Origin: an uncultured Acidobacteriota bacterium
GTDB taxonomy: Bacteria; Acidobacteriota; Thermoanaerobaculia; Gp7-AA8
NCBI GenBank assembly: GCA_963741955.1
Contig: CAVUKB010000005.1
Span: 1,216,001-1,280,000, forward strand
Direction: 5' to 3'
DNA: 64,000 nucleotides
Shown piece after piece: positions 1 through 64,000 of this stretch. The translations under genes were made by a program, and so were the position numbers. The notes under the pieces are model-generated. The model ran no database searches. It had not been told where the DNA came from and saw nothing but the letters and a program-made list of their open reading frames with translations. How positions within the stretch are numbered: position 1 is the first letter of the stretch; the number at the start of each line of letters is the position of its first letter.

Positions 1-2
1 TG

Positions 3-1322
3 CGATGGCTGGGAACGGCGGCGGCGGCAGGGGCGAGCTCGATCCTGATCTGGATCGTCGCGCTGATCACCTTCTTCCTCCCTCTCGCCTTCACCGTGAT
101 CGAGCTCTCATCGCGATTTCCCGATGAAGGAGGGCTCTACGTCTGGACGCGAGAAGCGTTCGGTGAGCTGGCGGGGTTCATCACCGGATGGACCTACTGG
201 GCGAGCAACCTGGTGTACTTTCCCGCCCTCCTCTATTTTTCGGCCGAAGCCGCCATCTACATCGGCGGATGGGAGGGGCTCGCGAAGAACCGCATCTACT
301 TCGTCATTGCGTCGATCGCGGGACTCGTCATCGCCGCAGGTCTGAACATCGTGGGGCTCGACATCGGCAAGTGGCTTCACAACGTCGCCGCGATCGCGAC
401 GTGGCTGCCGATTGCAGTACTTCTCGCGGGAGGGGCAGTCGCCTGGGCGCATCACGGAGGCAGCGGACAATTCGAGATCCACCGCTTCATCCCTTCACGC
501 GGATGGAAGGACGTGGTCTTCTGGTCCACCATCGCGTTCGCGTTCGCGGGGCTGGAGTCGGCGTCACTGATGGGCGGCGAGATCCGCAACGCTTCGCGCG
601 TGGTACCGCGCGCCATCGTCCTCTCGGGAACTCTGATCACGGTGGTGTACATCCTCGGCACCGCGGCGATCATCGTCGCCCTTCCGGGTCAGGACATCAG
701 CTCCCTCGCCGGTTTCATGCAGGCGATCGCGAGCATCTCGACGCAGCTCCACGTCCCGGGAATCGTCCCCTTCGTGGCCCTCCTGATCGCCGTCTCGGGC
801 GTCGGCGGAGTCGGCGCATGGCTCGCCGCGACGGCACGACTCCCGTTCGTCGCCGGAATCGACCACGTCCTCCCGGATGCATTCGGGCGTCTGCACCCGC
901 GGTGGAAGACCCCCTGGATCGCCCTTCTCACCCAGACCGGGCTCGCGGCGGTGTTCGTGGTACTCGGCCAGGCGGGCACGTCCGTTCGCGGTGCGTACGA
1001 CGTACTCGTCTCCCTCGGCGTGATCTCCTACTTCATCCCATTCCTCTTCATGTTCGCGGCGATGATCCGACATCAACGCACCCGCCCCGCAGCCGGGGTG
1101 CTGCACGTTCCGGGTGGGAAGCCGGTTGCGCTCGTCTTCGCCTGGCTCGGTCTCGCCACGACCGCCATCTCCATCGCTCTCGCCATGATCCCCTCGGCCG
1201 ACGAACCGAACCCTCGCCTCGCTCTGCTGAAGATCATCGGATCGACGCTGGTCCTCCTCGGCGTCGGCCTCGCGCTCTACGCGTCGGGCCGGCGGAGCGC
1301 TCGAGAGAGATCGCAGCCCTGA
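3..1322 (+). CDS. APC family amino acid permease (5' end truncated by window edge)
   Basis: Frame is open from base 3 (RWLGTAAAAG...). ELSSRFPDEGGLYVWTREAFG and FAFAGLES motifs, about 12 hydrophobic segments. Confidence 0.9.
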   Translation, partial: RWLGTAAAAGASSILIWIVALITFFLPLAFTVIELSSRFPDEGGLYVWTREAFGELAGFITGWTYWASNLVYFPALLYFSAEAAIYIGGWEGLAKNRIYFVIASIAGLVIAAGLNIVGLDIGKWLHNVAAIATWLPIAVLLAGGAVAWAHHGGSGQFEIHRFIPSRGWKDVVFWSTIAFAFAGLESASLMGGEIRNASRVVPRAIVLSGTLITVVYILGTAAIIVALPGQDISSLAGFMQAIASISTQLHVPGIVPFVALLIAVSGVGGVGAWLAATARLPFVAGIDHVLPDAFGRLHPRWKTPWIALLTQTGLAAVFVVLGQAGTSVRGAYDVLVSLGVISYFIPFLFMFAAMIRHQRTRPAAGVLHVPGGKPVALVFAWLGLATTAISIALAMIPSADEPNPRLALLKIIGSTLVLLGVGLALYASGRRSARERSQP

Positions 1323-1612
1323 CGTGCAGATCGCGCCGGTTTCCGCCGTCCGCGGTCGCGAAGAACACCGATTCTGAATTTCGAGTTTCGTATTTGCTGT
1401 GCTTCTGCCAGAGGCATCCTCTCGATGAGCTCTGAACCTGATCATCGCGGCCGATCAGAGGATCCCCACCCCACCGCGCATGTGCGGATTTCCTGTCCGA
1501 TCCGCGCTGACGTCGAGCGGTGCGCTTCCTGATCCAACCGAGCCCATTCGTTCGGCCGCGGGGGGAGTGCTACGATGAATTCTCACGGATTCGTGAACGG
1601 AAGGAGGCACGC

Positions 1613-2041
1613 ATGAGCACGGTCAAGGAGATCCTCGACGAGAAGGGCTGCGCGGTCTGGTCGATCCACCCCGACGCCTCCGTCTACGAGGCGATCGAGT
1701 TAATGGCGGAAAAGGGAGTCGGCGCGGTTCTGGTCACTCGAGATCAGAAACTCGAAGGGATTCTCTCCGAGCGCGATTACGCACGGAAGGTCATCCTCCG
1801 AGCGCGCTCCTCGAAGGAGACGCCGGTGCGCGACATCATGACCCCGGACGTGATCACAGTTTCACCCGCGACGCGGGTGGAAGACGCGATGGGAGTGATG
1901 ACCGAGCGCCACATCCGGCACCTCCCGGTGGTCGAAGGGGGTGCAATCCGAGGGGTCGTTTCGATCGGCGATCTCGTGAAGTGGATCATCGACGAGCAGA
2001 AGTACGTGATTCGTCAACTCGAGGGATACATCGCCAGCTGA
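1613..2041 (+). CDS. CBS domain-pair protein
   Basis: AAGGAGG RBS at 1601-1607 before ATG 1613. GILSERDY and IRHLPV...GVVSIGDLVK motifs. Confidence 0.92.
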   Translation: MSTVKEILDEKGCAVWSIHPDASVYEAIELMAEKGVGAVLVTRDQKLEGILSERDYARKVILRARSSKETPVRDIMTPDVITVSPATRVEDAMGVMTERHIRHLPVVEGGAIRGVVSIGDLVKWIIDEQKYVIRQLEGYIAS

Positions 2042-2144
2042 GCGACGGCGTTCGGGCTATCTCTGAAACGCGTACGAGATTTTCATCAAGAGTTGCCGTC
2101 CGGTCAGCGGGAGATTCGCATTCGGGGTCAGGTCTCGACTTTCT

Positions 2145-3808
2145 CGCCCTGTCCCTGGCGAGATACGGCGATGGTCCCGAGTAGAGAGACACCAACTGAT
2201 CGCCGCGCGAGAGGTACGATTCGCGTGTCGTTGTCGCCATCGCTCCCCGGCAGGATGCCGGGGAGCCTCGCGCGGGACGCGCGACCCACCTGTAGTGGGT
2301 TGGACGTCACGTCCGATGCAGGGCGGCGTCCCGCGCCGCCCTGTCCCTGGCGAGATACGACGATGGTCCCGAGTAGAGAGACCAACTGATCGCCGCGCGA
2401 GAGGTACGATTCGCGTGTCGTTGTCGCCATCGCTCCCCGGCAGGATGCCGGGGAGCCTCGCGCGGGACGCGCGACCCACTTTGGCGCGACCCACTGTAGT
2501 GGGTTGGGCGTCTCGCCCGATGCCCCCAGTGGGTTGGACGTCCCGTCCGATGCAGGGCGGCGTCCCGCGCCGCCCTGTCCCGGGCGAGTTACGGCGATCG
2601 TCCCGAGTAGAGAGACACCAACTGATCGCCGCGCGAGAGGTACGATTCGCGTGTCGTTGTCGCCATCGCTCCCCGGCAGGATGCCGGGGAGCCTCGCGCG
2701 GGACGCGCGACCCACTTTGGCGCGACCCACTGTAGTGGGTTGGGCGTCTCGCCCGATGCAGGGCGGCGTCCCGCGCCGCACTGTCCCGGGCAAGTTACGG
2801 CGATCGTCCCGAGTAGAGAGACACCAACTGATCGCCGCGCGAGAGGAACGATCCGCGTGTCGTTGTCGCCATCGCTCCCCGGCAGGATGCCGGGGAGCCT
2901 CGCGCGGGACGCGCGACCCACTTTGGCGCGATCCACTGTAGTGGGTTGGGCGTCCCGCGCCGCCCTGTCCCGGGCAAGATACGACGATGGTCCCGAGTAG
3001 AGAGACACCAACTGATCGCCGCGCGAGAGGTACGATTCGCGTGTCGCTGTCGCCATCGCTCCCCGGCAGGATGCCGGGGAGCCTCGCGCGGGACGCGCGA
3101 CCCACTTTGGCGCGATCCACTGTAGTGGGTTGGGCGTCCCCCGCCGCCCTGTCCCGGGCGAGTTACGGCGATCGTCCCGAGTAGAGAGACACCAACTGAT
3201 CGCCGCGCGAGAGGAACGATCCGCGCCTCGTTGCAGCCATCGCTCCCCGGCAGGATGCCGGGGAGCCTCGCGCGGGACGCGCGACCCACTTTGGCGCGAC
3301 CCACATGTAGTGGGTTGGGCGTCTCGCCCGATGCCCCCAGTGGGTTGGACGTCACGTCCGATGCAGGGCGGCGTCCCGCGCCGCCCTGTCCCGGGCAAGA
3401 TACGGCGATCGTCCCGAGTAGAGAGACACCAACTGATCGCCGCGCGAGAGGTACGATTCGCGTGTCGTTGTCGCCATCGCTCCCCGGCAGGATGCCGGGG
3501 AGCCTCGCGCGGGACGCGCGACCCACATACGCACGACCCACTGTAGTGGGTTGGGCGTCCCGTCCGATGCTGGGCGGCGTCCCGCGCCGCCCTGTCCCGG
3601 GCAAGTTACGACGATGGTCCCGAGTAGAGAGACACCAACTGATCGCCGCGCGAGAGGAACGATCCGCGCCTCGTTGTCGCCATCGCTCCCCGGCAGGATG
3701 CCGGGGAGCCTCGCGCGGGACGCGCGACCCACTTTGGCGCGATCCACATGCGCGCGACCCACTTCGGCGCGACCCACATACGCGCGACCCACTGTGGGTG
3801 ACCCACAG
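2145..3808. repeat. Tandem array of 8 REP/BIME-like composite hairpin units (184-237 bp period)
   Basis: Core GTCCCGAGTAGAGAGAC(AC)CAACTGATCGCCG starts at 2174, 2366, 2600, 2806, 2990, 3174, 3411 and 3617. Each unit carries hairpins GCTCCCCGGCA-gga-TGCCGGGGAGC and TCGCGCG-gga-CGCGCGA. Lies between convergent genes. Confidence 0.95.
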
Positions 3809-3816
3809 CCGAACGC

Positions 3817-6800
3817 TCAGGCTTCGGAGGGGATCTCGCTGCCGATGGGCTCCGTCTCGCCGTTCTTCGCACGCTCGCGCGCCATCTCCCACTCCGCGAA
3901 GATGGTGTAGATCACCGGGACGAGGAAGAGGGTCACGAAGGTGGAGACGGTGAGTCCTCCGACGACGGCGCGAGCCATCGGCGCCTGCATCTCGGAGCCT
4001 TCGCCGAGAGCGAGGCTGAGCGGGATCAGACCGAGGAGCGTCGTCGAGGTGGTCATCAGGATGGGACGGAGACGCCGGCGACCTCCTTCGATCACAGCCT
4101 CGTGCAGAGGCATCCCGTCACGCCGCCGGAGCAGATTGGTGTAGTCGACCAGAACGATGGCGTTGTTCACCACGATCCCGGCGAGCATGACCATCCCGAT
4201 GTAGCTCTGGATGTTGAAGGTCGTCCCGGTGAGGAAAAGAGTGACCAGAACGCCGACTCCGGCCATGGGGATGGAGAACATCACCACGAACGGATCGAGG
4301 AGGTCCTCGAACTGCGCAGCCATGACCATGTAGACCAGGATCAGGGCGAGGACCATGGAGATCAGGAGGGCGTTGCGCGCCTTGACCTGTTCCTCGTATT
4401 CGCCGCCGATCACGAGATCGAAGCCGTCGGGAACGCTGATGGTGTGCAGAGCGGCTCGCGTGTCCTGGGCCACGGAACCGAGGTCACGGCCGGCGACGTT
4501 GCCGGAGACGTAGAGCACGCGCTCCTGATCCTTCCGATCGATGGCGATCGGACCGGAGGTGTACTTCACGTCGATCACGCTCCGGAGCGGTACGGTCTCG
4601 CCGGTGGAGGAGACCAGAGAGACCCCCTCGATGTCGGTGAGCGATTGCCGGTCGCCTTCGCGCAGCCGGACGAAGATGTCGTACTCACGTCCGGCGCGCC
4701 GGAGCACGGTCGCTCTCGCTCCCGCGAGGTTCGTTTCGATGATCTGGGCGACCTTGCTCATGGAGAGTCCGAGGCGGGCGATCTTTTCCCGGTCGATGCG
4801 GATGACCTGTTCCGGCCTTCCGGGATCGCGTCCGAGCCGTACGTCGCTCACGCCGGGGATACCTTCGAGCTTCTTCTTCACCTGCTCGGCGAGGGCGAAT
4901 CCCTTTTGCAGGTCGTATCCGCGGATCTCGACCTCGAGACCCTCGTCTCCACCGCCGCCGAACGCGATCCGCATGAGGAAAAGACCTGACCCCTCGCGAG
5001 TGCGGATGACTGCCCCGGGGATCGAATCGAACTTCGGCCGCAGGGCATCGGCGATCTCCGCCGCGGTACGGCTCCGTTCCGACCGCGGGACCAGAGTGAT
5101 GCGTAACTGACCACGATTCCCGGCCGTTCCGTGCCACCCTCCTCCCCCTACCGAGGTGAGGATGTTCTCCGCCTCGGGGATGTTGGTCCGGGCGATCCGC
5201 TCCACTTCGCGCATGGTCCGGTCCATCACCGCGAGACGCGTGCCGACCGCCATCTCGGCGTCGACGCGGACTTCGCCTTCATCGGTCTTCGGCATCAGTT
5301 CCGATCCGATGAAAGGAATCAGGCACAGACTTCCGGCGAACAACAGACCTGACCCTATCAACACTTTCCTGCGGTGAGCCAGACTCCATCCGATCGCATT
5401 GCGATAGCGGAGCTCCAGTCGCTCGAGGACGCGACCGCTCGCGTCGTAGACCCTCTTCAGCGGTGAGTGCCGCTTCCGCGGACCGACTGCGAGGAGCCGG
5501 GCCGACAGCATCGGAATCAATGTCAGTGCAACCGCGAGAGATGCGAACAGAGAAAAAGCGACCACTGCGGCGAGCTGCTTGTACATCACGCCGCTGATCC
5601 CTTCCATGAACACGATCGGGAGGAAGACCGCCATCGTGGTGAGGGTCGAGGCAGTGATCGCCATCGCCACTTCCTTCGTCCCCTCCACTGCACTCGTCTC
5701 GGCGTCCTCTCCCTCCTCGTGCTTCCTGAAGATGTTCTCCAGGACCACGATCGCGTTGTCGACCAGCATTCCGACCCCGAGCGCGAGACCGCCGAAGGTC
5801 ATGATATTCAGTGTGTATCCGCTGAAGTAGATCAGGGCGAACGTGGCGATCACCGAGATCGGAATCGAGGTCGCGATCACCAGAGTGGACCGCTCGGAGC
5901 GGAGGAAGAAGAGGAGAATGAAGATGGCGAGGAGACCGCCGATGAGCGCCGAGTTGCGCACGTTGGCGATCGCATTGCGGATGTACTTGCTGGTGTCGAT
6001 GATCGTCGTGACGTGGACGTTCGGATAGTCGGCATTGATCCGCCGTGCCTCGCGCAGCACCGCCGTCGCGACGTCGACGGTGTTCGCACCGGCCTGCTTG
6101 TTGATCGCAATGCGGATGCCCGGCTGGCCGTTGATGCGCGTCAGCTCGGTGACCTCTTCCACCCCTTCTTTGACCGTGGCGATGTCACGGAGATAGATCG
6201 GCGTGCCGTCGCGCACGGATACCACGGTCGAACCGACTTCGGCCGGGCCGCGATACTCCCCGACGGTGCGCAGATAGACGTCGAGATTCCCTTCCTCGAC
6301 CTTCCCGGCCGGACGATTCAGGTTCTCGTCGCGGAGGAGCTGCGTCACCCGGTCCGCGCTCAGCCCGAGCGCGAGCATCTTGTCCCGGTCCAGATCGATC
6401 TGCACCTGCCGTCGCAGGCCGCCACGGATGTCGATCGCCGCGACTCCCGGAACGCGCTCGAGACGGCGGTTGATCCGTTCTTCCGTGAACTCACGCAGCT
6501 CGATCGGTCCCATGCTCTTCGACGAGACTCCGAGGAAGACGATCGGGAACGACGCGAGATCGAACTTGTAGACCCGTGGAGGCTGAGAGTCTTCGGGAAG
6601 ATCGTCACGAATCCGTTCGATTCTCGTCCGGATCTCGTTCGCCGCTTCATCCAGATCCGTGTCCCACGTGAATGCGACACGCACCGTCGAAGAACCTTCG
6701 GAAGAGCTCGAGGTGATCTCTTTCACTCCCGCGATCGCCGCGACCGTTTCTTCGATCGGCCGTGAGATCAGGTCCTCCATCTCCTGGGGTCCGACGTTCG

Positions 6801-6954
6801 GGTAGTCGGTACGGACAGTCAGAGTGGGATAGACCAGCTCCGGCATCAGGTCGACCGGGAGGCGGGTGAATGCAATCGCGCCGAGAAGGATCACGATCAG
6901 AGCGATCATGATCACGGTGACGGGGCGCCGCACGCTGAGGGATGCGAGACTCAT
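3817..6954 (-). CDS. RND efflux permease (AcrB/AcrD/AcrF family)
   Basis: 1045 aa with GMLVDNAIVVLENI, GIVVNNAIVLVD and RLRPILMT motifs. Confidence 0.96.
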   Translation of the reverse strand: MSLASLSVRRPVTVIMIALIVILLGAIAFTRLPVDLMPELVYPTLTVRTDYPNVGPQEMEDLISRPIEETVAAIAGVKEITSSSSEGSSTVRVAFTWDTDLDEAANEIRTRIERIRDDLPEDSQPPRVYKFDLASFPIVFLGVSSKSMGPIELREFTEERINRRLERVPGVAAIDIRGGLRRQVQIDLDRDKMLALGLSADRVTQLLRDENLNRPAGKVEEGNLDVYLRTVGEYRGPAEVGSTVVSVRDGTPIYLRDIATVKEGVEEVTELTRINGQPGIRIAINKQAGANTVDVATAVLREARRINADYPNVHVTTIIDTSKYIRNAIANVRNSALIGGLLAIFILLFFLRSERSTLVIATSIPISVIATFALIYFSGYTLNIMTFGGLALGVGMLVDNAIVVLENIFRKHEEGEDAETSAVEGTKEVAMAITASTLTTMAVFLPIVFMEGISGVMYKQLAAVVAFSLFASLAVALTLIPMLSARLLAVGPRKRHSPLKRVYDASGRVLERLELRYRNAIGWSLAHRRKVLIGSGLLFAGSLCLIPFIGSELMPKTDEGEVRVDAEMAVGTRLAVMDRTMREVERIARTNIPEAENILTSVGGGGWHGTAGNRGQLRITLVPRSERSRTAAEIADALRPKFDSIPGAVIRTREGSGLFLMRIAFGGGGDEGLEVEIRGYDLQKGFALAEQVKKKLEGIPGVSDVRLGRDPGRPEQVIRIDREKIARLGLSMSKVAQIIETNLAGARATVLRRAGREYDIFVRLREGDRQSLTDIEGVSLVSSTGETVPLRSVIDVKYTSGPIAIDRKDQERVLYVSGNVAGRDLGSVAQDTRAALHTISVPDGFDLVIGGEYEEQVKARNALLISMVLALILVYMVMAAQFEDLLDPFVVMFSIPMAGVGVLVTLFLTGTTFNIQSYIGMVMLAGIVVNNAIVLVDYTNLLRRRDGMPLHEAVIEGGRRRLRPILMTTSTTLLGLIPLSLALGEGSEMQAPMARAVVGGLTVSTFVTLFLVPVIYTIFAEWEMARERAKNGETEPIGSEIPSEA

Positions 6955-8147
6955 TGTTTCGGCCCGCCGCTCTGCCGGGCGGTCGCGGAGGTTACCCGTG
7001 CGCCATCGACGAGATCCTCCTGTCCGAGGACGATCACATTCATCCCGCGCGCGAGCTCACCTTCCAGCGGCTCGATCGCCGCGATGGTCGGAGCGCTCTT
7101 CGCGGAAGGAAGGACCCGGACCGGCACACGCCGCGCCGCCAGACCGTCGTCCGATGTCGCCTCGGCGACGAAGATCCACTCCTCGTGTTCGTTGCGCTGC
7201 ACTGCGGAGACCGGAACGAGAAGCGCGGTCGCATCCGTGCGGTACGCGATCAGGACGCTCCCGAACATCCCCGGCTTCAGAACTCCGTCGGAGTTCGCGA
7301 TCTCGACTTCCGCTTCGACGGTGCTGGTCTGAGGATCGAACACGGACGACACACGCGAGACTTTCCCTTTGAAGATCCGCCCCGGCAGAACGTCCACCGT
7401 GACGGTCGCTTCCTGCCCCGGGTGCACGTGAACCGCATCGTGCGATGGGACGGCGACGGTGGTGCGGATGGTGGAGACATCGACGATGCTGAAGATCGCG
7501 CGGTTGGTGCTCGCCTGCGCGCCGAGGTCGAGGTAGCGCGTGCCGATATAGCCGTCGAAAGGAGCCAGGATCCGGGTTCGTGCGAGCTCGAGCTCGGCCG
7601 CTGCGAGATTCGCCTTCGCCTGTTCGATCTGCGCGCGAGCCAGCTCGACCTGCGACTTCGCCGTGGTCAGCTCTCCCTGCGCGATCTCGTAGTCGCTCTT
7701 CGAGACGAGCTTCTCCCCGAAGAGGCTCTCACTCCGCCGGGCCTGACTTCCCGCGAGCTGCAGGTTCGCGCTCCTCTGTTCGAACGTCGCCTCCGCGATC
7801 TTGAGTGCGGCCGCGGACTGCTGCACGCGTTGCTGTGCGTCGGCGTCATCGATCCGAGCGAGGAGCTGTCCCTTCCGTACCCGATCGCCCGTTCCCGCAT
7901 AGACGGCGGTCAGCGGCCCCTCGGTTCGGGCGAAGAGCTCTGCCGCAGATTTTGCGCGAAAGCGGCCGACGAAGCGAACCGCGACGTCGAATGCTCCCTG
8001 CTGGATTTTCGCGAGACGCACCACCGCGGGAGGACGGACATCTTTCAGCCCTGCAGTCGCGGCTTCGTCGGCGGTGCATCCGGTGAGGGCAGACGCGCCG
8101 GTGAGAAGAGCCAGAGCGAGGAGTATGTGAGGCGGGATTCTTTCCAT
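6951..8147 (-). CDS. RND periplasmic adaptor (MFP) lipoprotein
   Basis: Lipobox LTGC after a hydrophobic stretch. GDRVRKGQLLARID, ILAPFDG and LKPGMFG motifs. 4-bp overlap with the RND gene. Confidence 0.93.
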   Translation of the reverse strand: MERIPPHILLALALLTGASALTGCTADEAATAGLKDVRPPAVVRLAKIQQGAFDVAVRFVGRFRAKSAAELFARTEGPLTAVYAGTGDRVRKGQLLARIDDADAQQRVQQSAAALKIAEATFEQRSANLQLAGSQARRSESLFGEKLVSKSDYEIAQGELTTAKSQVELARAQIEQAKANLAAAELELARTRILAPFDGYIGTRYLDLGAQASTNRAIFSIVDVSTIRTTVAVPSHDAVHVHPGQEATVTVDVLPGRIFKGKVSRVSSVFDPQTSTVEAEVEIANSDGVLKPGMFGSVLIAYRTDATALLVPVSAVQRNEHEEWIFVAEATSDDGLAARRVPVRVLPSAKSAPTIAAIEPLEGELARGMNVIVLGQEDLVDGARVTSATARQSGGPKQ

Positions 8148-8323
8148 GATTGTGTCGTTCGAGCGCGAACGGGGGATCGCGCGATTGCGCCTTCCAGTCG
8201 GACTATCCGCATTCTGTTGCTCCCCTCCCGGCGCGGTCAAGCCGGAAAGTTACGGATCGGTGACGGATCGCGCGAGGGAGGGAGAATCCTCCCCGGGAGT
8301 GAGCGATCAGACTCCGAATCGGC

Positions 8324-8360
8324 AAAAAAAAGGGAGTCGCCGGACGAGCGGCGGCTCCCC
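8324..8360 (-). terminator. Intrinsic terminator after the M16 peptidase pair
   Basis: Minus strand reads GGGAGCCGCCG-ctcgtc-CGGCGACTCCC followed by a T8 run. Confidence 0.85.
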
Positions 8361-8381
8361 TGATCTTTGGTTGCGTTCGTC

Positions 8382-9773
8382 TTACTGCAGCGGGACGACG
8401 GTGCCGAACGGTTCGAGCTGCTCGAGAATGACATCTTTCTCGCCTGCCACCACGATGGTCATCTTCGCCGAGTCGAGGTATTTCTTCGCGACCTGCTGCA
8501 CCTGGGAGGGCGTCACCGCATAGACGTTCTGCACGTAGTTGCGGAGAAAGTTCTCCGGGAGTCCGTAGAGGTCGAGGACGTTCAACTGGTTCACGATGCC
8601 TGCGCGCGAGGAGTTCCTCAGCACGAAGATGCCTGCCATGTAGTTCTGGATCCCGCGCAGTTCCTCCGCCGTCGGCGGCTCGCCTCGCAGCCGCTCGATC
8701 TCCTTCATGATCTCGGTGATCGAGGGCCCGGTGACCGCAGTGGTGACGTCCGCGATCTCCGCCCAGTATCCGGCGCCGACCATGGTGCCAAACGTCGAGC
8801 GCGGCGAGTACGTGTAGCCCTTGGCCTCACGGATGTTGCTGGTGATGCGTGAGCCGAACGAACCACCGAGGAGCGCGTCGGTCACCTGGAGAGGAATGTA
8901 GTCGGGACTGGTCGGGTCGATGGTCGGGAGTCCGATGTAGAGCGTCGACTGGACCGCGCCGGGCCTGTTGATCAGGTCGACCACGCGCTTGCTCGTCGGA
9001 GTGGGTGGATTGAACTTCGCCGGAGCACCCGCCCCCCATCCGCTGAGTGCGTCACGGATCGCTTTCTCCACTGCGGCATCATCGAAGCGGCCGACCACAT
9101 AGATCCTCGATCGCTTCGCGTCGAAGTTGTTCTGATAGAAGCTCCGGACCTGATCGACGGTGTAGGCGTCGATCATCCCGACAGTCGGAAAGAGTCTTCC
9201 GTATGGATGTTCCGGGTAGAGCGCCTTCAGGAACGCCTCGTGCGCGAGCGACTGCTGCTGGCTCCGGGCGATCGCGAGCTCACGCTGCAGATCACTCTTG
9301 AGCCGCGCGATCTCGCCCTCCGGAAATGCGGGATGCATCGCGACATCCGCGACGAGTCCGATCATCTCCGGCGCGAACTCCGAGAGGACGTCGCCGCCGA
9401 TGGAGGTCTCGTTCATTCCGACGCTCACGTCGAGAGAGCCGCCCATTCTCGCGGCTTCGAGTGCGATCTGCTCCGCGTTGCGGGTCGGCGTCCCCTGTTC
9501 CAACATCCGGCCGGTCAGGTCCGCGAGCCAGACCTGATTCGCCGTTTCGTTCATGTTGCCCGCAAAGGTGTCGAGCTCCACCGTCACCTTCGGGACGTCG
9601 CTGTAATGCACCATCCGGACTTCGAGTCCGTTCGGCAGTGTGAACTTGTGGACCTCCGGGATGTTGAACGGCTTCGGCGGCGCGGGCGCGGGCGCTCCGG
9701 CCGGCTGTGCGAAGGCGGCCGCCGCACCGAGGAGCGCGAAACAGAATCCGATCAGTATGTTCTTGATGCGCAT
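8382..9773 (-). CDS. M16 (pitrilysin-like) peptidase, non-catalytic subunit, exported
   Basis: LPNGL, LLGGSFGSRI and IREAKGYTY motifs, no HxxEH. Signal peptide. GAAGGAGA RBS upstream of ATG 9773. Confidence 0.9.
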   Translation of the reverse strand: MRIKNILIGFCFALLGAAAAFAQPAGAPAPAPPKPFNIPEVHKFTLPNGLEVRMVHYSDVPKVTVELDTFAGNMNETANQVWLADLTGRMLEQGTPTRNAEQIALEAARMGGSLDVSVGMNETSIGGDVLSEFAPEMIGLVADVAMHPAFPEGEIARLKSDLQRELAIARSQQQSLAHEAFLKALYPEHPYGRLFPTVGMIDAYTVDQVRSFYQNNFDAKRSRIYVVGRFDDAAVEKAIRDALSGWGAGAPAKFNPPTPTSKRVVDLINRPGAVQSTLYIGLPTIDPTSPDYIPLQVTDALLGGSFGSRITSNIREAKGYTYSPRSTFGTMVGAGYWAEIADVTTAVTGPSITEIMKEIERLRGEPPTAEELRGIQNYMAGIFVLRNSSRAGIVNQLNVLDLYGLPENFLRNYVQNVYAVTPSQVQQVAKKYLDSAKMTIVVAGEKDVILEQLEPFGTVVPLQ

Positions 9774-9790
9774 GAGTCGGTCTCCTTCGA

Positions 9791-11230
9791 TCACGAGCCG
9801 GCCTTCGGCTCGACGGTGAGAATGGTTCTGTTACTGGTTCGGAGATACTCCTTCGCGGTCTTCTGGATCAGCTCCGGTGTGACGTCCGCGAAGTTCTTCT
9901 CGATATCGTTGATCTTCGAAGGGTCGTCGTCGAAGAGGGCGAACGAGGCGAGAAGGTCGGCTTTGCCGAATCCGAACAGGCCCTCGATCTCGTCGTACAT
10001 CTGGGAGCGCATTTTCACCCGCGCGCGATCGAGGGTCGCAGCGTCGACGGGTGCGTTCTGCAGCCGCTCGATCTGTTCGTTCAAGGCGGTGATGATCTGA
10101 TCGTTCGTCTTGTCCTTGTCGTGGAAGAGCCAGACCTCGTAGAGCGTCGGACCGTTGATGTCGAACATGTTGCCGAGGGAGTTGATCGAGGAGCTGACAT
10201 CACCGGTGAGACCCTTCTGCTGAACCAGCGACTGGTGGAGCCAGCTGTCCTTCCCCACCGCGAGGATCTGGTCGATCATGCCGAGTGCGTAGTATTCGGG
10301 CGATCCGACCGCCGGGGCGTGCCAGGCAAACGCGATGGCGGGACGGTTCGCCTTCTCGTCGACCTTGTTGAAGCGCTTCTCTTCGGTCTGTCGCGGCTCG
10401 GAGATGTCGGGGCGCGCCGGCTGCGGAGCGGAGGCGATGTCGCCGAAGTACTTTTTCACCCACACCATCGCCTGGTCGGGATCGAGATCGCCGGCGATGG
10501 CGAGGGCCGCGTTGTTCGGCGCGTAGTAGGTCTTGTGGAAGTCCTGGACGTCGGTGAGGCTCGCCGCGTCGAGGTCCTTCATGTCGCCGTAGAAGTTGTG
10601 CGAGTTGTACCAGTTCTGGTTCGCGTACTGCGGGAGATCGAGCCAGGGGAAGCCGCCGTAGGGACGATTGATCACGTTGACCCGGACTTCGTTCTTCACC
10701 ACGTCGCGCTGGTTGTCGAGATTCGCCTGATTGATCGCGAGTCCGCGCATCCGGTCCGCTTCGGCCCAGAGCATCGTTTCCAGGGTGTTCGAGGGAACGA
10801 TCTCGAAGTAATTCGTGAAGTCGAAGCGCGTCGAGCCGTTCAACACACCGCCGTTCGACTGCACCAGCTTGATGAACTCCATCTTGCCAAGGTGCTCGGA
10901 ACCCTGAAACATCATGTGCTCGAACAGATGTGCGAATCCGGTGCGGTCCTTCGGCTCGATGCGGAAGCCGATGTTGTAGTACACCGCGACGGTCACGACG
11001 GGCGAAGTGTGGTCGGGCGACATGACGACCTTCAGCCCGTTGTCGAGCTTGTGGTAGATCACCGGCACCTGGTATCCGGAGACGGTGCCAGGAGCCGTCG
11101 CCACGGCGGGAGGCGTGGTGGCCTCGGCGGGTGGCGGAGGCGGTGCGGTCGCCGGCGGCGGTGCGGGTTGCGCGCACGCCAGCGCCAGCACGAGAAGCGG
11201 GGCTGCAGCAAGTCGCAGATCGATCTTCAT
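9791..11230 (-). CDS. M16 zinc peptidase, catalytic subunit, lipoprotein
   Basis: GFAHLFEHMMFQGS (HxxEH), NGSTRFDFTNY and VVKNE motifs. Lipobox LALAC followed by a Pro/Ala linker. Start reassigned to ATG 11230. Confidence 0.92.
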   Translation of the reverse strand: MKIDLRLAAAPLLVLALACAQPAPPPATAPPPPPAEATTPPAVATAPGTVSGYQVPVIYHKLDNGLKVVMSPDHTSPVVTVAVYYNIGFRIEPKDRTGFAHLFEHMMFQGSEHLGKMEFIKLVQSNGGVLNGSTRFDFTNYFEIVPSNTLETMLWAEADRMRGLAINQANLDNQRDVVKNEVRVNVINRPYGGFPWLDLPQYANQNWYNSHNFYGDMKDLDAASLTDVQDFHKTYYAPNNAALAIAGDLDPDQAMVWVKKYFGDIASAPQPARPDISEPRQTEEKRFNKVDEKANRPAIAFAWHAPAVGSPEYYALGMIDQILAVGKDSWLHQSLVQQKGLTGDVSSSINSLGNMFDINGPTLYEVWLFHDKDKTNDQIITALNEQIERLQNAPVDAATLDRARVKMRSQMYDEIEGLFGFGKADLLASFALFDDDPSKINDIEKNFADVTPELIQKTAKEYLRTSNRTILTVEPKAGS

Positions 11231-11440
11231 GGGCAACTCCTGTCGTTGAGATTCAGGGGTGAGCCTATCAAAGTTCGAGGTGGAGAGAGGAGCGGCGGAC
11301 TGGAGCATGACTTCGCGCCGGCGGTCGGAGCTGGTGCCGCCGGATTTACTCATGAGCTCGCGTCGCGGTATGCTTCGAAAGCTCCCGATGCAACCCCACC
11401 CACGACCGCCCTGATGAAGCGGCCGGTTCGAGGAGAGCCC

Positions 11441-14095
11441 ATGCCCTATACGCTCAACGGTATCGGAACTCACTACTACGGAAAAGGGAACCCGACGTCC
11501 TTCTCCGACACCTGTCGCTTCTGTGGCCGGAACGCCACGATCTCCTCCTACGACACACGGGAGTGCGTCTGCATCTTCTTCATTCCGGTGATCCCCTTGA
11601 AGAAGCATCGGATCCTGGATGAATGCTCCCGTTGCCGGAAGCACCACAGGATCGCGCTGCAGGACTTCAAGAATGCGGTAGACAGCGACAGCAGGCCGCT
11701 TCGCGAGGCGGTAGAGCGAAATCCGAAAGATCCCGCCGCGCGCATCGCTCTCGTTCAGGCTCTCCTTTCGTTCCAGATGTGGAGCGAAGCAGAACGGGAA
11801 GCCGATGCCGGGCTGGCCGAATGTCCCAGCGCCGATCTGTATCTACTCGCCGGACAGATCCGAATGCAGCGCAACCACCTCGGCGATGCGCTTCCTCTTT
11901 TCGAGCGGGCCGCGGCGCTCGAACCAACGAACGCCGCGATCCAGTACTCCCTGGGTTGGTCGCTCTTCAAGCTGAACCGGGTCGAAGATGCGATCGTCCC
12001 TTTGCAGCGCGCAGCGGCACGGTCGGATGATCGACGCGCCGACTACCTGCTCGGATTGAGCTTCCACCGTCAGCAGCGGTGGGCCGAAGCGCTGGCGGCG
12101 TTCGAGAAAGTCAGTAGGTCCCAGCAGGATCCTTCGAAGGACAAGGGTCTGCTTCGGCTGATCGGCGACTGCAAGAAGCGGCTGAATTATCCGCTCTCGG
12201 ATCTCGAGCGAAAGGCCTCGCGAAGAGTGTGGCCGTTCGGCCGCAAGCCACGGATTCGGACCTCTGGCCGCGCGCGAAGCGTCAGTGGTCCGCTCGTAGT
12301 CGGTGTCCTTGCCTTCGCGGCGATCGTGATCGCCGTCGGTATTGCATTCTGGAACCGGAGTCACGTGCCGCTTTACATCGGCAACGGTTTCGGGAAGCAG
12401 ATCACGGTCCGGATCGACGGAAAGTCGCTGGTCGTCCCGGGTGGTCCTCCTCTCAAGACGACGATCGCTCCGGGCCGCCATACCCTCGTGGCTCTGGCCG
12501 GCGGCACGACGATCGAGAGCTTCGACGCGGAAGTGAGCGACGATGGACTTTGGGATGCGCTGTTCGGATCGCGATTTCTCGTCTATAACCCGGATGAGCG
12601 GGAGATCTATCGGCGCGCCCGCATCGGATACGCAGTACGCAGAGACGAAAGCACGTACGATGAAGAGATCATCGCCGGGAAGCGCTTCTTCGAAGTGAAG
12701 AACGTCGATTTCGTCTTCACCGCGCCTCCCGACAGCATCGACATCGATGAGCACGCCGGTAAAGCATCGCGCGTGGCATTCGATGTCGCTGCGGATGTGG
12801 CATACGAAGACTACGGATTCTGGTGCCATCAGCAGAAGCAGACCGTCGAGGCCCTGCGCCTTCTCCGAAAGGCGGTGGCCATCGAGCCATGTTCTTCCCG
12901 GGCGCGCGAGAATCTGATCGCGGTGATCCACGACTCCGAGTCTGCGGAGAGTGCTCTGGCAGAGATCGAACCGTGGAAGAAAACCTGTCCGAACGACGTG
13001 GTCGAACCGAATCGCACGTATCAGGACCTGATGTGGGACCTCGGCAGAAACGAGGAACTGACCCGCGACTATGGAGCCCGAGTCGCCGCCCACCCCGACT
13101 CGGCGATCTGGCACTATCTCTACGGACGGATCGTCGGTAATCCGGAGGCGGCGCTCCAAGAGTATCGGAGGGCGTCGGCGCTCGATCCATCATTCATCCT
13201 CCCTCACGTGGGTGCCGCCTATTCGTTACTGAGTCTCGAGCGCTACACCGATGCGGAAAACGAGTACCGGACGATCCTGTCGATGAAGGACCACGATCCA
13301 TCGTTCGTCATCCTGTACGCATATGCGATCGCCTCGGCCGGCGACGTCGCAACAGCATCTTCGGAGCTGCCCTCAATCTCGCACTCCGACGCTCCGATCA
13401 CAGGCGAAGCGTTCGAGGCCACCTGGATCGCAGCACTCCTTCGCCGGGACTGGAACGAAGCCTCGTATCTGATTGGGCTCCAGAGACGATCGGGCGGAGA
13501 TCCTTTCGTGGTCTGGTCCCGCGAGCTTCTCGTGTCGAGATTGCGGGGGGATACGGGGAAGATCGAAAAGGAGCTGGCGGAAGGACGTCGTGCGTTCCGG
13601 CAAAGGACTGCCGCGATCGACCTCGCGGTCCTGATCGAGCAAGGGAAGTACGAGGAGGCATCCGCCGCGGCGATCGATCCGAAGACCCTCGTCAATTCGG
13701 ACGATCTTCTGAAAGCCGTTTATGCGACCGCTGCCCTCGGCTTGCGCGGGGATCGGAACGCGCTGTCGGCGGCCGTCGCGCGCCTTCGCTCATCCGTCTC
13801 TCAGAGTTCACCAGCGATCGAGCGCGAAGGAGGGATCCTTCTCGACGCGCTCGATCCTCAAAGCCCTCTCGAACCGGTGATCGCCCGGGCTCGAGCTCGG
13901 GAGCCTTTGATGCTCCGGCACGTCTGGTTCATGGTGGGAACGCGCTTCCTCGCGTCGGGAGATCCAGCCGCGGCCAGGGGATGGTTCGAGCGCAGCCGTC
14001 GCGCCTCGAGTGACTTCGACTTTCCGTACCTCGCGGCGCGGGGGCTCAGCCAGGGAGAGGAGCGCGCGGAGAAAAGCGTAGAGAAGTCGATGTAG
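11441..14095 (+). CDS. Zinc-ribbon plus TPR single-pass membrane protein (884 aa)
   Basis: AGGAGA RBS before ATG 11441. CRFC...FFIPVIPL...CSRC N-terminus, TPR-like helices on both sides of one TM segment (VVGVLAFAAIVIAVGIAFW). Confidence 0.8.
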   Translation: MPYTLNGIGTHYYGKGNPTSFSDTCRFCGRNATISSYDTRECVCIFFIPVIPLKKHRILDECSRCRKHHRIALQDFKNAVDSDSRPLREAVERNPKDPAARIALVQALLSFQMWSEAEREADAGLAECPSADLYLLAGQIRMQRNHLGDALPLFERAAALEPTNAAIQYSLGWSLFKLNRVEDAIVPLQRAAARSDDRRADYLLGLSFHRQQRWAEALAAFEKVSRSQQDPSKDKGLLRLIGDCKKRLNYPLSDLERKASRRVWPFGRKPRIRTSGRARSVSGPLVVGVLAFAAIVIAVGIAFWNRSHVPLYIGNGFGKQITVRIDGKSLVVPGGPPLKTTIAPGRHTLVALAGGTTIESFDAEVSDDGLWDALFGSRFLVYNPDEREIYRRARIGYAVRRDESTYDEEIIAGKRFFEVKNVDFVFTAPPDSIDIDEHAGKASRVAFDVAADVAYEDYGFWCHQQKQTVEALRLLRKAVAIEPCSSRARENLIAVIHDSESAESALAEIEPWKKTCPNDVVEPNRTYQDLMWDLGRNEELTRDYGARVAAHPDSAIWHYLYGRIVGNPEAALQEYRRASALDPSFILPHVGAAYSLLSLERYTDAENEYRTILSMKDHDPSFVILYAYAIASAGDVATASSELPSISHSDAPITGEAFEATWIAALLRRDWNEASYLIGLQRRSGGDPFVVWSRELLVSRLRGDTGKIEKELAEGRRAFRQRTAAIDLAVLIEQGKYEEASAAAIDPKTLVNSDDLLKAVYATAALGLRGDRNALSAAVARLRSSVSQSSPAIEREGGILLDALDPQSPLEPVIARARAREPLMLRHVWFMVGTRFLASGDPAAARGWFERSRRASSDFDFPYLAARGLSQGEERAEKSVEKSM

Positions 14096-14214
14096 TTGGC
14101 GGCGTGCGGAATGACGGTGACATCCTGGAAGCACCCACGGTCCGACGTCCCGATCGTTCACGGGATTTCCACTGCGGAGCGAGACGTCCCTGCACGGATC
14201 ACCACCACCCGGCG

Positions 14215-14691
14215 TCACTTCTCGACGCGCGCGAAGCGCAGCGTCTCGCCATAGAGCTGCGGGTTCTTGAGATTCTCTTCGACGAACCGGACGATCGCGG
14301 CGCGGTCGCTGGCGTGGGCGCGGATGAACTTCGGGTCGAGGTACCGGAGCTCGAGCGTGTTGCCGTCGTCCGATGTATGCCACGAATACCACACCCATTT
14401 CCGCTCGTCCTGGAGTTGCTGGACGGAGACGAGAGGAGCGCCGCCGAGGTCGGTGTGGATCACGCGGTACGGCTCACCATCGCTGACCACCACGTAGCTC
14501 CTCGGATCGAGCTGCCGGATGGTGAGCCGTGCGCCGTCGCTGAGCGAGAACCAGTCGCCGGTGAGCTGCGGGACGACCTCGCGCGTCGGCTCGGGCGTGA
14601 GGGGGAAATCCCACTCGCAGCCGATGAGCGCGAACCCGAGGAGTGAGACGGCGAGTATCGTCATGGATGCAGAGCCGGACCGCTGGAACAT
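14215..14691 (-). CDS. Hypothetical lipoprotein
   Basis: GGAGGAGG RBS and lipobox LLGFALIGC. Confidence 0.7.
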   Translation of the reverse strand: MFQRSGSASMTILAVSLLGFALIGCEWDFPLTPEPTREVVPQLTGDWFSLSDGARLTIRQLDPRSYVVVSDGEPYRVIHTDLGGAPLVSVQQLQDERKWVWYSWHTSDDGNTLELRYLDPKFIRAHASDRAAIVRFVEENLKNPQLYGETLRFARVEK

Positions 14692-14917
14692 GAAACCCTC
14701 CTCCGGGTCGTCTGTGGTGTCGCCCGGACTATCCCGGCCAGAGCGCCGCACGGCCCGTTGAGTGCATCATCGGTCTTCCGGAGAAGGAAAAGATAGAAGA
14801 AAAATCGAGAGATCGCATGGGCGGGCATGGGAGCCCGGGGTCCGGCCCACGGTCGGACGTGCCGGACGTGTCAGGGACGTCCGGCAATCCGACCGCGTGA
14901 CGGCTCCCTCGCCGGGG

Positions 14918-15685
14918 TCACCTCTCCACTGCGGGACTTCCCGTCGAATCGGACGTGCTTCGCCGTTTGGGGAGCGGGAGGAGCATCGGCACGCGCTCGC
15001 GGTATTCGAGATAGCGCCTTCCCAGGAACCGGACCAGATCGTGTTCCTCGAGCTGCAGCGCGACGAGAATGTAGCCGGTCGAGGCAGCGGCGAAGAAGAG
15101 ATGGCCGGCGGTCATCACCGGAGCGGACCAGAACGCAATGATGAAGCCGAACATGAGAGGGTGCCGGATGAAGCTGTAAAACCCGCGGGTGGTGAACTGA
15201 GGATCGGTCAGATCACGTCCTTTGAGGTTCTGGTAGATCTGCTGGAGACCGAACAGGTGCACGTGGCTGATCATGAACGTGGAAAGGAACACGATGCCCC
15301 ATCCGGTCCAGAAGAGAGCCGTCAGCGCCGTCGCTCCCGCTCCCTCGACCGACCAGATCACATTGGAGACCGGCCGCCACTGCCAGTAAAGGAGGATCAG
15401 GGCGAGATTCGCGAAGAGGACGTAGGTGCTCCGCTCGATCGCCGGGGGGACGATCTTCGTCCACCGTTTCTTGAAGCCGGGGCGCGCCATGACGCTGTGC
15501 TGCACTGCGAAAAGGGTGAGGAGAGCGGCGTCGATGAGCAGCGCCCAGAGGATCGGCGTCGCGGGGCCGTTGTCGATCGACTTCGGGACGAGGAGATTTC
15601 CGACAAAGCCGATTGCGTACAGAAAGACTGCGAAGAAGAGGGCGTAACAGAGGATGCCGTAGAGGAAGAAAACGAGACGTTTCAT
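14918..15685 (-). CDS. mddA: Methanethiol S-methyltransferase-like membrane methyltransferase (ICMT/NnrU-like)
   Basis: FAVQHSVMARPGFK, IERSTYVL, LYWQWRP and YSFIRHPLM motifs typical of MddA. Confidence 0.8.
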   Translation of the reverse strand: MKRLVFFLYGILCYALFFAVFLYAIGFVGNLLVPKSIDNGPATPILWALLIDAALLTLFAVQHSVMARPGFKKRWTKIVPPAIERSTYVLFANLALILLYWQWRPVSNVIWSVEGAGATALTALFWTGWGIVFLSTFMISHVHLFGLQQIYQNLKGRDLTDPQFTTRGFYSFIRHPLMFGFIIAFWSAPVMTAGHLFFAAASTGYILVALQLEEHDLVRFLGRRYLEYRERVPMLLPLPKRRSTSDSTGSPAVER

Positions 15686-15812
15686 GACGTTCTCCGTTCG
15701 TCGAATGTTGCTCGTTCCGGCCCGCTCGGTCCCGGACCGGGATTTCATCGCCACCACGTCCTGCCGTGGCCGCTCCAGCCCGGTGTTCTCGGGCCAAGAG
15801 GAGCGGGAGGCG

Positions 15813-15868
15813 AAACGTACGACCGTTCGTTTTGAATCAAGATACGACCGTTCGTGCTATACTGTCAA
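15813..15868. promoter_or_regulatory. Divergent promoters with two putative TetR operators
   Basis: TACGACCGTTCGT (imperfect palindrome) at 15818-15830 and 15843-15855. Minus strand TTGACA(15868-63)-18 nt-TATCTT. Plus strand extended -10 TGcTATACT at 15855-15863. Confidence 0.75.
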
Positions 15869-15876
15869 GCTGAAGC

Positions 15877-16527
15877 ATGAGCGAGACCGTCACAGCCGCC
15901 CCCGAGCCCCGAAGACCGAAAGGTGAACAGACCCGCGACGAGATCCTGCGCGTCGCCGCACGCCTCGCCACCATCAACGGCCTCGAAGGCCTCTCCATCG
16001 GCGATCTCGCGGACCACGTGGGGATGAGCAAGAGCGGTCTGTATGCGCACTTCGGCTCGAAACAGGAGCTCCAGCTCGCGACGATCGACGCGGCGCGCAT
16101 CACGTTCATGGACGAAGTCATGGCGCCCGCGTTCGAAACACCCCGTGGTCGGGCACGCGTCGTCGCCCTCTGCCACGCGTTTCTCTCCTATCTCGAGCGG
16201 GGCGTCTTCCCCGGGGGCTGCTTTTTCGCCGGAGCGGCCTCGGAGTTCAGCGCCCGGCCCGGCCCGGTGCGCGATCGGATCGTCCAGGTGGTTGCAGAGT
16301 TTCTCTCTGCACTCGAGCAGTTCGTACGAGAGGCGCAGAACCTGAAAGAGATCGACCCGTCCGCGGATCCCGGACAGATCACGTTCGAGCTCCACGCGAT
16401 CCTCCTCGCGACGAACAACCGGTATCTCCTCAGTGAGGATCCCGTCCTTCTCGATCGGGCGCGGATCGCGATCGACTCCCTCGCCGTGGCGCCGAAGCGC
16501 ACTGCCTCGCGTCGCCGGCGCGGCTGA
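15877..16527 (+). CDS. TetR/AcrR family transcriptional regulator
   Basis: HTH LSIGDLADHVGMSKSGLYAHFGSKQEL and C-terminal PGGCFF motif. Confidence 0.95.
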   Translation: MSETVTAAPEPRRPKGEQTRDEILRVAARLATINGLEGLSIGDLADHVGMSKSGLYAHFGSKQELQLATIDAARITFMDEVMAPAFETPRGRARVVALCHAFLSYLERGVFPGGCFFAGAASEFSARPGPVRDRIVQVVAEFLSALEQFVREAQNLKEIDPSADPGQITFELHAILLATNNRYLLSEDPVLLDRARIAIDSLAVAPKRTASRRRRG

Positions 16528-16542
16528 TCCTGCGGAGACGCC

Positions 16543-17535
16543 TCAATCCCACAGGTGGTGCACCGCGAAGTGCAATCCGAAATCGGGACCGTTGTCGAAA
16601 CGGAGCACGTTCTCGATCAGTCCGATCTCGTAGACGTTCGACCCCGACCGATGCCGGAATCCGAGCAGCGCTTCGTTCGTCGCCTTCGAAAGAGGCCCTT
16701 CCGTGGTGAGACCCTGGTTCGCGAGGTATTGTGCGATCAACGACGTCCTCTCCGTCGCCGGCAGCTCGATTGCGGAGAGGAACGTCCACTGCTGTTTCTC
16801 GAGGGTGAGCCCGCCGATGCTCGCTCCGGCGAAGCGACTGAATCCCACTCCGGCATAAAGGCCGGCCGGCCCGATCTTCCGATACGCGCCGGCAGTGAGC
16901 CCCGCGTCGATGTCTCCCCTCTTTTCCGGCGAGAGCCGTTCTCCAAGGTTCGTTCTCACGGTCATGGAGCCGTCGAGGTCGAAACTTCCGAACTTCACGA
17001 CGCGAGCGAGCGTCGCGCCGACCGCGGTCTCGTACGAACCCGAAGCGCTCTTCCCCGCCTGAAAGAGAATCTTCCCGCTGCGGGGATCGCGGATGGCGAT
17101 GTGGATCGAGTCGCGCGGAACGTCGTCGCGCCCGTTCAATCCGAGTCCGACCATCTCGTGAAACTCCTGAATGGTGTGGTCGAGGCGCCCGCCGAGGAGG
17201 CTCCGGTTCTCGAACGTGGTGGTCACGCTCCATCCACGCCCGAGAGACCAACCGAGGGAAAGGCGCGAATCGACCGCCTCGTAGTCGAGCACCGCCGACT
17301 CCGGATGGTCCACCCAGACGTTGGTCCAGGTCTCGGAGAAGGAGAGATGCCGCTCGCCGGAGTTGCCGGAGAGGGGGATGCCCGGCACGAGGCTGAGTCG
17401 AAGCGATTGCAGCGGCGACTGCGAGGAAAGATGAATCGGCCCACGCACGGCATCCGCGGGCGGATCGGCCCGGGAGAGTGGAGCGAAGAAGGCGGCGGCG
17501 ATCAGGAAGGCGGCCCGGGCAAAGTGATGCGACAT
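16543..17535 (-). CDS. Putative outer-membrane beta-barrel protein (DUF3187-like)
   Basis: Signal peptide, QSPLQSLRL, GGRLDHTIQEFH and C-terminal ENVLRFDNGPDFGLHF. GGAGG RBS. Confidence 0.7.
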   Translation of the reverse strand: MSHHFARAAFLIAAAFFAPLSRADPPADAVRGPIHLSSQSPLQSLRLSLVPGIPLSGNSGERHLSFSETWTNVWVDHPESAVLDYEAVDSRLSLGWSLGRGWSVTTTFENRSLLGGRLDHTIQEFHEMVGLGLNGRDDVPRDSIHIAIRDPRSGKILFQAGKSASGSYETAVGATLARVVKFGSFDLDGSMTVRTNLGERLSPEKRGDIDAGLTAGAYRKIGPAGLYAGVGFSRFAGASIGGLTLEKQQWTFLSAIELPATERTSLIAQYLANQGLTTEGPLSKATNEALLGFRHRSGSNVYEIGLIENVLRFDNGPDFGLHFAVHHLWD

Positions 17536-17655
17536 GAATCCTCCGAATCGAGGGCCGGTTCGAAGGTGAAGCCGAGGGGCGGGAGAGTCGCGCTCTCACG
17601 CCGTCCTCTCGGGTCACGGAGCTGGATCGAACCAGGCCCGTCATACCACTGCATG

Positions 17656-17683
17656 ATTATATAACCATATAGGTTTGTTGCAA
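17656..17683 (-). promoter_or_regulatory. Sigma70-type promoter for the DUF3187-like gene
   Basis: Minus strand TTGCAA (17683-78), 16-nt spacer, TATAAT (17661-56), in an AT-rich patch. Confidence 0.7.
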
Positions 17684-17691
17684 GCCCCGGA

Positions 17692-17843
17692 CGAGAGACG
17701 AGAGGCGAGAGGCGAGAGACGAGAGGCGAGAGACGAGAGGCGAGAGACGAGAGGCGAGAGACGAGAGGCGAGAGGCGAGAGGCGAGAGGCGAGAGGCGAG
17801 AGGCGAGAGGCGAGAGGCGAGAGGCGAGAGGCGAGAGGCGAGA
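17692..17843. repeat. Heptamer VNTR (CGAGAGR) x21 plus a partial unit
   Basis: Counted directly: 10 mixed CGAGAGA/CGAGAGG units, then 11 pure CGAGAGG units. Confidence 0.97.
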
Positions 17844-18011
17844 ATAATATTCCGCTCTTGGCATATTTTGACGAAGTTTATGCGGAACATTGGCTATTTA
17901 TGAGAATATTATTCTGATTCTGCTCCTTTGGGATTCGCTCATCGCAGAGGTCCATGACACGCTTCTCGAGGCTCGAGCCCCGAACCTCGAGCCTCGAGCC
18001 TCGAGCCTCTC

Positions 18012-19313
18012 TCATTCGTACCGCAGCGATTCGATCGGATCGAGCTTCGCCGCCTGGTACGCCGGATAGATCCCGAAGAAGAGCCCGATCGAGATCGACA
18101 CGATCAGCCCGATCAGAACCGACCAGACCGGTGTGGACGTAGGCAGCGGACTGACGTGACGTACCACGAATGCAATTCCGTACCCGATCAGCACTCCGAT
18201 CACTCCGCCAACCGCGGCGAGCGTCATCGCCTCGGTCAGGAACTGAATCACGATGTCTCGCTTCACCGCTCCGAGCGCCTTTCGGATCCCGATCTCGCGC
18301 GTCCGCTCGGTCACCGAGACGAGCATGATGTTCATCACGCCCACCCCTCCGACCAGAAGGGCGATCGACGAGATGAAGATCATCGCGAGAGTGATCCCGC
18401 CGGTGATCTTCCGGAAGTTTCCGATCAGTTCGTCCGGCGTCATGATCCCGAAGTCGTTCGGCTTGTTGAACGGAACCTTCCTGCGCGCGCGCAGAACGGC
18501 GGTTCCCTCGTCGGTGATCCGGCTCACCCACTCCGGCTTCCGGGGAACCGTCGCGATGTTCACTCCCACGTCCTTCCTGATCCAGGGGAAGTGCGAATCG
18601 AACGTGGTCAGAGGGAGGTAGACGTGACTGTCCGTCGACTCGAACATCGTCGACCCCTGTTTCTCCATCACTCCGATCACGGTATAGCTTCTTCCACCCA
18701 CCGTGACCTTCTTCCCGACCGGGTCCATGTGGGGGAAGATCGCGTCGACGACGGCGGATCCCAGGACCACCACAGAAGCAGCGTGCCGGACGTCCGCGTC
18801 GGTGATGAATCGTCCTTCTGTCACGTAGTGATTGTTGGCGATCGGATAATCCTCGGTCACGCCGCCGATGGTGTCGGGCGTCGCCTCCAATCCACCGTAC
18901 TTCACCAGCGGAACTTCACCACCATTCCCGCTGAACCAGTAACGCTCCGGAGAAACCGCCGCCATCGCGGGCACCAGGCGTTTGAGCGCCAGCGCATCCT
19001 CGTAGGTGAGGTTCTTCCTCTGGCGCTCGTCCTCGTCGCGGTTGTCGGGTCCGAAACCCGGATCGTATTTCTGAAACTGCACCAGCGTCGCGCCGAACGA
19101 CTGGAAGCTCGCCACCACGCTGTCGTTGAATCCTTGAATCAGCGACACCATCGCGATGACGGTCGTCACGCCGATGACGATGCCCAGAACGGTCAGCGCT
19201 GAGCGGATCTTGTGACCGACCACCGCACTGGCTGCGAATCGGACGTTCTCTTTCACGCCCCAGACCCAGTCGCTGGCGAGGGATCGAACCTTCCGGGTGG
19301 TGACCTCACTCAT
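18012..19313 (-). CDS. ABC transporter permease (MacB/FtsX family)
   Basis: RSALTVLGIVIGV, GGVGVMNIMLVSVTERTREIGIRKALGA and LDPIESLRYE motifs. Start overlaps the upstream stop. Confidence 0.95.
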   Translation of the reverse strand: MSEVTTRKVRSLASDWVWGVKENVRFAASAVVGHKIRSALTVLGIVIGVTTVIAMVSLIQGFNDSVVASFQSFGATLVQFQKYDPGFGPDNRDEDERQRKNLTYEDALALKRLVPAMAAVSPERYWFSGNGGEVPLVKYGGLEATPDTIGGVTEDYPIANNHYVTEGRFITDADVRHAASVVVLGSAVVDAIFPHMDPVGKKVTVGGRSYTVIGVMEKQGSTMFESTDSHVYLPLTTFDSHFPWIRKDVGVNIATVPRKPEWVSRITDEGTAVLRARRKVPFNKPNDFGIMTPDELIGNFRKITGGITLAMIFISSIALLVGGVGVMNIMLVSVTERTREIGIRKALGAVKRDIVIQFLTEAMTLAAVGGVIGVLIGYGIAFVVRHVSPLPTSTPVWSVLIGLIVSISIGLFFGIYPAYQAAKLDPIESLRYE

Positions 19314-20520
19314 AGCGCAGCGCCTCCACCGGCGGGAGTGACGCCGCCTTCCTCGCCGGGAAGTAGCCGGCGGCTGCGCCGGTGAGGACGGCGATCCCGA
19401 GCCCCGTCGCAATCAAGGCCGGACGGACGAGGGTCGGGAGCGGAAAGATCATCGCAATCCCCCGGCTGATCATCGCGCCGAGCAACACTCCGACGATGCC
19501 GCCGACGAGAGCGAGGAGCACCGCCTCGAGAAGAAACTGCATCCGGATGTTTCTCCGGGTCGCACCGAGCGCACGACGGATCCCGATCTCGTGAGTTCTC
19601 TCGATCACCGAGACCAGCATGATGTTCATGATCACGATTCCTCCCACCACCAGAGAGATCCCGGAGATGAAGATCATCAACGCGAAGGCTCCAGCGGAGA
19701 TGCTCTTCCACGCGGCCTGCACCGTCTCGGCGGTGACGAAGGAGAACGGATCATCATCCTTGAAGCTGGTATGGCGGCGTGAACGGAGGATCACCCGCAC
19801 TTCATCCTCGGTTCTCTGCAACTGGCTGATCCCGCCGGCGGGCCGGATGAAGACCGCGAGCGACTGACGTGACCCGAACGACTTCTGCCACCAGGAGAGC
19901 GGAACGTAGACCCGTCGGTCGCGGCTCTCGCCGAGCACGGATCCCTGTTTCGACATCAGCCCGATCACCCGGACCTTACGGCCGGAGATGGAGATGATTC
20001 TCCCGATCGGATCGAGCTGGCCGAAGAGGCGATCGCGGACGTCCCATCCGATCACCGCGACGGGCGCGGAGTGCTGGTCCTCGGTTTGGGTGTAGAAGCG
20101 TCCCGCTTCGAGATCGAGCCTGGTCAGTTCCGCGATATTCGGCGAGCCGCCGACGATGTCCACGCGATTCAGGTGGTTGCTCCTGAACTTCACGCGCATC
20201 GAAGTCGTGGTCCGCATCCCCACTTCCGCACAGCCGTTGCACCGCTCTTCGATCGCCTGAACGTCCGCGAGGAGGATCGGCTTTCTCTTCAGCGCCTTCA
20301 GGAACTCCTCGCGGGAGGTGATGATCCCGAAACGAGTGGCGACGAAGACATCCGGGCTGAGGTTCAGAAGCTGCGTCCCGACGTAGTTGTTCAGGCCCGA
20401 GATCACCGAGACGACCGCTACCACCGTGGTGACTCCGATGATCACGCCGAGGAGCGTGAGAAAGCTGCGGAGCTTGTGGCGCTGGAGCGCTTCGATCGCG
20501 GTGCGCAGAAGCTCGCTCAT
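19306..20520 (-). CDS. ABC transporter permease (MacB/FtsX family)
   Basis: RSFLTLLGVIIGV, MNIMLVSVIERTHEIGIRRALGA and PVEALRYE motifs. Confidence 0.95.
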   Translation of the reverse strand: MSELLRTAIEALQRHKLRSFLTLLGVIIGVTTVVAVVSVISGLNNYVGTQLLNLSPDVFVATRFGIITSREEFLKALKRKPILLADVQAIEERCNGCAEVGMRTTTSMRVKFRSNHLNRVDIVGGSPNIAELTRLDLEAGRFYTQTEDQHSAPVAVIGWDVRDRLFGQLDPIGRIISISGRKVRVIGLMSKQGSVLGESRDRRVYVPLSWWQKSFGSRQSLAVFIRPAGGISQLQRTEDEVRVILRSRRHTSFKDDDPFSFVTAETVQAAWKSISAGAFALMIFISGISLVVGGIVIMNIMLVSVIERTHEIGIRRALGATRRNIRMQFLLEAVLLALVGGIVGVLLGAMISRGIAMIFPLPTLVRPALIATGLGIAVLTGAAAGYFPARKAASLPPVEALRYE

Positions 20521-21758
20521 TTCGTCTCTTTGTCCTTGTCCTTCGTCTCTTTCTCCAGCTTCACGGTCGACCCGTCCTTCAGGTCGCGGAGCGCACGGAA
20601 GGGGCCGGAGACGATCTGCTGGCCCTGTTTGAGGCCGCTCTCGATCTCGATCAGGGTGTCGCCCGTGATCCCCGTCTTCACCGGGACGAAAGCGACTTTC
20701 TCCGCAGCCTGATCGAGGGCATAGACGCCTTCCTCTTCCACCGGCTTCGCGGTGGGGGATTTCGGTCCCTTCGTCGGCTTGTCACGGACCACCAGAGACT
20801 GGATGGGGATCGCCAGCACCTTGCTGCGCGTCCCGGTGACGATGTCGGCGGATGCCGAAAAGCCGGGACGGACTCCGGCAGGAGGATGGTCGAGGCGGAT
20901 TTTCACTTCGAAGTTGATCGCCTCGGTATTGCTCCCCGAGGTGATGTTCTGGATGGGGCTCGAAGCGACTTCCGTCACCGTGCCGGTGAAGATCTTTCCG
21001 GGATACGCGTCGATGGTCACGTTCGCCTTCTGGCCGATCCGGACGTTGGGGATGTCCGTCTCGTCGACTTCCATCACCGCTTCGACGACGCTCATGTCGG
21101 AGATCGTCAGGAGGGCGGTGCCGGGGTTGTTCATCGTGCCGATCACGGCGACCTCGCCTTCTTCGATCGGCAGACGGGTGACGATGCCGGACATCGGGGC
21201 GACGATGGTGGTCTTCGAGAGGGTGTCGCGCGCGCCGGCGAGAGAGGCGCGGGCCTGCGCGATGCGGTTGGTGATGCCGTCCAGGTTCGCGGCCGCGGAA
21301 TCGACGGCGGTCTTGTTCTTCTCGAGCTCTGCGAGAGGAATGACCCGGTCGGCGTAGTTCTTCTTCGCCCGGTCGTAGTTCCTCTGCGCTTCGGCGAGGT
21401 TGGCTCGTGCGGCCTCGCGATCCGCGAAGAGTGCTCTCATCGATGCTTCGGCACCGGCTGCCGACGCTTCCAGTTGCGCCTTGTCGATCTGGAGAAGGAA
21501 GTCACCTTTCTTCACCACCTCGCCTTCGCGGACGGCGAGGTTGACGATCTGTCCCATCACGTTGGCCGAGAGCTCGACCTTCTTCTGGGCTTCGATGCGA
21601 CCGTTCGCCGAGACCTTGCTGGTCAGATCGGTGCGGTCGACCTTCGCCGCCGTGACTTTGATGGCCCCTGCGTCCTTCTTCCGGATCATTCCGACGACGA
21701 CCAGCGCCAGCACGACGATGACGACTGCTCCGATGGTGATCTTGACTGACCTTTTCAT
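20517..21758 (-). CDS. MacA-like periplasmic adaptor subunit
   Basis: N-terminal TM anchor. VREGEVVKKGDFLLQID, IVAPMSG and VDETDI motifs. Confidence 0.93.
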   Translation of the reverse strand: MKRSVKITIGAVVIVVLALVVVGMIRKKDAGAIKVTAAKVDRTDLTSKVSANGRIEAQKKVELSANVMGQIVNLAVREGEVVKKGDFLLQIDKAQLEASAAGAEASMRALFADREAARANLAEAQRNYDRAKKNYADRVIPLAELEKNKTAVDSAAANLDGITNRIAQARASLAGARDTLSKTTIVAPMSGIVTRLPIEEGEVAVIGTMNNPGTALLTISDMSVVEAVMEVDETDIPNVRIGQKANVTIDAYPGKIFTGTVTEVASSPIQNITSGSNTEAINFEVKIRLDHPPAGVRPGFSASADIVTGTRSKVLAIPIQSLVVRDKPTKGPKSPTAKPVEEEGVYALDQAAEKVAFVPVKTGITGDTLIEIESGLKQGQQIVSGPFRALRDLKDGSTVKLEKETKDKDKETK

Positions 21759-21907
21759 TCCGCGATCCTCTCCTCGTTACGGGACTGCAAACCGGCACCA
21801 TCGCTGGTGGGTTCACCGGTGTATACGCCGAAGGCGCCGAAGGGTTTCCCTTGTCGGCGTTGAGCTTGCAGCCAACTCCCGCCATGCTGAATGGAAGGGA
21901 GCCGGCC

Positions 21908-23002
21908 GTGTCCGGTCAAGAGGTACAAAAGGCGATTCGTGAAGGATTGTTTCAGGGAGGGTGGCGTCTGGTTGCGCTCGCTCTGATTCTGGTCGCAGCG
22001 TGGTTCGTTCAACAGGTGGTGCTGCTCGCATTTCTCGGGCTCCTGTTCGGAAATCTCGTCACGGGAGGGGTCGACTGGCTGGAGAAGCGCCACTTCAAGC
22101 GGCCACTCGGAACCCTGGCGATCCTGCTCGCCTTCTTCGGAGTCCTGGTGGCGATCGGCTGGTGGATCGCACCTCAGGTGGTGGCTGAATTCAGGCAGAT
22201 TCAGAATCAGCTCCCGAGCGCACTTCACGATCTGGAAACGTGGCTGAGCAGTCGGATGCAGCAGCTGAGCGCCAGCGTAGGAGGCGATGGTGGGAACGCG
22301 TCGGTTCAGCAGGCGATCGACAAGCAGCTCCAGGGGCTGCTCTCTTATGCCTACCCCGCAGTGATGACGGTGGCCTTCACCATCGTCGGGTTCTTCATCG
22401 TCCTCTTCATCACCATTTACCTCTCCGTCGACCCGAATCTCTACCGAAAGGGATTCCTTCATCTGTTCGCCCATTCGAGACGCGAGCGGATGGAACAGAC
22501 CATCGACGAGGTGTCGTACACCCTGCGCCGGTGGATGGGAGGACAGTTGATGGGGATGGCGATCATCGGCGGGTTGACCACCATCGGACTCTGGCTTCTC
22601 GGGGTCAAGACCGCACTCGCACTCGGAGTGCTCGCAGGAGTGCTCGAGTTCATTCCGTTCTTCGGACCGATCCTGAGTTTTTTCCCCGCTGCAGCGGTGG
22701 CATTTCTTCAGAGCCCCCAGCTCGCCCTCTGGGTGCTGCTCCTCTACGTCGCGATCCAGCAGCTGGAAGGGCACCTGATCATCCCCCTGGTGATGCAGAG
22801 CCAGGTTCAGGTTCCTCCGATCCTCACCATCCTGGCTGGCGTGATCTTCGGCACGTTTTTCGGTTTCCTCGGTCTGTTGACGGCGGTTCCGATGACCGCG
22901 GCGGCGATCGTGGTGATCAAGATGATGTACGTCGAAGACCGGGTCGGCGACGAGTTGCCGCTCCCGGGACCGGAGAAGGAGCGAAAGGAGGCTGGAGGCT
23001 AG
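21908..23002 (+). CDS. AI-2E family transporter
   Basis: LEFIPFFGP and IQQLEGHLIIPLVM motifs. GTG 21908 follows GAAGGGAG; ATG 21884 is an alternative start. Confidence 0.9.
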   Translation: MSGQEVQKAIREGLFQGGWRLVALALILVAAWFVQQVVLLAFLGLLFGNLVTGGVDWLEKRHFKRPLGTLAILLAFFGVLVAIGWWIAPQVVAEFRQIQNQLPSALHDLETWLSSRMQQLSASVGGDGGNASVQQAIDKQLQGLLSYAYPAVMTVAFTIVGFFIVLFITIYLSVDPNLYRKGFLHLFAHSRRERMEQTIDEVSYTLRRWMGGQLMGMAIIGGLTTIGLWLLGVKTALALGVLAGVLEFIPFFGPILSFFPAAAVAFLQSPQLALWVLLLYVAIQQLEGHLIIPLVMQSQVQVPPILTILAGVIFGTFFGFLGLLTAVPMTAAAIVVIKMMYVEDRVGDELPLPGPEKERKEAGG

Positions 23003-23033
23003 AGGATCGGGGGTCGGGGTCGGGGGTCGGGGG

Positions 23034-23229
23034 CATACGCACTAACTTTTGCCTTTCTCGTGAGTGCACAGCCCTGTGAATCGGGTCGGCAACGACGAAT
23101 GCAGAATGCAAAATGCAGAATTGAGAGCTGAGAAGAGACCCCAGCCCTTCTTCATTCCGAATTCTGAACTCTGCATTCTGCATTCGTCGGGCGATGGCTT
23201 CACTTCGCTCCTCAAAGTTTGTGCGCATG
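23034..23229. mobile_element. Putative MITE (~196 bp) within a (GGGGGTC)n tract
   Basis: Terminal IR CATACGCACTAACTTT / AAAGTTTGTGCGCATG (14/16 match). Internal perfect 18-bp IR at 23093-23110 / 23172-23189. GGGG on both flanks. Confidence 0.55.
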
Positions 23230-23305
23230 GGGGTCGGGGGTCGGGGGTCGGGGCTCAGGGGTCAGGGATCAGGGGGTCAAGCCTCGAGCCTCGAGCCCGC
23301 ATTTC

Positions 23306-24442
23306 TCACACGGTGGCGCCGCCGCACGAGCTCCCTGCGCCAGCGGTACAGCCGAAGCAGTGCCGGCGCGTCACGATGCGGCGGTTCTGCCAGAGGTCGA
23401 AATCGAAATCGCGAATGTGCATCGCTTTCCCGTCGGGGAGTGCATCGAGGTCGAGCATCTGGTTGAAATCGCAGTCGTACAGCCGGCCGTCCCAGGAGAT
23501 GGAGATCGTGTTCCGGCACATCAGCCCGTCGATGGCGGCCGGATTGAAAGAGATCCCGAGTTTTTCCATGTAGTCCTCGAGATTTCCCGAGTCGACGAGC
23601 CACTCGAGAAAGCGCGAGATCGGCATGTTGTTCAGGGCGAAGAGACGGTCGAAGCTCACTTCGAGATCTCGCTGGAGTGCAGTCTTCCACTCCTTCTCGA
23701 TCGAGAGCTGGTTCGGAGCGAGGTAGGCGCCCGCAGGATTCATCATCAGCGTGAGAATGCGGCGAGGGTCGCCTTTTCCATAGCCTGCCTCGTTCAGGAG
23801 CCGGAGGGCGGCGATCGATTTCTCGAACGCTCCGTCGCCGCGTTGCGCGTCGGTGTTGCGCTTCCGGTAGTGAGGGAGCGAAGCGACGACCTCGACTCCT
23901 CGGTCGCCGAGCCACTCCACGAGTCCGCGGCTGCGCGGGAGGAGGAGAACGGAGAGATTGCAGCGGTCGATCACGTGCTTGCCGCGGGCGACCGACTCTT
24001 CCACCACCCGGCGGAACTCGGGATGGAGCTCCGGAGCGCCACCGGTCAGATCGACGGTGTGGGCGGTGCTGCGGTCGAGAGCACGGAAGCAGTCGTCGAT
24101 GGTCTCGGCCGACATCATGGCGTCCCAACGGTCGGGACCGGCGTCGACGTGGCAATGGCGGCAGGTCATGTTGCAGAGCTTCCCGAGGTTGATCTGAAAG
24201 ATCTCCAGCATCGAGGTCCGGAGTCCGCTGCGTCCCGATTCCGCGATCGCCTTCTCGAAATCAAGGGATGACCCCGACTCGAGCGAGACGGCGGCGAGGA
24301 GCTCCAGCTGTGTCGCGGGGGTGGCGAGCGGGGAATGACGTGAGCGAAGGGTGCGTGCCGACCGCGGTCCGGGAATCGACTCTTCCCGCGGATCGCGTTC
24401 CTCCGGAGCTTCGCGGATGGATGCCGGGGTGAGGTTCTTCAC
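23306..24442 (-). CDS. arsS: ArsS-type radical SAM protein (arsenosugar biosynthesis / TIGR04167-like)
   Basis: QINLGKLCNMTCRHCHVDAGP, DLTGGAPELHP, LMCR, YDCDFNQML and HCFGCTAGAGSSCGG motifs. GTG start overlaps the upstream stop. Confidence 0.9.
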   Translation of the reverse strand: MKNLTPASIREAPEERDPREESIPGPRSARTLRSRHSPLATPATQLELLAAVSLESGSSLDFEKAIAESGRSGLRTSMLEIFQINLGKLCNMTCRHCHVDAGPDRWDAMMSAETIDDCFRALDRSTAHTVDLTGGAPELHPEFRRVVEESVARGKHVIDRCNLSVLLLPRSRGLVEWLGDRGVEVVASLPHYRKRNTDAQRGDGAFEKSIAALRLLNEAGYGKGDPRRILTLMMNPAGAYLAPNQLSIEKEWKTALQRDLEVSFDRLFALNNMPISRFLEWLVDSGNLEDYMEKLGISFNPAAIDGLMCRNTISISWDGRLYDCDFNQMLDLDALPDGKAMHIRDFDFDLWQNRRIVTRRHCFGCTAGAGSSCGGATV

Positions 24443-24777
24443 ATCCCTGCCTTTCGGGCGTGCTCCATCATCTGCATCCCATGGACGAGCGAGGCGCCGC
24501 CGCGGATCGCACAAGCGACGTGGACCGCTTCGGTCATCTGCTCGAGGTCCGCTCCCTTCTGCAGACTCTCGGTCGTGTACGCGTCGATGCAGTACGGGCA
24601 CTGGACCGCGTGCGCAACGGCCAGCGCGATCAGTGCCTTCTCACGCTCGGTCAGGGCTCCGGCCGCAAAGACTGCGCCGTAGTAGTCGAAGAACTTCTTC
24701 GCGAGATCGCCCGATCCCTCCGCGATGTCGCCGAACTTCGCGAGATGGTGCGACTTGTAGTAGTAGTGCTCGTCCAC
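24439..24777 (-). CDS. AhpD/CMD-like peroxidase-related protein associated with ArsS
   Basis: REKALIALAVAHAVQCPYCIDAY and AIRGGASLVHG motifs. GAAGGAG RBS. Confidence 0.9.
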   Translation of the reverse strand: MDEHYYYKSHHLAKFGDIAEGSGDLAKKFFDYYGAVFAAGALTEREKALIALAVAHAVQCPYCIDAYTTESLQKGADLEQMTEAVHVACAIRGGASLVHGMQMMEHARKAGM

Positions 24778-25041
24778 GCTCGTGCTCCTTCTCTGAATGC
24801 GATGCGCTCATTCTAGCCCGGATGGACGCGCACCCCCCCGGCCAGACGGTTCGTGACCGGAACGTCATGGGCGATCCGATGCACTGTTCGATGCAGAGGA
24901 ACGGGAGGAGGTGACGGGGGGGGGCGAGTCCGCCTCGTTGCGCCGCAACACCGCCGGTTGGCGCGGTGCCGCTCCACTGCGATTCCGACTGGCGCGCGGG
25001 CGCTCCGCTGCAACACCGAGTAGCGTCACGCCCATGAAAGG

Positions 25042-25073
25042 TGCTATCATCATTTCGGGAGTTTACGAAATGA
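25042..25073 (+). promoter_or_regulatory. Extended -10 element and putative ArsR operator overlapping the arsR start codon
   Basis: TGcTATCAT at 25042-25050. Inverted repeat TCATTTCG-N8-CGAAATGA at 25050-25073. Confidence 0.7.
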
Positions 25074-25507
25074 CGAACCGCCCTCTGACTCGACTGGTCC
25101 GGATGCACAAGTCGCTCGGACATCCGGTCCGCCTTCGCATCCTGGCCATGCTCCGCGGAGGTCCGCTCTGCGTCTGCCAGATGACGGGAGTGGTCCGTCT
25201 CGCCGCTTCCACCGTCTCCGAACATCTATCGGAGCTTCGGCGGGCGGGCCTGATCGCGGAGCGGAAAGACGGGAAGTGGGTGGAGTACCGGCTCGCCGAC
25301 GACCCGGTCGCCGGACAGGTGCTCGAAGCGATCTGGTCCGAGCTCGACCGTGATCCGGAGGCCCAGGCGGACGCCGTCGTTCTGCGGGAGTTGCGCCGCG
25401 TCCCGCTCGAGGAGCTTTGCGGCGCCGGTCTCGATCTCGAGCGGATCGAGCGTCCGGGACTCGGAAAAGCGGTGGCGAGAGCGGCCCGTCTTCGCGACGG
25501 TGCGTGA
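25070..25507 (+). CDS. arsR: ArsR/SmtB family repressor
   Basis: LGHPVRLRIL, PLCVCQM (As(III)-type Cys pair), STVSEHLSELRRAGLI and GKWVEYRL motifs. Confidence 0.9.
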   Translation: MTNRPLTRLVRMHKSLGHPVRLRILAMLRGGPLCVCQMTGVVRLAASTVSEHLSELRRAGLIAERKDGKWVEYRLADDPVAGQVLEAIWSELDRDPEAQADAVVLRELRRVPLEELCGAGLDLERIERPGLGKAVARAARLRDGA

Positions 25508-25514
25508 GGCGACC

Positions 25515-26573
25515 ATGAGCTCTGCTTCCTCCATCCCGCATCCCGCGCCTGCCAGCCGCCCCGCCCCACGCCGGCGACTCGTCGTCGGGATCGGAGCCGC
25601 CATCGGAGGTGTCGCGCTCTATCTCGCTCTCCCTTCGATCACTCAGTTCATCGCGTTCACGCTTCTCCCACTCTCCCCTTCTTCCCATCTCGGCGCGGCG
25701 GTCGCGTTCTTTCTCTTCGAGGTGCCGAAGGTTCTCCTCCTCCTCACCGGAGTGGTCTTCGTGGTCGGCCTCCTCCGCTCGTTCTTCTCTCCCGAGCGTG
25801 CGCGTCGCCTCCTTTCCGGACGCCGCGAATCGACCGGAAACGTCCTCGCCGCCGTGCTGGGTATCGCAACGCCGTTCTGCTCCTGCTCCGCCGTCCCCCT
25901 CTTCATCGGATTCGTCACCGCGGGGGTTCCGCTGGGCGTGACGCTTTCATTCCTCATCGCCGCTCCGATGGTCAACGAGATTGCGCTGGTTCTCCTGTTC
26001 GGTCTCTTCGGCTGGAAGATCGCCGCACTCTATCTCGCGACCGGTCTCGCGATCGCGATCGTCGCCGGATGGATTCTCGGACGGATGAAACTCGAGCGCT
26101 TCGTCGAGCCGTGGGTGTGGAAGATCGACTCCGGCGGCGAGACGCCTCTCGAGAAGAGCTGGAGCGAGCGATTCGCCGAAGCGCGCGCGGCGGTGCGTGA
26201 GATCGTGGGGAAGGTCTGGATCTACGTGATTGCAGGCATCGCGGTCGGCGCCGGGATCCACGGGTTCGTGCCAACCAACTTTCTCGCCTCGTTCATGGGC
26301 CGTGACGCGTGGTGGGCCGTCCCGGCCGCGGTGATTCTCGGCGTCCCGATGTACTCGAACGCCGCAGCCATTCTTCCGATCGTCCAGGCGCTGCTCGGCA
26401 AGGGAGCGGCGCTCGGCACATCGCTCGCCTTCATGATGTCCGTGATCGCCCTCTCGCTTCCGGAGATGATCATTCTCCGGAAAGTTCTCCGCCCGCGGCT
26501 CATTGCTGCCTTCATCGGCGTGGTGGCCGCCGGCATCCTGTTGGTCGGATATCTGTTCAACATAGTCTTGTAA
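25515..26573 (+). CDS. arsP: ArsP/DUF318 family permease
   Basis: TPFCSCSAVPLFIG, GVPMYSNA and ALSLPEMIILRKV motifs. Confidence 0.88.
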   Translation: MSSASSIPHPAPASRPAPRRRLVVGIGAAIGGVALYLALPSITQFIAFTLLPLSPSSHLGAAVAFFLFEVPKVLLLLTGVVFVVGLLRSFFSPERARRLLSGRRESTGNVLAAVLGIATPFCSCSAVPLFIGFVTAGVPLGVTLSFLIAAPMVNEIALVLLFGLFGWKIAALYLATGLAIAIVAGWILGRMKLERFVEPWVWKIDSGGETPLEKSWSERFAEARAAVREIVGKVWIYVIAGIAVGAGIHGFVPTNFLASFMGRDAWWAVPAAVILGVPMYSNAAAILPIVQALLGKGAALGTSLAFMMSVIALSLPEMIILRKVLRPRLIAAFIGVVAAGILLVGYLFNIVL

Positions 26574-26602
26574 ACGCGCATTCACTATTAAAGGAGATAC
26601 CG

Positions 26603-26848
26603 ATGAAGATCGAAGTTCTGGGGCCGGGATGCACCCGCTGCAAGGAAACGTTCCGCGTCGTTCAGCACGTCGTGGAGAATGAGCACCTCGTCGCCGAGGT
26701 GGTGAAGGAGGAATCGGTGGAACGGATGCTCGGTCTCGGCATCATGTCCACTCCCGCGATCGCGATCGACGGAAAAGTCGTCCTCACCGGCCGGGTCCCG
26801 AAGGCGGAAGAGGTGCGGGAGCTCCTCGGGTGCGCCGCAGCACTGTGA
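26603..26848 (+). CDS. Small redox-active disulfide protein (MTH895-like thioredoxin)
   Basis: AAGGAG RBS. MKIEVLGPGCTRC and GIMSTPAIAIDG motifs. Confidence 0.92.
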   Translation: MKIEVLGPGCTRCKETFRVVQHVVENEHLVAEVVKEESVERMLGLGIMSTPAIAIDGKVVLTGRVPKAEEVRELLGCAAAL

Positions 26849-27264
26849 CGAAGCGTCGGGTACTCTTTCTCTGCACTCACAATTCCGCACGGAGCCAGAT
26901 GGCCGAGGGGCTGCTGAGGGCGCGCGCGGGCGAGCGGTTCGAGGTGGCGAGTGCGGGAACCGAGCAGACTCGCGTCCATCCACTCGCCGTGCGCGCGATG
27001 CAGGAGATCGGTATCGACATCTCCGGCCAGGAGTCGAAGACGCTCGATCGGTTCGTCACCGAACCGTGGGACCTGGTGATCAAGGTCTGCGACGCGGCGA
27101 ACCAGTCGTGCCCCGTCTTCCCCGGCGCTGCGAGCCGGCTGCACTGGAGCTTCGAGGATCCTTCTGCCGCGCAAGGGTCGGACGAAGAACGCCTCTCGCT
27201 CTTCCGTCGCGTCCGCGATGAGATCGCCCGGCGCCTTCGCGAGATTGCAGGCGAGAGCGCATAG
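26845..27264 (+). CDS. arsC: Thioredoxin-coupled arsenate reductase (LMW-PTP fold)
   Basis: LFLCTHNSARSQMAE, VCDAANQSCPVF (all three Cys present) and HWSFEDP motifs. GTGA overlap with the upstream gene. Confidence 0.92.
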   Translation: MTKRRVLFLCTHNSARSQMAEGLLRARAGERFEVASAGTEQTRVHPLAVRAMQEIGIDISGQESKTLDRFVTEPWDLVIKVCDAANQSCPVFPGAASRLHWSFEDPSAAQGSDEERLSLFRRVRDEIARRLREIAGESA

Positions 27265-27433
27265 CGAACTGATCTGAGGTGGTTCCCGCCTCTGACGCTG
27301 CGGAAGCAGGCTTGTCCTGTCGATGCCTCCGTGGTTGACAGACGTCCTTGGCCGATACGGCTATCTCGCTCTCTTCGTCGGGGTATTTCTGGAGAACGTC
27401 GGAATACCGGTCCCCGGAGAGACGGTGCTCCTC

Positions 27434-27612
27434 GCCCGCATTGCTCACACCATCTCTGCTGCGGAGCCGGATAGCGGCCTGTCTGTTGCGTTGAGCCCCG
27501 CTTCGGCTCCTCAACATAGTCACCACTATGCCTTCGTCGCCGAAGCGGGGCGCGCCTTGCATCCAGGCCACTCTCCGCCTCCTCGCGACGAGATGGTGTG
27601 AGCAATGCGGGC
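27434..27612. mobile_element. MITE-like hairpin element 1
   Basis: Perfect 23-bp terminal IR GCCCGCATTGCTCACACCATCTC. CTCG at both junctions. Inner 13-bp perfect IR. Apex CATAGT-cacc-ACTATG. Confidence 0.85.
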
Positions 27613-27779
27613 TCGCGGGGTTCTTTGCACGACGGCACGTTCTCGAGTTGCAGTTCGTCATTCCGATCGCGATCGCTGCGGCGATCGCCGGAGACAATCT
27701 CGGATTTCTGATCGGAAGGCGTGCGGGGCGCGCACGCATCGAACAGGGCCGGCGTTTTCTCTGGGTGACGAAGCGACGA

Positions 27780-27946
27780 CCAGGAGTCTGCGCGGTAGAA
27801 ACTGTCCTACTGCGAAAGCGGATCAGCGGTCCAAATCCGTCCGGATTTTCGGCGAGTAGCCACCGCTACGCACCTCAAATCCGAACGAATTTGGCCTCGC
27901 TGCTCGGCTTTCTCGCTACGGACGTTTCTACCGCGCAGACTCCTGG
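27780..27946. mobile_element. MITE-like hairpin element 2
   Basis: Perfect 23-bp terminal IR CCAGGAGTCTGCGCGGTAGAAAC. Imperfect pairing throughout. Apex GTAGC-cacc-GCTAC. Confidence 0.85.
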
Positions 27947-28324
27947 ACCGCGTCGATCGCTACTTCGAACGCTTCGGCTCCTGGACGATCTTCTTCGCCC
28001 GATTCATCACCGGCATCCGCGTCGTCATCGCCGTCTCGGCGGGGATGAGCGGCTTCCGCTGGAGGCGGTTCGTCCTCTGGAACGCGGCCGGTGCAATCGC
28101 CTGGGGAAGCGCAATCGCATCGATCGGATGGGCGTTCGGTCAGTCGTGGCACCTTCTGGAACGTGATGTCGGTCGCGGAGGACTCATCGCGGCAGGCGCC
28201 GTGGTCGCCCTGGCCGCCGCCGCGTTCTTCGTTCATCGGTGGAAGACGAAACGCGAGTCCGTGTCGACGCGCGGAACCGGGCGATGAATTACAATTCGCG
28301 CACCATGGGAATGGAGATGCGGCG

Positions 28325-28837
28325 GTGAAAGTCCTCGAGACCGAGCGCCTCATTCTGCGGAGGCTGCGGATGAGTGACGCGAAGTTCGTCAGGCGCCTCC
28401 TCAACGAGCCCTCGTTCATCCGATACATCGGCGACCGCGGAGTGCGGACGCTGGAGGACGCACGCGGCTACATCCGGCGTGGTCCTGTGGCGAGCTACCG
28501 GCGCCGCGGTTTCGGGCTGCTGCGTGTGGAGTTGAAGGAGAGCGGCGAACCGATCGGCATATGCGGCCTCGTCGAACGGGAAGCGCTGCCGGATCTGGAC
28601 ATCGGCTTCGCGTTCCTGCCGGAGCACTGGCGCAAGGGCTACGCCTGTGAGTCCGCCGCTGCCGTTCTGGCGTGGGGCCGAGACGTTCTGGCGCTCGACC
28701 GGGTCCTCGCGATCGTGCAACCCGACAACGAGGGATCGATCCGAACGCTCCGGAAGCTCGGGATGCAGTTCGAACGGATGATCCGCCTCTCCCCGGAGGA
28801 GCCGGAACTGCAGCTCTTCGGGATCCGCATGTCGTGA
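28325..28837 (+). CDS. GNAT N-acetyltransferase (RimJ/RimL type)
   Basis: LETERLILRR, DIGFAFLPEHWRKGYACE and PDNEGSIRTLRKLGM motifs. Confidence 0.9.
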   Translation: MKVLETERLILRRLRMSDAKFVRRLLNEPSFIRYIGDRGVRTLEDARGYIRRGPVASYRRRGFGLLRVELKESGEPIGICGLVEREALPDLDIGFAFLPEHWRKGYACESAAAVLAWGRDVLALDRVLAIVQPDNEGSIRTLRKLGMQFERMIRLSPEEPELQLFGIRMS

Positions 28838-28914
28838 CCGCGAGTCGGATCGGTAGATCCGAACCCTGGAGGCGCTCGCCGACGGGACGCGCGCGTCCGT
28901 TCAGCCCGTTCTCC

Positions 28915-30387
28915 TCACGGCTGCGCGATCGCCGAAGGAAGTTTGACCGGCATTCCTGCCGGCGGAGGCGTGGTCGGGTCGAAGCCGTTGATGTTCGCTA
29001 CCGCTTTCGCGTCCTTCGGGTTGCCCGTCGCGGCGCGGGCGAGGTCGCTCCAGCTCTCGCCACGTCGCACGTTCCGGACATCGAGACGCGGAGGGGCGAC
29101 CGCCCGGGCCTTCGTCAGGTCTTCGGTCGTATTCTCGAGAATCGTGCCGAGAGGGCTCTGCGTTCGCGAGACTCCTCCCGGTGTGATGAACATGAAGACC
29201 GCGACGTGGTCACCGTGGGGGAACTGCGTGGTCTCGACGCCCACCGGCCCGCTTTGGGTCTGACCGGTCCAGACGTCGATCGGGAACCGCTGGCCCGAGC
29301 GCGTCGACGCCTCCCGGGAGCCGACGTAACGCAGACCCATCTGCTGGAGCTTGGAGCGGATCGCGTCCTGCGCGTTCCGTCCCTGCAGATTCTTGTTCTC
29401 GACTTCCTGAGCCACGAAATTCGCTCCGGAGCGATTCGAATTCGGCTCCATGGCGAAGAGCAGGCCGGGTTGCGTCACCGGCTGCCATCCGGAAGGTGCG
29501 CGAATGATCAGGCCGTGCTCGCGGTCGTAGATCGTGCCGTCGCGGATCACCACTCGCTGGGTGCTGTTGCCGGTGATGATTCCGTCCACGAGAGGCACAT
29601 ACCGCGCGCGGACCGGTTCGTCATAGTTTCCGATTCCCTCGGCTCGGAGCTGCTGGACTTCATTTTTCACGTCGCGAACGCGTTTGGCCGGATCGGGATG
29701 GGACGCGAAGTAGCGGTCGACCGGTGAGCTGGGACCGGTATCCATTCGCGCGAGCGTCATCAGCATCCGTTCCGATCCGATGGGGTTGAATCCGGACTCG
29801 GCGACGTACTTCGTGCCGATCCGATCGGCCTGAGACTCCTGCGAGCGCGAGTACTTCTGAAACAGGAGCTGCAACCCGACTTGAGCAAGCTGCCCGTACT
29901 GCTGCGCCGCCTCGGGTCCCGCGACGACGGCGCCGAGCACGAGGCCGAACTGCGCGAGCTGGCTCCGCGAGATCTGCTCGGCTGCATGCCGCGCGGTGAC
30001 GTGAGTGATCTCGTGTCCGAGGACTCCCGCCAGCTCGTCATCCGAGTTGATCCGCTCGAGCATTCCGCGGGTGATGTAGACGTAGCCCCCCGGGAGCGCC
30101 ATCGCATTGACCATCGGCGTGTCGAGAATCGTGAAATGCCACGGAAGATTGGGCCGGTCGGAGTTCGCTGCGAGTCTGGCCCCGACTTCCTGAACCCGGC
30201 GCGTGAGCTCGGGCTTTTCGGTGTAGACGCCGAATTCCTGCTCGACCTGCTGATGGGCCTGGCGGCCGATGGCGATCTCCTGCTGCTCGGAGACGATGTT
30301 GAATTCACGCTTACCCGTCGCGGGGTTGGTGCTGCAGCCGGCCACCACGACGAGAGCGAGCAGTAAAGTGAGTGAACGTTTTTTCAT
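28915..30387 (-). CDS. M48 family metalloprotease lipoprotein with C-terminal LysM-like segment
   Basis: Lipobox VAGC, then STNPATG. NAMALPGG, ELAGVLGHEITH, ESQAD and SHP motifs. C-terminal VRRGESWSDLA...ANING. Confidence 0.92.
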   Translation of the reverse strand: MKKRSLTLLLALVVVAGCSTNPATGKREFNIVSEQQEIAIGRQAHQQVEQEFGVYTEKPELTRRVQEVGARLAANSDRPNLPWHFTILDTPMVNAMALPGGYVYITRGMLERINSDDELAGVLGHEITHVTARHAAEQISRSQLAQFGLVLGAVVAGPEAAQQYGQLAQVGLQLLFQKYSRSQESQADRIGTKYVAESGFNPIGSERMLMTLARMDTGPSSPVDRYFASHPDPAKRVRDVKNEVQQLRAEGIGNYDEPVRARYVPLVDGIITGNSTQRVVIRDGTIYDREHGLIIRAPSGWQPVTQPGLLFAMEPNSNRSGANFVAQEVENKNLQGRNAQDAIRSKLQQMGLRYVGSREASTRSGQRFPIDVWTGQTQSGPVGVETTQFPHGDHVAVFMFITPGGVSRTQSPLGTILENTTEDLTKARAVAPPRLDVRNVRRGESWSDLARAATGNPKDAKAVANINGFDPTTPPPAGMPVKLPSAIAQP

Positions 30388-30558
30388 CTCATCCTCGTGC
30401 CCGCCATACGGTGCAACTGAAGTGCCGGAGAGGAGATGCGCTCCTCGAAATGCCTTCGTCCCGGCCCTTCCGCTGCTCGCAAAGCGGGAGCTCGGCGATG
30501 CGGACCCTCTCCCGAGGGGACTCCTGGCCCGCAGCAGGGACGGCGTGAGCAATCCGGG

Positions 30559-31065
30559 CTAATCGTTGGGGCGCCGGTACTCGCCGCTCTTCCCGCCCGA
30601 TTTCCGTTCGAGCTGGATGCGTTCGATCACGATCCCTTTTTCGACCGACTTGCACATGTCGTAGATGGTCAGCGCGGCCACCGAGCAGGCAGTCATCGCT
30701 TCGATCTCGACCCCCGTACGCGCTTCGCAACGGACGGTGGCTTCGACCGCGATCACGCCGGCGGCGTCGTCGACGGCGAATGAGACGTCGATCGAATCGA
30801 GCGGCAGCAGATGCGTCAGAGGAATCAGCGACGGAGTCCGCTTTGCGGCGAGGATCCCGGCGACCTTTGCGACCGCGAGCACATCGCCCTTCGGAAGCGC
30901 CTTCCGCTGCAGCAGCTCGATCGTCTCCCGGGAGAGACGAACGCGCGCCGACGCCACGGCTTCTCGCCGTGAGACCGGCTTGGCGCCCACGTCGACCATG
31001 GAGAGATTCCCATCCGCATCGAGGTGGCTCAACTCTGCCGGTTGCCGTTTACGTGAGCGGTTCAT
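30559..31065 (-). CDS. moaC: Cyclic pyranopterin monophosphate synthase
   Basis: LSHLD...MVDV, KGDVL, AAKRTPSLIPLTH, TGVEIEA, LTIYDMCK and KSGGKSG motifs. Confidence 0.95.
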   Translation of the reverse strand: MNRSRKRQPAELSHLDADGNLSMVDVGAKPVSRREAVASARVRLSRETIELLQRKALPKGDVLAVAKVAGILAAKRTPSLIPLTHLLPLDSIDVSFAVDDAAGVIAVEATVRCEARTGVEIEAMTACSVAALTIYDMCKSVEKGIVIERIQLERKSGGKSGEYRRPND

Positions 31066-31639
31066 GTTCCCTCCGAAGTTTTTCGAGATCCTCGAGTGTA
31101 TTGACGTTCCGGAGCGGCTCGCCCGGAAAGAGGCGGCGCAGTTGGATCTCGTCGACCGTTTCGATCCCCGGCTCCTCGAGCAATCCGCGCAGCCGGTAGT
31201 CTGTGCGTGCGATCCGCTCCCGTAGAACGCAGGCGAGAGTTCTCGCATATCCGGCGCAGAGCATCTGGGGAGCCCCGTTCCAGAACGGGATCAGTGCGCG
31301 TGCCGATGACCGAGTGAATCTCTCTGCCAGCTCACGCAGAAGAGCCGGGGTCACCAGTGGAAAGTCCACCGCGAGGATCCAGCAGCGATCTCCCCCCTCG
31401 TCTTCGAGGGCTCGGAGAAGACCGAAAACCGAGGCGCGCTCCTGGTGAGGGAAATCGAAAATGGTCCGCCAACGCGACTCGGCGGTTCCGCCCGGAGCTG
31501 CGACGAGCGTCACGTGGTCGAAAACCTGATCCGCTGCCGCGGCGACCCGATCGAGAAAGCTCCTCCCGTCGAGGAGCAGCTCCTGTTTCGGAGATCCCAT
31601 TCGAGAGGAGAGTCCGCCGGTCAGGACATAGCAGTCCAT
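31049..31639 (-). CDS. mobA: Molybdenum cofactor guanylyltransferase
   Basis: VLTGGLSSRMGSPK, LAVDFP and NVNTLEDL motifs. Adjacent to moaC. Confidence 0.85.
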   Translation of the reverse strand: MDCYVLTGGLSSRMGSPKQELLLDGRSFLDRVAAAADQVFDHVTLVAAPGGTAESRWRTIFDFPHQERASVFGLLRALEDEGGDRCWILAVDFPLVTPALLRELAERFTRSSARALIPFWNGAPQMLCAGYARTLACVLRERIARTDYRLRGLLEEPGIETVDEIQLRRLFPGEPLRNVNTLEDLEKLRREHEPLT

Positions 31640-31642
31640 CTC

Positions 31643-31660
31643 GCGGATGGTACCATCCGC
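31643..31660. promoter_or_regulatory. Perfect 18-bp palindrome; putative bidirectional extended -10 promoter
   Basis: GCGGATGGTACCATCCGC contains TGgTACCAT on both strands, each ending 7 nt before a divergent ATG. Confidence 0.7.
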
Positions 31661-31663
31661 CCG

Positions 31664-32338
31664 ATGCGAAGAAGCGTGGCGGTCGTCATTCCGGCGAAGA
31701 ATGAAGCGCTGCGCGTTTCGGCGTCGATCGCGTCGGCGTTCAGCGCCGGCGCGAACGAGGTGATCGTCGTCGACGGAGGGAGCGGCGACACCACTCGTGA
31801 CGTCGCCGCCGCCGCTGGCGCACGTGTCCTCCTCGCGCCTTCCATGAGATCGGTTCAGATGAACGAAGGCGCCCGCGCGACCACTTGCGAGGTGATCATC
31901 TTTCTTCACGCCGATACGATCCTTCCGGAGAATGCGGTCGAAGCGGTGGCCGACGCGGTCGCGACCGGTTTCAGTTTTGGCGGATTTCAACTGGAGTTCA
32001 TCGAGGACGATCCGAAACTGCGGCTCGCGGCTGCGATGATCAACTTCCGGACCCGCATCACCGGCCGCCCCTGGGGCGATCAGGCCCAGTTCGTCGACCG
32101 GCGCACGTTCCTCGAGTCGGGAGGGTTTCGTCCGATTCCGATCATGGAGGATTACGAGCTCGCGGGGCGGATGAAGCGCTCACAGAGAACGGTCGTGCTG
32201 GATTCCCTGGTACGGACGTCGGGGAGGAGGTTTCTGGAGAAGGGGCTTCTCAGGACCTCCTACGTCAATTGGAAGATCATTGCCGGATGGCATCTCGGCC
32301 GTTCGCCGGAGCAACTCGCCGCGCTCTACCGTCGATGA
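31664..32338 (+). CDS. GT2 glycosyltransferase, TIGR04283-type (associated with ArsS systems)
   Basis: VIPAKNE, VDGGSGD, FLHADT, WGDQAQFV, IPIMEDYEL and TSGRRF motifs. Confidence 0.85.
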   Translation: MRRSVAVVIPAKNEALRVSASIASAFSAGANEVIVVDGGSGDTTRDVAAAAGARVLLAPSMRSVQMNEGARATTCEVIIFLHADTILPENAVEAVADAVATGFSFGGFQLEFIEDDPKLRLAAAMINFRTRITGRPWGDQAQFVDRRTFLESGGFRPIPIMEDYELAGRMKRSQRTVVLDSLVRTSGRRFLEKGLLRTSYVNWKIIAGWHLGRSPEQLAALYRR

Positions 32339-34719
32339 GTGGAAAGGCTGGTCCTGCCGGACGAGACGCTGGGAGCCGCCCACGCCCGCCGGTCCAGACT
32401 CAGGAAGGACGAGAAGAGCACTTCCGACAGTGGACGACTGACCCCATATCCCTGAACGAGCCAGCAGCCTCTCTCGGCGAGGAAAGCAACCTGCTCCGGG
32501 GTCTCCACTCCTTCCGCAATCACGTTCAGGTTCATCGCTCGAGCCATGGCGATGATCGCGGAGACGATGGCCGAATCGTTCGACTCGGAGAAGATCCCGT
32601 GCACGAAGCTCCGGTCGATCTTGATCGTGTCGATCGGAAAACGCCGGAGATAAGTGAGCGACGAATACCCGGTACCGAAATCGTCGATGGCCAGACTGAC
32701 GCCGAGATCCTTCAGGTCGTTGAGAGTGGCGAGAGTCCGATCGGCGTTCTGCAGTGCCACGCTCTCGGTCAGCTCCAGCTCGACCAGGTGAGGATCGAGT
32801 CCCGATTCGCGGAGTGCCTCTTCGACGGTGCGAAAGAAGAATTTCTCCTGAATCTGATGGGCCGACAGATTGATCGCGACCTTGCACGGGATCGGTGAGC
32901 TCGCGCTCCACTCCCTCGCCGCACGACACGCCTCCCGGAGCGCCCATTCTCCCAGAGGAAGAATCAGCCTGGCGTCTTCCGCCACCAGCAGGAACTCATC
33001 GGGAGTCAGGAGGCCCTGATCCGTCTGCCAGCGCAACAGAGCCTCGGCGCTCACGATCCGATCGGTCCTCACGTCGAGGACGGGCTGGAAATGGAGGACG
33101 AACTCCTGATTGTCCACCGCACGACGAAGACGGTTCACGAGCGAGAGCCGCTCGATCGCTTCGGTCGTCGCCGGTCCCGACCACTGGTAGTTGTTCTTCC
33201 CGAGACTCTTCGCGACATACATCCCGGTCTCGCTACTCTTGATCAGCGAGGCCGCGTCTTCTCCGTGATTCGGAAAGACGGCGATGCCGAGGCTGCCGGT
33301 GAGGTACACCTCGTCCGACTCGACCGGGTAACTGTGCGCGACGGCCTCCAGAATTTTCTGAGCGACGATCTCACCATCACTCGGCTTGCCGAGGTCGGCG
33401 AGAATCAGGAACTCGTCCCCTCCCGGTCTCGAGACGAGGTCGTTCTCCCGAAGCGCGGATCGGAGGACCGTGGCGACGGCCTGGAGCAGATCGTCGCCGG
33501 TGGCGTGCCCCATCGATTCGTTGATGAGCTTGAACCCGTCGAGGTCGAGGCAGAACACCGCGACCGTCCTCTTGCGCCCGGGCATCTCGGCGATCGCTTC
33601 GTCGACGCGATTCCGGAACATCACCCGATTCGGCAGTCCCGTCAGCGCGTCATGATAGGCCTGATACTGGATCTGCTCCGCTCTCTTCCGGTCGGTGATG
33701 TCCGATGCGACGTAGGTCATGCCGACCGGAACCCCGTCGGCATCACGAAGCATCGACGCGGAGACGCTGACCTCGACCGGGTGCCGGTCCTTTCGCAGCC
33801 ACAACATCGCGCGATCGCGGATCGAGCTTCCACGCATCAGAGTGTCGGATGCGCGGCCGAGGTTGAAAGGAGATTCCACGATGCGCCGGAGAGGCTCGCC
33901 TTTGAGTTCCCCTTCGTCGTATCCGAGCATTTCGAGAACCGAGTGATTGATCAGTTGGATCCGGCCATCGAGATCCGTCACGACCAGAGGCACCTGCATC
34001 GCCTGGAGAATCTCGGTCGCTGTCACGTGCGGCGAGAAGTCGGTCATTCGGAACCGCCATTCGGCGCGGACCGCGAGAACCACGAACCCACCGATCGCGA
34101 CATACCCGAACGGGTACAACGGAAATCCGAATGAAGGGATGAGATCGACCAGAGCGAGATATCCGACCGCGAACGCGATGGCGAAGGCCTCGACGCGCCG
34201 GCGCTGTGCGAGGGACGACGCGCTTCGCGAATGCACCACCAGAAGCCGGAACGCTGCAGCGAGCGCGCCGAACGAGAAGAGAAGGAAAGGAATGCTGCTC
34301 GCGCCGAGCCGTGGATAGTAGCCCCACCAGAACCTGCGCACTCCGTAGACGAACATCGACGTGGAGCTCATCGTCGCGGCAAAGAACGCCGCGACTCCCC
34401 AGAGCGCGAGAACCATCCTCCGGCGCTCCCGCGATACGCCGATAAGCGCGGCGGCGAAGTGATACACCGCGGCCGGGATCAGCGGGATGGAGAGGAATGC
34501 GATCCGGCTCCACATCAATGCTGTGATCGCGAACCGACTCGAATAGACGAGAGACACCGACAGGAGCCAGTGCGCCACGCCGAGACAGATCAGAGAAAAG
34601 AGCGGCCCGAGACCCGAATCGCGTTCCCGGTAGAAGACGATCGATCCCAGGAGCAGAACGGCGATTGCCGTCACCACAGTCGGCAGGGCGAAGCCGTTTG
34701 CGAAATACTCTTCGATCAC
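32326..34719 (-). CDS. 7TM-PAS-GGDEF-EAL diguanylate cyclase/phosphodiesterase
   Basis: Hydrophobic N-terminal region, PAS (DITDRK), HDALTGLPNR, GGDEF, EALLRW and IDDFGTGYSSL motifs. AAGGGGAG RBS before GTG. Confidence 0.93.
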   Translation of the reverse strand: MIEEYFANGFALPTVVTAIAVLLLGSIVFYRERDSGLGPLFSLICLGVAHWLLSVSLVYSSRFAITALMWSRIAFLSIPLIPAAVYHFAAALIGVSRERRRMVLALWGVAAFFAATMSSTSMFVYGVRRFWWGYYPRLGASSIPFLLFSFGALAAAFRLLVVHSRSASSLAQRRRVEAFAIAFAVGYLALVDLIPSFGFPLYPFGYVAIGGFVVLAVRAEWRFRMTDFSPHVTATEILQAMQVPLVVTDLDGRIQLINHSVLEMLGYDEGELKGEPLRRIVESPFNLGRASDTLMRGSSIRDRAMLWLRKDRHPVEVSVSASMLRDADGVPVGMTYVASDITDRKRAEQIQYQAYHDALTGLPNRVMFRNRVDEAIAEMPGRKRTVAVFCLDLDGFKLINESMGHATGDDLLQAVATVLRSALRENDLVSRPGGDEFLILADLGKPSDGEIVAQKILEAVAHSYPVESDEVYLTGSLGIAVFPNHGEDAASLIKSSETGMYVAKSLGKNNYQWSGPATTEAIERLSLVNRLRRAVDNQEFVLHFQPVLDVRTDRIVSAEALLRWQTDQGLLTPDEFLLVAEDARLILPLGEWALREACRAAREWSASSPIPCKVAINLSAHQIQEKFFFRTVEEALRESGLDPHLVELELTESVALQNADRTLATLNDLKDLGVSLAIDDFGTGYSSLTYLRRFPIDTIKIDRSFVHGIFSESNDSAIVSAIIAMARAMNLNVIAEGVETPEQVAFLAERGCWLVQGYGVSRPLSEVLFSSFLSLDRRAWAAPSVSSGRTSLSTHRR

Positions 34720-34923
34720 CGATCTCCCCTTCCCGATCGCATCCGGGGCCGGGCCCCCTAAAAGGCTCTGGCACGCCGTCCTGCCGGCAGCGCGAACCTC
34801 GACCATTGTTCAACACATGTATGGCGAATGCAAAAGCTTGCCGCGCGGAGTGATTCCGGATATCCGGGATTTCCCCCTCCGGAACTCCTTCACCGCAAGA
34901 CGTGAACGGCGTATATTCGAACG

Positions 34924-37900
34924 ATGCGCTCGAGCTTGGAGCCGTCCCCGCTCCGATGGCGGATGCTCCTCCTTCCCATCGCGGTTCTCTGGCTCTCGGC
35001 TGGCACCATGTCGGCGCAGGAGCTCCCGTTCCGGCATTTCACCCCCGACCGCGAAATGTCACCCCTCCCGTCTGCGAGCGTCCAGAAGGTGTATCAGGAC
35101 CGCCTCGGTTACATCTGGTTCAGCTTCTTCTCTTCCGGCCTCGCACGCTACGACGGCCATTCCCTGGAGCTCTACGACGGGAGCAGCAATCTGCCCGACC
35201 TGACGATACGGGAGCTGACCGAAGGTAAGGATGGGAGGCTCTGGGTGGGAACGGATGCCGGCCTCGCGGTCTCGGACCGCCCGCTCGGCCAGTATCCCCC
35301 GGGCGCAAAGGTGAAGTTCGTAACCACCGTCGGCGGCACACACCTGACGGAGAGCGCGGTGCGCCGCTCCTGTCTGCGAGTCTCGCCCGCCGGTGACGTC
35401 ATGGTCGGAACCGACGAGGGGATCTTCCGCTACTCGTGGACTTCGAACGGCCTGCTCACCGCCGAGCTGTTTCGTACGGAGATGCTGGAGCCCGGGAGGA
35501 ACGAAGGAATCACCTGCATGCTCTTCCGCCGCACCGGCGAATTCTGGGTCGCGCTCAGCTCCGGCGAGATTCTGATCTACGACACGGTCGCCCTCGCGAA
35601 TCAGCGGCCGCCCCGGATTCTCTCCTCGGTGGATGGACTGCCAGAATCGGTCGTCACCGCGCTCTACGAGACGGAGGACGGTACTCTGTACGGAGGATGC
35701 ACCAACGGAGAGGTCTGGGAGGTGCAGCCATCCGACAGGCCGACCTTCCGCATCGTCAGCCGGGAGCTCTCGACGCGGATCGTGGCGATCGTAAGCTCGA
35801 GAGACGGCGATCTCTGGATCGCCAGCCTCGGCTCGGGAGCGGTGAAAATCCCCCCCGGCAACGCTCCACACGTCCTGATCACCCGCCGGGCAGGCCTGAT
35901 CAGCGACACCCTCTGGAGTCTGCTGGCGGATCGCGAGGGGAATCTCTGGTTCGCTCAGAACGGTGGAGTCTCCCGACTCAAAGCCGACTACTCGGCATAT
36001 GGTGCATGGACCGCCCGCTCGTACACCGGCGAGAAACCGGTCCTGACCGACCCGAACACGTTCGCGGTGATTCCCCCCACCACGGCGAAACAGGGGATGA
36101 ATTCGTGGACCTGGGTCGGCACCGGCGGCGGCGTCACCGCGATCGACTCCGACGGCTCCGCAGAGACGTTCACCAGAGCGGAAGGGCTGGAGAGCTCGTC
36201 CGTCTACGCTCTCGGCGAGGATCGAGCCGGAACGATCTGGATCGGAGGCGTCGGCGGCCTCGCGTCGCTGACTCCCGAAGGCGCTCGTCCCCCTGCGCCG
36301 CTCGGGATGTCACGGGCCCGCCAGGTGATGCTGCTCGGGAGGAAGTTCGAAGCGCGCCGATACGACGCTGGGAAGACCTACTTCGTCCTCTCCCACTCCG
36401 TCGGATCGCCGCCTGAAGGGACGGCGGCAGTCGGAGCAACTTGGTTCGCGGAATCACGCGGCGTTGCGGCCCTGGTCGGAGATCGGTGGTATCTCTTCTC
36501 CCAGCGCTCGGGACTCCCTCGATCCGGCGCGTTGAGCGTGGCCTTCGACGAATCCGGATATCTGTGGGTCTCGTCCCGCGACAGTGGAATCTATCGGACC
36601 ATCCGACCCCTCACTCCGGAGCAGCTGTCTGCTGCTCCACCGGCAGACGGAGCAACGCTGACCGAGATCAGGCAACCGCTTTTCGAGCCCTTCTGGTCGA
36701 AGCGGGACGGGGCGCCGACCAATGCCGTGCACAGCCTCCTCTGGGCGGCGGGAAGAATGTGGGCGGGAACGTCGGCCGGTCTCGCCGTCTTCGAGAGCAA
36801 CAGCCGGAGACCGTCGGCCATACTCGGACCGGAGAACGGTCTCGGTGGCGGGAACGTGATCTCGCTCGCATTCGATGAGGGTCGTGGCGTCCTCTGGGTC
36901 GCTCAGAACCAGGGGCTCGCGCAGGTCGACCCGACCTCATTGAGCGTTCGCAGAATCATCGGCTCGCAGGATGGACTCCTCGACAACGAATCGTGGGGCT
37001 ACGGGTCCGTCGCCGTGTCGCATGACGGTACGGTATACATCGCCACGCCCAAAGGGCTCTCGTGGTTTCATCCACAACTCGCGAGGGTGAATCTCGTTCC
37101 TCCGGTTCTCCAGTTCCGGCGATTCGAACTGCACGACCGCCCGAGCGGCAACAACGATCTCGAGATCGAGTACGCAGCTCTCACTTTCTCGAATGAGCGC
37201 CGGGTGAGATACAGGACACGCCTGGTCGGGTACGACTCCGACTGGTCGGAGCCCACGCGGGAGGTCAAGCTGCGTTACACCAACATCCCGGCGATCCTGT
37301 TTCGCAAGAGCTACACGTTCGAGGTGATGGCGTGCAACGGCGACGGAATCTGGACGCCACGTCCCATGACCCGGACGTTTTCCGTCCTTCCTCCGATCTG
37401 GAGCCGTTGGTGGTCGTGGCTGATCTATCTGGGCCTCCTCGGAGTCGCAGTCCAGATAGGACATCGTGTACGAACGGCGCAACTGAAGAACCGGACCGGG
37501 ATCCTGGAAGAGCTGGTCAGTGTTCGCACCTCGGAGATCGCCGCGCAGGCCGAGGAGCTCGACACCCTCGACAGAATCGTTCAGGCGATCAATCGGGAAG
37601 TCAATCTGGAAGCGCTTCTTCGCGCTCTTCTCGAACAGGGTCAGATCCTCTTCCCTCAGGCGGAGAAAGGCGCGTTCGTCATTCTCGATCGGGACCGCAA
37701 CCGCTGCGAGATCGCCGCGGTCACGGGCTATGACTCCGGAATCACCCGCGAGATCGGGCTCTCACTGGAAGAAGCGGTCGTCCGGTACGCGAAGAGTGGA
37801 GAGAAGCTGGGCGAAGGCGTGTATCTGGTCAAGGAGTTCGGAGCTCTCGCCGGAGAGCAGAAGATGAGGCAGATTCCCAGACCGCGCTCGATGCTGGCGA

Positions 37901-39264
37901 TGGAAGTGACACTGGGAGGCGAGCTGGAAGGATTTCTCGTGTTCGACAACTTCACGGATCCCGAAGCGTTCAAAAGATCCGACGTCCTGCGCCTGGGACG
38001 ATTCCGCGAACATGCAGTCTCCGCCATCACCAAGGCTCGTATCCTCAGGGAGCGCGAAGCGAAGAATCGGGAAGCGGTCGAAGCCAGCCGTGCGAAGAGC
38101 ACGTTCCTGGCGAACATGAGTCACGAGCTTCGAACCCCGATGAACTCGATCATCGGGTTCTCGGAGATTCTGGTGGAACGGCTGGAGAACCGGATCGACC
38201 CGAAGGAGCACAGCTTCCTGCAATCGATCCTCACCTCGGCGCACCACCTGCTGGACATCATCAATGACGTGCTGGATCTCTCCAAGGTCGAAGCCGGGCG
38301 CATGGAGATTTACCGCGAGCGTCTCGACGTCCGTGCGACGATCGAGAGTATCTGCCACCTGATGCGCGGAATCTCGTCCAAACGCAACATTGGGATTTCC
38401 GTCGATCTCGACGATCGGATCCCGGAGATCGAGACCGACGCCTCGAAGTTCAAGCAGATCCTTTCGAACCTCCTGTCCAATGCCATCAAGTTCTCTCCGG
38501 TCGGCTCCGAGGTCGTCGTGGCTGCGCGCTGGAATCCGGAGACGCTGCCGAACGCCGGCACCGTGACCGTCGTCGTCTCCGATCAGGGAATCGGAATCGA
38601 TCCGGGAGATCTGCCGGTGATTTTTCAGGAGTTCCGGCAGATCGATTCGTCGGCGCGCCGCGGCTATCCCGGCACCGGACTCGGGCTGTCGCTGGTGAAG
38701 CGTTACGTCGAGCTTCTCGGTGGGAGAGTCGACGTCGAGAGCGCTCCGGGAATGGGCAGCAGATTCTCCTTCACTCTACCGGTGCGACTCGGCAATGAAC
38801 CGAGCGTCTTTCAATCGGCGCCGGAGCCGACGTTCGCTCGAGTTCTTCTGATCAAGGACGATGCCGGTTCTCTCGAAGAGATCGAAACGGAGCTGACGGC
38901 GGCACACTTCGTTCCCCGGCGCTCCAGCAGTGCCGAGGCGATGGCCGCAATCGCTCGGGAGCGACCCGGCGCAATCGTGGTCGCAGCGTCCACGACGTCC
39001 GGCAATGTGGCGATCCTGAAGGAAATCGCCTCAACCGAGTCGGCAAGAGAGATTCCGATGATCGTGGTCGGTACCGAGTCGGATCGCGAGCTGATGATTG
39101 CACTCGGCGCTCGCGATTCCTTCGTCTGGCCCCTGAACCGTGAGCTGATCATTCACCGCCTGCGCGATCTGACGCAAGGCGTTCCCTCCGGAGCCCGGGA
39201 TCTCCAGCTGACAGGCGAGATCGAACTGCGCGGCTCCCGCCCACCTCGACAGCCGGAACACTGA
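34924..39264 (+). CDS. Sensor histidine kinase: beta-propeller / Y_Y_Y, TM, GAF, HisKA, HATPase, degenerate receiver
   Basis: Repeated DxxGxLW propeller units. YRTRLVGYDSDW, FLANMSHELRTP, NLLSNAIKF, DQGIGI and GTGLGL motifs. Start may be ATG 34963. Confidence 0.92.
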   Translation: MRSSLEPSPLRWRMLLLPIAVLWLSAGTMSAQELPFRHFTPDREMSPLPSASVQKVYQDRLGYIWFSFFSSGLARYDGHSLELYDGSSNLPDLTIRELTEGKDGRLWVGTDAGLAVSDRPLGQYPPGAKVKFVTTVGGTHLTESAVRRSCLRVSPAGDVMVGTDEGIFRYSWTSNGLLTAELFRTEMLEPGRNEGITCMLFRRTGEFWVALSSGEILIYDTVALANQRPPRILSSVDGLPESVVTALYETEDGTLYGGCTNGEVWEVQPSDRPTFRIVSRELSTRIVAIVSSRDGDLWIASLGSGAVKIPPGNAPHVLITRRAGLISDTLWSLLADREGNLWFAQNGGVSRLKADYSAYGAWTARSYTGEKPVLTDPNTFAVIPPTTAKQGMNSWTWVGTGGGVTAIDSDGSAETFTRAEGLESSSVYALGEDRAGTIWIGGVGGLASLTPEGARPPAPLGMSRARQVMLLGRKFEARRYDAGKTYFVLSHSVGSPPEGTAAVGATWFAESRGVAALVGDRWYLFSQRSGLPRSGALSVAFDESGYLWVSSRDSGIYRTIRPLTPEQLSAAPPADGATLTEIRQPLFEPFWSKRDGAPTNAVHSLLWAAGRMWAGTSAGLAVFESNSRRPSAILGPENGLGGGNVISLAFDEGRGVLWVAQNQGLAQVDPTSLSVRRIIGSQDGLLDNESWGYGSVAVSHDGTVYIATPKGLSWFHPQLARVNLVPPVLQFRRFELHDRPSGNNDLEIEYAALTFSNERRVRYRTRLVGYDSDWSEPTREVKLRYTNIPAILFRKSYTFEVMACNGDGIWTPRPMTRTFSVLPPIWSRWWSWLIYLGLLGVAVQIGHRVRTAQLKNRTGILEELVSVRTSEIAAQAEELDTLDRIVQAINREVNLEALLRALLEQGQILFPQAEKGAFVILDRDRNRCEIAAVTGYDSGITREIGLSLEEAVVRYAKSGEKLGEGVYLVKEFGALAGEQKMRQIPRPRSMLAMEVTLGGELEGFLVFDNFTDPEAFKRSDVLRLGRFREHAVSAITKARILREREAKNREAVEASRAKSTFLANMSHELRTPMNSIIGFSEILVERLENRIDPKEHSFLQSILTSAHHLLDIINDVLDLSKVEAGRMEIYRERLDVRATIESICHLMRGISSKRNIGISVDLDDRIPEIETDASKFKQILSNLLSNAIKFSPVGSEVVVAARWNPETLPNAGTVTVVVSDQGIGIDPGDLPVIFQEFRQIDSSARRGYPGTGLGLSLVKRYVELLGGRVDVESAPGMGSRFSFTLPVRLGNEPSVFQSAPEPTFARVLLIKDDAGSLEEIETELTAAHFVPRRSSSAEAMAAIARERPGAIVVAASTTSGNVAILKEIASTESAREIPMIVVGTESDRELMIALGARDSFVWPLNRELIIHRLRDLTQGVPSGARDLQLTGEIELRGSRPPRQPEH

Positions 39265-39272
39265 CGATCGAC

Positions 39273-41441
39273 TCATCCGATCCGGATCCGGGCGTCGACC
39301 GCAACACTCCCCTTTCCAGGCACTCGTGCCAGAAGCGGATTGATGTCGAGCTCCTGGATGGAAGGAAGGTCGATCGCCATCTGACTCACTCGAAGCAACA
39401 CTTCCACGATCGAGTCGCGATCCGCGGGGCGCGACCCGCGAAATCCGTCGAGGAGCTTCGCCGCGCGGATGCGTTCGAGCATCTCGCGTGCATCGCGATC
39501 GGTGATCGGCGCGACGCGGAACACCACGTCCTTCCACACCTCCACGTTCACTCCGCCGAGCCCGAAGGCGATCAGTGGGCCGAAGCTCGGGTCACGGCTC
39601 ATTCCGACGAAGATCTCGACTCCCGCACCAGCCATCTGCTGGACGATCGCGCCGGCCATCGCCTCGGGTGGATAGCCGTGCGCTTCGATCGAGCTCCGTA
39701 TACGCTCGAAGCCCCGCCGGAGATCCTTTTCATTCTTCAGATTCAGGACTACCCCGCCCACGTCGCTCTTGTGCACGATGGTTTCCGAGCTGAGCTTGAG
39801 CGCGACCGGATACCCGAGCTCTTCGGCCGCATCGACGGCCGCATCAACGTCGGGAGCAAAACGGGACCCGAGGATCGGCACTCCGTACGCAGTGAGGAGA
39901 TCACCGGCACGATCGGATCCGAGCCAGGTTCCGGCGGCCGATGCCCCTCCTTCGGGAGTGACCAACCGGCGTGCGCGATCGAGATCGACCTCGAAAACCC
40001 GATGCTCACCGGGAGGAATCGAGAGCCACTCACCGTGACGGACGGCCCGGGAGAGCGCCAGAGCCGCGGCTTCGGGAAATGCGTACGAGGGGATCTTTCC
40101 TTCGTGCAGCGACGAGAGTGCGGGCGGGATCCCGTGCGTTCCCATCAGGCAGGTCAGAACCGGTTTCTTCTGATGGGATTCTGCCGCCGCTCGACAGATT
40201 GCCGTGGCCACTTCCGCGGCCTCGGTCATGATCGGAGGAACGAATAGAACGATCACCGCGTCGATGCCCGGATCGTGAAGGAGGAGCCTGAGCCCTCTCT
40301 CGTACGAAGAGGCCGTGGCGCTCGCAACCATGTCCACCGGATTTCGAACCGAGGCCTCAGGAGGGAGAAAGGCCCGGAGCGAGGAAACCGTCTCAGGCGC
40401 AAGCTCCGGAAGGACCAACCCCCGATGCTCACACGCATCCGAGGCCATGATTCCGGGACCTCCTCCGTTGGTGAGGATGGCGACTCGGTTTCCGGAGGGG
40501 ATCGGCTGATTCGCGAGCAGCATCGCCATGTCGAACAGCTCTTCGATGGTATCGGTGCGGATCACCCCGGCCTGTTCCAGCAGCGCGTCTACGGCCACGT
40601 CCTTCGACGCGAGGGCGCCGGTATGGGAAGACGCCGCACGCGCGCCAGCGCCCGTGCGACCGCTCTTGACTACCGCAATCGGCTTTTTGCGGCTGATGCG
40701 CCGAGCGATCTCGAGGAATCTCTTGGGGTTTCCGAAGCTCTCGAGATAGAGGAGGATGGTGTTGATCGCAGCATCCTCTTCCCAGTACTCGAGGAGGTCG
40801 TTTCCGGAAACGTCGGCCTTGTTGCCCACACTGACGAATTCACGCACGCCGATTCCGAGCTCGTTCGCGTAGTCGAGAATCGCGACTCCGAGCGCACCGG
40901 ATTGAGACGAGAAGGCCACCGAGCCGGAAGGCGGCCAGGTGGGAGCGAATGTCGCATTGAGGCGTACTTCGGGATCGGTATTCACCACCCCGAGGCAGTT
41001 AGGCCCGACCAACCGGATCCCGTTGCGCCGGAGCTTCGCGACGAACTCGTTCTGCAGTGCCCGTCCTCCCTCGCCGACCTCCGCGAATCCGGCCGTCAGG
41101 ATGATCAGGCCTCTGACTTTCTTTTCGATGCAATCGTCGACCACGGTCGGAACCAGACTGGCCGGAACGCAGAGCACGGCGAGATCGACTTCGTCCGGAA
41201 TGCTCGTCACCGTCGGGTACGCACGGATCGACTGAACGAACTGCGCGGTCGGGTTCACCGGGTACACGACACCCTCGAATCCACTTCGTACCACGTTCTG
41301 CAACACTTCCGCTCCGATTGCTCCCCGTCGCCGTGAGGCGCCTACGATGGCCACGGAGCGTGGACGGAAGATTGCGTCGAGCGCACCGACGGAACGTTTC
41401 TCGGGGATCGCGGCGGAAAGGGTCTGGTCTGCAATGGACAT
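39273..41441 (-). CDS. Acetate/acyl-CoA ligase (ADP-forming), fused alpha-beta
   Basis: GPNCLG, SQSGALG, GNKAD, ASSHTGAL (phospho-His), HKSDVGGV and ELDINPL motifs. GGAGG RBS. Confidence 0.92.
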   Translation of the reverse strand: MSIADQTLSAAIPEKRSVGALDAIFRPRSVAIVGASRRRGAIGAEVLQNVVRSGFEGVVYPVNPTAQFVQSIRAYPTVTSIPDEVDLAVLCVPASLVPTVVDDCIEKKVRGLIILTAGFAEVGEGGRALQNEFVAKLRRNGIRLVGPNCLGVVNTDPEVRLNATFAPTWPPSGSVAFSSQSGALGVAILDYANELGIGVREFVSVGNKADVSGNDLLEYWEEDAAINTILLYLESFGNPKRFLEIARRISRKKPIAVVKSGRTGAGARAASSHTGALASKDVAVDALLEQAGVIRTDTIEELFDMAMLLANQPIPSGNRVAILTNGGGPGIMASDACEHRGLVLPELAPETVSSLRAFLPPEASVRNPVDMVASATASSYERGLRLLLHDPGIDAVIVLFVPPIMTEAAEVATAICRAAAESHQKKPVLTCLMGTHGIPPALSSLHEGKIPSYAFPEAAALALSRAVRHGEWLSIPPGEHRVFEVDLDRARRLVTPEGGASAAGTWLGSDRAGDLLTAYGVPILGSRFAPDVDAAVDAAEELGYPVALKLSSETIVHKSDVGGVVLNLKNEKDLRRGFERIRSSIEAHGYPPEAMAGAIVQQMAGAGVEIFVGMSRDPSFGPLIAFGLGGVNVEVWKDVVFRVAPITDRDAREMLERIRAAKLLDGFRGSRPADRDSIVEVLLRVSQMAIDLPSIQELDINPLLARVPGKGSVAVDARIRIG

Positions 41442-41546
41442 GATGCCTCCGAGTGGCAAGCTACGCATGGCGCAGCGTCGGCTCGATGATGGGGGTCACC
41501 GGCAGCTGTGATCGCAGACCGGACGGATGTATCGCATACGGGCGGA

Positions 41547-42047
41547 TCAACGGTTCTCGCGACTCTTTCGAGCATCCTCGAGACGGCGGACCTTGCGTGC
41601 GTGTCGCACCCGCCCGAGGAACACGTTCAACGCGTGATCACGCGAGAGGAACGGAATCACCGGCCGGGAGCGCTGTCCGAACGCACGCCATACCGATTTG
41701 AGCTCGGCATTCTCGGGCATGACCCGAAGACCCTCTGCCAGTGTCTCGACCGCCTTCCGCCGGTTCCCTCCTGCCATGTAGACCCGGGCGAGATTCGCGT
41801 AGTGCTCGCCGTGGTAGAACTGAAGCTCGATTGCGCGCTTGCAGAGGTCGATCGCAGGTTTGATTTTTCTCTCGACCAGTGCGAGGCAGAGACCGTAGTA
41901 GGAAAGCCCGTCCGGAGTCTTTTCCGAATTCTGGGATGCATACGCAGACTGAAGCAGCGTCAGCGCGCGCAGATAGTCTTCCGATTGAGCAGCTGCGATC
42001 CCGTGACGAATCGCAAGCGTGATCTCCTGATCGGTGTACTCCGTCAC
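41547..42047 (-). CDS. TPR protein
   Basis: SYYGLCLA...AIDLCKRAIE...YANLARVY TPR-like pattern. Coupled to the upstream gene by a 4-bp overlap. Confidence 0.8.
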   Translation of the reverse strand: MTEYTDQEITLAIRHGIAAAQSEDYLRALTLLQSAYASQNSEKTPDGLSYYGLCLALVERKIKPAIDLCKRAIELQFYHGEHYANLARVYMAGGNRRKAVETLAEGLRVMPENAELKSVWRAFGQRSRPVIPFLSRDHALNVFLGRVRHARKVRRLEDARKSRENR

Positions 42048-42739
42048 TTCGTTACCCCCGTCCTGGAGCGATGGACGAATCGGTCGATTCGCTCTTGATC
42101 CCGTTCACTCAGATTAGCAAATTCCAGCGCGAATCGTGGAGTCCCACCGGCAAATTCGGCTCGTATGAGACGAGCTTCCGCCCGGACCTCCACCGGATCA
42201 CCGGGAAGGAAGAAAGAGACCGAGAGCGCAGCATCGGGCGGCAGCTGCTGTCCCGATCGAACCAGAATCCCTCCCCGCGAAACGTTCACCGCGTCTCCGA
42301 GTACTCTCTGGGACGCAGTGGCACCCGACAATTCGATCCTGGTGAGCGTCCGCAGATCACGCCTGACCGGAACCGAAATCAGCCTGGCAATCTTGGCGTC
42401 GAGATCGGTCTCCAACTGCGTCGCGAGGACCGCGTCGTTACAACCCGCTGCCATGCAGAGGTCGGCGATCTCCGGCGGTCCCTCCACGACGAGCAGGAGA
42501 GACGTCTCCCTGACCTCTTCTTCTTCACGAACCAGCCGGCAGAACTCCGGCGGGGTCATGTCCGCCATGTCCGATCCGAAGATGACGAGACGAGGACGAT
42601 GTGTGCGGATGGCGAGTATCGCCTCCTCCCCGGAGGCGACCACCATCATCCGCTCCTCGTCACGAAGAACCATCGATCCGGCAGCCGGAAGAGCCGCGGA
42701 CCCTACGATCATGATTCTCGGAGACTGCGGATCGCTCAC
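42044..42739 (-). CDS. Degenerate receiver domain plus PilZ domain protein
   Basis: REC-like N-terminus (RPRLVIFGSDM, acceptor Asp absent). PilZ motifs RRDLR and NVSRGG. Confidence 0.78.
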   Translation of the reverse strand: MSDPQSPRIMIVGSAALPAAGSMVLRDEERMMVVASGEEAILAIRTHRPRLVIFGSDMADMTPPEFCRLVREEEEVRETSLLLVVEGPPEIADLCMAAGCNDAVLATQLETDLDAKIARLISVPVRRDLRTLTRIELSGATASQRVLGDAVNVSRGGILVRSGQQLPPDAALSVSFFLPGDPVEVRAEARLIRAEFAGGTPRFALEFANLSERDQERIDRFVHRSRTGVTK

Positions 42740-43878
42740 ACCGAAATCTCCCTCAGCCGCGAGACGGCCGCGGCAAGGTCGATCAGAAGCAGATCGATCT
42801 GCTCATCGGTGTTGGACCGCCCGAGCCCGAACCGTATCGACGATATCGCCATCGCTCCCTCCACTCCGATCGCCTCGAGGACATGAGATGGATCGCGGTC
42901 ACCCGAACTGCATGCCGCTCCGGACGAAAGTGAGAAGCGTCGAAGCGCCATCATGATCGCTTCGGCATCGGCATGCTCGAAACTCACGTTGAGGTTACCT
43001 GGTAATCTTAACTCCCGCGGACCGTGGACGACAGTCCCGGGAATCTCGCCGACGATTCGTTCCCAGAGGCGATTGCGGAGGGCGGTCAGGCGGACCGCTT
43101 CGTCTGCCATCTCTTTCTCCCGAAGACGGAGGGCCTCCGCCATTCCGATGATCCCCGGAACGTTCAGGGTGCCGGACCGAATCCCTTTCTCCTGCCCTCC
43201 ACCGGTGATCAACGGGGGAACGCGCAAGCCCCGCCGGACGAATACCGCTCCGGTCCCTTTCGGTCCGTAAAACTTGTGCCCGGAAAACGAGAGGAGATCG
43301 CACGGAATCTCGCTCAGGTCGAGCGGTATCTTGCCGACCGCCTGAGTGGCGTCGGTATGAAAAGGGACACCCCGTCGGTGGCAAATCTCCGCGAGGGCTG
43401 CGAGAGGCTGGATCGTTCCGATCTCGCCGCTCGCTGCAATGATCGATACGAGCGACGTATCGTCACGGATCGCACGCTCGAGATCGGCGGGATCGATGAA
43501 ACCGTCCCTGTCGGGCTGAAGCAGGGTGACCTCGATTCCCTCGTTGCGGAGACGCGTGGCTGGGACGAGGACGGATTTGTGCTCCACCGCGGTGGTGATC
43601 AGATGCCGTCCCCGGAGCTCCGCGAGGCCATTCAACACGAGGTTGTTCGACTCTGTCGCACCGGCCGTGAAATAGATCTCGTTCGGACGGACGCGAAAGA
43701 AGCCGGCGATCACCGATCGTGCTTCCTCGACCGCCGTCGCGGCCCGGCGTCCGTGCGCATGTGTGACGGCAGACGGATTGCCGAATATCTCGCCGAAGTA
43801 GGGCACCATCTTTTCCACCACGCGCGGATCACAGGGGGTGGTCGAGTGGTGGTCGAGATAGATCGGATACTCGTTCAT
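42736..43878 (-). CDS. iscS: Cysteine desulfurase (IscS/NifS family)
   Basis: IYLDHHSTTP, FGNPS, HTDATQAVGK, SGHKFYGPKG and SSGAACSS motifs. Confidence 0.92.
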   Translation of the reverse strand: MNEYPIYLDHHSTTPCDPRVVEKMVPYFGEIFGNPSAVTHAHGRRAATAVEEARSVIAGFFRVRPNEIYFTAGATESNNLVLNGLAELRGRHLITTAVEHKSVLVPATRLRNEGIEVTLLQPDRDGFIDPADLERAIRDDTSLVSIIAASGEIGTIQPLAALAEICHRRGVPFHTDATQAVGKIPLDLSEIPCDLLSFSGHKFYGPKGTGAVFVRRGLRVPPLITGGGQEKGIRSGTLNVPGIIGMAEALRLREKEMADEAVRLTALRNRLWERIVGEIPGTVVHGPRELRLPGNLNVSFEHADAEAIMMALRRFSLSSGAACSSGDRDPSHVLEAIGVEGAMAISSIRFGLGRSNTDEQIDLLLIDLAAAVSRLREISV

Positions 43879-43892
43879 GGCTCGCCTCGTGG

Positions 43893-45194
43893 TCAACGGC
43901 GGCGGCCATGGTGCCGGCGCGATGGGGTGCGTGGCCGATCCACATCCTCGATTTTTCGGGCGCGCTGCGCGGCGACCTGCCACAACCGGAAAGTCTCCAC
44001 GTGAACGCCCGACGATAGAGCGTAGAGCTCGAACAGCGCGAGCGCCTCCTGGAATGGCTCCCGGAAGACGAACCGCCAGAGGCTTTTCCGATCCGAGGGG
44101 GGTTCGAGCAGCCGCCAGAGCGTCTCCAGATTCTGCTCGAGCTGGTGCCGGATCCCGGCCGGAACGGCAAAGCGCTGCAGAATCGGATGGACGATCTCGC
44201 GAATGAAAATGAGAACATCCCCGACGCGCATCCTACCGCCGCGCCGGCGCTCTTCCGCCTCGATCTGTCGCATGACGCATGGAAGGAGCAGCCCGGAAAG
44301 GAGCAGTGCGTCCGATGCCCTCCGCCCGGCCTGCACCGAACGATCGAGAACTTCCATCATCTTCCAGAAATACGATGAATCGTCTTCACGGAGCAGTTCG
44401 TACAGCTCCGGGATCAGTGCCTCCAGAAGCGTCGTCTCCAGCATCAGCTCCATTGAGTCGAGAGCCCACCCGCGACGCAGAAGCTCCAGGATCTCCTCGA
44501 GTACCCGCACCGCGGAGGCCTTCGTAATCTCATTCCGGTGCCGGACGAGAGCGTCGTACGTGTCGGCCTCGATCTCGAAATCGAGCCGCGCCGCAAACTC
44601 GACCGCTCGCATCATCCGCACCGGATCCTCACGGAAGCGGATGTCCGGATCTCCGATCACGCGGATCAATCTCTCATGGAGATCTTCGATCCCTCCCACG
44701 TAATCGATCACACTGAAATCGGCAATGTTGTAGAAGAGACCGTTGATGGTGAAGTCCCGGCGGCGTGCGTCCTGTACCGGAGTTCCGAACGTGTTGTCGT
44801 CCGTGACCAGCAGCTCTTCGTCCGCTCCGCGGTTCTCCGGTTCTCGCCGGAATGTCGAGCATTCGACGATTCCGTCCTGAAACAGGATGTGCACGAGCCG
44901 AAACCGGCGTCCGATGATCCGGCTGTTGCGGAAGAGGCGCCGGACCTGGGTCGGATGTGCGTCGGTCGCGACGTCGAAGTCCTTCGGAGTCCGATCCATC
45001 AGGAGATCGCGCACGCTCCCACCGCACAGATAGGCCCGGAACCCACTTCGATGAAGACGATAGAGGACTTTCAGAACGTTCTCCGGGATGTTTCGGCGCG
45101 AGATGCGGTGGTCAGACCGCTCGATCACGACGGCATCCGGATACACGGGGGCCGCTCTCTCGTCTCCATCTCCTTCGAAAAGTTCCTGACTCAT
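43893..45194 (-). CDS. pcnB: Poly(A) polymerase I
   Basis: GGSVRDLL, PKDFDVAT, PAP signature IIGRRFRLVHI, RRDFTIN and EDPVRMMRA. Confidence 0.9.
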   Translation of the reverse strand: MSQELFEGDGDERAAPVYPDAVVIERSDHRISRRNIPENVLKVLYRLHRSGFRAYLCGGSVRDLLMDRTPKDFDVATDAHPTQVRRLFRNSRIIGRRFRLVHILFQDGIVECSTFRREPENRGADEELLVTDDNTFGTPVQDARRRDFTINGLFYNIADFSVIDYVGGIEDLHERLIRVIGDPDIRFREDPVRMMRAVEFAARLDFEIEADTYDALVRHRNEITKASAVRVLEEILELLRRGWALDSMELMLETTLLEALIPELYELLREDDSSYFWKMMEVLDRSVQAGRRASDALLLSGLLLPCVMRQIEAEERRRGGRMRVGDVLIFIREIVHPILQRFAVPAGIRHQLEQNLETLWRLLEPPSDRKSLWRFVFREPFQEALALFELYALSSGVHVETFRLWQVAAQRARKIEDVDRPRTPSRRHHGRRR

Positions 45195-45302
45195 GAATGA
45201 CCTGCGCGATCCCGGCCGCTGAGGGATCTGCTCATGCGCTGCTCTTCCGACCGAATCATACCCGACACCGGCGGTCGCCGTACGGGCCGGCTCACCCGGA
45301 GG

Positions 45303-46055
45303 TCACAACTCCTTGTCCGGGCCTTCGACGTGGTGATAGTCGCTGTCGATGATGAAGAACGTCCGGTACCACCTCGTCCGGGTGAAGAAGTGGGTCGCCA
45401 CACCGAGCAGAGCTTCGACCTTTCCCGTCGCTGTCGCGTTCTCGCTCTCGTACGAAGAAGGAGAGCGGTACGACCAGTAGACGAGCACCGGTTTGCCTTT
45501 GATCATCGACCGCGGCACGGTGCCCCAGTAACGCGAATCGTACGATTTGTCGCGGTTGTCGCCCATCATGAAGTAGGTTCCCGGAGGAACGGTGTACGGC
45601 CCGAACTGATCCCTGAGCCGGTAGACTTCGGGCAGCCCGGGATAGTCCCGATAGATCTCCGGATCCGAGTGGAGCGCGTACGGTTCAGCGAGAGCCTGCC
45701 CGTTGATATAGACGACCTTGTCGCGAATCGTCACCGTCTCGCCCGGCAGTCCGATCACCCGCTTGACGTAGTCGACCGCCGGATCCCGCGGGTAGCGGAA
45801 CACCGCGATGTCGCCGCGGTGGATCTCCCGGAACGGGAAGAACTCCTTGAATGCAGGAATTGCGGGAGGGCCATCGACGAACTTGTTGACGATGATGTGA
45901 TCGCCGACCAGCAGATTGTCCACCATCGAGGCGGTCGGAATCTTGAAGGCCTGAAAAACGAAAATGCGCGCGAAGTTCACGAAGATAAGCGCAATCAGAA
46001 GCGCTTCGAAATATTCGCGTGCAGTCGACTTCTTTGCCGCAGTTTCATCGCTCAT
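45303..46055 (-). CDS. lepB: Signal peptidase I
   Basis: IPTASM (catalytic Ser), YVKRVIGLPGE (catalytic Lys) and MGDNRDKSYDSRYWG motifs. Confidence 0.95.
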   Translation of the reverse strand: MSDETAAKKSTAREYFEALLIALIFVNFARIFVFQAFKIPTASMVDNLLVGDHIIVNKFVDGPPAIPAFKEFFPFREIHRGDIAVFRYPRDPAVDYVKRVIGLPGETVTIRDKVVYINGQALAEPYALHSDPEIYRDYPGLPEVYRLRDQFGPYTVPPGTYFMMGDNRDKSYDSRYWGTVPRSMIKGKPVLVYWSYRSPSSYESENATATGKVEALLGVATHFFTRTRWYRTFFIIDSDYHHVEGPDKEL

Positions 46056-46058
46056 CGG

Positions 46059-47561
46059 CTATCGTTGCTCTCTTCCGAATTTTTCCCGCAGCACGCGCGA
46101 AGCGTACTCGTCGGGATCGAACTGCCGGGGGATCCGGATCACGCTCGAAACAGGCCCCGAGCTTCGGATCTGCACCGCGCTCCCCGAGACACTCCCTCTC
46201 CTTACCGGCAGAAGATACGTGAAATTCCATCCTGTCGGAGCGCCGGACAGCGCCACGGCTGCGGGGTCGTGCGCCACGACGACGATATTCGAGTGGTCAA
46301 CCCAGCCGAGATCGGCAACTTCGCTCCAGAACGCCTTCGTCAGCGCGCCATGTTCGCCTGGCACGACGAGGACTCCCGCGTCGGTATCCCGAACCACCGC
46401 CGCCCGCGCCGAGCTCCACGCGAGCGGATCGTCGTCGACCATCCAGAGGATCAGCGGATACTTCACCCCGTAACGGATCACCCGCGGAGGAATGAGGACT
46501 GCCGTCGTTCCCGGTGCGACGATCCGGTCGAGCGGCTCCTGATTCGAGAACTCCGATGCGACGACCACCGAGCGGTCACGGCCGGCGTACGTCATCGATT
46601 CGATCTTCGAGGACGCTTCGATCGACGACCAGGTGACGTAGAACTTTTCGGCTTTCGGTTCCCAGGCGATCCCCTGGATCGAAGCGTACGGAAGATCCGC
46701 GACGACCTCGAACCCGGTCGGGACATGGACGGTCCGGATGATCGCGCCATCCGGGAGACGGACGACGTACGAGATCTTGTGCCCTCGAGGAGCCCAGGTG
46801 ACCGTGGTCTCATCGGCCGGGTCCGGACCGATCCAGCGAATGTCCGACCCGTCGACCGTGACCAGACCGACGTCGTGCTGCGTTGCAGCGTTGCCTCCGG
46901 CGCGCCGAAGCGCAGAAACGACGATCTCGATCCCGTCGGGATCAGCCGCCCACGAATCGATCGAAGCGAGAGGCTCCGTGGTGATCGCCTGGCGGGTCCC
47001 TTCGCGATCGACGCGCGTGAGCTGCTCCCCGTCGCGGGTCGCTTCGATTCCGACCACGAATGGACGCTTCGGAAGAATCGCCGGCTGCCGCAGTCTCGGC
47101 AACTCGATCGTCGTCCCCTCCCGGTGCCACACGAGGCCATGATCGGTCGATTCGATGAAGTCGCTGGCGTTCAGGGCGGCGACGACATTCCGTCGCCGGA
47201 TCGTACCGTCCGGCTCGAGCCACGCCGCACCATCCGGGCCGTCCGCGACCAGACTGCCGTCAGAGAGAGAGCTCAGCCGGTCCGGACAGAACGAGAGCGG
47301 AGTCGGCCGGTGATCGCTCCTCCTCGCCAGACTCATTCTCTCCAGAACACAACCGTCCGGTTCACGAATGGCGTAGTAGAGACTCGCTCCGTCGTGAGAG
47401 ACCGTCGTCGCGACGATCATTCCGCCGTTCATTCCGGAAGGAGGGGCGAGCTTCACGGCGTCGGCGGGACGAACCTCTTCCTGGTTTCGAGGAGTCGAGA
47501 CGGCGGTAGTACATCCGGAGAGGATGAGAATGACGGAAAGGAGCCGAATCGCCCGCGGCAT
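46059..47561 (-). CDS. Lipoprotein with TolB/S9-like beta-propeller repeats
   Basis: Lipobox LSGC. WAADPDG, WAPRG and WEPKA propeller-like repeats. TGaTAGAAT lies 8 nt upstream of the ATG (leaderless-like). Confidence 0.65.
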   Translation of the reverse strand: MPRAIRLLSVILILSGCTTAVSTPRNQEEVRPADAVKLAPPSGMNGGMIVATTVSHDGASLYYAIREPDGCVLERMSLARRSDHRPTPLSFCPDRLSSLSDGSLVADGPDGAAWLEPDGTIRRRNVVAALNASDFIESTDHGLVWHREGTTIELPRLRQPAILPKRPFVVGIEATRDGEQLTRVDREGTRQAITTEPLASIDSWAADPDGIEIVVSALRRAGGNAATQHDVGLVTVDGSDIRWIGPDPADETTVTWAPRGHKISYVVRLPDGAIIRTVHVPTGFEVVADLPYASIQGIAWEPKAEKFYVTWSSIEASSKIESMTYAGRDRSVVVASEFSNQEPLDRIVAPGTTAVLIPPRVIRYGVKYPLILWMVDDDPLAWSSARAAVVRDTDAGVLVVPGEHGALTKAFWSEVADLGWVDHSNIVVVAHDPAAVALSGAPTGWNFTYLLPVRRGSVSGSAVQIRSSGPVSSVIRIPRQFDPDEYASRVLREKFGREQR

Positions 47562-47696
47562 CGGGCCCGATTCTATCACCCCGCGGAACCGCTCCCTGTC
47601 GATTGCACGCGAGTGCTCCAAAGCGATAGGATTCGCCCGCGAAGCCTCACGTCTTCTGCTTTGCACCTCATCCTCTCGAATCTTTCAGGAGGCAGT

Positions 47697-49328
47697 ATGT
47701 CCAACGGTATCGTTCACCCCCCGAAGCCAATCAACGAGCCGGTACTCTCGTTCGCGCCCGGCACTCCGGAACGAGCGGTTCTGAAGAAGAAACTCGGCGA
47801 GTTTCTCGCTGAGCAGATCGAGATCCCGCTGATCATCGGCGGAAAAGAAGTGCGGACCGGCCGCACCGCCAGGGCGGTCTGCCCTCACGACCACGGACAC
47901 GTGCTCGCCACGTACCATCAGGCCGGTCCGGACGAGGTGGCGCAAGCTGTCGCCGCTGCCCGCGAGGCGTGGAAGAGCTGGTCCGAGATGCCGTGGGAAC
48001 AGCGAGCGGCTGTGTTCCTCAAGGCAGCCGAACTTCTCGCCGGCCCATGGCGAGCGACACTGAACGCCGCCACGATGCTCAACCAGGCCAAGACGGTTCA
48101 CCAGGCCGAGATCGACTCCGCGTGCGAGACGATCGATTTCCTCCGATTCAATCCGTGGTACATGCGGTTCATTTACGAGCAGCAGCCGGAGAGCGCTCCC
48201 GGAACCTGGAACTATGTCGAGTACCGGCCGCTGGAGGGGTTCGTCTTCGCGGTCACACCCTTCAACTTCAGCTCCATCGCCGGCAATCTTCCGACCTCGC
48301 CCGCGATGATGGGCAACGTGGTTCTCTGGAAGCCGGCGTCGTCGGCCGTTTTCTCCGCCTATTACTTCATGAAGCTCCTCCAGGCCGCGGGTCTGCCGGA
48401 CGGAGTGATCAACTTCATCCCCGGTCGCGGAGGAGACGTCGGTGAGCCTGTTCTCGCCAGTCCTCATCTCGCGGGAGTGCACTTCACAGGTTCCACCGGA
48501 GTGTTCCAGGGGATGTGGAAGACCATCGGCGAGAACATCTCCACCTATCGAACCTATCCGCGCATCGTCGGCGAAACGGGCGGCAAGGATTTCGTCTTCG
48601 CGCACCCCACCGCGGACGTGCCCGCGCTCGCGACCGCGCTCGTTCGGGGATCGTTCGAGTATCAGGGGCAGAAGTGCTCGGCCGCATCTCGCGCCTACAT
48701 TCCGAAGTCGATCTGGCCCGCGACGAAGAAAGCTCTTCTCTCCCAGGTCGGCGAGATCCGAACCGGCGATCCGACCGATTTCAGGAACTTCTTCTCGGCG
48801 GTCATCGACAAGGGGGCGTATCGCACGATCATGGAGTACATCGATTTCGCGCGATCGTCGAAGGAAGCAGAGATCCTGATCGGCGGAAAGGGTGACGACT
48901 CGGTGGGCTATTTCATCGAACCGACCGTGGTGCTCACCACCAATCCCAATTTCAGACTGATCAAGGAAGAGATCTTCGGTCCGGTGCTGACGATCTACGT
49001 GTACGAAGACGCAAAGCTCGACGAGACACTCGAGAGCTGTGATACCTGCAGCCCTTACGGCCTCACCGGCGCCGTCTTCGCTCAGGATCGCGAGGCGATC
49101 GGCATGATGGCGCGCAGACTCCGCCATGCAGCGGGCAACTTCTACATCAACGACAAACCGACCGGTGCAGTGGTCGGGCAGCAGCCGTTCGGAGGTTCGA
49201 GAGCGTCCGGGACGAATGACAAGGCTGGCTCGTACCTCAACCTCACCCGTTGGGTCTCCCAGCGCGCGGTCAAGGAAACGTTCGTCCCCCCGACACACTT
49301 CTCCTATCCCTTCATGGGAGAGGAATAG
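47697..49328 (+). CDS. pruA: L-glutamate gamma-semialdehyde (P5C) dehydrogenase
   Basis: AGGAGG RBS. PFNF, FTGST, GETGGKDF, FEYQGQKCSA, EIFGPV and GQQPFGG motifs. Confidence 0.96.
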   Translation: MSNGIVHPPKPINEPVLSFAPGTPERAVLKKKLGEFLAEQIEIPLIIGGKEVRTGRTARAVCPHDHGHVLATYHQAGPDEVAQAVAAAREAWKSWSEMPWEQRAAVFLKAAELLAGPWRATLNAATMLNQAKTVHQAEIDSACETIDFLRFNPWYMRFIYEQQPESAPGTWNYVEYRPLEGFVFAVTPFNFSSIAGNLPTSPAMMGNVVLWKPASSAVFSAYYFMKLLQAAGLPDGVINFIPGRGGDVGEPVLASPHLAGVHFTGSTGVFQGMWKTIGENISTYRTYPRIVGETGGKDFVFAHPTADVPALATALVRGSFEYQGQKCSAASRAYIPKSIWPATKKALLSQVGEIRTGDPTDFRNFFSAVIDKGAYRTIMEYIDFARSSKEAEILIGGKGDDSVGYFIEPTVVLTTNPNFRLIKEEIFGPVLTIYVYEDAKLDETLESCDTCSPYGLTGAVFAQDREAIGMMARRLRHAAGNFYINDKPTGAVVGQQPFGGSRASGTNDKAGSYLNLTRWVSQRAVKETFVPPTHFSYPFMGEE

Positions 49329-49410
49329 CAGAGCCGATCCGGCCGGCGGGAGGACGATTGCACCCGTCCTCCCAGCCGTCCGGGCAGCCTCTCTGCACCA
49401 CGGGACGAGC

Positions 49411-50187
49411 ATGAAGACCGGCCTGCACCTTCTATTGTCCGCGGCGCTGCTATTCCTCCTCGCCGGCTGTTCACTCCTTCCCTGGTCGCATGAGCGCGGA
49501 AACGAAACGAATCTCGCATTCGATCTCGATCACAACCTCCTCATCGTTCCGGCACGGATCGAAGGGAAAGACGTCCGGCTCATCATCGCCTCCGCACAAC
49601 CCCAATCCGTTCTCTCGGCCGAGACCGCGCAGCGCATCTCTTTCGCTCCGGGGAAGAAGATCTCAGTTCTCCTCGGCGACCGAACTTCCGTACGGGTGAA
49701 GCCGCGAATCGCCGACCTCCACGGAATCGCGGACGGGATCCTCGGGATGGACGCGTGGTCGAGGCGTTCAATCACCATCGACTACCGGCGCGGACTCTTC
49801 ATCGTCAGTCGGAGCCAGGACGAGAATCTCCCCGGCAAGGTCTATCGCTTTCGCTCCAGGCCATCCATCCCCATCACCATCGGAGGGAGAAGCGTCACCG
49901 CCCTGGTCGACACCGCACTACCGGATACGGTGGTCCTTCCCGAGAGCTCACGAATCGACGCCGGGAGAGGGTCTCCCCGTTCGACTCTTCCCCTCACCGT
50001 CGGTGATGTCGACCTCGGAGAGCTCGACGTCGGGTACGCGAGCTCGAAGTTCGCATACGTGGGTAACCGCGTCCTTGCGAACTTTCTCCTCACGATCGAT
50101 TACCGGAGGGACCGTCTGAGTCTCTGGCCGTATCCCGAACCGATCTCGGGATCAGGGGACTCGCACCCGTCCTCTCACGTTCGATGA
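49411..50187 (+). CDS. Lipoprotein with two retropepsin-like domains (degenerate catalytic motifs)
   Basis: Lipobox LAGC. LIIASA...DGILGMD...ITIDY and ALVDTA...VGNRVL...LTIDY repeats. Confidence 0.65.
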   Translation: MKTGLHLLLSAALLFLLAGCSLLPWSHERGNETNLAFDLDHNLLIVPARIEGKDVRLIIASAQPQSVLSAETAQRISFAPGKKISVLLGDRTSVRVKPRIADLHGIADGILGMDAWSRRSITIDYRRGLFIVSRSQDENLPGKVYRFRSRPSIPITIGGRSVTALVDTALPDTVVLPESSRIDAGRGSPRSTLPLTVGDVDLGELDVGYASSKFAYVGNRVLANFLLTIDYRRDRLSLWPYPEPISGSGDSHPSSHVR

Positions 50188-50907
50188 GTGAACGCCGCCG
50201 CTTCCCGCGTTCCCGACGGTGAAGTCGCCGCCCACGTCGGCAACGTCGATGCTGCCGGAGCCGTCATCGTCGATCCTCACGTCGCGCACCACTTTCCGGA
50301 TCTCGATCGAACCGGAACCATCTTCGGTGATGTGAACACTCCCGACCCCGGCGATCTCGATTCCTCCGGATCCGTCCGACAGAGTGACATTCCCTCCGAC
50401 GTTCTGCACGCGCAGTTCGCCGGAGCCGTCTTCGATCTTCACGTCGCCGGTAATGTCGCGAACTTCGAGCGCACCCGAACCGTCATCGACATCTGCCGCT
50501 GCGACACCGGAGATGGTCGTCTCCCCACTCCCGTCATGCACCACGAGCTTCACCGATCGCGGAACCTCCACAGCCAGATCGAGCTTCGCTTCGTAATAGC
50601 CGATATGGAATCCGCTGTCCGGCATCTTCGCTTTGACGCGAATCTCGTTCCCCGACCGCGTGATCTCAATGTCGATTCCTGCGAGGATCGACTCGCTCGA
50701 TGCGCATGCGTCTCCACGAGCCGCGACCATTTTCGAGTCCGTCCCCTTGATCACCAGGCTTCCTGCCCCCGCTTCCACTCTCACGACCGAAACTCCATCG
50801 GCGTTCATCGTGCCGCTCCGTTTCGCGGAATGCGAACAATCCCACGAGGCCCACGCCGGCGCCGCCATCGCCGCAATACTCATCACCAGAATCACCTTCT
50901 TCCACAT
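50152..50907 (-). CDS. DUF4097-like exported beta-strand repeat protein
   Basis: GGAGGTG RBS, signal peptide, and repeated DGSG motifs. Confidence 0.85.
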   Translation of the reverse strand: MWKKVILVMSIAAMAAPAWASWDCSHSAKRSGTMNADGVSVVRVEAGAGSLVIKGTDSKMVAARGDACASSESILAGIDIEITRSGNEIRVKAKMPDSGFHIGYYEAKLDLAVEVPRSVKLVVHDGSGETTISGVAAADVDDGSGALEVRDITGDVKIEDGSGELRVQNVGGNVTLSDGSGGIEIAGVGSVHITEDGSGSIEIRKVVRDVRIDDDGSGSIDVADVGGDFTVGNAGSGGVHSSNVRGRVRVP

Positions 50908-50953
50908 GCAATCACCTCCACCCACCACATACGCAGAGCTCGGGCGAAAGTTG

Positions 50954-53821
50954 TCACGGCCGCCACCGGAGATTGATCCACCAGTTCGTCTCCCCCCGGA
51001 AAGGCTGGTCGAGAACCCGAGCCACTCCGGCGCCGAGATCGAAGGAAGGGAGGCGAAGCAACGGAACCGGACCGGAGCGGAGGTTCCATCGCACTCCCGC
51101 CGTCGAAAGCCACGGTCCGCGCGCACCGCTCGCGGACCAGACCCGATCGCGTGTGTAAAACAGCGTCACCGGCAGCCCCGCACGAATCGAGAGGATCTGT
51201 CCGAACGAGTCATCCCCGACCACTGTTCCCCGACGAAGGGCCGGCCGAAGGATGGACGTAGCATCCACTCCCTCCGGGATCAGCGATCCACGCGTACCGC
51301 CGAGGACCAGCCGGTCGAACGAGTGCTGTGCGTCGCGAACCTCACGCCGGTCGACGTCGAGAGCTGCTTCGAACGATCCGAACCCGCCTCCGATGGCATA
51401 GTGCCCCGATCCCAGTCGCCACTCCGCACCTGCGGTGCGCCCGGCGGAGAGCTCCAGTGCGCCTCGCTGTGAAAGGTGCCACTCCCCGACGGACGTCCGC
51501 CAGCTCACCTGCGGATGGACGAAGAGCGTGCGACGCATCGCCGTCTCGCCCGAGCGCCGTTCTCCGATCCGCTCGAGAGAAACTCCCCCTTCGAGGGTCA
51601 GCTCTGTGCCCCGCCAGATCCTTCCCCACTCCGCACCCAACGCCGCGCCGCGTCTGTGGACATCGAGTCCGAGTGCCAGTCGCGTCGCGTCAGATTGCTC
51701 CGACGGCCTCTGCTCGATGTCGAACAGTGCGACGCTCGGATGCACACTCCAGCCTCGCCATTTCGAGCGGATGCCTCCGCCGGTGATCCCGCCGGAACTC
51801 CCGAGTGAGCCGAGAACAAGCGTGTCGAGCCGGCCCACGACGTCGCCGAGCCGGACTCCAGCCTCGATCGTACGCCCCGAGACCGACCAGTCGCCTCCGG
51901 TGAGAAACATCGGTTCCTGCCGGCCGATGCCGTACGGATGTCCCGCTCCGACCACCTGCTGCCGAACCGCAGCGATCGGAGCCGCCGACGGCGTCGGGGG
52001 AAATCTCGCCGGCGCGCTGACCGGTGGAAGCGGGGCAGGCCAGGGCGACAACGCCAGCTTCCGGATGTCGAAGCCGTCCGGCTGGAGCGAGAGAAAATAG
52101 AGTGACGAATCATCGGGTGCCGGCGCCGGGCCGAACGCTGCTCCGGTGGTGCGGACGAGGACCATCGGTGGTCCGCCCGCAAGAGAGAACGCCGCAATAC
52201 TGATCAACCCCTCCGAGCCGACGGTGGCCAGAATGCGCGAGCCGTCGGCCGACCACGCCGGCTCGGCAATGGTTTCGTTTGCGCGGCCGCCGAGATCCCG
52301 TTCCGAGCCGGTGTCGAGTGCGCGGACGATCAGATGCCATGCGCGGTCCTGATGACGAACGAACGCGAGCGATCGTCCGTCCGGACTGACCCGGGGACGG
52401 CTGTACGTCTCCTCGATCGACGGCGGAGTGAGCTCGGAGACCGCGCCGCTACGGAGATCGACCCGGACGAGCTGCGAGAAACCCCACCGGTCGCGGACGG
52501 CGAAGGCGTACATCCCATCGCGAGAGGGATCGGGATCGCGTACGTCCGCGAGCGCCGTGAGGCGATCGACCTCTCCGCTCTCCGGCGTCCACCGGAAGAG
52601 ATCGGGATGGAGCACTCCGTCCGCGTCGGGTTCGAAGCGAACGAAAAGAACGGATCGGCCGTCCGGCATCCAGCGCGGGGAGAACGGCTCCTCGCGATCG
52701 ACGGTCACGAGCTGGTAGAGCGGTTTGCGTGGAAGGGGCTTCGCAAGCACCGGGGCCACATCTTCAGGATCCCGCCGGAGGAGCTTCTCGATTCTTCTGC
52801 TGCGTTCCTCGAGCGCCTCGGAGTTCGGGCCGGTGCTCCAGATCACCAGGCGCGACGGACCACGGCGGCTGCGAAGCACCGTCAGGAGAGCCTTCCCGTC
52901 CGGCGAAACCTCGGGGACGCCCGTGGTCCAGGAGAGATCCTGCCAGAGCTCTCCGTCGCGAAGGGCCGGCCGGAGCGCGTCATCGAGGTTCATCGCGTGC
53001 TGGGTCAGTTCGGCGGTAAAGCGATCGTAGAGCCTCGCGGGGGAATCGCCGAAGACCCCTTCGAACGCTTCATCGAAGCTGCGGTCGGTCCGGGCCGACA
53101 TCCGTCTCCAGAGGTGGTCGAGGCTCTCCGGGCCGTTCCGCTGCTCGAGCCATTCGAGGTATGCCGACCCTGCGAGATACGCCATCGACATGCCGAGCCA
53201 GCTCGAATTCGAGTCGAGCTGCTGGTATGACGGCAACCGTCCCTCTTCCGCCCATTTCCGCAAGACGGCCGCACGGAACGCGCCGTTCGGCCGGCCGGAG
53301 CCCGTGAGCTTTCCCTCGATCAGAGTCGCGAACCCTTCGTCGACCCAGCGCGGCGATTCGAGCGCGAGCGGACCGACCGGGAGGAGAGTGGAGAGAAAGC
53401 GTCGCCAGGGGCTGCGGGAGGGCCGAAGGAGATGGGCGAGATGAGTCTGCTCGTGCGTGATGAGGAGATCGGTCCAGTCGGTGTAGTTGCCGATGATCGA
53501 CTCCGGTGAGGGAGGAGTGGTCCAGAGGACGATCCGCGGAAACGTGAGAAACGGCCACGCCGAGCCGTTCGGAGCGGCGAGCGGATCCATCACCAGGACG
53601 TCGATTCTCTCGCCCGGCTCGAATCCGACCTCCGCCGCGACGTCCGTCGCGATCGACTCGATCCTCGCGGCCGCGCGCAGGGCCCACGATTCCCATGGAG
53701 CGGGATAGTGGATTCGATAATGCGGAGTCTCGATGGTCCGCCAGTCCCGATCCGGAGCCTGGGCGTATGATGTTGCGGCGATTGCGACGGCCACGAGCGC
53801 GAGCAAGGTTCGGAGTCTCAT
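50954..53821 (-). CDS. Exported gluzincin-like domain + TolB-like propeller + putative C-terminal beta-barrel protein
   Basis: Signal peptide, WRTIETPHYRIHY, HEQTH...WVDEGFA, several SPDG repeats, and amphipathic C-terminal strands ending INLRWRP. Confidence 0.8.
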   Translation of the reverse strand: MRLRTLLALVAVAIAATSYAQAPDRDWRTIETPHYRIHYPAPWESWALRAAARIESIATDVAAEVGFEPGERIDVLVMDPLAAPNGSAWPFLTFPRIVLWTTPPSPESIIGNYTDWTDLLITHEQTHLAHLLRPSRSPWRRFLSTLLPVGPLALESPRWVDEGFATLIEGKLTGSGRPNGAFRAAVLRKWAEEGRLPSYQQLDSNSSWLGMSMAYLAGSAYLEWLEQRNGPESLDHLWRRMSARTDRSFDEAFEGVFGDSPARLYDRFTAELTQHAMNLDDALRPALRDGELWQDLSWTTGVPEVSPDGKALLTVLRSRRGPSRLVIWSTGPNSEALEERSRRIEKLLRRDPEDVAPVLAKPLPRKPLYQLVTVDREEPFSPRWMPDGRSVLFVRFEPDADGVLHPDLFRWTPESGEVDRLTALADVRDPDPSRDGMYAFAVRDRWGFSQLVRVDLRSGAVSELTPPSIEETYSRPRVSPDGRSLAFVRHQDRAWHLIVRALDTGSERDLGGRANETIAEPAWSADGSRILATVGSEGLISIAAFSLAGGPPMVLVRTTGAAFGPAPAPDDSSLYFLSLQPDGFDIRKLALSPWPAPLPPVSAPARFPPTPSAAPIAAVRQQVVGAGHPYGIGRQEPMFLTGGDWSVSGRTIEAGVRLGDVVGRLDTLVLGSLGSSGGITGGGIRSKWRGWSVHPSVALFDIEQRPSEQSDATRLALGLDVHRRGAALGAEWGRIWRGTELTLEGGVSLERIGERRSGETAMRRTLFVHPQVSWRTSVGEWHLSQRGALELSAGRTAGAEWRLGSGHYAIGGGFGSFEAALDVDRREVRDAQHSFDRLVLGGTRGSLIPEGVDATSILRPALRRGTVVGDDSFGQILSIRAGLPVTLFYTRDRVWSASGARGPWLSTAGVRWNLRSGPVPLLRLPSFDLGAGVARVLDQPFRGETNWWINLRWRP

Positions 53822-53884
53822 CCCGGATATTCTCTCGTCTGCGCTCGTCGCGAGCGACCCCATGGTACGCAAGGAGGTTCGTCG

Positions 53885-54937
53885 ATGAAATTCGTTCCCA
53901 CACTCCTGATGGCAATGCTCGGATTCTGCGGAATTTCGTTCGCCGCGGAGCCGGCTCCGATCGCAATGGTGATGCACGGCGGCGCTGGAACCATCCTCAA
54001 AAAGAACATGACCCCGGAAGCGGAGAAAGCATATCGGGAAAAGCTCGAAGAAGCACTCCGTACCGGTTACACCGTGCTTTCGAAGGGAGGCAGCAGCCTC
54101 GACGCGGTCGAGGCGTCGATCCGGGTTCTGGAAGACTCTCCTTTGTTCAACGCCGGAAAAGGAGCTGTATTCACCCACGAAGGGCGCAATGAGCTCGACT
54201 CGTCGATCATGGACGGAAAGAGCATGAATGCCGGGGCAGTGGCGGACGTCACGATCATCAAGCATCCCATCTCTGCCGCCCGAGCAGTGATGGAGAAGTC
54301 ACCTCACGTGATGCTCGCCGGGAAGGGAGCCGAGCTGTTCGCCACGGAACAGGGACTGGAGATCGTCGACCCGTCGTACTTCTGGACCGAGAGCCGCTGG
54401 AAGTCGCTTCAGAACATACTGATCAAAGAACGGCAGGAGAAGGAAAACAAGAGCGGATCGGGAGCCGGGCAGGCCACGCTCGAGCTGAAAGACGGTGACC
54501 ACGAGTTCGGCACGGTCGGCGCGGTCGCTGTCGATCGGAACGGGAACATCGCCGCGGGAACCTCCACCGGCGGCCTCACGAACAAGATGTACGGCCGCAT
54601 CGGCGACTCGCCGATCATCGGCGCCGGAACGTATGCGGACAACAGGACCTGCGGAGTCTCGTCCACCGGAACCGGCGAGTACTTCATCCGCTGGCATGTC
54701 GCCTCGCGGATCTCCGACCTGATGGAGCTCAAAGGATTGAGCGTCGACCAGGCCGCGCGGCAGGTGATCGATTTCCTCACCACGGTCGGCGGGGACGGGG
54801 GAGTCATCGCGATGGATGCGAAGGGAAACATCTCGATGCCGTTCAACACCGAGGGGATGTACCGCGGATACATCCGCGCGGACGGAACGCCGCACGTGTT
54901 CATTTACGGAGACCAGGCGAAGAGCGCCAAGCCGTGA
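53885..54937 (+). CDS. iaaA: Isoaspartyl peptidase / L-asparaginase (Ntn hydrolase), exported
   Basis: HGGAG, FNAGKG, GTVGAVA (Thr nucleophile), TSTGG and GRIGDSP motifs. AAGGAGG RBS. Confidence 0.93.
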   Translation: MKFVPTLLMAMLGFCGISFAAEPAPIAMVMHGGAGTILKKNMTPEAEKAYREKLEEALRTGYTVLSKGGSSLDAVEASIRVLEDSPLFNAGKGAVFTHEGRNELDSSIMDGKSMNAGAVADVTIIKHPISAARAVMEKSPHVMLAGKGAELFATEQGLEIVDPSYFWTESRWKSLQNILIKERQEKENKSGSGAGQATLELKDGDHEFGTVGAVAVDRNGNIAAGTSTGGLTNKMYGRIGDSPIIGAGTYADNRTCGVSSTGTGEYFIRWHVASRISDLMELKGLSVDQAARQVIDFLTTVGGDGGVIAMDAKGNISMPFNTEGMYRGYIRADGTPHVFIYGDQAKSAKP

Positions 54938-55131
54938 ACGCCGCCTCCAACCATCATCGTCGCGCATTCGGCGTTCTGTCGTCTTGATTTGCGAGGAGGC
55001 ACAGACCATCTTTCTCGATCGAAGCCGGTCCGCCCCTGGGCGGTTCGCGGACCGAATTGTCGCCCGCCGTGCAGCGAGGGGGGCGACACCGGCTTCGAGG
55101 TCCGACGGCGATCCGAGTCCCATCGATCCGT

Positions 55132-56841
55132 TCAGAAGGTCCAGGGAAAGTAAAGCATCTCTGGACTCGGGAATTCACTCAACATGTCGATCCTGTGAGT
55201 CCATATCACCGCAACCGGCGCGGCGGGATTACCGCCTTCCACAGAGATCTCATGTCGTCCGCTCTCCAGCCACAAACCCTGCGAAGTCATCTGCTTTCCG
55301 TCGATCGACACACGTGGGGCGCCCGAGCCATAGATTCGATACATACCCGTCGAGGCGATAGGGAATGCCGCTCGACCACCGCGCCAGTCGGATGGAGCGA
55401 CAATCCATCCAGTCACGCCGACTTTCCCGTATACGAGCGGAAAGGCCTTGCCCAGGAAGGCGCGATCGGAGCGACTCAGCCAACCGGTCCTGTACGAGGG
55501 CACGACCAATCGGACGTGGTAGCGCCAAAGTTCCTGAGATATCCGAAATTCTCCCTGCCAATAACGGGGCATCATCAGGCTGTGGAGGCGCCAGTAATAC
55601 GGTCCTTTTCGGAACAGAATCAGGCCCGCCGTGTCATAGACCCGCTCATCCGAAGGCACCACTGCCATAACGATCCGGTTCGCCTCCAACTGGGGCGCGA
55701 GCGAGTTCGTCTGAGCGAGCGAGACGAACCGAAACGTCGGAAATGCCACGACCAGCACGACGAGCAACCACCCTGCCCAGTTCCGAATTTGAAAAGCACG
55801 CTGGAGTGCCATGCCCGCGAAGACCGCCCAAACGGGGGCTACGTCCACGAAGTTGTATGGAAAGAAGGTCGGGTTGGCAATCACGTAGACGATCGTAAAC
55901 AGCAGCGGTGCAGCGAGGATGTAACTCCGCCTGCCGTACCGTCTGAAAGCCACTCCGAGAACTCCTGCCAGCGTCAGCGCGTAGAAAACGGAATTCCGCA
56001 GGAATGACGTCTCGAAGAAACCGATCGGACTGACGCGGCTGATGGGAGCGGCAGAAACCTGCAGGTTCCGGACGATCGTCTCTGCGAAGAGCTGCAGGTC
56101 TCCTCTTGCGGTCAGGTAGAGGAGGTAAGACAGCAGAACCAGTCCTAGACCTGCCGCGAAGGCAAGAAGGTGATCGAAGAATCGTCTCCACCTTTCACCA
56201 CTCCATACGTGCAGAAGGATCGCCAGACCGAGAAACGGGATCATCAGGAACGCTTTGAAGTTGAACGTGAACGCGAGTCCGGTCATGGCTCCCGACAGCA
56301 GAAGTGCGAGCCTCGAATCCGTTTGAATCAGAATAATCGCCGTGAGCATCAGCAGGATCAGGACCGAATCACTCCGAAATTCGATCACCCGGTCACTGAA
56401 ATCAGTCATGAAGGAGATCGCGATCATCGCGAGCACGGCCGCGGATCGTCCCGCGATCCTCAGCGCGAGGACTCCGGTCAACAAAATGACGGTTGCACCG
56501 ACGCCCCATTGAATCGAGCGAAACAAATACACTCCTCGGAGACTCGATCCAAGGATCCTCCAGATTCCCTCGGCCAGATCGATCAGCAGACTGAACTGCG
56601 GAAACGAATAGTCGACACCCGGCCGCTCGCCCGCGGACCGAAGCCATCCAAGATGGAGCAGTTGCATCTCGTCCACCTGCAGGTAACGGCTCCAGGCAAC
56701 CACCAGCCTCACCAGCATGGCAAAGCCGATCAGAGCGAAACCGTAAAAACGAAATCTGGAAGAAGATTCGAACGGCCCTTCGGCGGGAAGATTCGTGAGC
56801 TGACTTTCGACCGATGAGTCGGACTGCGCAGTCACCGACAT
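55132..56841 (-). CDS. Polytopic membrane protein, GT-C fold (ArnT/PMT-like) glycosyltransferase candidate
   Basis: DE motif after TM1 (QVDEMQLLH), EFRSD, FNFK, about 11 TM segments and a soluble C-terminal tail. Confidence 0.65.
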   Translation of the reverse strand: MSVTAQSDSSVESQLTNLPAEGPFESSSRFRFYGFALIGFAMLVRLVVAWSRYLQVDEMQLLHLGWLRSAGERPGVDYSFPQFSLLIDLAEGIWRILGSSLRGVYLFRSIQWGVGATVILLTGVLALRIAGRSAAVLAMIAISFMTDFSDRVIEFRSDSVLILLMLTAIILIQTDSRLALLLSGAMTGLAFTFNFKAFLMIPFLGLAILLHVWSGERWRRFFDHLLAFAAGLGLVLLSYLLYLTARGDLQLFAETIVRNLQVSAAPISRVSPIGFFETSFLRNSVFYALTLAGVLGVAFRRYGRRSYILAAPLLFTIVYVIANPTFFPYNFVDVAPVWAVFAGMALQRAFQIRNWAGWLLVVLVVAFPTFRFVSLAQTNSLAPQLEANRIVMAVVPSDERVYDTAGLILFRKGPYYWRLHSLMMPRYWQGEFRISQELWRYHVRLVVPSYRTGWLSRSDRAFLGKAFPLVYGKVGVTGWIVAPSDWRGGRAAFPIASTGMYRIYGSGAPRVSIDGKQMTSQGLWLESGRHEISVEGGNPAAPVAVIWTHRIDMLSEFPSPEMLYFPWTF

Positions 56842-57018
56842 GATCCGGATCACCTGGATCGAAGCAGCACGATTACGGCCAGGAATACACTCTGGGCCCA
56901 GGCCGTGGCAGCTCCGACTCCTGATTCCACGCCGCCAGCGGCGAGCACGCCACGCCGCCAGAGCTCGCCATATGTTATCATTTCGCGATTTCGATCATTC
57001 AATTCGACCTTCCTTCGC

Positions 57019-57750
57019 ATGGATTCACCAATTCTGACCATCGCGATGCCGGTGTTCAACGAGGAAGCTGTGATCGCCGGCACAGTCCGCGAGGCGCTTG
57101 CCGCGCTCGACTCTTTCGAGGAGCCGGGAGAGGTTCTCGTCATCAACGACGGATCGACCGACCGGACTACGGAAGTCCTCACCCTCCTCCTTGATCGCGA
57201 CGCTCGACTGCGGGTCATCTCGAACGAGACGAACTACGGTATCTCCCGCTTCAACCGACAGATGATCGAGCATGCTCGGGGTGAGTGGGTTTTTTTCATT
57301 GGGTCGGACGGAGAATGGGAGTGTGCCGAGGCCATCCGGTTCCTCCGTTTTGCGCGCGAGAAAAACGTCGAGGCAGTGCTTGGATACCGGGTTCGGAAGC
57401 AATATGGCGTGTGGCGTTCCGTCGTATCCGCCTCTTTCAATCTCCTGGTTTTTCTCTGTTTCGGCGCCAGGTTTCGCGACGTCGGAAGCATCCGGCTTCT
57501 GAAACGAAGCACCTTTGGGGCACTTCGTCTCTATTCTCGATCGGCTTTTCTGAATGCGGAGCGGCTCCTCGTCGGGAAGAGGAGGGGCGCGCACTACTTA
57601 CAAGTACCCGTCAAACACCTCAGACGGAAGGGAGGGAGAGGCAGGGGAGCAACTCCGCGACGAGTGCTCGCCTCGCTCGCGGATCTCTTTCGCACGCGCT
57701 GGCGCTGGTTTCGATTCCAGACCTTCTATGGAGGCGAAAGTTCTCGGTGA
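57019..57750 (+). CDS. GT2 glycosyltransferase (polyprenol-phosphate sugar synthase-like)
   Basis: MPVFNEE, INDGSTDRT, GSDGE and VLGYR motifs. 243 aa. Confidence 0.88.
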   Translation: MDSPILTIAMPVFNEEAVIAGTVREALAALDSFEEPGEVLVINDGSTDRTTEVLTLLLDRDARLRVISNETNYGISRFNRQMIEHARGEWVFFIGSDGEWECAEAIRFLRFAREKNVEAVLGYRVRKQYGVWRSVVSASFNLLVFLCFGARFRDVGSIRLLKRSTFGALRLYSRSAFLNAERLLVGKRRGAHYLQVPVKHLRRKGGRGRGATPRRVLASLADLFRTRWRWFRFQTFYGGESSR

Positions 57751-58757
57751 GAGTTCCCCGGCGGTTCATTCGACTCCTGGCCGGCCTGATCATTTCCGGG
57801 GCCGCCGTATTCGTGGTCGTTCGTGCCGTCTCCGCCCAAGCGCTGATGGAATCATTGCGGACGCTTCATTGGCAGTGGGTGCTTCCGATCCTTCTCGCGA
57901 AGAGTCTCCTGATCGTCTTGAAGTACCATCGCTGGAAAGTCATCCTGCGCTCGAGCTTCCACCGCACCCTCCGTGGCGTCTTTTCCGCCACCACGATCGG
58001 CTATTTCACGAATATGATGATTCCGATGCGACTCGGCGAAATCCTCAGGGCCGGAGTCGTCAGCCGGAAGAATCGGGAAGTGCGGACCCCGGACGTCCTG
58101 GGCACAATCGCCGCCGAAAGGTTGATCGATCTCGCGGTTCTGGTGCTGCTCGCAAGTCTGGTCTCTCCATGGATGGCGATTCCGTCTTCGATGAGGAGGG
58201 GCGCTCTCCTCTTGTTCGGTCTGCTCGGGATCGTGGTCCTAGTCTCGTTGTTGGAGCCGCTCCATGAAAGCGTCGCGGCCCTACTCCCGAGCAATGTCAT
58301 GGGGCGTGGTCTGGCGGTTCTGCTTCGTGCGATGAGCCGAGGGACGGCGATCCTGAGAAGCCCTTCCGGCCTTGCGCTGGCCACGTTCTGGACGGTGATC
58401 ATCTGGTTGGTCGACTCCAGCGCTCTCTACTTTGCAACGAGGACGACCGACGCGGGAATCGGATATCTGCAATCCATCTTCATCATGCTCCTGTTTGCAC
58501 TGGGATTGACGATTCCATCGGCTCCGGCTCAACTCGGGACGCACCAGGCCCTGGCCGTATTTCTCCTCACTCCCTTGGGAGCAACGACGGCTCAGGCAGT
58601 CGCTACTTCGCTCGTTCTGCAGAGTTCAAACCTGATCGTGCTCAGTATCTTCGGAGGGAGCGCGTCGTTTCGTGAAATCAGCCGGTGGCGCCAGAACGAA
58701 GACTATGACGCACTCCCGACGGCGAAAATCTCGGCGGATAAGTCGGGCAATTCATGA
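57747..58757 (+). CDS. Lysylphosphatidylglycerol-synthase TM / flippase-like membrane protein
   Basis: HRWKVIL, NMMIPMRLGEILRA, ERLID and IPSAPAQLGT motifs. GTGA overlap with the GT2 gene. Confidence 0.88.
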   Translation: MRVPRRFIRLLAGLIISGAAVFVVVRAVSAQALMESLRTLHWQWVLPILLAKSLLIVLKYHRWKVILRSSFHRTLRGVFSATTIGYFTNMMIPMRLGEILRAGVVSRKNREVRTPDVLGTIAAERLIDLAVLVLLASLVSPWMAIPSSMRRGALLLFGLLGIVVLVSLLEPLHESVAALLPSNVMGRGLAVLLRAMSRGTAILRSPSGLALATFWTVIIWLVDSSALYFATRTTDAGIGYLQSIFIMLLFALGLTIPSAPAQLGTHQALAVFLLTPLGATTAQAVATSLVLQSSNLIVLSIFGGSASFREISRWRQNEDYDALPTAKISADKSGNS

Positions 58758-59413
58758 CCGATGGCCTCGAACGCGGAGAGCAACTTCGGATCGAGTGAGC
58801 ACATCTGATCGTTCGGGAGCGGTTTGATCAGGTGCCCTCCCGTTTCGACCACGACGAGACCGGCCTCACGAAAATGAGAAGCAAGAATCTCCAGCGTGTA
58901 CATCTCGTGATGTCCGAGCTCATGATCGGTGTGTCCGGCGGCAGCGAGGTCGGCCAGCATCCCCATTCGAACACCCGCTCGCCGATGAAGAGAGCGAGCG
59001 TTCGGAACGATTGCTACGATCTTTCCACCATCCGACAACCACCGCACGACATGGCGCAGGAGCGCCGGAGGATCGCTCACGTGCTCCAGTATGCACGACA
59101 TGACGATCGCGTCGAACCTGTCGTCCCCAGGATCGAACTCCTCGAACTTCGATTGCACTACGTCGACGTTACCGAGTTCGGATACCCGGGCTCGAGTCCG
59201 CTCGACGCGCAAGGCGCTCGCATCGAGCGCGAGAACATGGCTATGGTACTGCGCCAGGTGCCACGTCAGAAGACCGTCGGCACAGCCCAGATCGAGAATC
59301 CTGCCAGGGCTCAGCACCGACTCGAGCGTATTCGCACGGCATTCGATCAATCGTGGCGTGAATCCCTGCGTCTGGTCGTGATGCGCGGCGATGCGTTCAA
59401 GCTCAGAGTTCAT
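58703..59413 (-). CDS. Class I SAM-dependent methyltransferase
   Basis: ILDLGCADG, ILEHVSDP and IVPNA motifs. Confidence 0.9.
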   Translation of the reverse strand: MNSELERIAAHHDQTQGFTPRLIECRANTLESVLSPGRILDLGCADGLLTWHLAQYHSHVLALDASALRVERTRARVSELGNVDVVQSKFEEFDPGDDRFDAIVMSCILEHVSDPPALLRHVVRWLSDGGKIVAIVPNARSLHRRAGVRMGMLADLAAAGHTDHELGHHEMYTLEILASHFREAGLVVVETGGHLIKPLPNDQMCSLDPKLLSAFEAIGHELPDLSAEIFAVGSAS

Positions 59414-60441
59414 TGAGACGGAACTCCAAAAACCGGCTCGACGTCCAGCTGTCGATATTCATGGAGGCCGACTGCCAGACCTTTCGGGGACACCGCATCG
59501 CCAGGTTCCATCCGCAGCGCGCGACGGACGACGAATAGTGGCAGATTCACCCCCGCATTCGTATAGAGCCACGGGCGACCCGCGAGTCTGGGATTGATTT
59601 CCGTCACCTTCGGCTCCCCCGCTGCATCCTCACGTATGTCCACACTGTAGAACCCCGACGGGTTCGGGTCGACCATGAGTACGACGTCGGTCGCCATCTG
59701 CAGGAATCTCTCTGGCTGTACCGTGGCGCAAAACGCAACCTGACCCGAGATTCCGCTTACCGCCGGCTCCGCCAGGAAATAGCGCAGGCGTTCCATCGCC
59801 ACCGAGATCATCAGTTTGCCGTCGGCGTAGACGCCGGTCCAATTGAAGTTCCTGCCCGGCAGATACTCCTGCATCATCCAGCGATCGGCCCGACCTCGAC
59901 TCTGCCAATATCGAATCCACGACAGTGCCTCGTCAGCAGATGCTACCGAGATACTCCCGCGGCCCCCCGGTCCGACCCTGGCCCGCAGCCAGAGCGGAGA
60001 CCCGAGCTGCTCGAATCCCTTCACCACATCCTGATCGTCCGCGATGGGGATCGTCCTGGGAAATGCGCTCGATCCCTTCGCGGCCGACACGGTTTTCGAC
60101 TTGTCGAGACAGACCTCGATCACCGGAGGAGGAGGCAGGGCGTGGCTCGTACTCGGGCGGTAGCTGGTCGCCGCAACGCCTTCCAGTTCCGGGTCCGGGT
60201 TGATGAAGACGAAGTCGATCGAACGTTCCGCGATGACTCGTTCTATCTCCGAGACGAAACCCGAGGCATCGTGATCGGCCCTCGGCAGGGCGACGACTTC
60301 GTCGCACAGCCCGGCCGCGATTCTCCGGCCCCACTCGTTGCCATCGCCACCGATGATTCTGACCGAGGCGTCCCGTCGAAGGCTGCGCGCGACATCGATT
60401 CCGATGCTTCCACCAATCCCCGTTACCAGAACCGAGGTCAT
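59410..60441 (-). CDS. ATP-grasp ligase
   Basis: VLVTGIGG, CLDK, MQEYLPG and TEINPRLAG motifs. Confidence 0.88.
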   Translation of the reverse strand: MTSVLVTGIGGSIGIDVARSLRRDASVRIIGGDGNEWGRRIAAGLCDEVVALPRADHDASGFVSEIERVIAERSIDFVFINPDPELEGVAATSYRPSTSHALPPPPVIEVCLDKSKTVSAAKGSSAFPRTIPIADDQDVVKGFEQLGSPLWLRARVGPGGRGSISVASADEALSWIRYWQSRGRADRWMMQEYLPGRNFNWTGVYADGKLMISVAMERLRYFLAEPAVSGISGQVAFCATVQPERFLQMATDVVLMVDPNPSGFYSVDIREDAAGEPKVTEINPRLAGRPWLYTNAGVNLPLFVVRRALRMEPGDAVSPKGLAVGLHEYRQLDVEPVFGVPSQ

Positions 60442-61910
60442 GAATTCATCTCCAGTGGTACGAAAATCCCGTTCCGCAAGATCGGCACGACTGAATACAG
60501 GTCGGCTTGCGCACAGAATCTCACGTCATCAGCGTACCCGAGTGCCACGAGATTCCGGCCGGAATCCCCTCCGAAAAAGGCAGGTTCGAGGCCGGCTGCG
60601 GTCGGCAATGGTTCTCCGTGCAGACGCGCCTCGGGCATCGAATGGAAGATTTGTCCGGCGGCCAGCGAATCCTCGATCGCCTCGCGGTTTCCTCTCCCCG
60701 CGAGCAGGAGCGTCAGCGGCAGATTGGATTCCAGGGCCAGACGATGCGCCTCTCGCGCCACTGCCGAGGCATTGAGGCTCGATCCGATCAAGATCACAGA
60801 ATTCGGCCCGGCAGCGGTCAAGACGCACTCGATGCAGTTCGTGGTCGTGAGCGTCAGCTCCCGGCCACGATAGTTCTGGTTGAGCAACTCGGTCGGGCTG
60901 TTGCCGTGGTCGACGTTCGGCAGTTTGAAGCCGCCACGCTCGCCCGCTGTCACATCGCCCACACACTCTTCGACCGTCGCGACCGGCCTAACGGATTTCA
61001 TCCCCATGGCCAGCGCGGTGATGATCGTCGCGCTCGCCCTCAACGCGTCGACCACCACGACGACACCTCCGCGCCTTCGCGCTTCCACAGCACCGGTGAC
61101 GCCGACCTCCACGTACACGTGAGCGCCCTTGAGATGGATGTCTGCGAACGTGTCCCCTCGCAGCCCGAACCGCAACGTACCAACCGAAATGGCATCCTCG
61201 GGTGCGATGTTCGCGAGATTGACGTCGGTTCCGAAAGTCTGGATCAACCATACCTGCTGACTCTTGCGGGGTGCCTCGAAAATCAGACTTTCGGTACCGA
61301 ACTTCTCGGTGAGCCGGTGCAGGAGCTCCGTCAGCGGCTTTCCATTCTCGTCGTAGATGCCGACGGTACCCGATTCTCGGGCCTCCAGAATCACCTTCTC
61401 CGAGCCAGCCTCCAGTTCGGCCTGTATCGCTCGAACTCGTTCACCCAGTGTCAGCCGAGCGTCCTCTTGGGGATCTTTCTTGCCGACCTCACTCCACACC
61501 CTGAAGCCCGCCTCCCTCGCACGTTCAATCAGCCTGAGTTTTTCGGATTCCGCCATCGGGTGGACGCCGTTCGAAACTTCGACCAGGTGAAACCCGAGCG
61601 CGCCAGCTTCGGCGAGTAACTGATTCTCTTTACCCTGAGCGTGAGCGACCTCGAGCAAAGTGCCCCCCGTACAGGCGCAGACGCCAGCGGCGGCATAGGC
61701 CTGGATCTTCCTTTCCAGGATTGGCCGAGGGAACATTCTCGAGGTTCCCCATCCGAGCTTGACCACGTCGATCCAGTTCCCTGCCGATGCGACCAGGTCC
61801 TCGACCTGTCCCACGCCGAGCCCTTTGTCCAGAATCGACGTCAAGGCCCTGGTGCGAGGTTTCTCCGGAATTTCTGGATGAGAGATAAAGTCGAAAGCAC
61901 TTCTGGTCAT
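60438..61910 (-). CDS. comA-comB: Fused phosphosulfolactate synthase (ComA) / 2-phosphosulfolactate phosphatase (ComB)
   Basis: ComA half: DKGLG, KLGWGTS, GGTLLE, SEVGKK, EARESG, FEAP, LRFGLRGDTF. ComB half: VDALRASATI, GERGG, GNSP, TTTN, IEDSLAAG. Confidence 0.9.
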   Translation of the reverse strand: MTRSAFDFISHPEIPEKPRTRALTSILDKGLGVGQVEDLVASAGNWIDVVKLGWGTSRMFPRPILERKIQAYAAAGVCACTGGTLLEVAHAQGKENQLLAEAGALGFHLVEVSNGVHPMAESEKLRLIERAREAGFRVWSEVGKKDPQEDARLTLGERVRAIQAELEAGSEKVILEARESGTVGIYDENGKPLTELLHRLTEKFGTESLIFEAPRKSQQVWLIQTFGTDVNLANIAPEDAISVGTLRFGLRGDTFADIHLKGAHVYVEVGVTGAVEARRRGGVVVVVDALRASATIITALAMGMKSVRPVATVEECVGDVTAGERGGFKLPNVDHGNSPTELLNQNYRGRELTLTTTNCIECVLTAAGPNSVILIGSSLNASAVAREAHRLALESNLPLTLLLAGRGNREAIEDSLAAGQIFHSMPEARLHGEPLPTAAGLEPAFFGGDSGRNLVALGYADDVRFCAQADLYSVVPILRNGIFVPLEMNS

Positions 61911-62962
61911 TCGTGGTCCTCCGCAAAATGGAGGCGAACGACTGCACCTCCACGCTGAAGGCTCTTCTGAGCGGCCTCCAGGATCACGACGACATCTCGG
62001 CCGAACTTCGCATCGGACCGCGGCGTCGCATCGTTGCGAATGCAGTCAGCGAAATGGAGGCATTCCTTCCGGAGAGCTTCGGCCTTTTCTATCTTCGGAG
62101 CATACATATCGCCAGTGCGGTACTGGACCAGCGTTCGATAGATTGCTTCGGCTGTCGGGGCGGCATCCACCCCTCGATCGTAGATTCTCAACTTCGTATC
62201 CGGCTCCACGTCATCCCACACCACCATCTTGCGACTGCCTCCGATCATGGTGAGCCTGATCTTGACGGGAGCCAGCCAGTTGACGTGAACGTGCGCGATC
62301 AGACCCGACCGGAAACGAGCCATCAGATACGCAACGCTTTCGTACGAGTGGGATGTGGGATCGACGGGTGTAGCCCCAACCGCGATGATCTCGAATGGTC
62401 GCTCCTCGATCAGGTACAGCATGATGGATAGATCGTGGGGGGCAAGGTCCCAGAGGACGTTGCAATCGTGCTGGAAGAGGCCGAGATTCACACGCACGGA
62501 GTCGAAGTAATAGAGACGACCCAGCTCGCCGCGATCGATCAAGTCACGGATCTTCTCGACCGTACCCGTGTAGAGGAACGTGTGGTCTACGAGCAGCACT
62601 CGGCCCGTCCGCTCGGCGATCCGGGCCAGTTCTTCACACTCCCTGGCGGAATTGGCGAGAGGCTTCTCCACGAGCACGTGTTTACCGCTGAGGAGCGCAT
62701 CACGCGCGAGAGCAGCGTGGGTTGACACCGGCGTCGAGATCGCGACGGCCTCTATCGAAGGGTCTTCGATGATCGCACGAGCATCAGTGGTGACTTTCTC
62801 GATCGAAAACTGCCGCTTCACGAAGTCCAGTCGTTCAGAATCGAGGTCGCAGGCGGCCACGAGACTGAACTCCTGCGCGAAGCTGAAATTGCGGATCAGG
62901 TTCGGCCCCCAATACCCGCAACCGATCACCGCGATCCGGACTGGCGAAAGAATCCCGTTCAT
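61907..62962 (-). CDS. Gfo/Idh/MocA family oxidoreductase
   Basis: IGCGYWGPN, HVLVEKP and WDLAPHD motifs. Confidence 0.93.
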   Translation of the reverse strand: MNGILSPVRIAVIGCGYWGPNLIRNFSFAQEFSLVAACDLDSERLDFVKRQFSIEKVTTDARAIIEDPSIEAVAISTPVSTHAALARDALLSGKHVLVEKPLANSARECEELARIAERTGRVLLVDHTFLYTGTVEKIRDLIDRGELGRLYYFDSVRVNLGLFQHDCNVLWDLAPHDLSIMLYLIEERPFEIIAVGATPVDPTSHSYESVAYLMARFRSGLIAHVHVNWLAPVKIRLTMIGGSRKMVVWDDVEPDTKLRIYDRGVDAAPTAEAIYRTLVQYRTGDMYAPKIEKAEALRKECLHFADCIRNDATPRSDAKFGRDVVVILEAAQKSLQRGGAVVRLHFAEDHE

Positions 62963-62989
62963 GCAGCGGTCCACGATCCCCGGAAGGGA

Positions 62990-64000
62990 TCAGCAAGGGA
63001 CTCCAAAAAATCGCCGGATCTGCTCACATACGTAGTCTACCTGATCGTCCGCGAGGGTTGGAAACATCGGCAGAGAAAGGAGCTGTTCGGCTGCGGATTT
63101 GGCGACCGGGCATGCGTCGAGCGGCAGCGGCTTATCGAGGATCGGTTGGGCGTGTACCGGGTGGGGGTAATGCACAGCCGTTGCGATTTCACTTTTCGCG
63201 AGAAACTCCGCAAGGCGAGACCGTTCGGAGGTGAGAATGACAAACTGGTGATACACCGGTTCGGCGCGGGAATCCTCTTCCAGCATGCGGATCTGGCGGC
63301 ATTCCGCGAGGCCTCGCCGGTATCGGCCTGCGATCACCCTCCGCCGTTCGTTCTGAGCATCCAGTTCCAGAAGCCGGACCCTCAGCACGGCGGCCTGCAA
63401 GGCATCGAGCCGGCTGTTGCAGCCCCACCGGTCGTGCCACGACCGTCCGCTCTGCCCATGATTCCCGAAGTGCCTGATCTCCGAGATCAACCCGGGGCTA
63501 TCGGACGTGACCGCGCCACCATCCCCGAAGCATCCGAGATTCTTCGATGGGTAAAAGCTCCATCCTGCAGCCACGCCGAACGATCCCACCCGCGTTCCGT
63601 TCCATTTCGCTCCCTGGGCCTGGGCGGCGTCTTCCAGATACCAGAGACCGCGCGACTCACAGAAGGTACCGATCGCATCGAGGTCGAAAGGGTGGCCATA
63701 GAGATGAACTCCGACCACTCCCACCGTTCGCTCGCCGACGCATTTCGCGACTTCCTCCGGCGAGATCGTCAAGGAGTCAGGAGCGACGTCCGCGAAGACC
63801 GGGGTCGCGCCGGAGTGGAGAACCGCCTCCACGGTCGCGAAGAAGGTCATGGCCGGGATCACGATCTCGGCGCGAGGACCGGCACCCAACGCGCGAAGCG
63901 AGAGCGTGATGGCATCGGTTCCGTTTGCAACTCCCGCGCAATGGGCGGAACCGATGAAGGATGCGAACTCCGTCTCGAAGGACTCGACCTCGCCGCCGCC
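62990..64000 (-). CDS. DegT/DnrJ/EryC1/StrS sugar aminotransferase (5' end beyond window)
   Basis: Frame is open to base 64000. NGTDAI, VHLYG, EDAAQA, SFYPSKNLG and NSRLD motifs. Confidence 0.95.
   Translation of the reverse strand, partial: GGGEVESFETEFASFIGSAHCAGVANGTDAITLSLRALGAGPRAEIVIPAMTFFATVEAVLHSGATPVFADVAPDSLTISPEEVAKCVGERTVGVVGVHLYGHPFDLDAIGTFCESRGLWYLEDAAQAQGAKWNGTRVGSFGVAAGWSFYPSKNLGCFGDGGAVTSDSPGLISEIRHFGNHGQSGRSWHDRWGCNSRLDALQAAVLRVRLLELDAQNERRRVIAGRYRRGLAECRQIRMLEEDSRAEPVYHQFVILTSERSRLAEFLAKSEIATAVHYPHPVHAQPILDKPLPLDACPVAKSAAEQLLSLPMFPTLADDQVDYVCEQIRRFFGVPC

Follow-up and report, generated by a model that had tools for sequence, protein, structure and literature searches.

The window analysed here, a 64-kb stretch of DNA from an uncultured lineage, probably of the Thermoanaerobaculia, carries a gene for a DedA/VTT-domain membrane protein (27323-28287, + strand) whose coding sequence is split over reading frames 2, 0 and 1 by two hairpin-forming inserts. 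The question raised by this locus is whether dedA is a dead gene or one from which the inserts are still removed on the way to a protein. An earlier sequence-only reading had proposed either a recent double inactivation at a hotspot or, more speculatively, precise excision, RNA processing or ribosomal bypass. Our analysis favours a recent double inactivation. With a probability of about 0.88, we consider dedA a pseudogene into which two non-autonomous DNA transposons (MITEs) inserted independently. Both inserts are MITEs rather than removable intervening sequences of a novel kind, and insertion of such elements is an ordinary route of bacterial gene death.

Genomic context of dedA

On the same strand and 5' of dedA lie genes for an ArsR-type regulator, an ArsP_1 permease, a Thioredoxin_3 protein and arsC, and dedA is the final gene of this arsenic resistance cluster. 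The next gene after dedA encodes a GNAT acetyltransferase. The statement in the sequence-only reading that dedA directly follows arsC is correct: the two are separated by 58 nt, and no terminator-like site was found in this interval (27265-27322). The remainder of the window has ordinary chromosomal gene content, and no transposase, whether of the IS1380 or IS1182 family or of any other, was found among the 44 window ORFs scanned. The features of the locus are listed in Table 1.

Table 1. Features of the arsC-dedA region, with coordinates relative to the first letter of the window; family assignments of the inserts are putative and based on their ends
Feature	Coordinates	Strand	Evidence
arsC (low-molecular-weight phosphatase type)	26830..27264	+	Pfam LMWPc 3.1e-20
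dedA piece 1 (MPPW...PGETVLL, frame 2)	27323..27434	+	Aligns to N-termini of 7 DedA homologues
Insert 1 (e1), 177-nt fold-back MITE, putative IS1380 (ISMaq4-like) type, terminal inverted repeat CCCGCATTGCTCACACCATCTC	27435..27611		Repeats, fold, copies, ends
dedA piece 2 (LAGFFARR...WVTKRR, frame 0)	27612..27781	+	Pfam VTT_dom 1.4e-4; alignment
Target-site duplication CTCG of insert 1, right copy	27612..27615		Read from sequence
Insert 2 (e2), 163-nt fold-back MITE, putative IS1182 (ISKpn6-like) type, terminal inverted repeat AGGAGTCTGCGCGGTAGAAAC, flanks CC...GG	27782..27944		Repeats, fold, copies, ends
dedA piece 3 (...DRVDRYFERFGSW...TGR*, frame 1)	27945..28287	+	Pfam VTT_dom 2.4e-10

Reconstruction of the dedA reading frame

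Pieces 2 and 3 both match the Pfam domain VTT_dom (PF09335), and piece 1 (37 aa) taken alone has no Pfam match. Alignment with seven full-length DedA homologues nevertheless places all three pieces collinearly on one protein. When piece 3 was searched against longer proteins, 11 DedA-family matches were returned at E<=0.001 (2912 candidates). This piece is 46-65% identical to full-length homologues, and the joined protein is 49-57% identical to the best of them.

The lengths added at the two inserts, 181 and 163 nt, each leave a remainder of 1 on division by 3 and thus shift the frame by +1, in agreement with the sequence-only reading and with the distribution of the pieces over frames 2, 0 and 1. 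When a script cut out 163 nt at insert 2 and either 181 or 178 nt at insert 1, the result was a protein of 206 or 207 aa with 0 internal stops. Both this length and the junction peptides previously listed for these deletions were recovered by the script. When the exact inverted-repeat spans (179 + 167 nt) were cut out instead, the frame stayed broken and three stops remained. Outside the inserts, the 206-207 codons are free of stops and frameshifts, and the conserved PGET, GDN and RFxxGxR motifs are kept.

With the inserts in place, the incoming dedA frame meets a TGA stop inside insert 1 (27599-27601). The ORF ending there (27323-27601, 92 aa) is composed of 37 DedA residues and 55 element-encoded residues, and a 212-aa ORF starting inside insert 1 is a read-through artefact. 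For annotation, this means that the locus is to be described as a dedA pseudogene with two MITEs, and that the predicted 92-aa and 212-aa ORFs are artefacts.

The exact dedA sequence before insertion is not settled at two points, the spacer after PGET and a Pro/Leu column, neither of which affects the frame argument. Removal of 181 nt at insert 1, as transposon biology predicts, leaves three residues between PGET and AG[F] (PGET-VLL-AGF). In nine of the 11 homologues examined this spacer has four residues (eight counted by a script regex, and P0009, which the script miscounted, read by eye as 4), and in the other two the motif was not found. The difference reflects either an earlier one-codon deletion in the lineage or the removal of 3 nt by the insertion. 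At insert 2, removal at the ends defined by insertion sequences gives KRR-P-DRV, in a column where seven of seven close homologues have Leu. If the register of removal is moved by one or two bases, Leu is regained instead of Pro.

Insert 1 and the IS1380 family

Insert 1 (e1) is bounded by inverted repeats of 23 nt with 100% identity (27434-27456 and 27590-27612) and folds into a near-perfect hairpin of -126.7 kcal/mol (z -11.0 versus shuffles). Its mobile unit was placed by comparison with full-length insertion sequences, with a target-site duplication at 27431-27434 and 27612-27615. The left copy of this duplication, CTCG, is formed by the last 4 nt of dedA piece 1. The layout is CTCG, CCCG...CGGG, CTCG, and the total addition amounts to 181 nt (177 + 4-bp duplication). 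The limits originally given for the two inserts, 27434-27612 and 27780-27946, hold as inverted-repeat spans; as mobile units they had to be replaced by the slightly shorter intervals of Table 1.

The e1 end CCCGCATTGCTCAC is identical at 11 of 14 positions to the end of four ISMaq4-like elements of the IS1380 family, CCCGGATTTCTCAT, and the variant e1-like ends of the window match the latter at 12 of 14. The one of these elements that was scanned, from the Halomonas plasmid discussed below, scored 394.7 bits against NF033539 (cut-off 180). Both e1 and the ISMaq4-like elements begin CCCG.ATT.CTCA, and a CTNG-type 4-bp duplication is found in both, the duplicated tetranucleotide being CTCG at e1 and CTAG at the full-length ISMaq4-like copies (4/4, on four plasmids). 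These 4-bp duplications are our own reading of the loci; no statement on IS1380 target duplications was found in the literature searched. The likeness is confined to the terminal ~14 nt. However, a chance likeness is unlikely given its placement at the termini of insertion sequences, the length of the duplication and the identical neighbourhood described below for the two element types. On the basis of these ends, e1 is best classified as an IS1380-type (ISMaq4-like) MITE with a short end similarity. It differs from full-length IS1380 elements in its size of 177 nt, in the absence of a transposase and in being an almost complete palindrome.

A contig collection was scanned with a degenerate e1 end, the pattern being based on the rarer ATTGCTCAC variant (ATTTCTCAC is present in most copies). 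The scan gave 15 single matches, spread over many phyla. One of them (L013), from a Rhodocyclaceae MAG, is a 173-nt MITE that has the same ends and is flanked by CTCG and CTAG. Its left end matches the e1 end GCCCGCATTGCTCACACC over 18 nt (20/21 positions of the scan pattern), with 4/21 mismatches at the right end. Seven matches (L001, L002, L004-L006, L009 and L014) were set aside, as they share a conserved coding context, recognized by eye from a ...TDGVSNAG... motif, which we take to be vWA-type. The other seven were rejected as well, the partner repeat being absent within 5 kb. A blastn search of plasmids with the e1 end (E<=10) yielded nothing useful.

Insert 2 and the IS1182 family

Insert 2 (e2) has inverted repeats of 49 nt with 82% identity (27780-27828 and 27898-27946) and likewise folds into a near-perfect hairpin (-112.5 kcal/mol, z -12.2 versus shuffles). 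In a plasmid search with the first 33 nt of the insert (E<=10), the match begins at the third base. The mobile unit was again set by comparison with full-length insertion sequences, and the 163 nt so defined are exactly the length whose removal restores both frame and length.

With up to three mismatches, the 21-mer AGGAGTCTGCGCGGTAGAAAC forms the termini, on either side, of three full-length IS1182-family elements. At the left ends, it is matched at 21/21 positions in a Marinobacter element, at 20/21 in an element from a Halomonas plasmid and at 18/21 in ISKpn6; at the right ends of the three elements, the values are 19/21, 18/21 and 18/21. The Halomonas plasmid element (1583 bp) encodes an IS1182 transposase (NF033551, 369 bits, cut-off 270), the Marinobacter element (1472 bp) has a split transposase, and the third element (1542 bp), annotated as ISKpn6, is found on >2000 enterobacterial plasmid records.

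No target duplication is present at e2, where a flanking direct repeat of at most 1 bp is found. The flanks are CT...AG in all three full-length IS1182-family copies and CC...GG at e2 in the window. The CT...AG flanks are our own reading of the loci, no statement on the ISKpn6 target duplication having been found in the literature searched, and a reading of them as a TA duplication would be equally valid. ISKpn6 is an element of 1540 bp that has a TA duplication.

IS1272, another IS1182-family element, is described as inserting at inverted repeats or stem-loops without target duplication (PMC5678879). The lack of a target duplication and the short palindromic CC..GG flanks may be traits that e2 has in common with the IS1182 family (ISKpn6, IS1272), and its ends point to an IS1182-type (ISKpn6-like) MITE. 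Full-length IS1182 elements, on the other hand, differ from e2, which is 163 nt long, lacks a transposase and has an unrelated interior. Moreover, IS1272 is reported to replace its target stem-loop, whereas the target at e2 was neither deleted nor replaced, since removal of 163 nt restores the reading frame.

In the reconstructed e2 empty site, a hairpin of -10.1 kcal/mol is centred on the insertion point, an energy reached by 2.8% of 500 shuffles. Given the reported targeting of stem-loops by this family (PMC5678879), such a modest hairpin lends weak support to the idea of a hotspot put forward in the sequence-only reading. This support concerns the e2 insertion point; for the wider notion that dedA is a special target, no support was found.

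The structure of the two inserts also bears on the reading that the hairpins arose by mis-assembly and that the true genome has an intact dedA. The window is probably metagenome-assembled and mis-joins classically arise at repeats, which makes such an error conceivable. However, both inserts are complete with paired ends, the e1 duplication is clean, the gene runs on collinearly across the flanks, and a double occurrence is not expected from a mis-join. We therefore regard an assembly artefact as extremely unlikely.

Common features and other copies of the two elements

The two inserts are unrelated in sequence, as had been noted before; their longest shared match is 8 nt. Both have perfect terminal repeats of 22-23 nt and only short internal frames, with no transposase ORF, and within the 64-kb window the terminal repeat of each is confined to its own two ends (0 occurrences expected by chance). 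Whole-element blastn searches of plasmids gave nothing at E<=0.001, the insertion sequence relatives surfacing only with short ends at E<=10.

Further copies were sought by comparing the elements' own open frames with protein collections, as copies are sometimes translated by gene callers. A copy is visible in this way only if the gene caller translated the queried frame, and the copy counts are lower bounds. For e1, three proteins were retrieved at E<=0.001 among 11 candidates, with 80-86% identity over all 60 residues; all three are arginine-rich, Pfam-less spurious ORFs. Copies of e1 were located in P0012 (plus a variant copy), P0013 (two copies), P0014 and P0023, with 84-89% amino acid identity. 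For e2, an exhaustive search gave eight matches at E<=0.001: the window's own ORF, P0016, P0017 and five tandem-repeat proteins with 23-44% identity, the last of which were set aside as unrelated. The e2 copies are 93% (P0016), 97% (P0017) and 89% (P0023, obtained from a word-based search) identical at the amino acid level. The further e1 and e2 copies apparently lie on the contig of the window itself, on additional large contigs and in one Thermoanaerobaculia MAG. Their divergence (3-16% at the amino acid level) dates the families, not the dedA insertions.

Six-frame mapping placed the copies either within intergenic mosaics or at the 3' ends of genes, and none in the middle of the ORF of a conserved gene. 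In P0016, a cytochrome c, the ORF continues through e2 right after the Pfam domain, and P0017 is a DUF4259 protein that terminates within e2. In P0012, P0013 and P0023, mosaics are formed by e1, e2 and other repeats. P0012 consists of a short e2-like end followed by e1 and an e1-like variant. In P0013, an AT-rich hairpin like that at 23093-23189 of the window precedes e1, with a second e1 further on. In P0023, the right half of e1 is directly followed by e2.

Palindromic repeat elements within protein-coding genes are also known from Rickettsia, where the Rickettsia palindromic elements (RPEs) are inserted in frame and translated. The dedA inserts resemble RPEs in being palindromic and intragenic, but both shift the frame, and the incoming frame is closed by a stop within e1.

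The location of the copies is relevant to the proposal that the inserts are skipped after transcription, either by ribosomal bypass or by processing of the RNA with re-joining at the hairpin base. Each hairpin places the codons on its two sides next to one another, and the e1 duplication provides identical CTC codons (27431 and 27612) that could serve for take-off and landing, although these are a by-product of the duplication. Mobile hairpin inserts in an ORF that is correct once they are skipped, with identical codons at both edges as at e1, are also a feature of T4 gene 60 and of the mitochondrial byp elements of Magnusiomyces. The latter are 27-55 nt long. Gene-60 bypass involves matched take-off and landing codons, a stop or hungry codon after take-off and a gap of ~50 nt, as described in 10.1101/2022.08.31.505936. 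The dedA inserts differ in that take-off involves neither a stop nor a rare codon, the codons that follow being GCC and CCA, and in having gaps 3-4 times longer (181 and 163 nt). Furthermore, a matched landing codon is lacking at e2, where the frame-restoring frame-1 landing codons (CTC 27940, CTG 27943 and GAC 27946) mismatch the CGA take-off codon. The other e1 and e2 copies lie outside conserved ORFs, within non-coding mosaics or at the 3' ends of genes. Finally, Rfam gave 0 matches at gathering score in the 64-kb window, and thus no intron or ribozyme family; below threshold, only plant miRNA-precursor look-alikes appeared (43.7 bits versus 268 and 30.1 versus 100). Skipping of the inserts is hardly credible on this evidence.

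Probable pseudogene formation by two insertions

The pseudogene reading is consistent with the following course of events. A transposase supplied in trans, presumably by an IS1380 element in this genome, would have bound the CCCG... repeats of insert 1 and made a cut at CTCG with a 4-bp stagger, leaving the duplication on both sides. Translation from the dedA start would then enter insert 1 and end at 27599-27601. Insert 2, probably mobilized by an IS1182 transposase of the same genome, would have entered the centre of the short palindrome CCGG (between CC and GG) within a small inverted repeat, with the target left unduplicated. If the first insertion killed dedA, the second would have been cost-free. 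Both events may have been recent, which would explain why the rest of dedA is undecayed.

Intact remaining codons would also be expected of a gene still in use, and this is one of two observations in favour of a reversible DNA switch, in which one or both hairpin elements would be excised precisely by a cognate transposase or by replication slippage, turning dedA on and off within the population. The other is that e1, a near-perfect hairpin between direct repeats of 4-5 bp, CTCG(C), has a geometry that favours slipped-strand deletion. Slippage at a hairpin with direct repeats has been described (PMC4134008). For dedA to be restored, however, both inserts must leave, and with a flanking direct repeat of at most 1 bp at e2, slippage would rarely restore the frame. 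Loss of e1 at its duplication would yield a protein one residue shorter than the homologues. In addition, IS1272-type insertion is described as irreversible (PMC5678879). Excision is thus quite unlikely.

The more general proposition that dedA is alive, with both fold-back elements removed on demand by DNA excision or by RNA or ribosome skipping, appears very unlikely. Were it true, MITE hairpins would be acting as reversible switches on a membrane-homeostasis gene in an arsenic operon. The corresponding part of the sequence-only reading (excision, RNA processing or bypass) found no support, as the copies lie outside conserved ORFs and most bypass features fail. Its first alternative, recent double inactivation, was borne out by the finding that both inserts are multi-copy MITEs with the ends of known families of insertion sequences. 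Excision, skipping and assembly error are unlikely even when taken together, and inactivation of dedA by two MITEs remains our preferred reading.

MITE-disrupted genes, the ends of the IS1380 and IS1182 families and stem-loop targeting by IS1182 relatives are already known. Among the papers listed by full-text literature searches, nothing was found on MITEs of Thermoanaerobaculia or Acidobacteria, and within these listings e1 and e2 and their occurrence in this host lineage appear undescribed. The locus therefore adds two MITE families, a putative IS1380-type and a putative IS1182-type, from an uncultured lineage, probably Thermoanaerobaculia.

Association of IS1380-type and IS1182-type elements

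Beyond dedA, the two element types occur side by side. Two bases separate an e1 end from an e2 end (...GCGGG CC AGGAGTC...) in P0023, in P0012, where the spacing was inferred from amino acids, and in an intergenic remnant of the window at 30520-30559. An alignment of e2 to the intergenic remnant 30400-30535 was weak (score 35), and for this remnant the claim is kept only for the terminal GACTCCT beside an e1-like piece. The same arrangement is found on the Halomonas plasmid as ...CCGGG CT AGGAGTC..., with the IS1182 element abutting the ISMaq4-like IS1380-family element scored above. The association thus recurs at three loci of this lineage and on one Halomonas plasmid.

A related Vreelandella plasmid shares this IS1380 insertion but lacks the IS1182 element, which indicates that the IS1182 element arrived second in the Halomonas plasmid. 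We infer that the palindromic tetranucleotide duplicated by an IS1380-type element, at the foot of that element's own hairpin, may serve as an entry site for IS1182-type elements. At dedA, the duplication CTCG is non-palindromic, and e2 inserted 167 nt further on.

IS1182-type insertion into an IS1380-type target duplication

The two fold-back MITEs that split dedA, e1 (IS1380, ISMaq4-like, type) and e2 (IS1182, ISKpn6-like, type), have larger relatives on plasmids. On the Halomonas sp. KO116 plasmid (L017), an ISMaq4-like IS1380 element has an IS1182-family element within its right-hand CTAG duplication. A related plasmid of Vreelandella sulfidaeris (L020) carries the same IS1380 insertion but lacks the IS1182-family element. 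These loci suggest that IS1182-type elements target the palindromic sequence that is duplicated when an IS1380-type element inserts.

A composite remnant in the window runs from an e2-type right end (GACTCCT) through GG into a 31-nt mini e1 (CCCGCA...GGCGTGAGCAATCCGGG). Owing to this remnant, the longest ORF of the M48 peptidase starts about 55 codons too early. The e2|e1 junction is that of the spurious translated ORFs P0023 and P0012, the latter inferred from amino acids.

Distribution of the two types of end

The left end of a MITE in a Rhodocyclaceae MAG (L013) matches the first 18 nt of e1 (20/21 over the scan pattern), although its interior is unrelated; this kind of end is thus also in use in Betaproteobacteria. 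Seven further contigs matched by the scan (L001, L002, L004-L006, L009 and L014) were rejected as false matches across phyla, the e1 end coinciding by chance with a conserved coding stretch (...TDGVSNAG...), probably that of vWA-type proteins.

On a Klebsiella pneumoniae plasmid (L018), ISKpn6 lies beside blaKPC-2 and terminates in the e2-type end, a 22-mer of which is carried by more than 2000 plasmid records. All this is known biology, and ISKpn6 serves here as the named relative of e2.

Features of the window and of two comparison loci
Feature	Sequence	Coordinates	Remarks
IS1380 element with IS1182-family element	L017	1439-4583
173-nt MITE	L013	10002-10174	flanks CTCG/CTAG
Third hairpin repeat, 97 nt	window	23093-23189	AT-richer (GAATGCAGAATGCAAAATGCAGAAT...)
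G-rich tandem repeats	window	23219-23290	GGGGTC type; after the 97-nt repeat
Solo e1-type end	window	23295-23311	commoner variant GCCCGCATTTCTCACAC; 16/17 to e1
Arsenic cluster	window	23306-27264
Radical-SAM/DUF3641 gene	window	23306-24601 (-)
Composite e2/e1 remnant	window	30500-30559	intergenic; M48 peptidase start near 30387, moaC stop 30559-30561

Arsenic cluster and neighboring repeats

The arsenic cluster comprises arsR, an ArsP_1 permease, a Thioredoxin_3 protein and an LMWP-type arsC, with the radical-SAM/DUF3641 gene and a CMD-family gene divergent from these on the minus strand. The ORF scan turned up no ArsB/Acr3 pump. The solo e1-type end and the radical-SAM/DUF3641 stop codon overlap.

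When translated, the 97-nt hairpin repeat is similar to the N-terminus of P0013, another spurious ORF, and looks like a further member of the e1/e2 repeat mosaic. In P0013, the stretch resembling this repeat adjoins an e1 copy.

Follow-up and report, generated by a model that had tools for sequence, protein, structure and literature searches.

A 9-kb gene island in a soil bacterium appears, from its sequence, to produce sulfolactate, couple it to an amino sugar and send the product out to the cell envelope as a C-bonded sulfonate decoration. In the reading that we prefer, with a probability of about 0.55, UDP-GlcNAc would be converted to a 3-amino sugar, which would be N-acylated with sulfolactate, possibly methylated, loaded onto a polyprenyl carrier, flipped and then passed to an acceptor in the envelope. 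A sequence-only reading of this DNA had proposed an N-sulfolactyl amino-sugar surface modification, and the proposal is now supported by the conserved gene linkage, the absence of ComC and ComDE, and the trio of GT2, flippase and GT-C.

Organization of the gene island

Genes in the window, i.e., the whole 64,000-nucleotide stretch analyzed, were called from the list of open reading frames (ORFs) together with Pfam/NCBIfam profile searches, as follows.

62990-64000, minus strand: DegT-family PLP aminotransferase, extending past the window (PF01041, 349.9 bits)
61907-62974, minus strand: Gfo/Idh/MocA oxidoreductase, 355 aa (PF01408, 93.5 bits)
60438-61910, minus strand: ComA-ComB fusion, 490 aa (PF02679, 280.5 bits; PF04029, 145.3 bits)
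59410-60441, minus strand: ATP-grasp carboxylate-amine ligase, 343 aa (ATP-grasp_3, 23.3 bits)
58703-59413, minus strand: class I SAM methyltransferase, 236 aa (Methyltransf_23, 83.6 bits)
57747-58757, plus strand: LPG_synthase_TM/UPF0104 flippase-like protein, similar to the MprF flippase domain, 336 aa (PF03706, 135.2 bits)
57019-57750, plus strand: GT2 glycosyltransferase, 243 aa (PF00535, 79.6 bits)
55132-56853, minus strand: GT-C fold membrane glycosyltransferase, ArnT/PMT_2-like, 573 aa (PMT_2, 22.7 bits)
53885-54937, plus strand: Asparaginase_2 (404 bits)

The start codon of the GT2 gene was assigned by eye from the sequence, and its PF00535 score was taken on the longer enclosing ORF at 56905-57750. 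Two minus-strand ORFs, 56850-57218 and 54299-55123, had no family and were treated as spurious; the former overlaps the GT2 gene and the latter the Asparaginase_2 gene.

The co-oriented run from DegT through Gfo, ComA-ComB and ATP-grasp to the methyltransferase, as first described, was confirmed by these calls. The 4-bp overlaps claimed for its last four genes were read in the minus-strand sequence as ATGA at each of the Gfo/ComA-ComB, ComA-ComB/ATP-grasp and ATP-grasp/methyltransferase junctions, and DegT and Gfo are separated by 15 bp. The run does face a pair of GT2 and flippase-like genes: the GT2 stop is overlapped by the start of the flippase-like gene as GTGA, and the flippase-like and methyltransferase genes converge with a 55-bp overlap of their 3' ends. 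The GT-C gene is divergent from GT2. Past position 64000, the longest DegT ORF reaches window-equivalent position 64168, and a 16S-tRNAIle-tRNAAla-23S-5S operon lies about 60 bp upstream of DegT on the same strand.

The island is low in GC and was probably acquired horizontally. Among five genomes of the same family, ATP-grasp and GT-C were each found in none, and Gfo as a single 33%-identical homologue in one. The island, which these genomes lack, therefore does not serve a core function in lipid A. Genes for a polymerase, Wzx or an initiating phosphotransferase are absent nearby, and therefore the product is probably a single-sugar decoration, by analogy with Ara4N or Gtr-type glucosylation. 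The cluster holds no acyltransferase gene.

Linkage of the ComA-ComB fusion and the ATP-grasp ligase

The fusion carries a ComA domain (PF02679) at residues 13-253 and a ComB domain (PF04029) at residues 280-480. The ComA domain aligned end to end with M. jannaschii ComA (1qwg, 201 bits), and the ComB domain matched solved ComB-family proteins. The fusion is the sole ComA copy in the genome. It has 833 relatives at E<=1e-30, and among the 120 matches listed all are the same ComA-ComB fusion. The family assignment supports a predicted function as phosphosulfolactate synthase and 2-phosphosulfolactate phosphatase, producing 3-sulfolactate from PEP and sulfite.

The ATP-grasp protein matched its profiles weakly: ATP-grasp_3 just passed its cut-off of 23.2 (23.3 bits), and ATPgrasp_Ter stayed under its cut-off of 29.1 (28.1 bits). 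Its AlphaFold2 model had a pLDDT of 94.1, and the best Foldseek matches were L-amino-acid ligases (RizA, BL00235), biotin carboxylases, PurK and PylC. A complete ATP-grasp fold is supported by the family assignment. We predict that this protein is a sulfolactate:amino-sugar ligase, the acid being assigned from gene linkage only.

This linkage was examined at 32 orthologous ATP-grasp loci from other genomes (35-52% identity); the family is sharply bounded. ComA adjoins ATP-grasp at 10 of the 32 loci, over several phyla, and 4 of the other 22 genomes carry it at a different place, while the background rate was 4/251 genomes in a sample of one phylum. DegT is present at 26/32 loci. In the window's own clade of the ATP-grasp tree (n=12), ComA accompanies the ligase in ten genomes, adjacent in eight and elsewhere in two, and is missing from two; the archaeal rows of the tree have ComA in 4/4. 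The neighbourhood is therefore conserved elsewhere, as the proposed pathway supposes. One locus (L003) has the whole set of DegT, Gfo, ComA, ComB, ATP-grasp and methyltransferase, with flippase-like and GT2 genes about 9 kb off, and another (L054) has DegT-Gfo divergent from ComAB, with a non-orthologous ATP-grasp after ComB. The expected co-location of comA/comB, ATP-grasp, DegT and GT2 extends to the export genes: GT2 and/or flippase-like genes adjoin ATP-grasp or ComAB in L005, L007, L011, L012, L014, L018, L030, L051 and L052, and GT-C-type genes recur nearby. Among 68 metagenomic ATP-grasp relatives, 20 had the same longest-contig size as a listed ComA-ComB fusion and were taken, by eye, to lie on the same contig.

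The main weakness of the sulfolactate-ligase reading is the sister clade of 17 loci, all from Planctomycetota and most from Pirellulaceae. ComA is present in L012 only, placed exactly between DegT and the ligase, unlike its ComA-less relatives; ComA was not found in the other 16 genomes, which are MAGs of unestablished completeness and which retain DegT-ATP-grasp-GT2. Therefore, sulfolactate is not the universal partner of the ligase family. Eight alignment columns separating the ComA-linked members from the ComA-less clade track phylogeny and not ComA presence, and no charged residue is altered at them. In addition, ComB had no match at five ComA-adjacent loci (L006, L010, L012, L023 and L034), where either phosphosulfolactate may be the acid ligated or a different phosphatase may be at work.

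It is possible, though unlikely, that sulfolactate is made here and yet is not what the ATP-grasp couples to the product of DegT. The ligase might, for instance, use another carboxylate or amine or act on a lipid-linked or transferred sugar, or sulfolactate might serve as a glycosyl acceptor, likened to 3-phosphoglycerate in glucosylglycerate synthesis. The sister clade fits such schemes, since 16/17 of its genomes have the ligase together with DegT and GT2 while ComA was not detected in them, as do the GT2 genes directly adjoining ComAB in L007, L030, L051 and L052, the separate placement of ComAB-GT2 and ATP-grasp-DegT in genomes G003 and G004, and Cj1438C, which is described as working on a polymer and not on a nucleotide sugar (PMC11800379). 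However, translational coupling joins ComAB to the ligase here, the two are adjacent in the 10 loci mentioned above, L054 has its non-orthologous ATP-grasp at the same position after ComB, and the position of ComA in L012 points the same way. The cluster also contains no other amine-acylating candidate and no other carboxylate-producing enzyme.

Putative membrane export genes

The best solved relatives of the GT2 protein were three ArnC sequences (E 4.6e-12 to 5.9e-10, residues 6-214), and its match to the NCBIfam ArnC model (E 5.2e-11) was far below the cut-off. From this similarity, it is predicted to be of the ArnC/AglD/DPM1 type and to put the modified sugar on polyprenyl phosphate. With 243 aa compared with 322-327 aa, it falls about 80 residues short of ArnC, and therefore probably lacks the C-terminal membrane part of ArnC. 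The flippase-like protein scored 39.6 bits against TIGR00374 (cut-off 43.2), and a crude scan gave about eight hydrophobic segments each for this protein and GT-C; the UPF0104/LPG_synthase_TM protein is a predicted flippase. The GT-C protein matched PMT_2 below the 26.1 cut-off (22.7 bits, E 1.3e-4) and had no PDB sequence match. Its nearest ESM-Atlas clusters were nevertheless PMT_2/ArnT families (score 0.99, TM about 0.8), which agrees with the earlier call of a GT-C-like membrane protein, and a periplasmic transferase using a lipid-linked sugar is predicted. At E<=1e-5 it was not matched at any of the other loci, which counts against the preferred reading; those loci have other GT-C-type genes instead, with YfhO-like or DUF2079 membrane proteins at L003, L054, L051 and L052. 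GT2, a UPF0104 flippase-like protein and a PMT/STT3-type GT-C are described as a recognised conserved trio (PMC5898192), so the export logic that had been suggested for these genes has a precedent.

The same cytoplasmic chemistry might instead end in a sulfonated membrane glycolipid: the GT2 would attach the sulfolactyl amino sugar straight to the head group of a glycerolipid, which the UPF0104 protein would then flip, the GT-C being unrelated or acting later. We consider this analogy improbable as an account of the island. In its favour, UPF0104 corresponds to the MprF flippase domain and is described as partnering the glycosyltransferase for GlcN-phosphatidylglycerol in gpgSDF of P. aeruginosa, of which hexSDF of C. 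difficile is cited as an analogue (PMC12713373), and fusions of the flippase domain with glycosyltransferases are reported to be widespread (bioRxiv 10.1101/2022.03.11.483950); the lack of conservation of the window GT-C sequence is also consistent with it. Conversely, the GT-C gene is divergent from GT2 within the same low-GC island, and GT-C-type genes recur adjoining ComAB or ATP-grasp elsewhere. GT-C enzymes use polyprenyl-phosphate-linked donors, which also counts against a glycolipid. The ArnC proteins, to which the GT2 is closest, are users of undecaprenyl phosphate, whereas GpgS is given as a GT4 enzyme (PMC12713373).

The putative amino-sugar pair and the methyltransferase

The best NCBIfam match of Gfo was the archaeal UDP-GlcNAc 3-dehydrogenase (153 bits, E 9e-45, cut-off 450), from which a nucleotide-sugar 3-dehydrogenase is predicted; the identity of the sugar is a guess, because the score is far below the equivalog cut-off. 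Gfo orthologues (49-50% identity) are paired with DegT beside ComAB in L003 and L054. The best named solved relatives of DegT were DesV (2oga), QdtB (3frk) and WbpE (3nyu), at 223-276 bits, compared with about 143 bits for 4-aminotransferases such as ArnB, and we predict a sugar C-3 aminotransferase. A putative nucleotide-sugar 3-oxidation/3-transamination pair is thus supported by family assignment. Methyltransferase orthologues (55-58% identity) lie near ATP-grasp in L003, L006 and L010, and the protein is 51% identical to the C-terminal half of an ATP-grasp-methyltransferase fusion (P0103). Its candidate targets are the sulfolactyl 2-OH and a sugar position.

There is little chance that the island is a fortuitous union of two modules, namely a GnnA/GnnB-like supply of UDP-GlcNAc3N for lipid A and ComAB making free sulfolactate as in Bacillus spores. 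Gfo does weakly match 7bvj (E 8.8e-14), which we take to be GnnA; the genome has LpxC, so that lipid A is made; and B. subtilis carries ComA, as found in a control search. However, ComAB is joined by ATGA overlaps to Gfo on one side and to the ligase on the other, the Gfo-DegT-ComAB grouping is found again in L003 and L054, and the same-family genomes lack the island. Equally remote is a route in which Gfo and DegT convert sulfolactate through sulfopyruvate to cysteate, ligated by the ATP-grasp as the amine or acid partner. Gfo would then stand in for the missing ComC, and amino acids are common ATP-grasp substrates, as for the Foldseek matches RizA and BL00235. This is opposed by the nucleotide-sugar relatives of both DegT and Gfo, and by the presence of DegT with the ligase in the 16 clade genomes without detected ComA.

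Probable absence of the coenzyme M pathway

The lack of ComC and ComDE genes in the window had been counted against coenzyme M. In a search of the whole genome, which is 99.1% complete, neither comC (Ldh_2) nor comDE-alpha (sulfopyruvate decarboxylase alpha) was found, which makes the archaeal route to coenzyme M very unlikely. The bacterial route is described as running from ComA to a lyase of the aspartase/fumarase type and as not using ComB (PMC9457059); a ComA and Lyase_1 context is present in L057 and L077 but not at the window locus. Thus, although the first two steps of the archaeal route are those of ComA and ComB, we give almost no credence to a supply of coenzyme M biosynthesis by this cluster.

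Discussion

In the sulfonated-sugar reading, the cluster would be a self-contained 'make, attach, export, transfer' system. ComA-ComB would supply sulfolactate from PEP and sulfite, while Gfo would oxidize C-3 of UDP-GlcNAc or of a closely similar nucleotide sugar and DegT would aminate the product. The ATP-grasp would form the sulfolactate acyl phosphate and then an amide with the new 3-amino group, replacing the acetyltransferase of WbpB/WbpE/WbpD-type pathways, and the methyltransferase would cap the sulfolactyl hydroxyl or a sugar position. The acylated sugar would be moved onto undecaprenyl phosphate by GT2, flipped by the UPF0104 protein and handed by GT-C to an envelope acceptor, possibly LPS, because LpxC is present.

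WbpB, WbpE and WbpD form a 3-amino sugar pathway of 3-dehydrogenase, aminotransferase and acetyltransferase. As in that pathway and in archaeal UDP-GlcNAc pathways, a predicted Gfo-family 3-dehydrogenase is paired here with a predicted DegT C-3 aminotransferase; unlike there, the acetyltransferase is absent and the ATP-grasp is the sole amine-acylating candidate, and Gfo scores far below the equivalog cut-off. The fusion resembles the methanogen ComA and ComB of coenzyme M synthesis, as in M. jannaschii, and their B. subtilis homologues, with the same predicted conversion of PEP and sulfite through phosphosulfolactate to sulfolactate, but the two enzymes are fused here, the downstream coenzyme M enzymes are missing, and we predict that the sulfolactate enters a glycan as an acyl donor and is not used as a cofactor precursor.

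The export steps would resemble the Arn pathway for Ara4N on lipid A, in which a GT2 loads undecaprenyl phosphate from an N-acylated amino sugar nucleotide and a GT-C transfers the sugar once it has been flipped; the closeness of GT2 to ArnC and of GT-C to ArnT/PMT_2 clusters accords with this. In contrast, the flippase candidate is of the UPF0104/MprF type in place of the small ArnE/F pair, equivalents of ArnA, ArnB and ArnD are absent, and the decoration would be anionic instead of cationic. The same three protein types form the archaeal neighbourhood of AglD-like GT2, UPF0104 (arCOG00899, a predicted flippase) and PMT/STT3, described for hexose addition in N-glycosylation (PMC5898192), whereas here the trio occurs in a bacterium and is linked with a sulfolactate/amino-sugar operon. 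In gpgSDF, a glycosyltransferase and a predicted UPF0104 flippase likewise bring an amino sugar to the outer side of the membrane, but GpgS acts on a phospholipid and the set, as described, has neither GT-C nor sulfonate (PMC12713373).

For the ligation, the C-terminal ATP-grasp of Cj1438 similarly makes an amide bond on a surface glycan, the C. jejuni capsule, but with the opposite polarity, joining a sugar carboxylate to a small amine; this TupA-like, polymer-acting enzyme is not an orthologue of the protein here (PMC11800379). In the 2-sulfoacetyl cassette of Misaugamycin-B (ACP, acyl-CoA ligase, ComA and glyoxalase), a ComA homologue is also the proposed source of an amide-linked sulfonated acyl group, but there a glycopeptide antibiotic is modified, CoA/ACP serves for activation and the group is a C2 sulfoacetyl, in place of the ATP-grasp and sulfolactyl predicted here (PMC9136965). 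Our literature search found no description of a C-bonded sulfonate decoration made of sulfolactate and an amino sugar, of a ComA-ComB-ATP-grasp cassette, or of an ATP-grasp N-acylating a nucleotide amino sugar; the lack of a precedent for such a ligase, with the opposite polarity of Cj1438C, counts against the preferred reading. If the proposed pathway is correct, the surface of this bacterium would carry a permanently anionic, C-bonded sulfonate.

Organization and probable acquisition of the gene cluster

The host genome is 5.44 Mb in size and 99.1% complete. Eight genes were found between position 55132 and the end of the window from the ORF list and scans against Pfam and NCBIfam, and they are listed here with the bordering gene.

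Genes of the cluster and its border
53885-54937: Asparaginase_2 gene (404 bits), bordering the side opposite to the rRNA operon
55132-56853, minus strand: GT-C-like membrane protein of 573 amino acids, divergent from GT2
57019-57750, plus strand: GT2
57747-58757, plus strand: LPG_synthase_TM/UPF0104 flippase-like gene
58703-59413, minus strand: SAM methyltransferase
59410-60441, minus strand: ATP-grasp
60438-61910, minus strand: ComA-ComB fusion (ComAB)
61907-62974, minus strand: Gfo/Idh/MocA
62990 to beyond 64000, minus strand: DegT, first gene of the minus-strand run

The sequence-only reading described a co-oriented run from DegT to the methyltransferase with 4-bp overlaps, and this was confirmed by the ATGA found at the three junctions among Gfo, ComAB, ATP-grasp and the methyltransferase. 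The GT2 and flippase-like pair said to face this run, and the GT-C-like membrane protein, were also recovered by the ORF list and family scans. The junction of GT2 and the flippase-like gene is a GTGA overlap. The pair is convergent with the methyltransferase gene, and the 3' ends of the latter and the flippase-like gene overlap by 55 bp (58703-58757), which leaves no space for a terminator between them. A promoter and terminator scan of the island gave matches at chance level. The ORFs at 54299-55123 and 56850-57218, both on the minus strand, were rejected as spurious.

The sequence beyond 64000 was also checked. DegT extends to window-equivalent position 64168, and a complete rRNA operon (16S, tRNA-Ile, tRNA-Ala, 23S and 5S) occupies the minus strand at window-equivalent 64228-69669 (1228-6669 of L002). 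Its 5S gene is encoded on the same strand and ends about 60 bp before DegT starts, and it is conceivable that transcription from the rRNA promoters runs on into the island. Beyond the Asparaginase_2 gene, the outer neighbours are common metabolic genes, which encode an aldehyde dehydrogenase domain, a CoA transferase and a thiolase. One of the ORFs there, at 45234-49328 on the plus strand, encodes 1364 amino acids with Aldedh (residues 877-1334) as the sole Pfam domain, and the 870 residues at its N-terminus may result from a frame called too long in GC-rich DNA or represent an uncharacterised domain. The surroundings of the cluster showed no polymerase, no Wzx and no initiating transferase. 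With the rRNA operon and Asparaginase_2 on its two sides and metabolic genes outside, the cluster is therefore regarded as a self-standing unit of about 9 kb.

The island (55132-64168) has a GC content of 59.9%, lower than the 63.2% of the whole genome, and just 0.9% of 1772 nine-kb windows of the genome are as low. The PD40-asparaginase synteny is kept in three genomes of the same family, and no cluster gene was found within the approximately 13-15 kb examined beyond it. Among five same-family genomes, ATP-grasp and GT-C were each found in none, the flippase-like gene had only paralogues at 22-26% identity, and Gfo had a single homologue (33%) in one genome. Of 301 sampled genomes of the phylum, only that of the host has the ligase. 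The low GC content and the failure to find the cluster genes in the five related genomes suggest that the cluster is an acquired island, probably gained horizontally beside the rRNA operon.

Predicted functions of the cytoplasmic enzymes

The ComA domain matched PF02679 over model positions 2-243 of 243 with 280.5 bits (cut-off 25.2), and scored 273.5 bits with the equivalog TIGR03849, slightly below the cut-off of 280. Residues 20-257 of ComAB were aligned with 12-250 of the 251 residues of ComA from M. jannaschii (1qwg, 201 bits). The ComB half gave 145.3 bits with PF04029 (cut-off 26.4) and 109 bits with the equivalog TIGR00298, below its cut-off of 175, and matched solved ComB-family proteins. 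The family assignment supports sulfolactate synthesis as the predicted function of ComAB, whose ComA is the single copy in the genome.

The best NCBIfam model for Gfo was the archaeal UDP-GlcNAc 3-dehydrogenase NF040723, at 153.4 bits (E 9e-45), far below the cut-off of 450, and the PDB matches were generic. The top PDB match of DegT was 7b0d (282 bits), annotated as a scyllo-inositol transaminase. The best named solved relatives of DegT were DesV, QdtB and WbpE with 223-276 bits, whereas ArnB and the perosamine synthases gave 130-144 bits. The former three are C-3 aminotransferases and the latter are C-4 enzymes, and by these scores DegT groups with the C-3 rather than the C-4 aminotransferases. 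Gfo and DegT are thus supported, by family assignment, as a predicted pair for 3-oxidation and 3-amination of a sugar, the identity of which we infer from sub-threshold scores.

The AlphaFold2 model of ATP-grasp (pLDDT 94.1, pTM 0.92) showed the three-domain ATP-grasp fold, and the motif TE[VI]NPR[LF]AG around E281 and N283 is conserved. The Pfam scores were 23.3 for ATP-grasp_3 (cut-off 23.2) and 28.1 for ATPgrasp_Ter (cut-off 29.1). Foldseek returned many ATP-grasp enzymes with a probability of 1.00 and TM of 0.6-0.72, all generic relatives, and the PDB profile search returned 2pn1, RimK and LysX; neither search gave a clue to the substrate. An ATP-dependent carboxylate-amine ligase is supported by this family assignment as the predicted function. 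The family is sharply bounded: its 68 relatives have 38-63% identity (E<=4.8e-63), beyond which identity falls to 29% (E 1.4e-34). Two fusions, P0007 (ComB and ATP-grasp) and P0103 (ATP-grasp and methyltransferase), were found as one metagenomic sequence each. With 4-bp overlaps between the genes, an error of 1 bp in the assembly could be enough to yield such a fusion, and P0007 contains a low-complexity stretch that is apparently out of frame. We take both as evidence of conserved gene order alone. Orthologues of the methyltransferase at 55-58% identity were detected by tblastn in three loci, L003, L006 and L010.

In the pathway that we propose, sulfolactate from ComAB would be joined by ATP-grasp to the 3-amino nucleotide sugar from Gfo and DegT, and the product, possibly methylated, would be loaded on a lipid, flipped and transferred to the envelope. 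We infer the order of the steps, as well as which sugar and which acceptor are used, the amide linkage and the site of methylation.

Conservation of the neighbourhood in other genomes

Searching the GTDB species genomes with a profile built from 33 ATP-grasp members yielded 40 loci, of which 32 were orthologue-grade (35-52% identity), and the neighbours at these loci were called by tblastn with the window proteins. Co-location of comA/comB with ATP-grasp, DegT and GT2, anticipated from the window, was observed in other genomes. ComA adjoins the ligase in 10 of the 32 loci (L003, L004, L006, L007, L010, L012, L023, L029, L030 and L034), five of them with ComB and the other five with no ComB match. 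DegT is present in 26 of the 32. GT2 is recurrent, and directly adjoins the ligase or ComAB in L005, L007, L011, L012, L014, L018, L030, L051 and L052. The full set is repeated in L003, with the flippase-like gene and GT2 about 9 kb off; a flippase-like gene also occurs in L005 and L011. No sequence orthologue of the window's GT-C was found in the other loci, and this, like the five ComA-adjacent loci with no ComB match, counts against the proposed pathway. Membrane proteins beside the cassette were YfhO-like (a fragment in L003, and L054) or DUF2079 (L051 and L052), both presumably members of the GT-C clan. Genes for HldE-like kinase/nucleotidyltransferases recur in L005, L007, L011 and L051.

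By whole-genome family search, ComA was found elsewhere in four of the 22 genomes without adjacent ComA (G003, G004, G005 and G570) and not in the other 18, which, being MAGs, do not prove its absence. The background rate of ComA was 4 in 251 genomes in the phylum of G003. The profile at E<=1e-40 matched 33 of these 251 genomes; the 18 matches examined were all paralogues (27-34% identity) without DegT or ComA nearby. They were left out of the orthologue counts, and G003 (413.7 bits) is the only one counted as an orthologue. Of the 68 ligase relatives, 20 are presumed to share a contig with a listed ComA-ComB fusion, judged by eye from equal longest-contig sizes, and at least two of these presumed contigs also carry orthologue loci (L003 and L030).

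Other arrangements were also seen. In L054 (G550:C14:407000-425000), DegT (47%) and Gfo (49%) are divergent from ComAB, which is followed by a non-orthologous ATP-grasp (26% identity), a LarA-like gene (lactate racemase family), an M50/TPR protein and a DUF4070 radical SAM enzyme; the YfhO-like protein nearby has 790 amino acids. The LarA-like gene hints that the hydroxy acid is epimerised in some versions of the cassette. In L051 (G003:C4) and L052 (G004:C12), the DUF2079 membrane protein is followed by ComB-ComA and GT2, and the ligase is located elsewhere in both genomes. L051 continues with a GlpX-type bisphosphatase, the HldE-like gene, DegT and an epimerase/dehydratase. This arrangement looks like another route to the amino sugar.

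Phylogeny of the ligase and the ComA-less clade

In the maximum-likelihood tree of ATP-grasp (40 rows), the window belongs to a 12-row starred clade, with ComA adjacent in eight, elsewhere in the genome in two and not found in two. One of the last two, L011, adjoins a transposase. All four archaeal rows have ComA. The starred sister clade consists of 17 Planctomycetota rows, mostly Pirellulaceae, and has ComA in one (L012); ComA was undetected in the 16 other genomes, which are Pirellulaceae-type marine MAGs (L009, L013-L022, L025-L027, L032 and L033). This ComA-less clade is the chief problem for the sulfolactate reading, and its ligases either use another acid or obtain sulfolactate from elsewhere. 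The gene order in L012 is RmlA-like, DegT, ComA, ATP-grasp, GT2 and methyltransferase, while its two annotated ComA-less relatives, L014 and L018, have DegT, ATP-grasp, GT2 and a protein of about 595 amino acids without a Pfam family. Apart from ComA the operons are thus much alike, and ComA behaves as an optional element inserted into them. The ComA-linked members differ from the ComA-less clade at eight alignment columns. L012 has the Pirellulaceae-type residue at all eight, and the ComA-less L005 has the other residue at all eight. The columns thus follow phylogeny and, as none holds a charged residue, they are lineage markers and uninformative here.

Distant ATP-grasp relatives (22-27% identity) with Gfo (24-42%) were found in L035, L036, L038 and L042, from Bathyarchaeia, Portnoybacteria and an archaeon. 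L035, L036 and L042 additionally carry DegT and a methyltransferase, in place of which L038 has a GT2. None of the four loci has ComA, and a Gfo/ATP-grasp core with other acids may therefore exist.

Predicted export and the end product

The top three PDB matches of GT2 were all ArnC (E 4.6e-12 to 5.9e-10), and its score with the ArnC equivalog NF007986 was 42 bits against a cut-off of 529. GT-C scored 22.7 bits with PMT_2, under the cut-off of 26.1, and had no PDB sequence match; its ESM-Atlas neighbours were ArnT/PMT_2 clusters (features 0.99, structure TM about 0.8). The cluster resembles the Arn system in its ArnC-like GT2. The small flippase subunits ArnE/ArnF, as well as ArnA, ArnB and ArnD, are absent from the cluster, and the PF03706 protein is the flippase candidate instead. 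Family assignment supports GT2 as ArnC-like, its flippase-like partner as MprF-type and GT-C as a putative ArnT/PMT_2-like transferase. The GT2, flippase and GT-C logic put forward by the sequence-only reading agrees with this, and PMC5898192 describes the same trio, GT2, UPF0104 as a predicted flippase and a PMT/STT3-like enzyme, as an archaeal neighbourhood. LpxC is present in the genome, and the organism therefore makes lipid A.

By the same cytoplasmic chemistry, the end product could be a sulfonated membrane glycolipid flipped by UPF0104. This alternative is grounded in the pairing of UPF0104 with GT4 in GlcN-phosphatidylglycerol synthesis, as presented in PMC12713373.

Coenzyme M synthesis

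In the bacterial (Xcb) coenzyme M route, as outlined in PMC9457059, ComA is followed by an aspartase/fumarase-type lyase, and no phosphatase/ComB takes part. The cluster has no Lyase_1 and its ComA is fused to ComB, unlike this route. Metagenomes contain many ComA-ComB fusions, with 833 clusters of relatives at E<=1e-30, and both domains are present in all 120 of these relatives listed. A scan of metagenome contigs with the single ComAB protein gave two loci, both ComA-only, one with Lyase_1 and the other beside a DegV-family gene. ComA adjoins Lyase_1 in L057 (G543:C113) and L077 (a metagenome contig), like the bacterial Xcb context and unlike the window. Archaeal coenzyme M synthesis was rejected, because neither ComC (Ldh_2, PF02615) nor ComDE (sulfopyruvate decarboxylase alpha, TIGR03845) gave a match in the 99.1%-complete genome, with positive controls.

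Interpretation and significance

Microbial-surface carbon-bonded sulfonates are known chiefly as sulfoquinovose and sulfonolipids. In a literature search with subscription journals mostly outside its range, no description of a sulfolactyl glycan, or of ComA paired with ATP-grasp, was found, and no glycan role for phosphosulfolactate was described among the matches listed. Two papers offer partial parallels: Cj1438C, an ATP-grasp amide ligase that acts on a capsule (PMC11800379), and the sulfonated N-acyl group of misaugamycin-B, proposed to depend on ComA (PMC9136965).

Comparative genomics supports the interpretation of the cluster as a predicted system for a sulfolactate-amino-sugar modification of the surface. 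In its full form, we give it a probability somewhat under one half (about 0.45): a widespread N-(3-sulfolactyl) amino sugar of the envelope with a C-S-bonded, pH-independent negative charge would be made by the first ATP-grasp known to N-acylate a nucleotide amino sugar, and delivered by the ArnC-like GT2, the MprF-type flippase and GT-C, and horizontal transfer would have carried the cassette into at least Myxococcota, Planctomycetota, Gemmatimonadota, the host phylum and several archaeal lineages. The window version is unusually compact, with eight genes and defined boundaries, and heterologous expression could therefore test the idea directly.

If this is true, amino sugars bearing a sulfolactyl amide would represent a glycan decoration of a new class, ATP-grasp ligases would gain a new reaction type, and hundreds of uncharacterised bacterial ComA-ComB fusions would have a role outside coenzyme M. 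A strong-acid group is charged at any soil pH, and the modification may therefore have consequences for hydration, the binding of metals, the adsorption of phages and resistance to cationic peptides.
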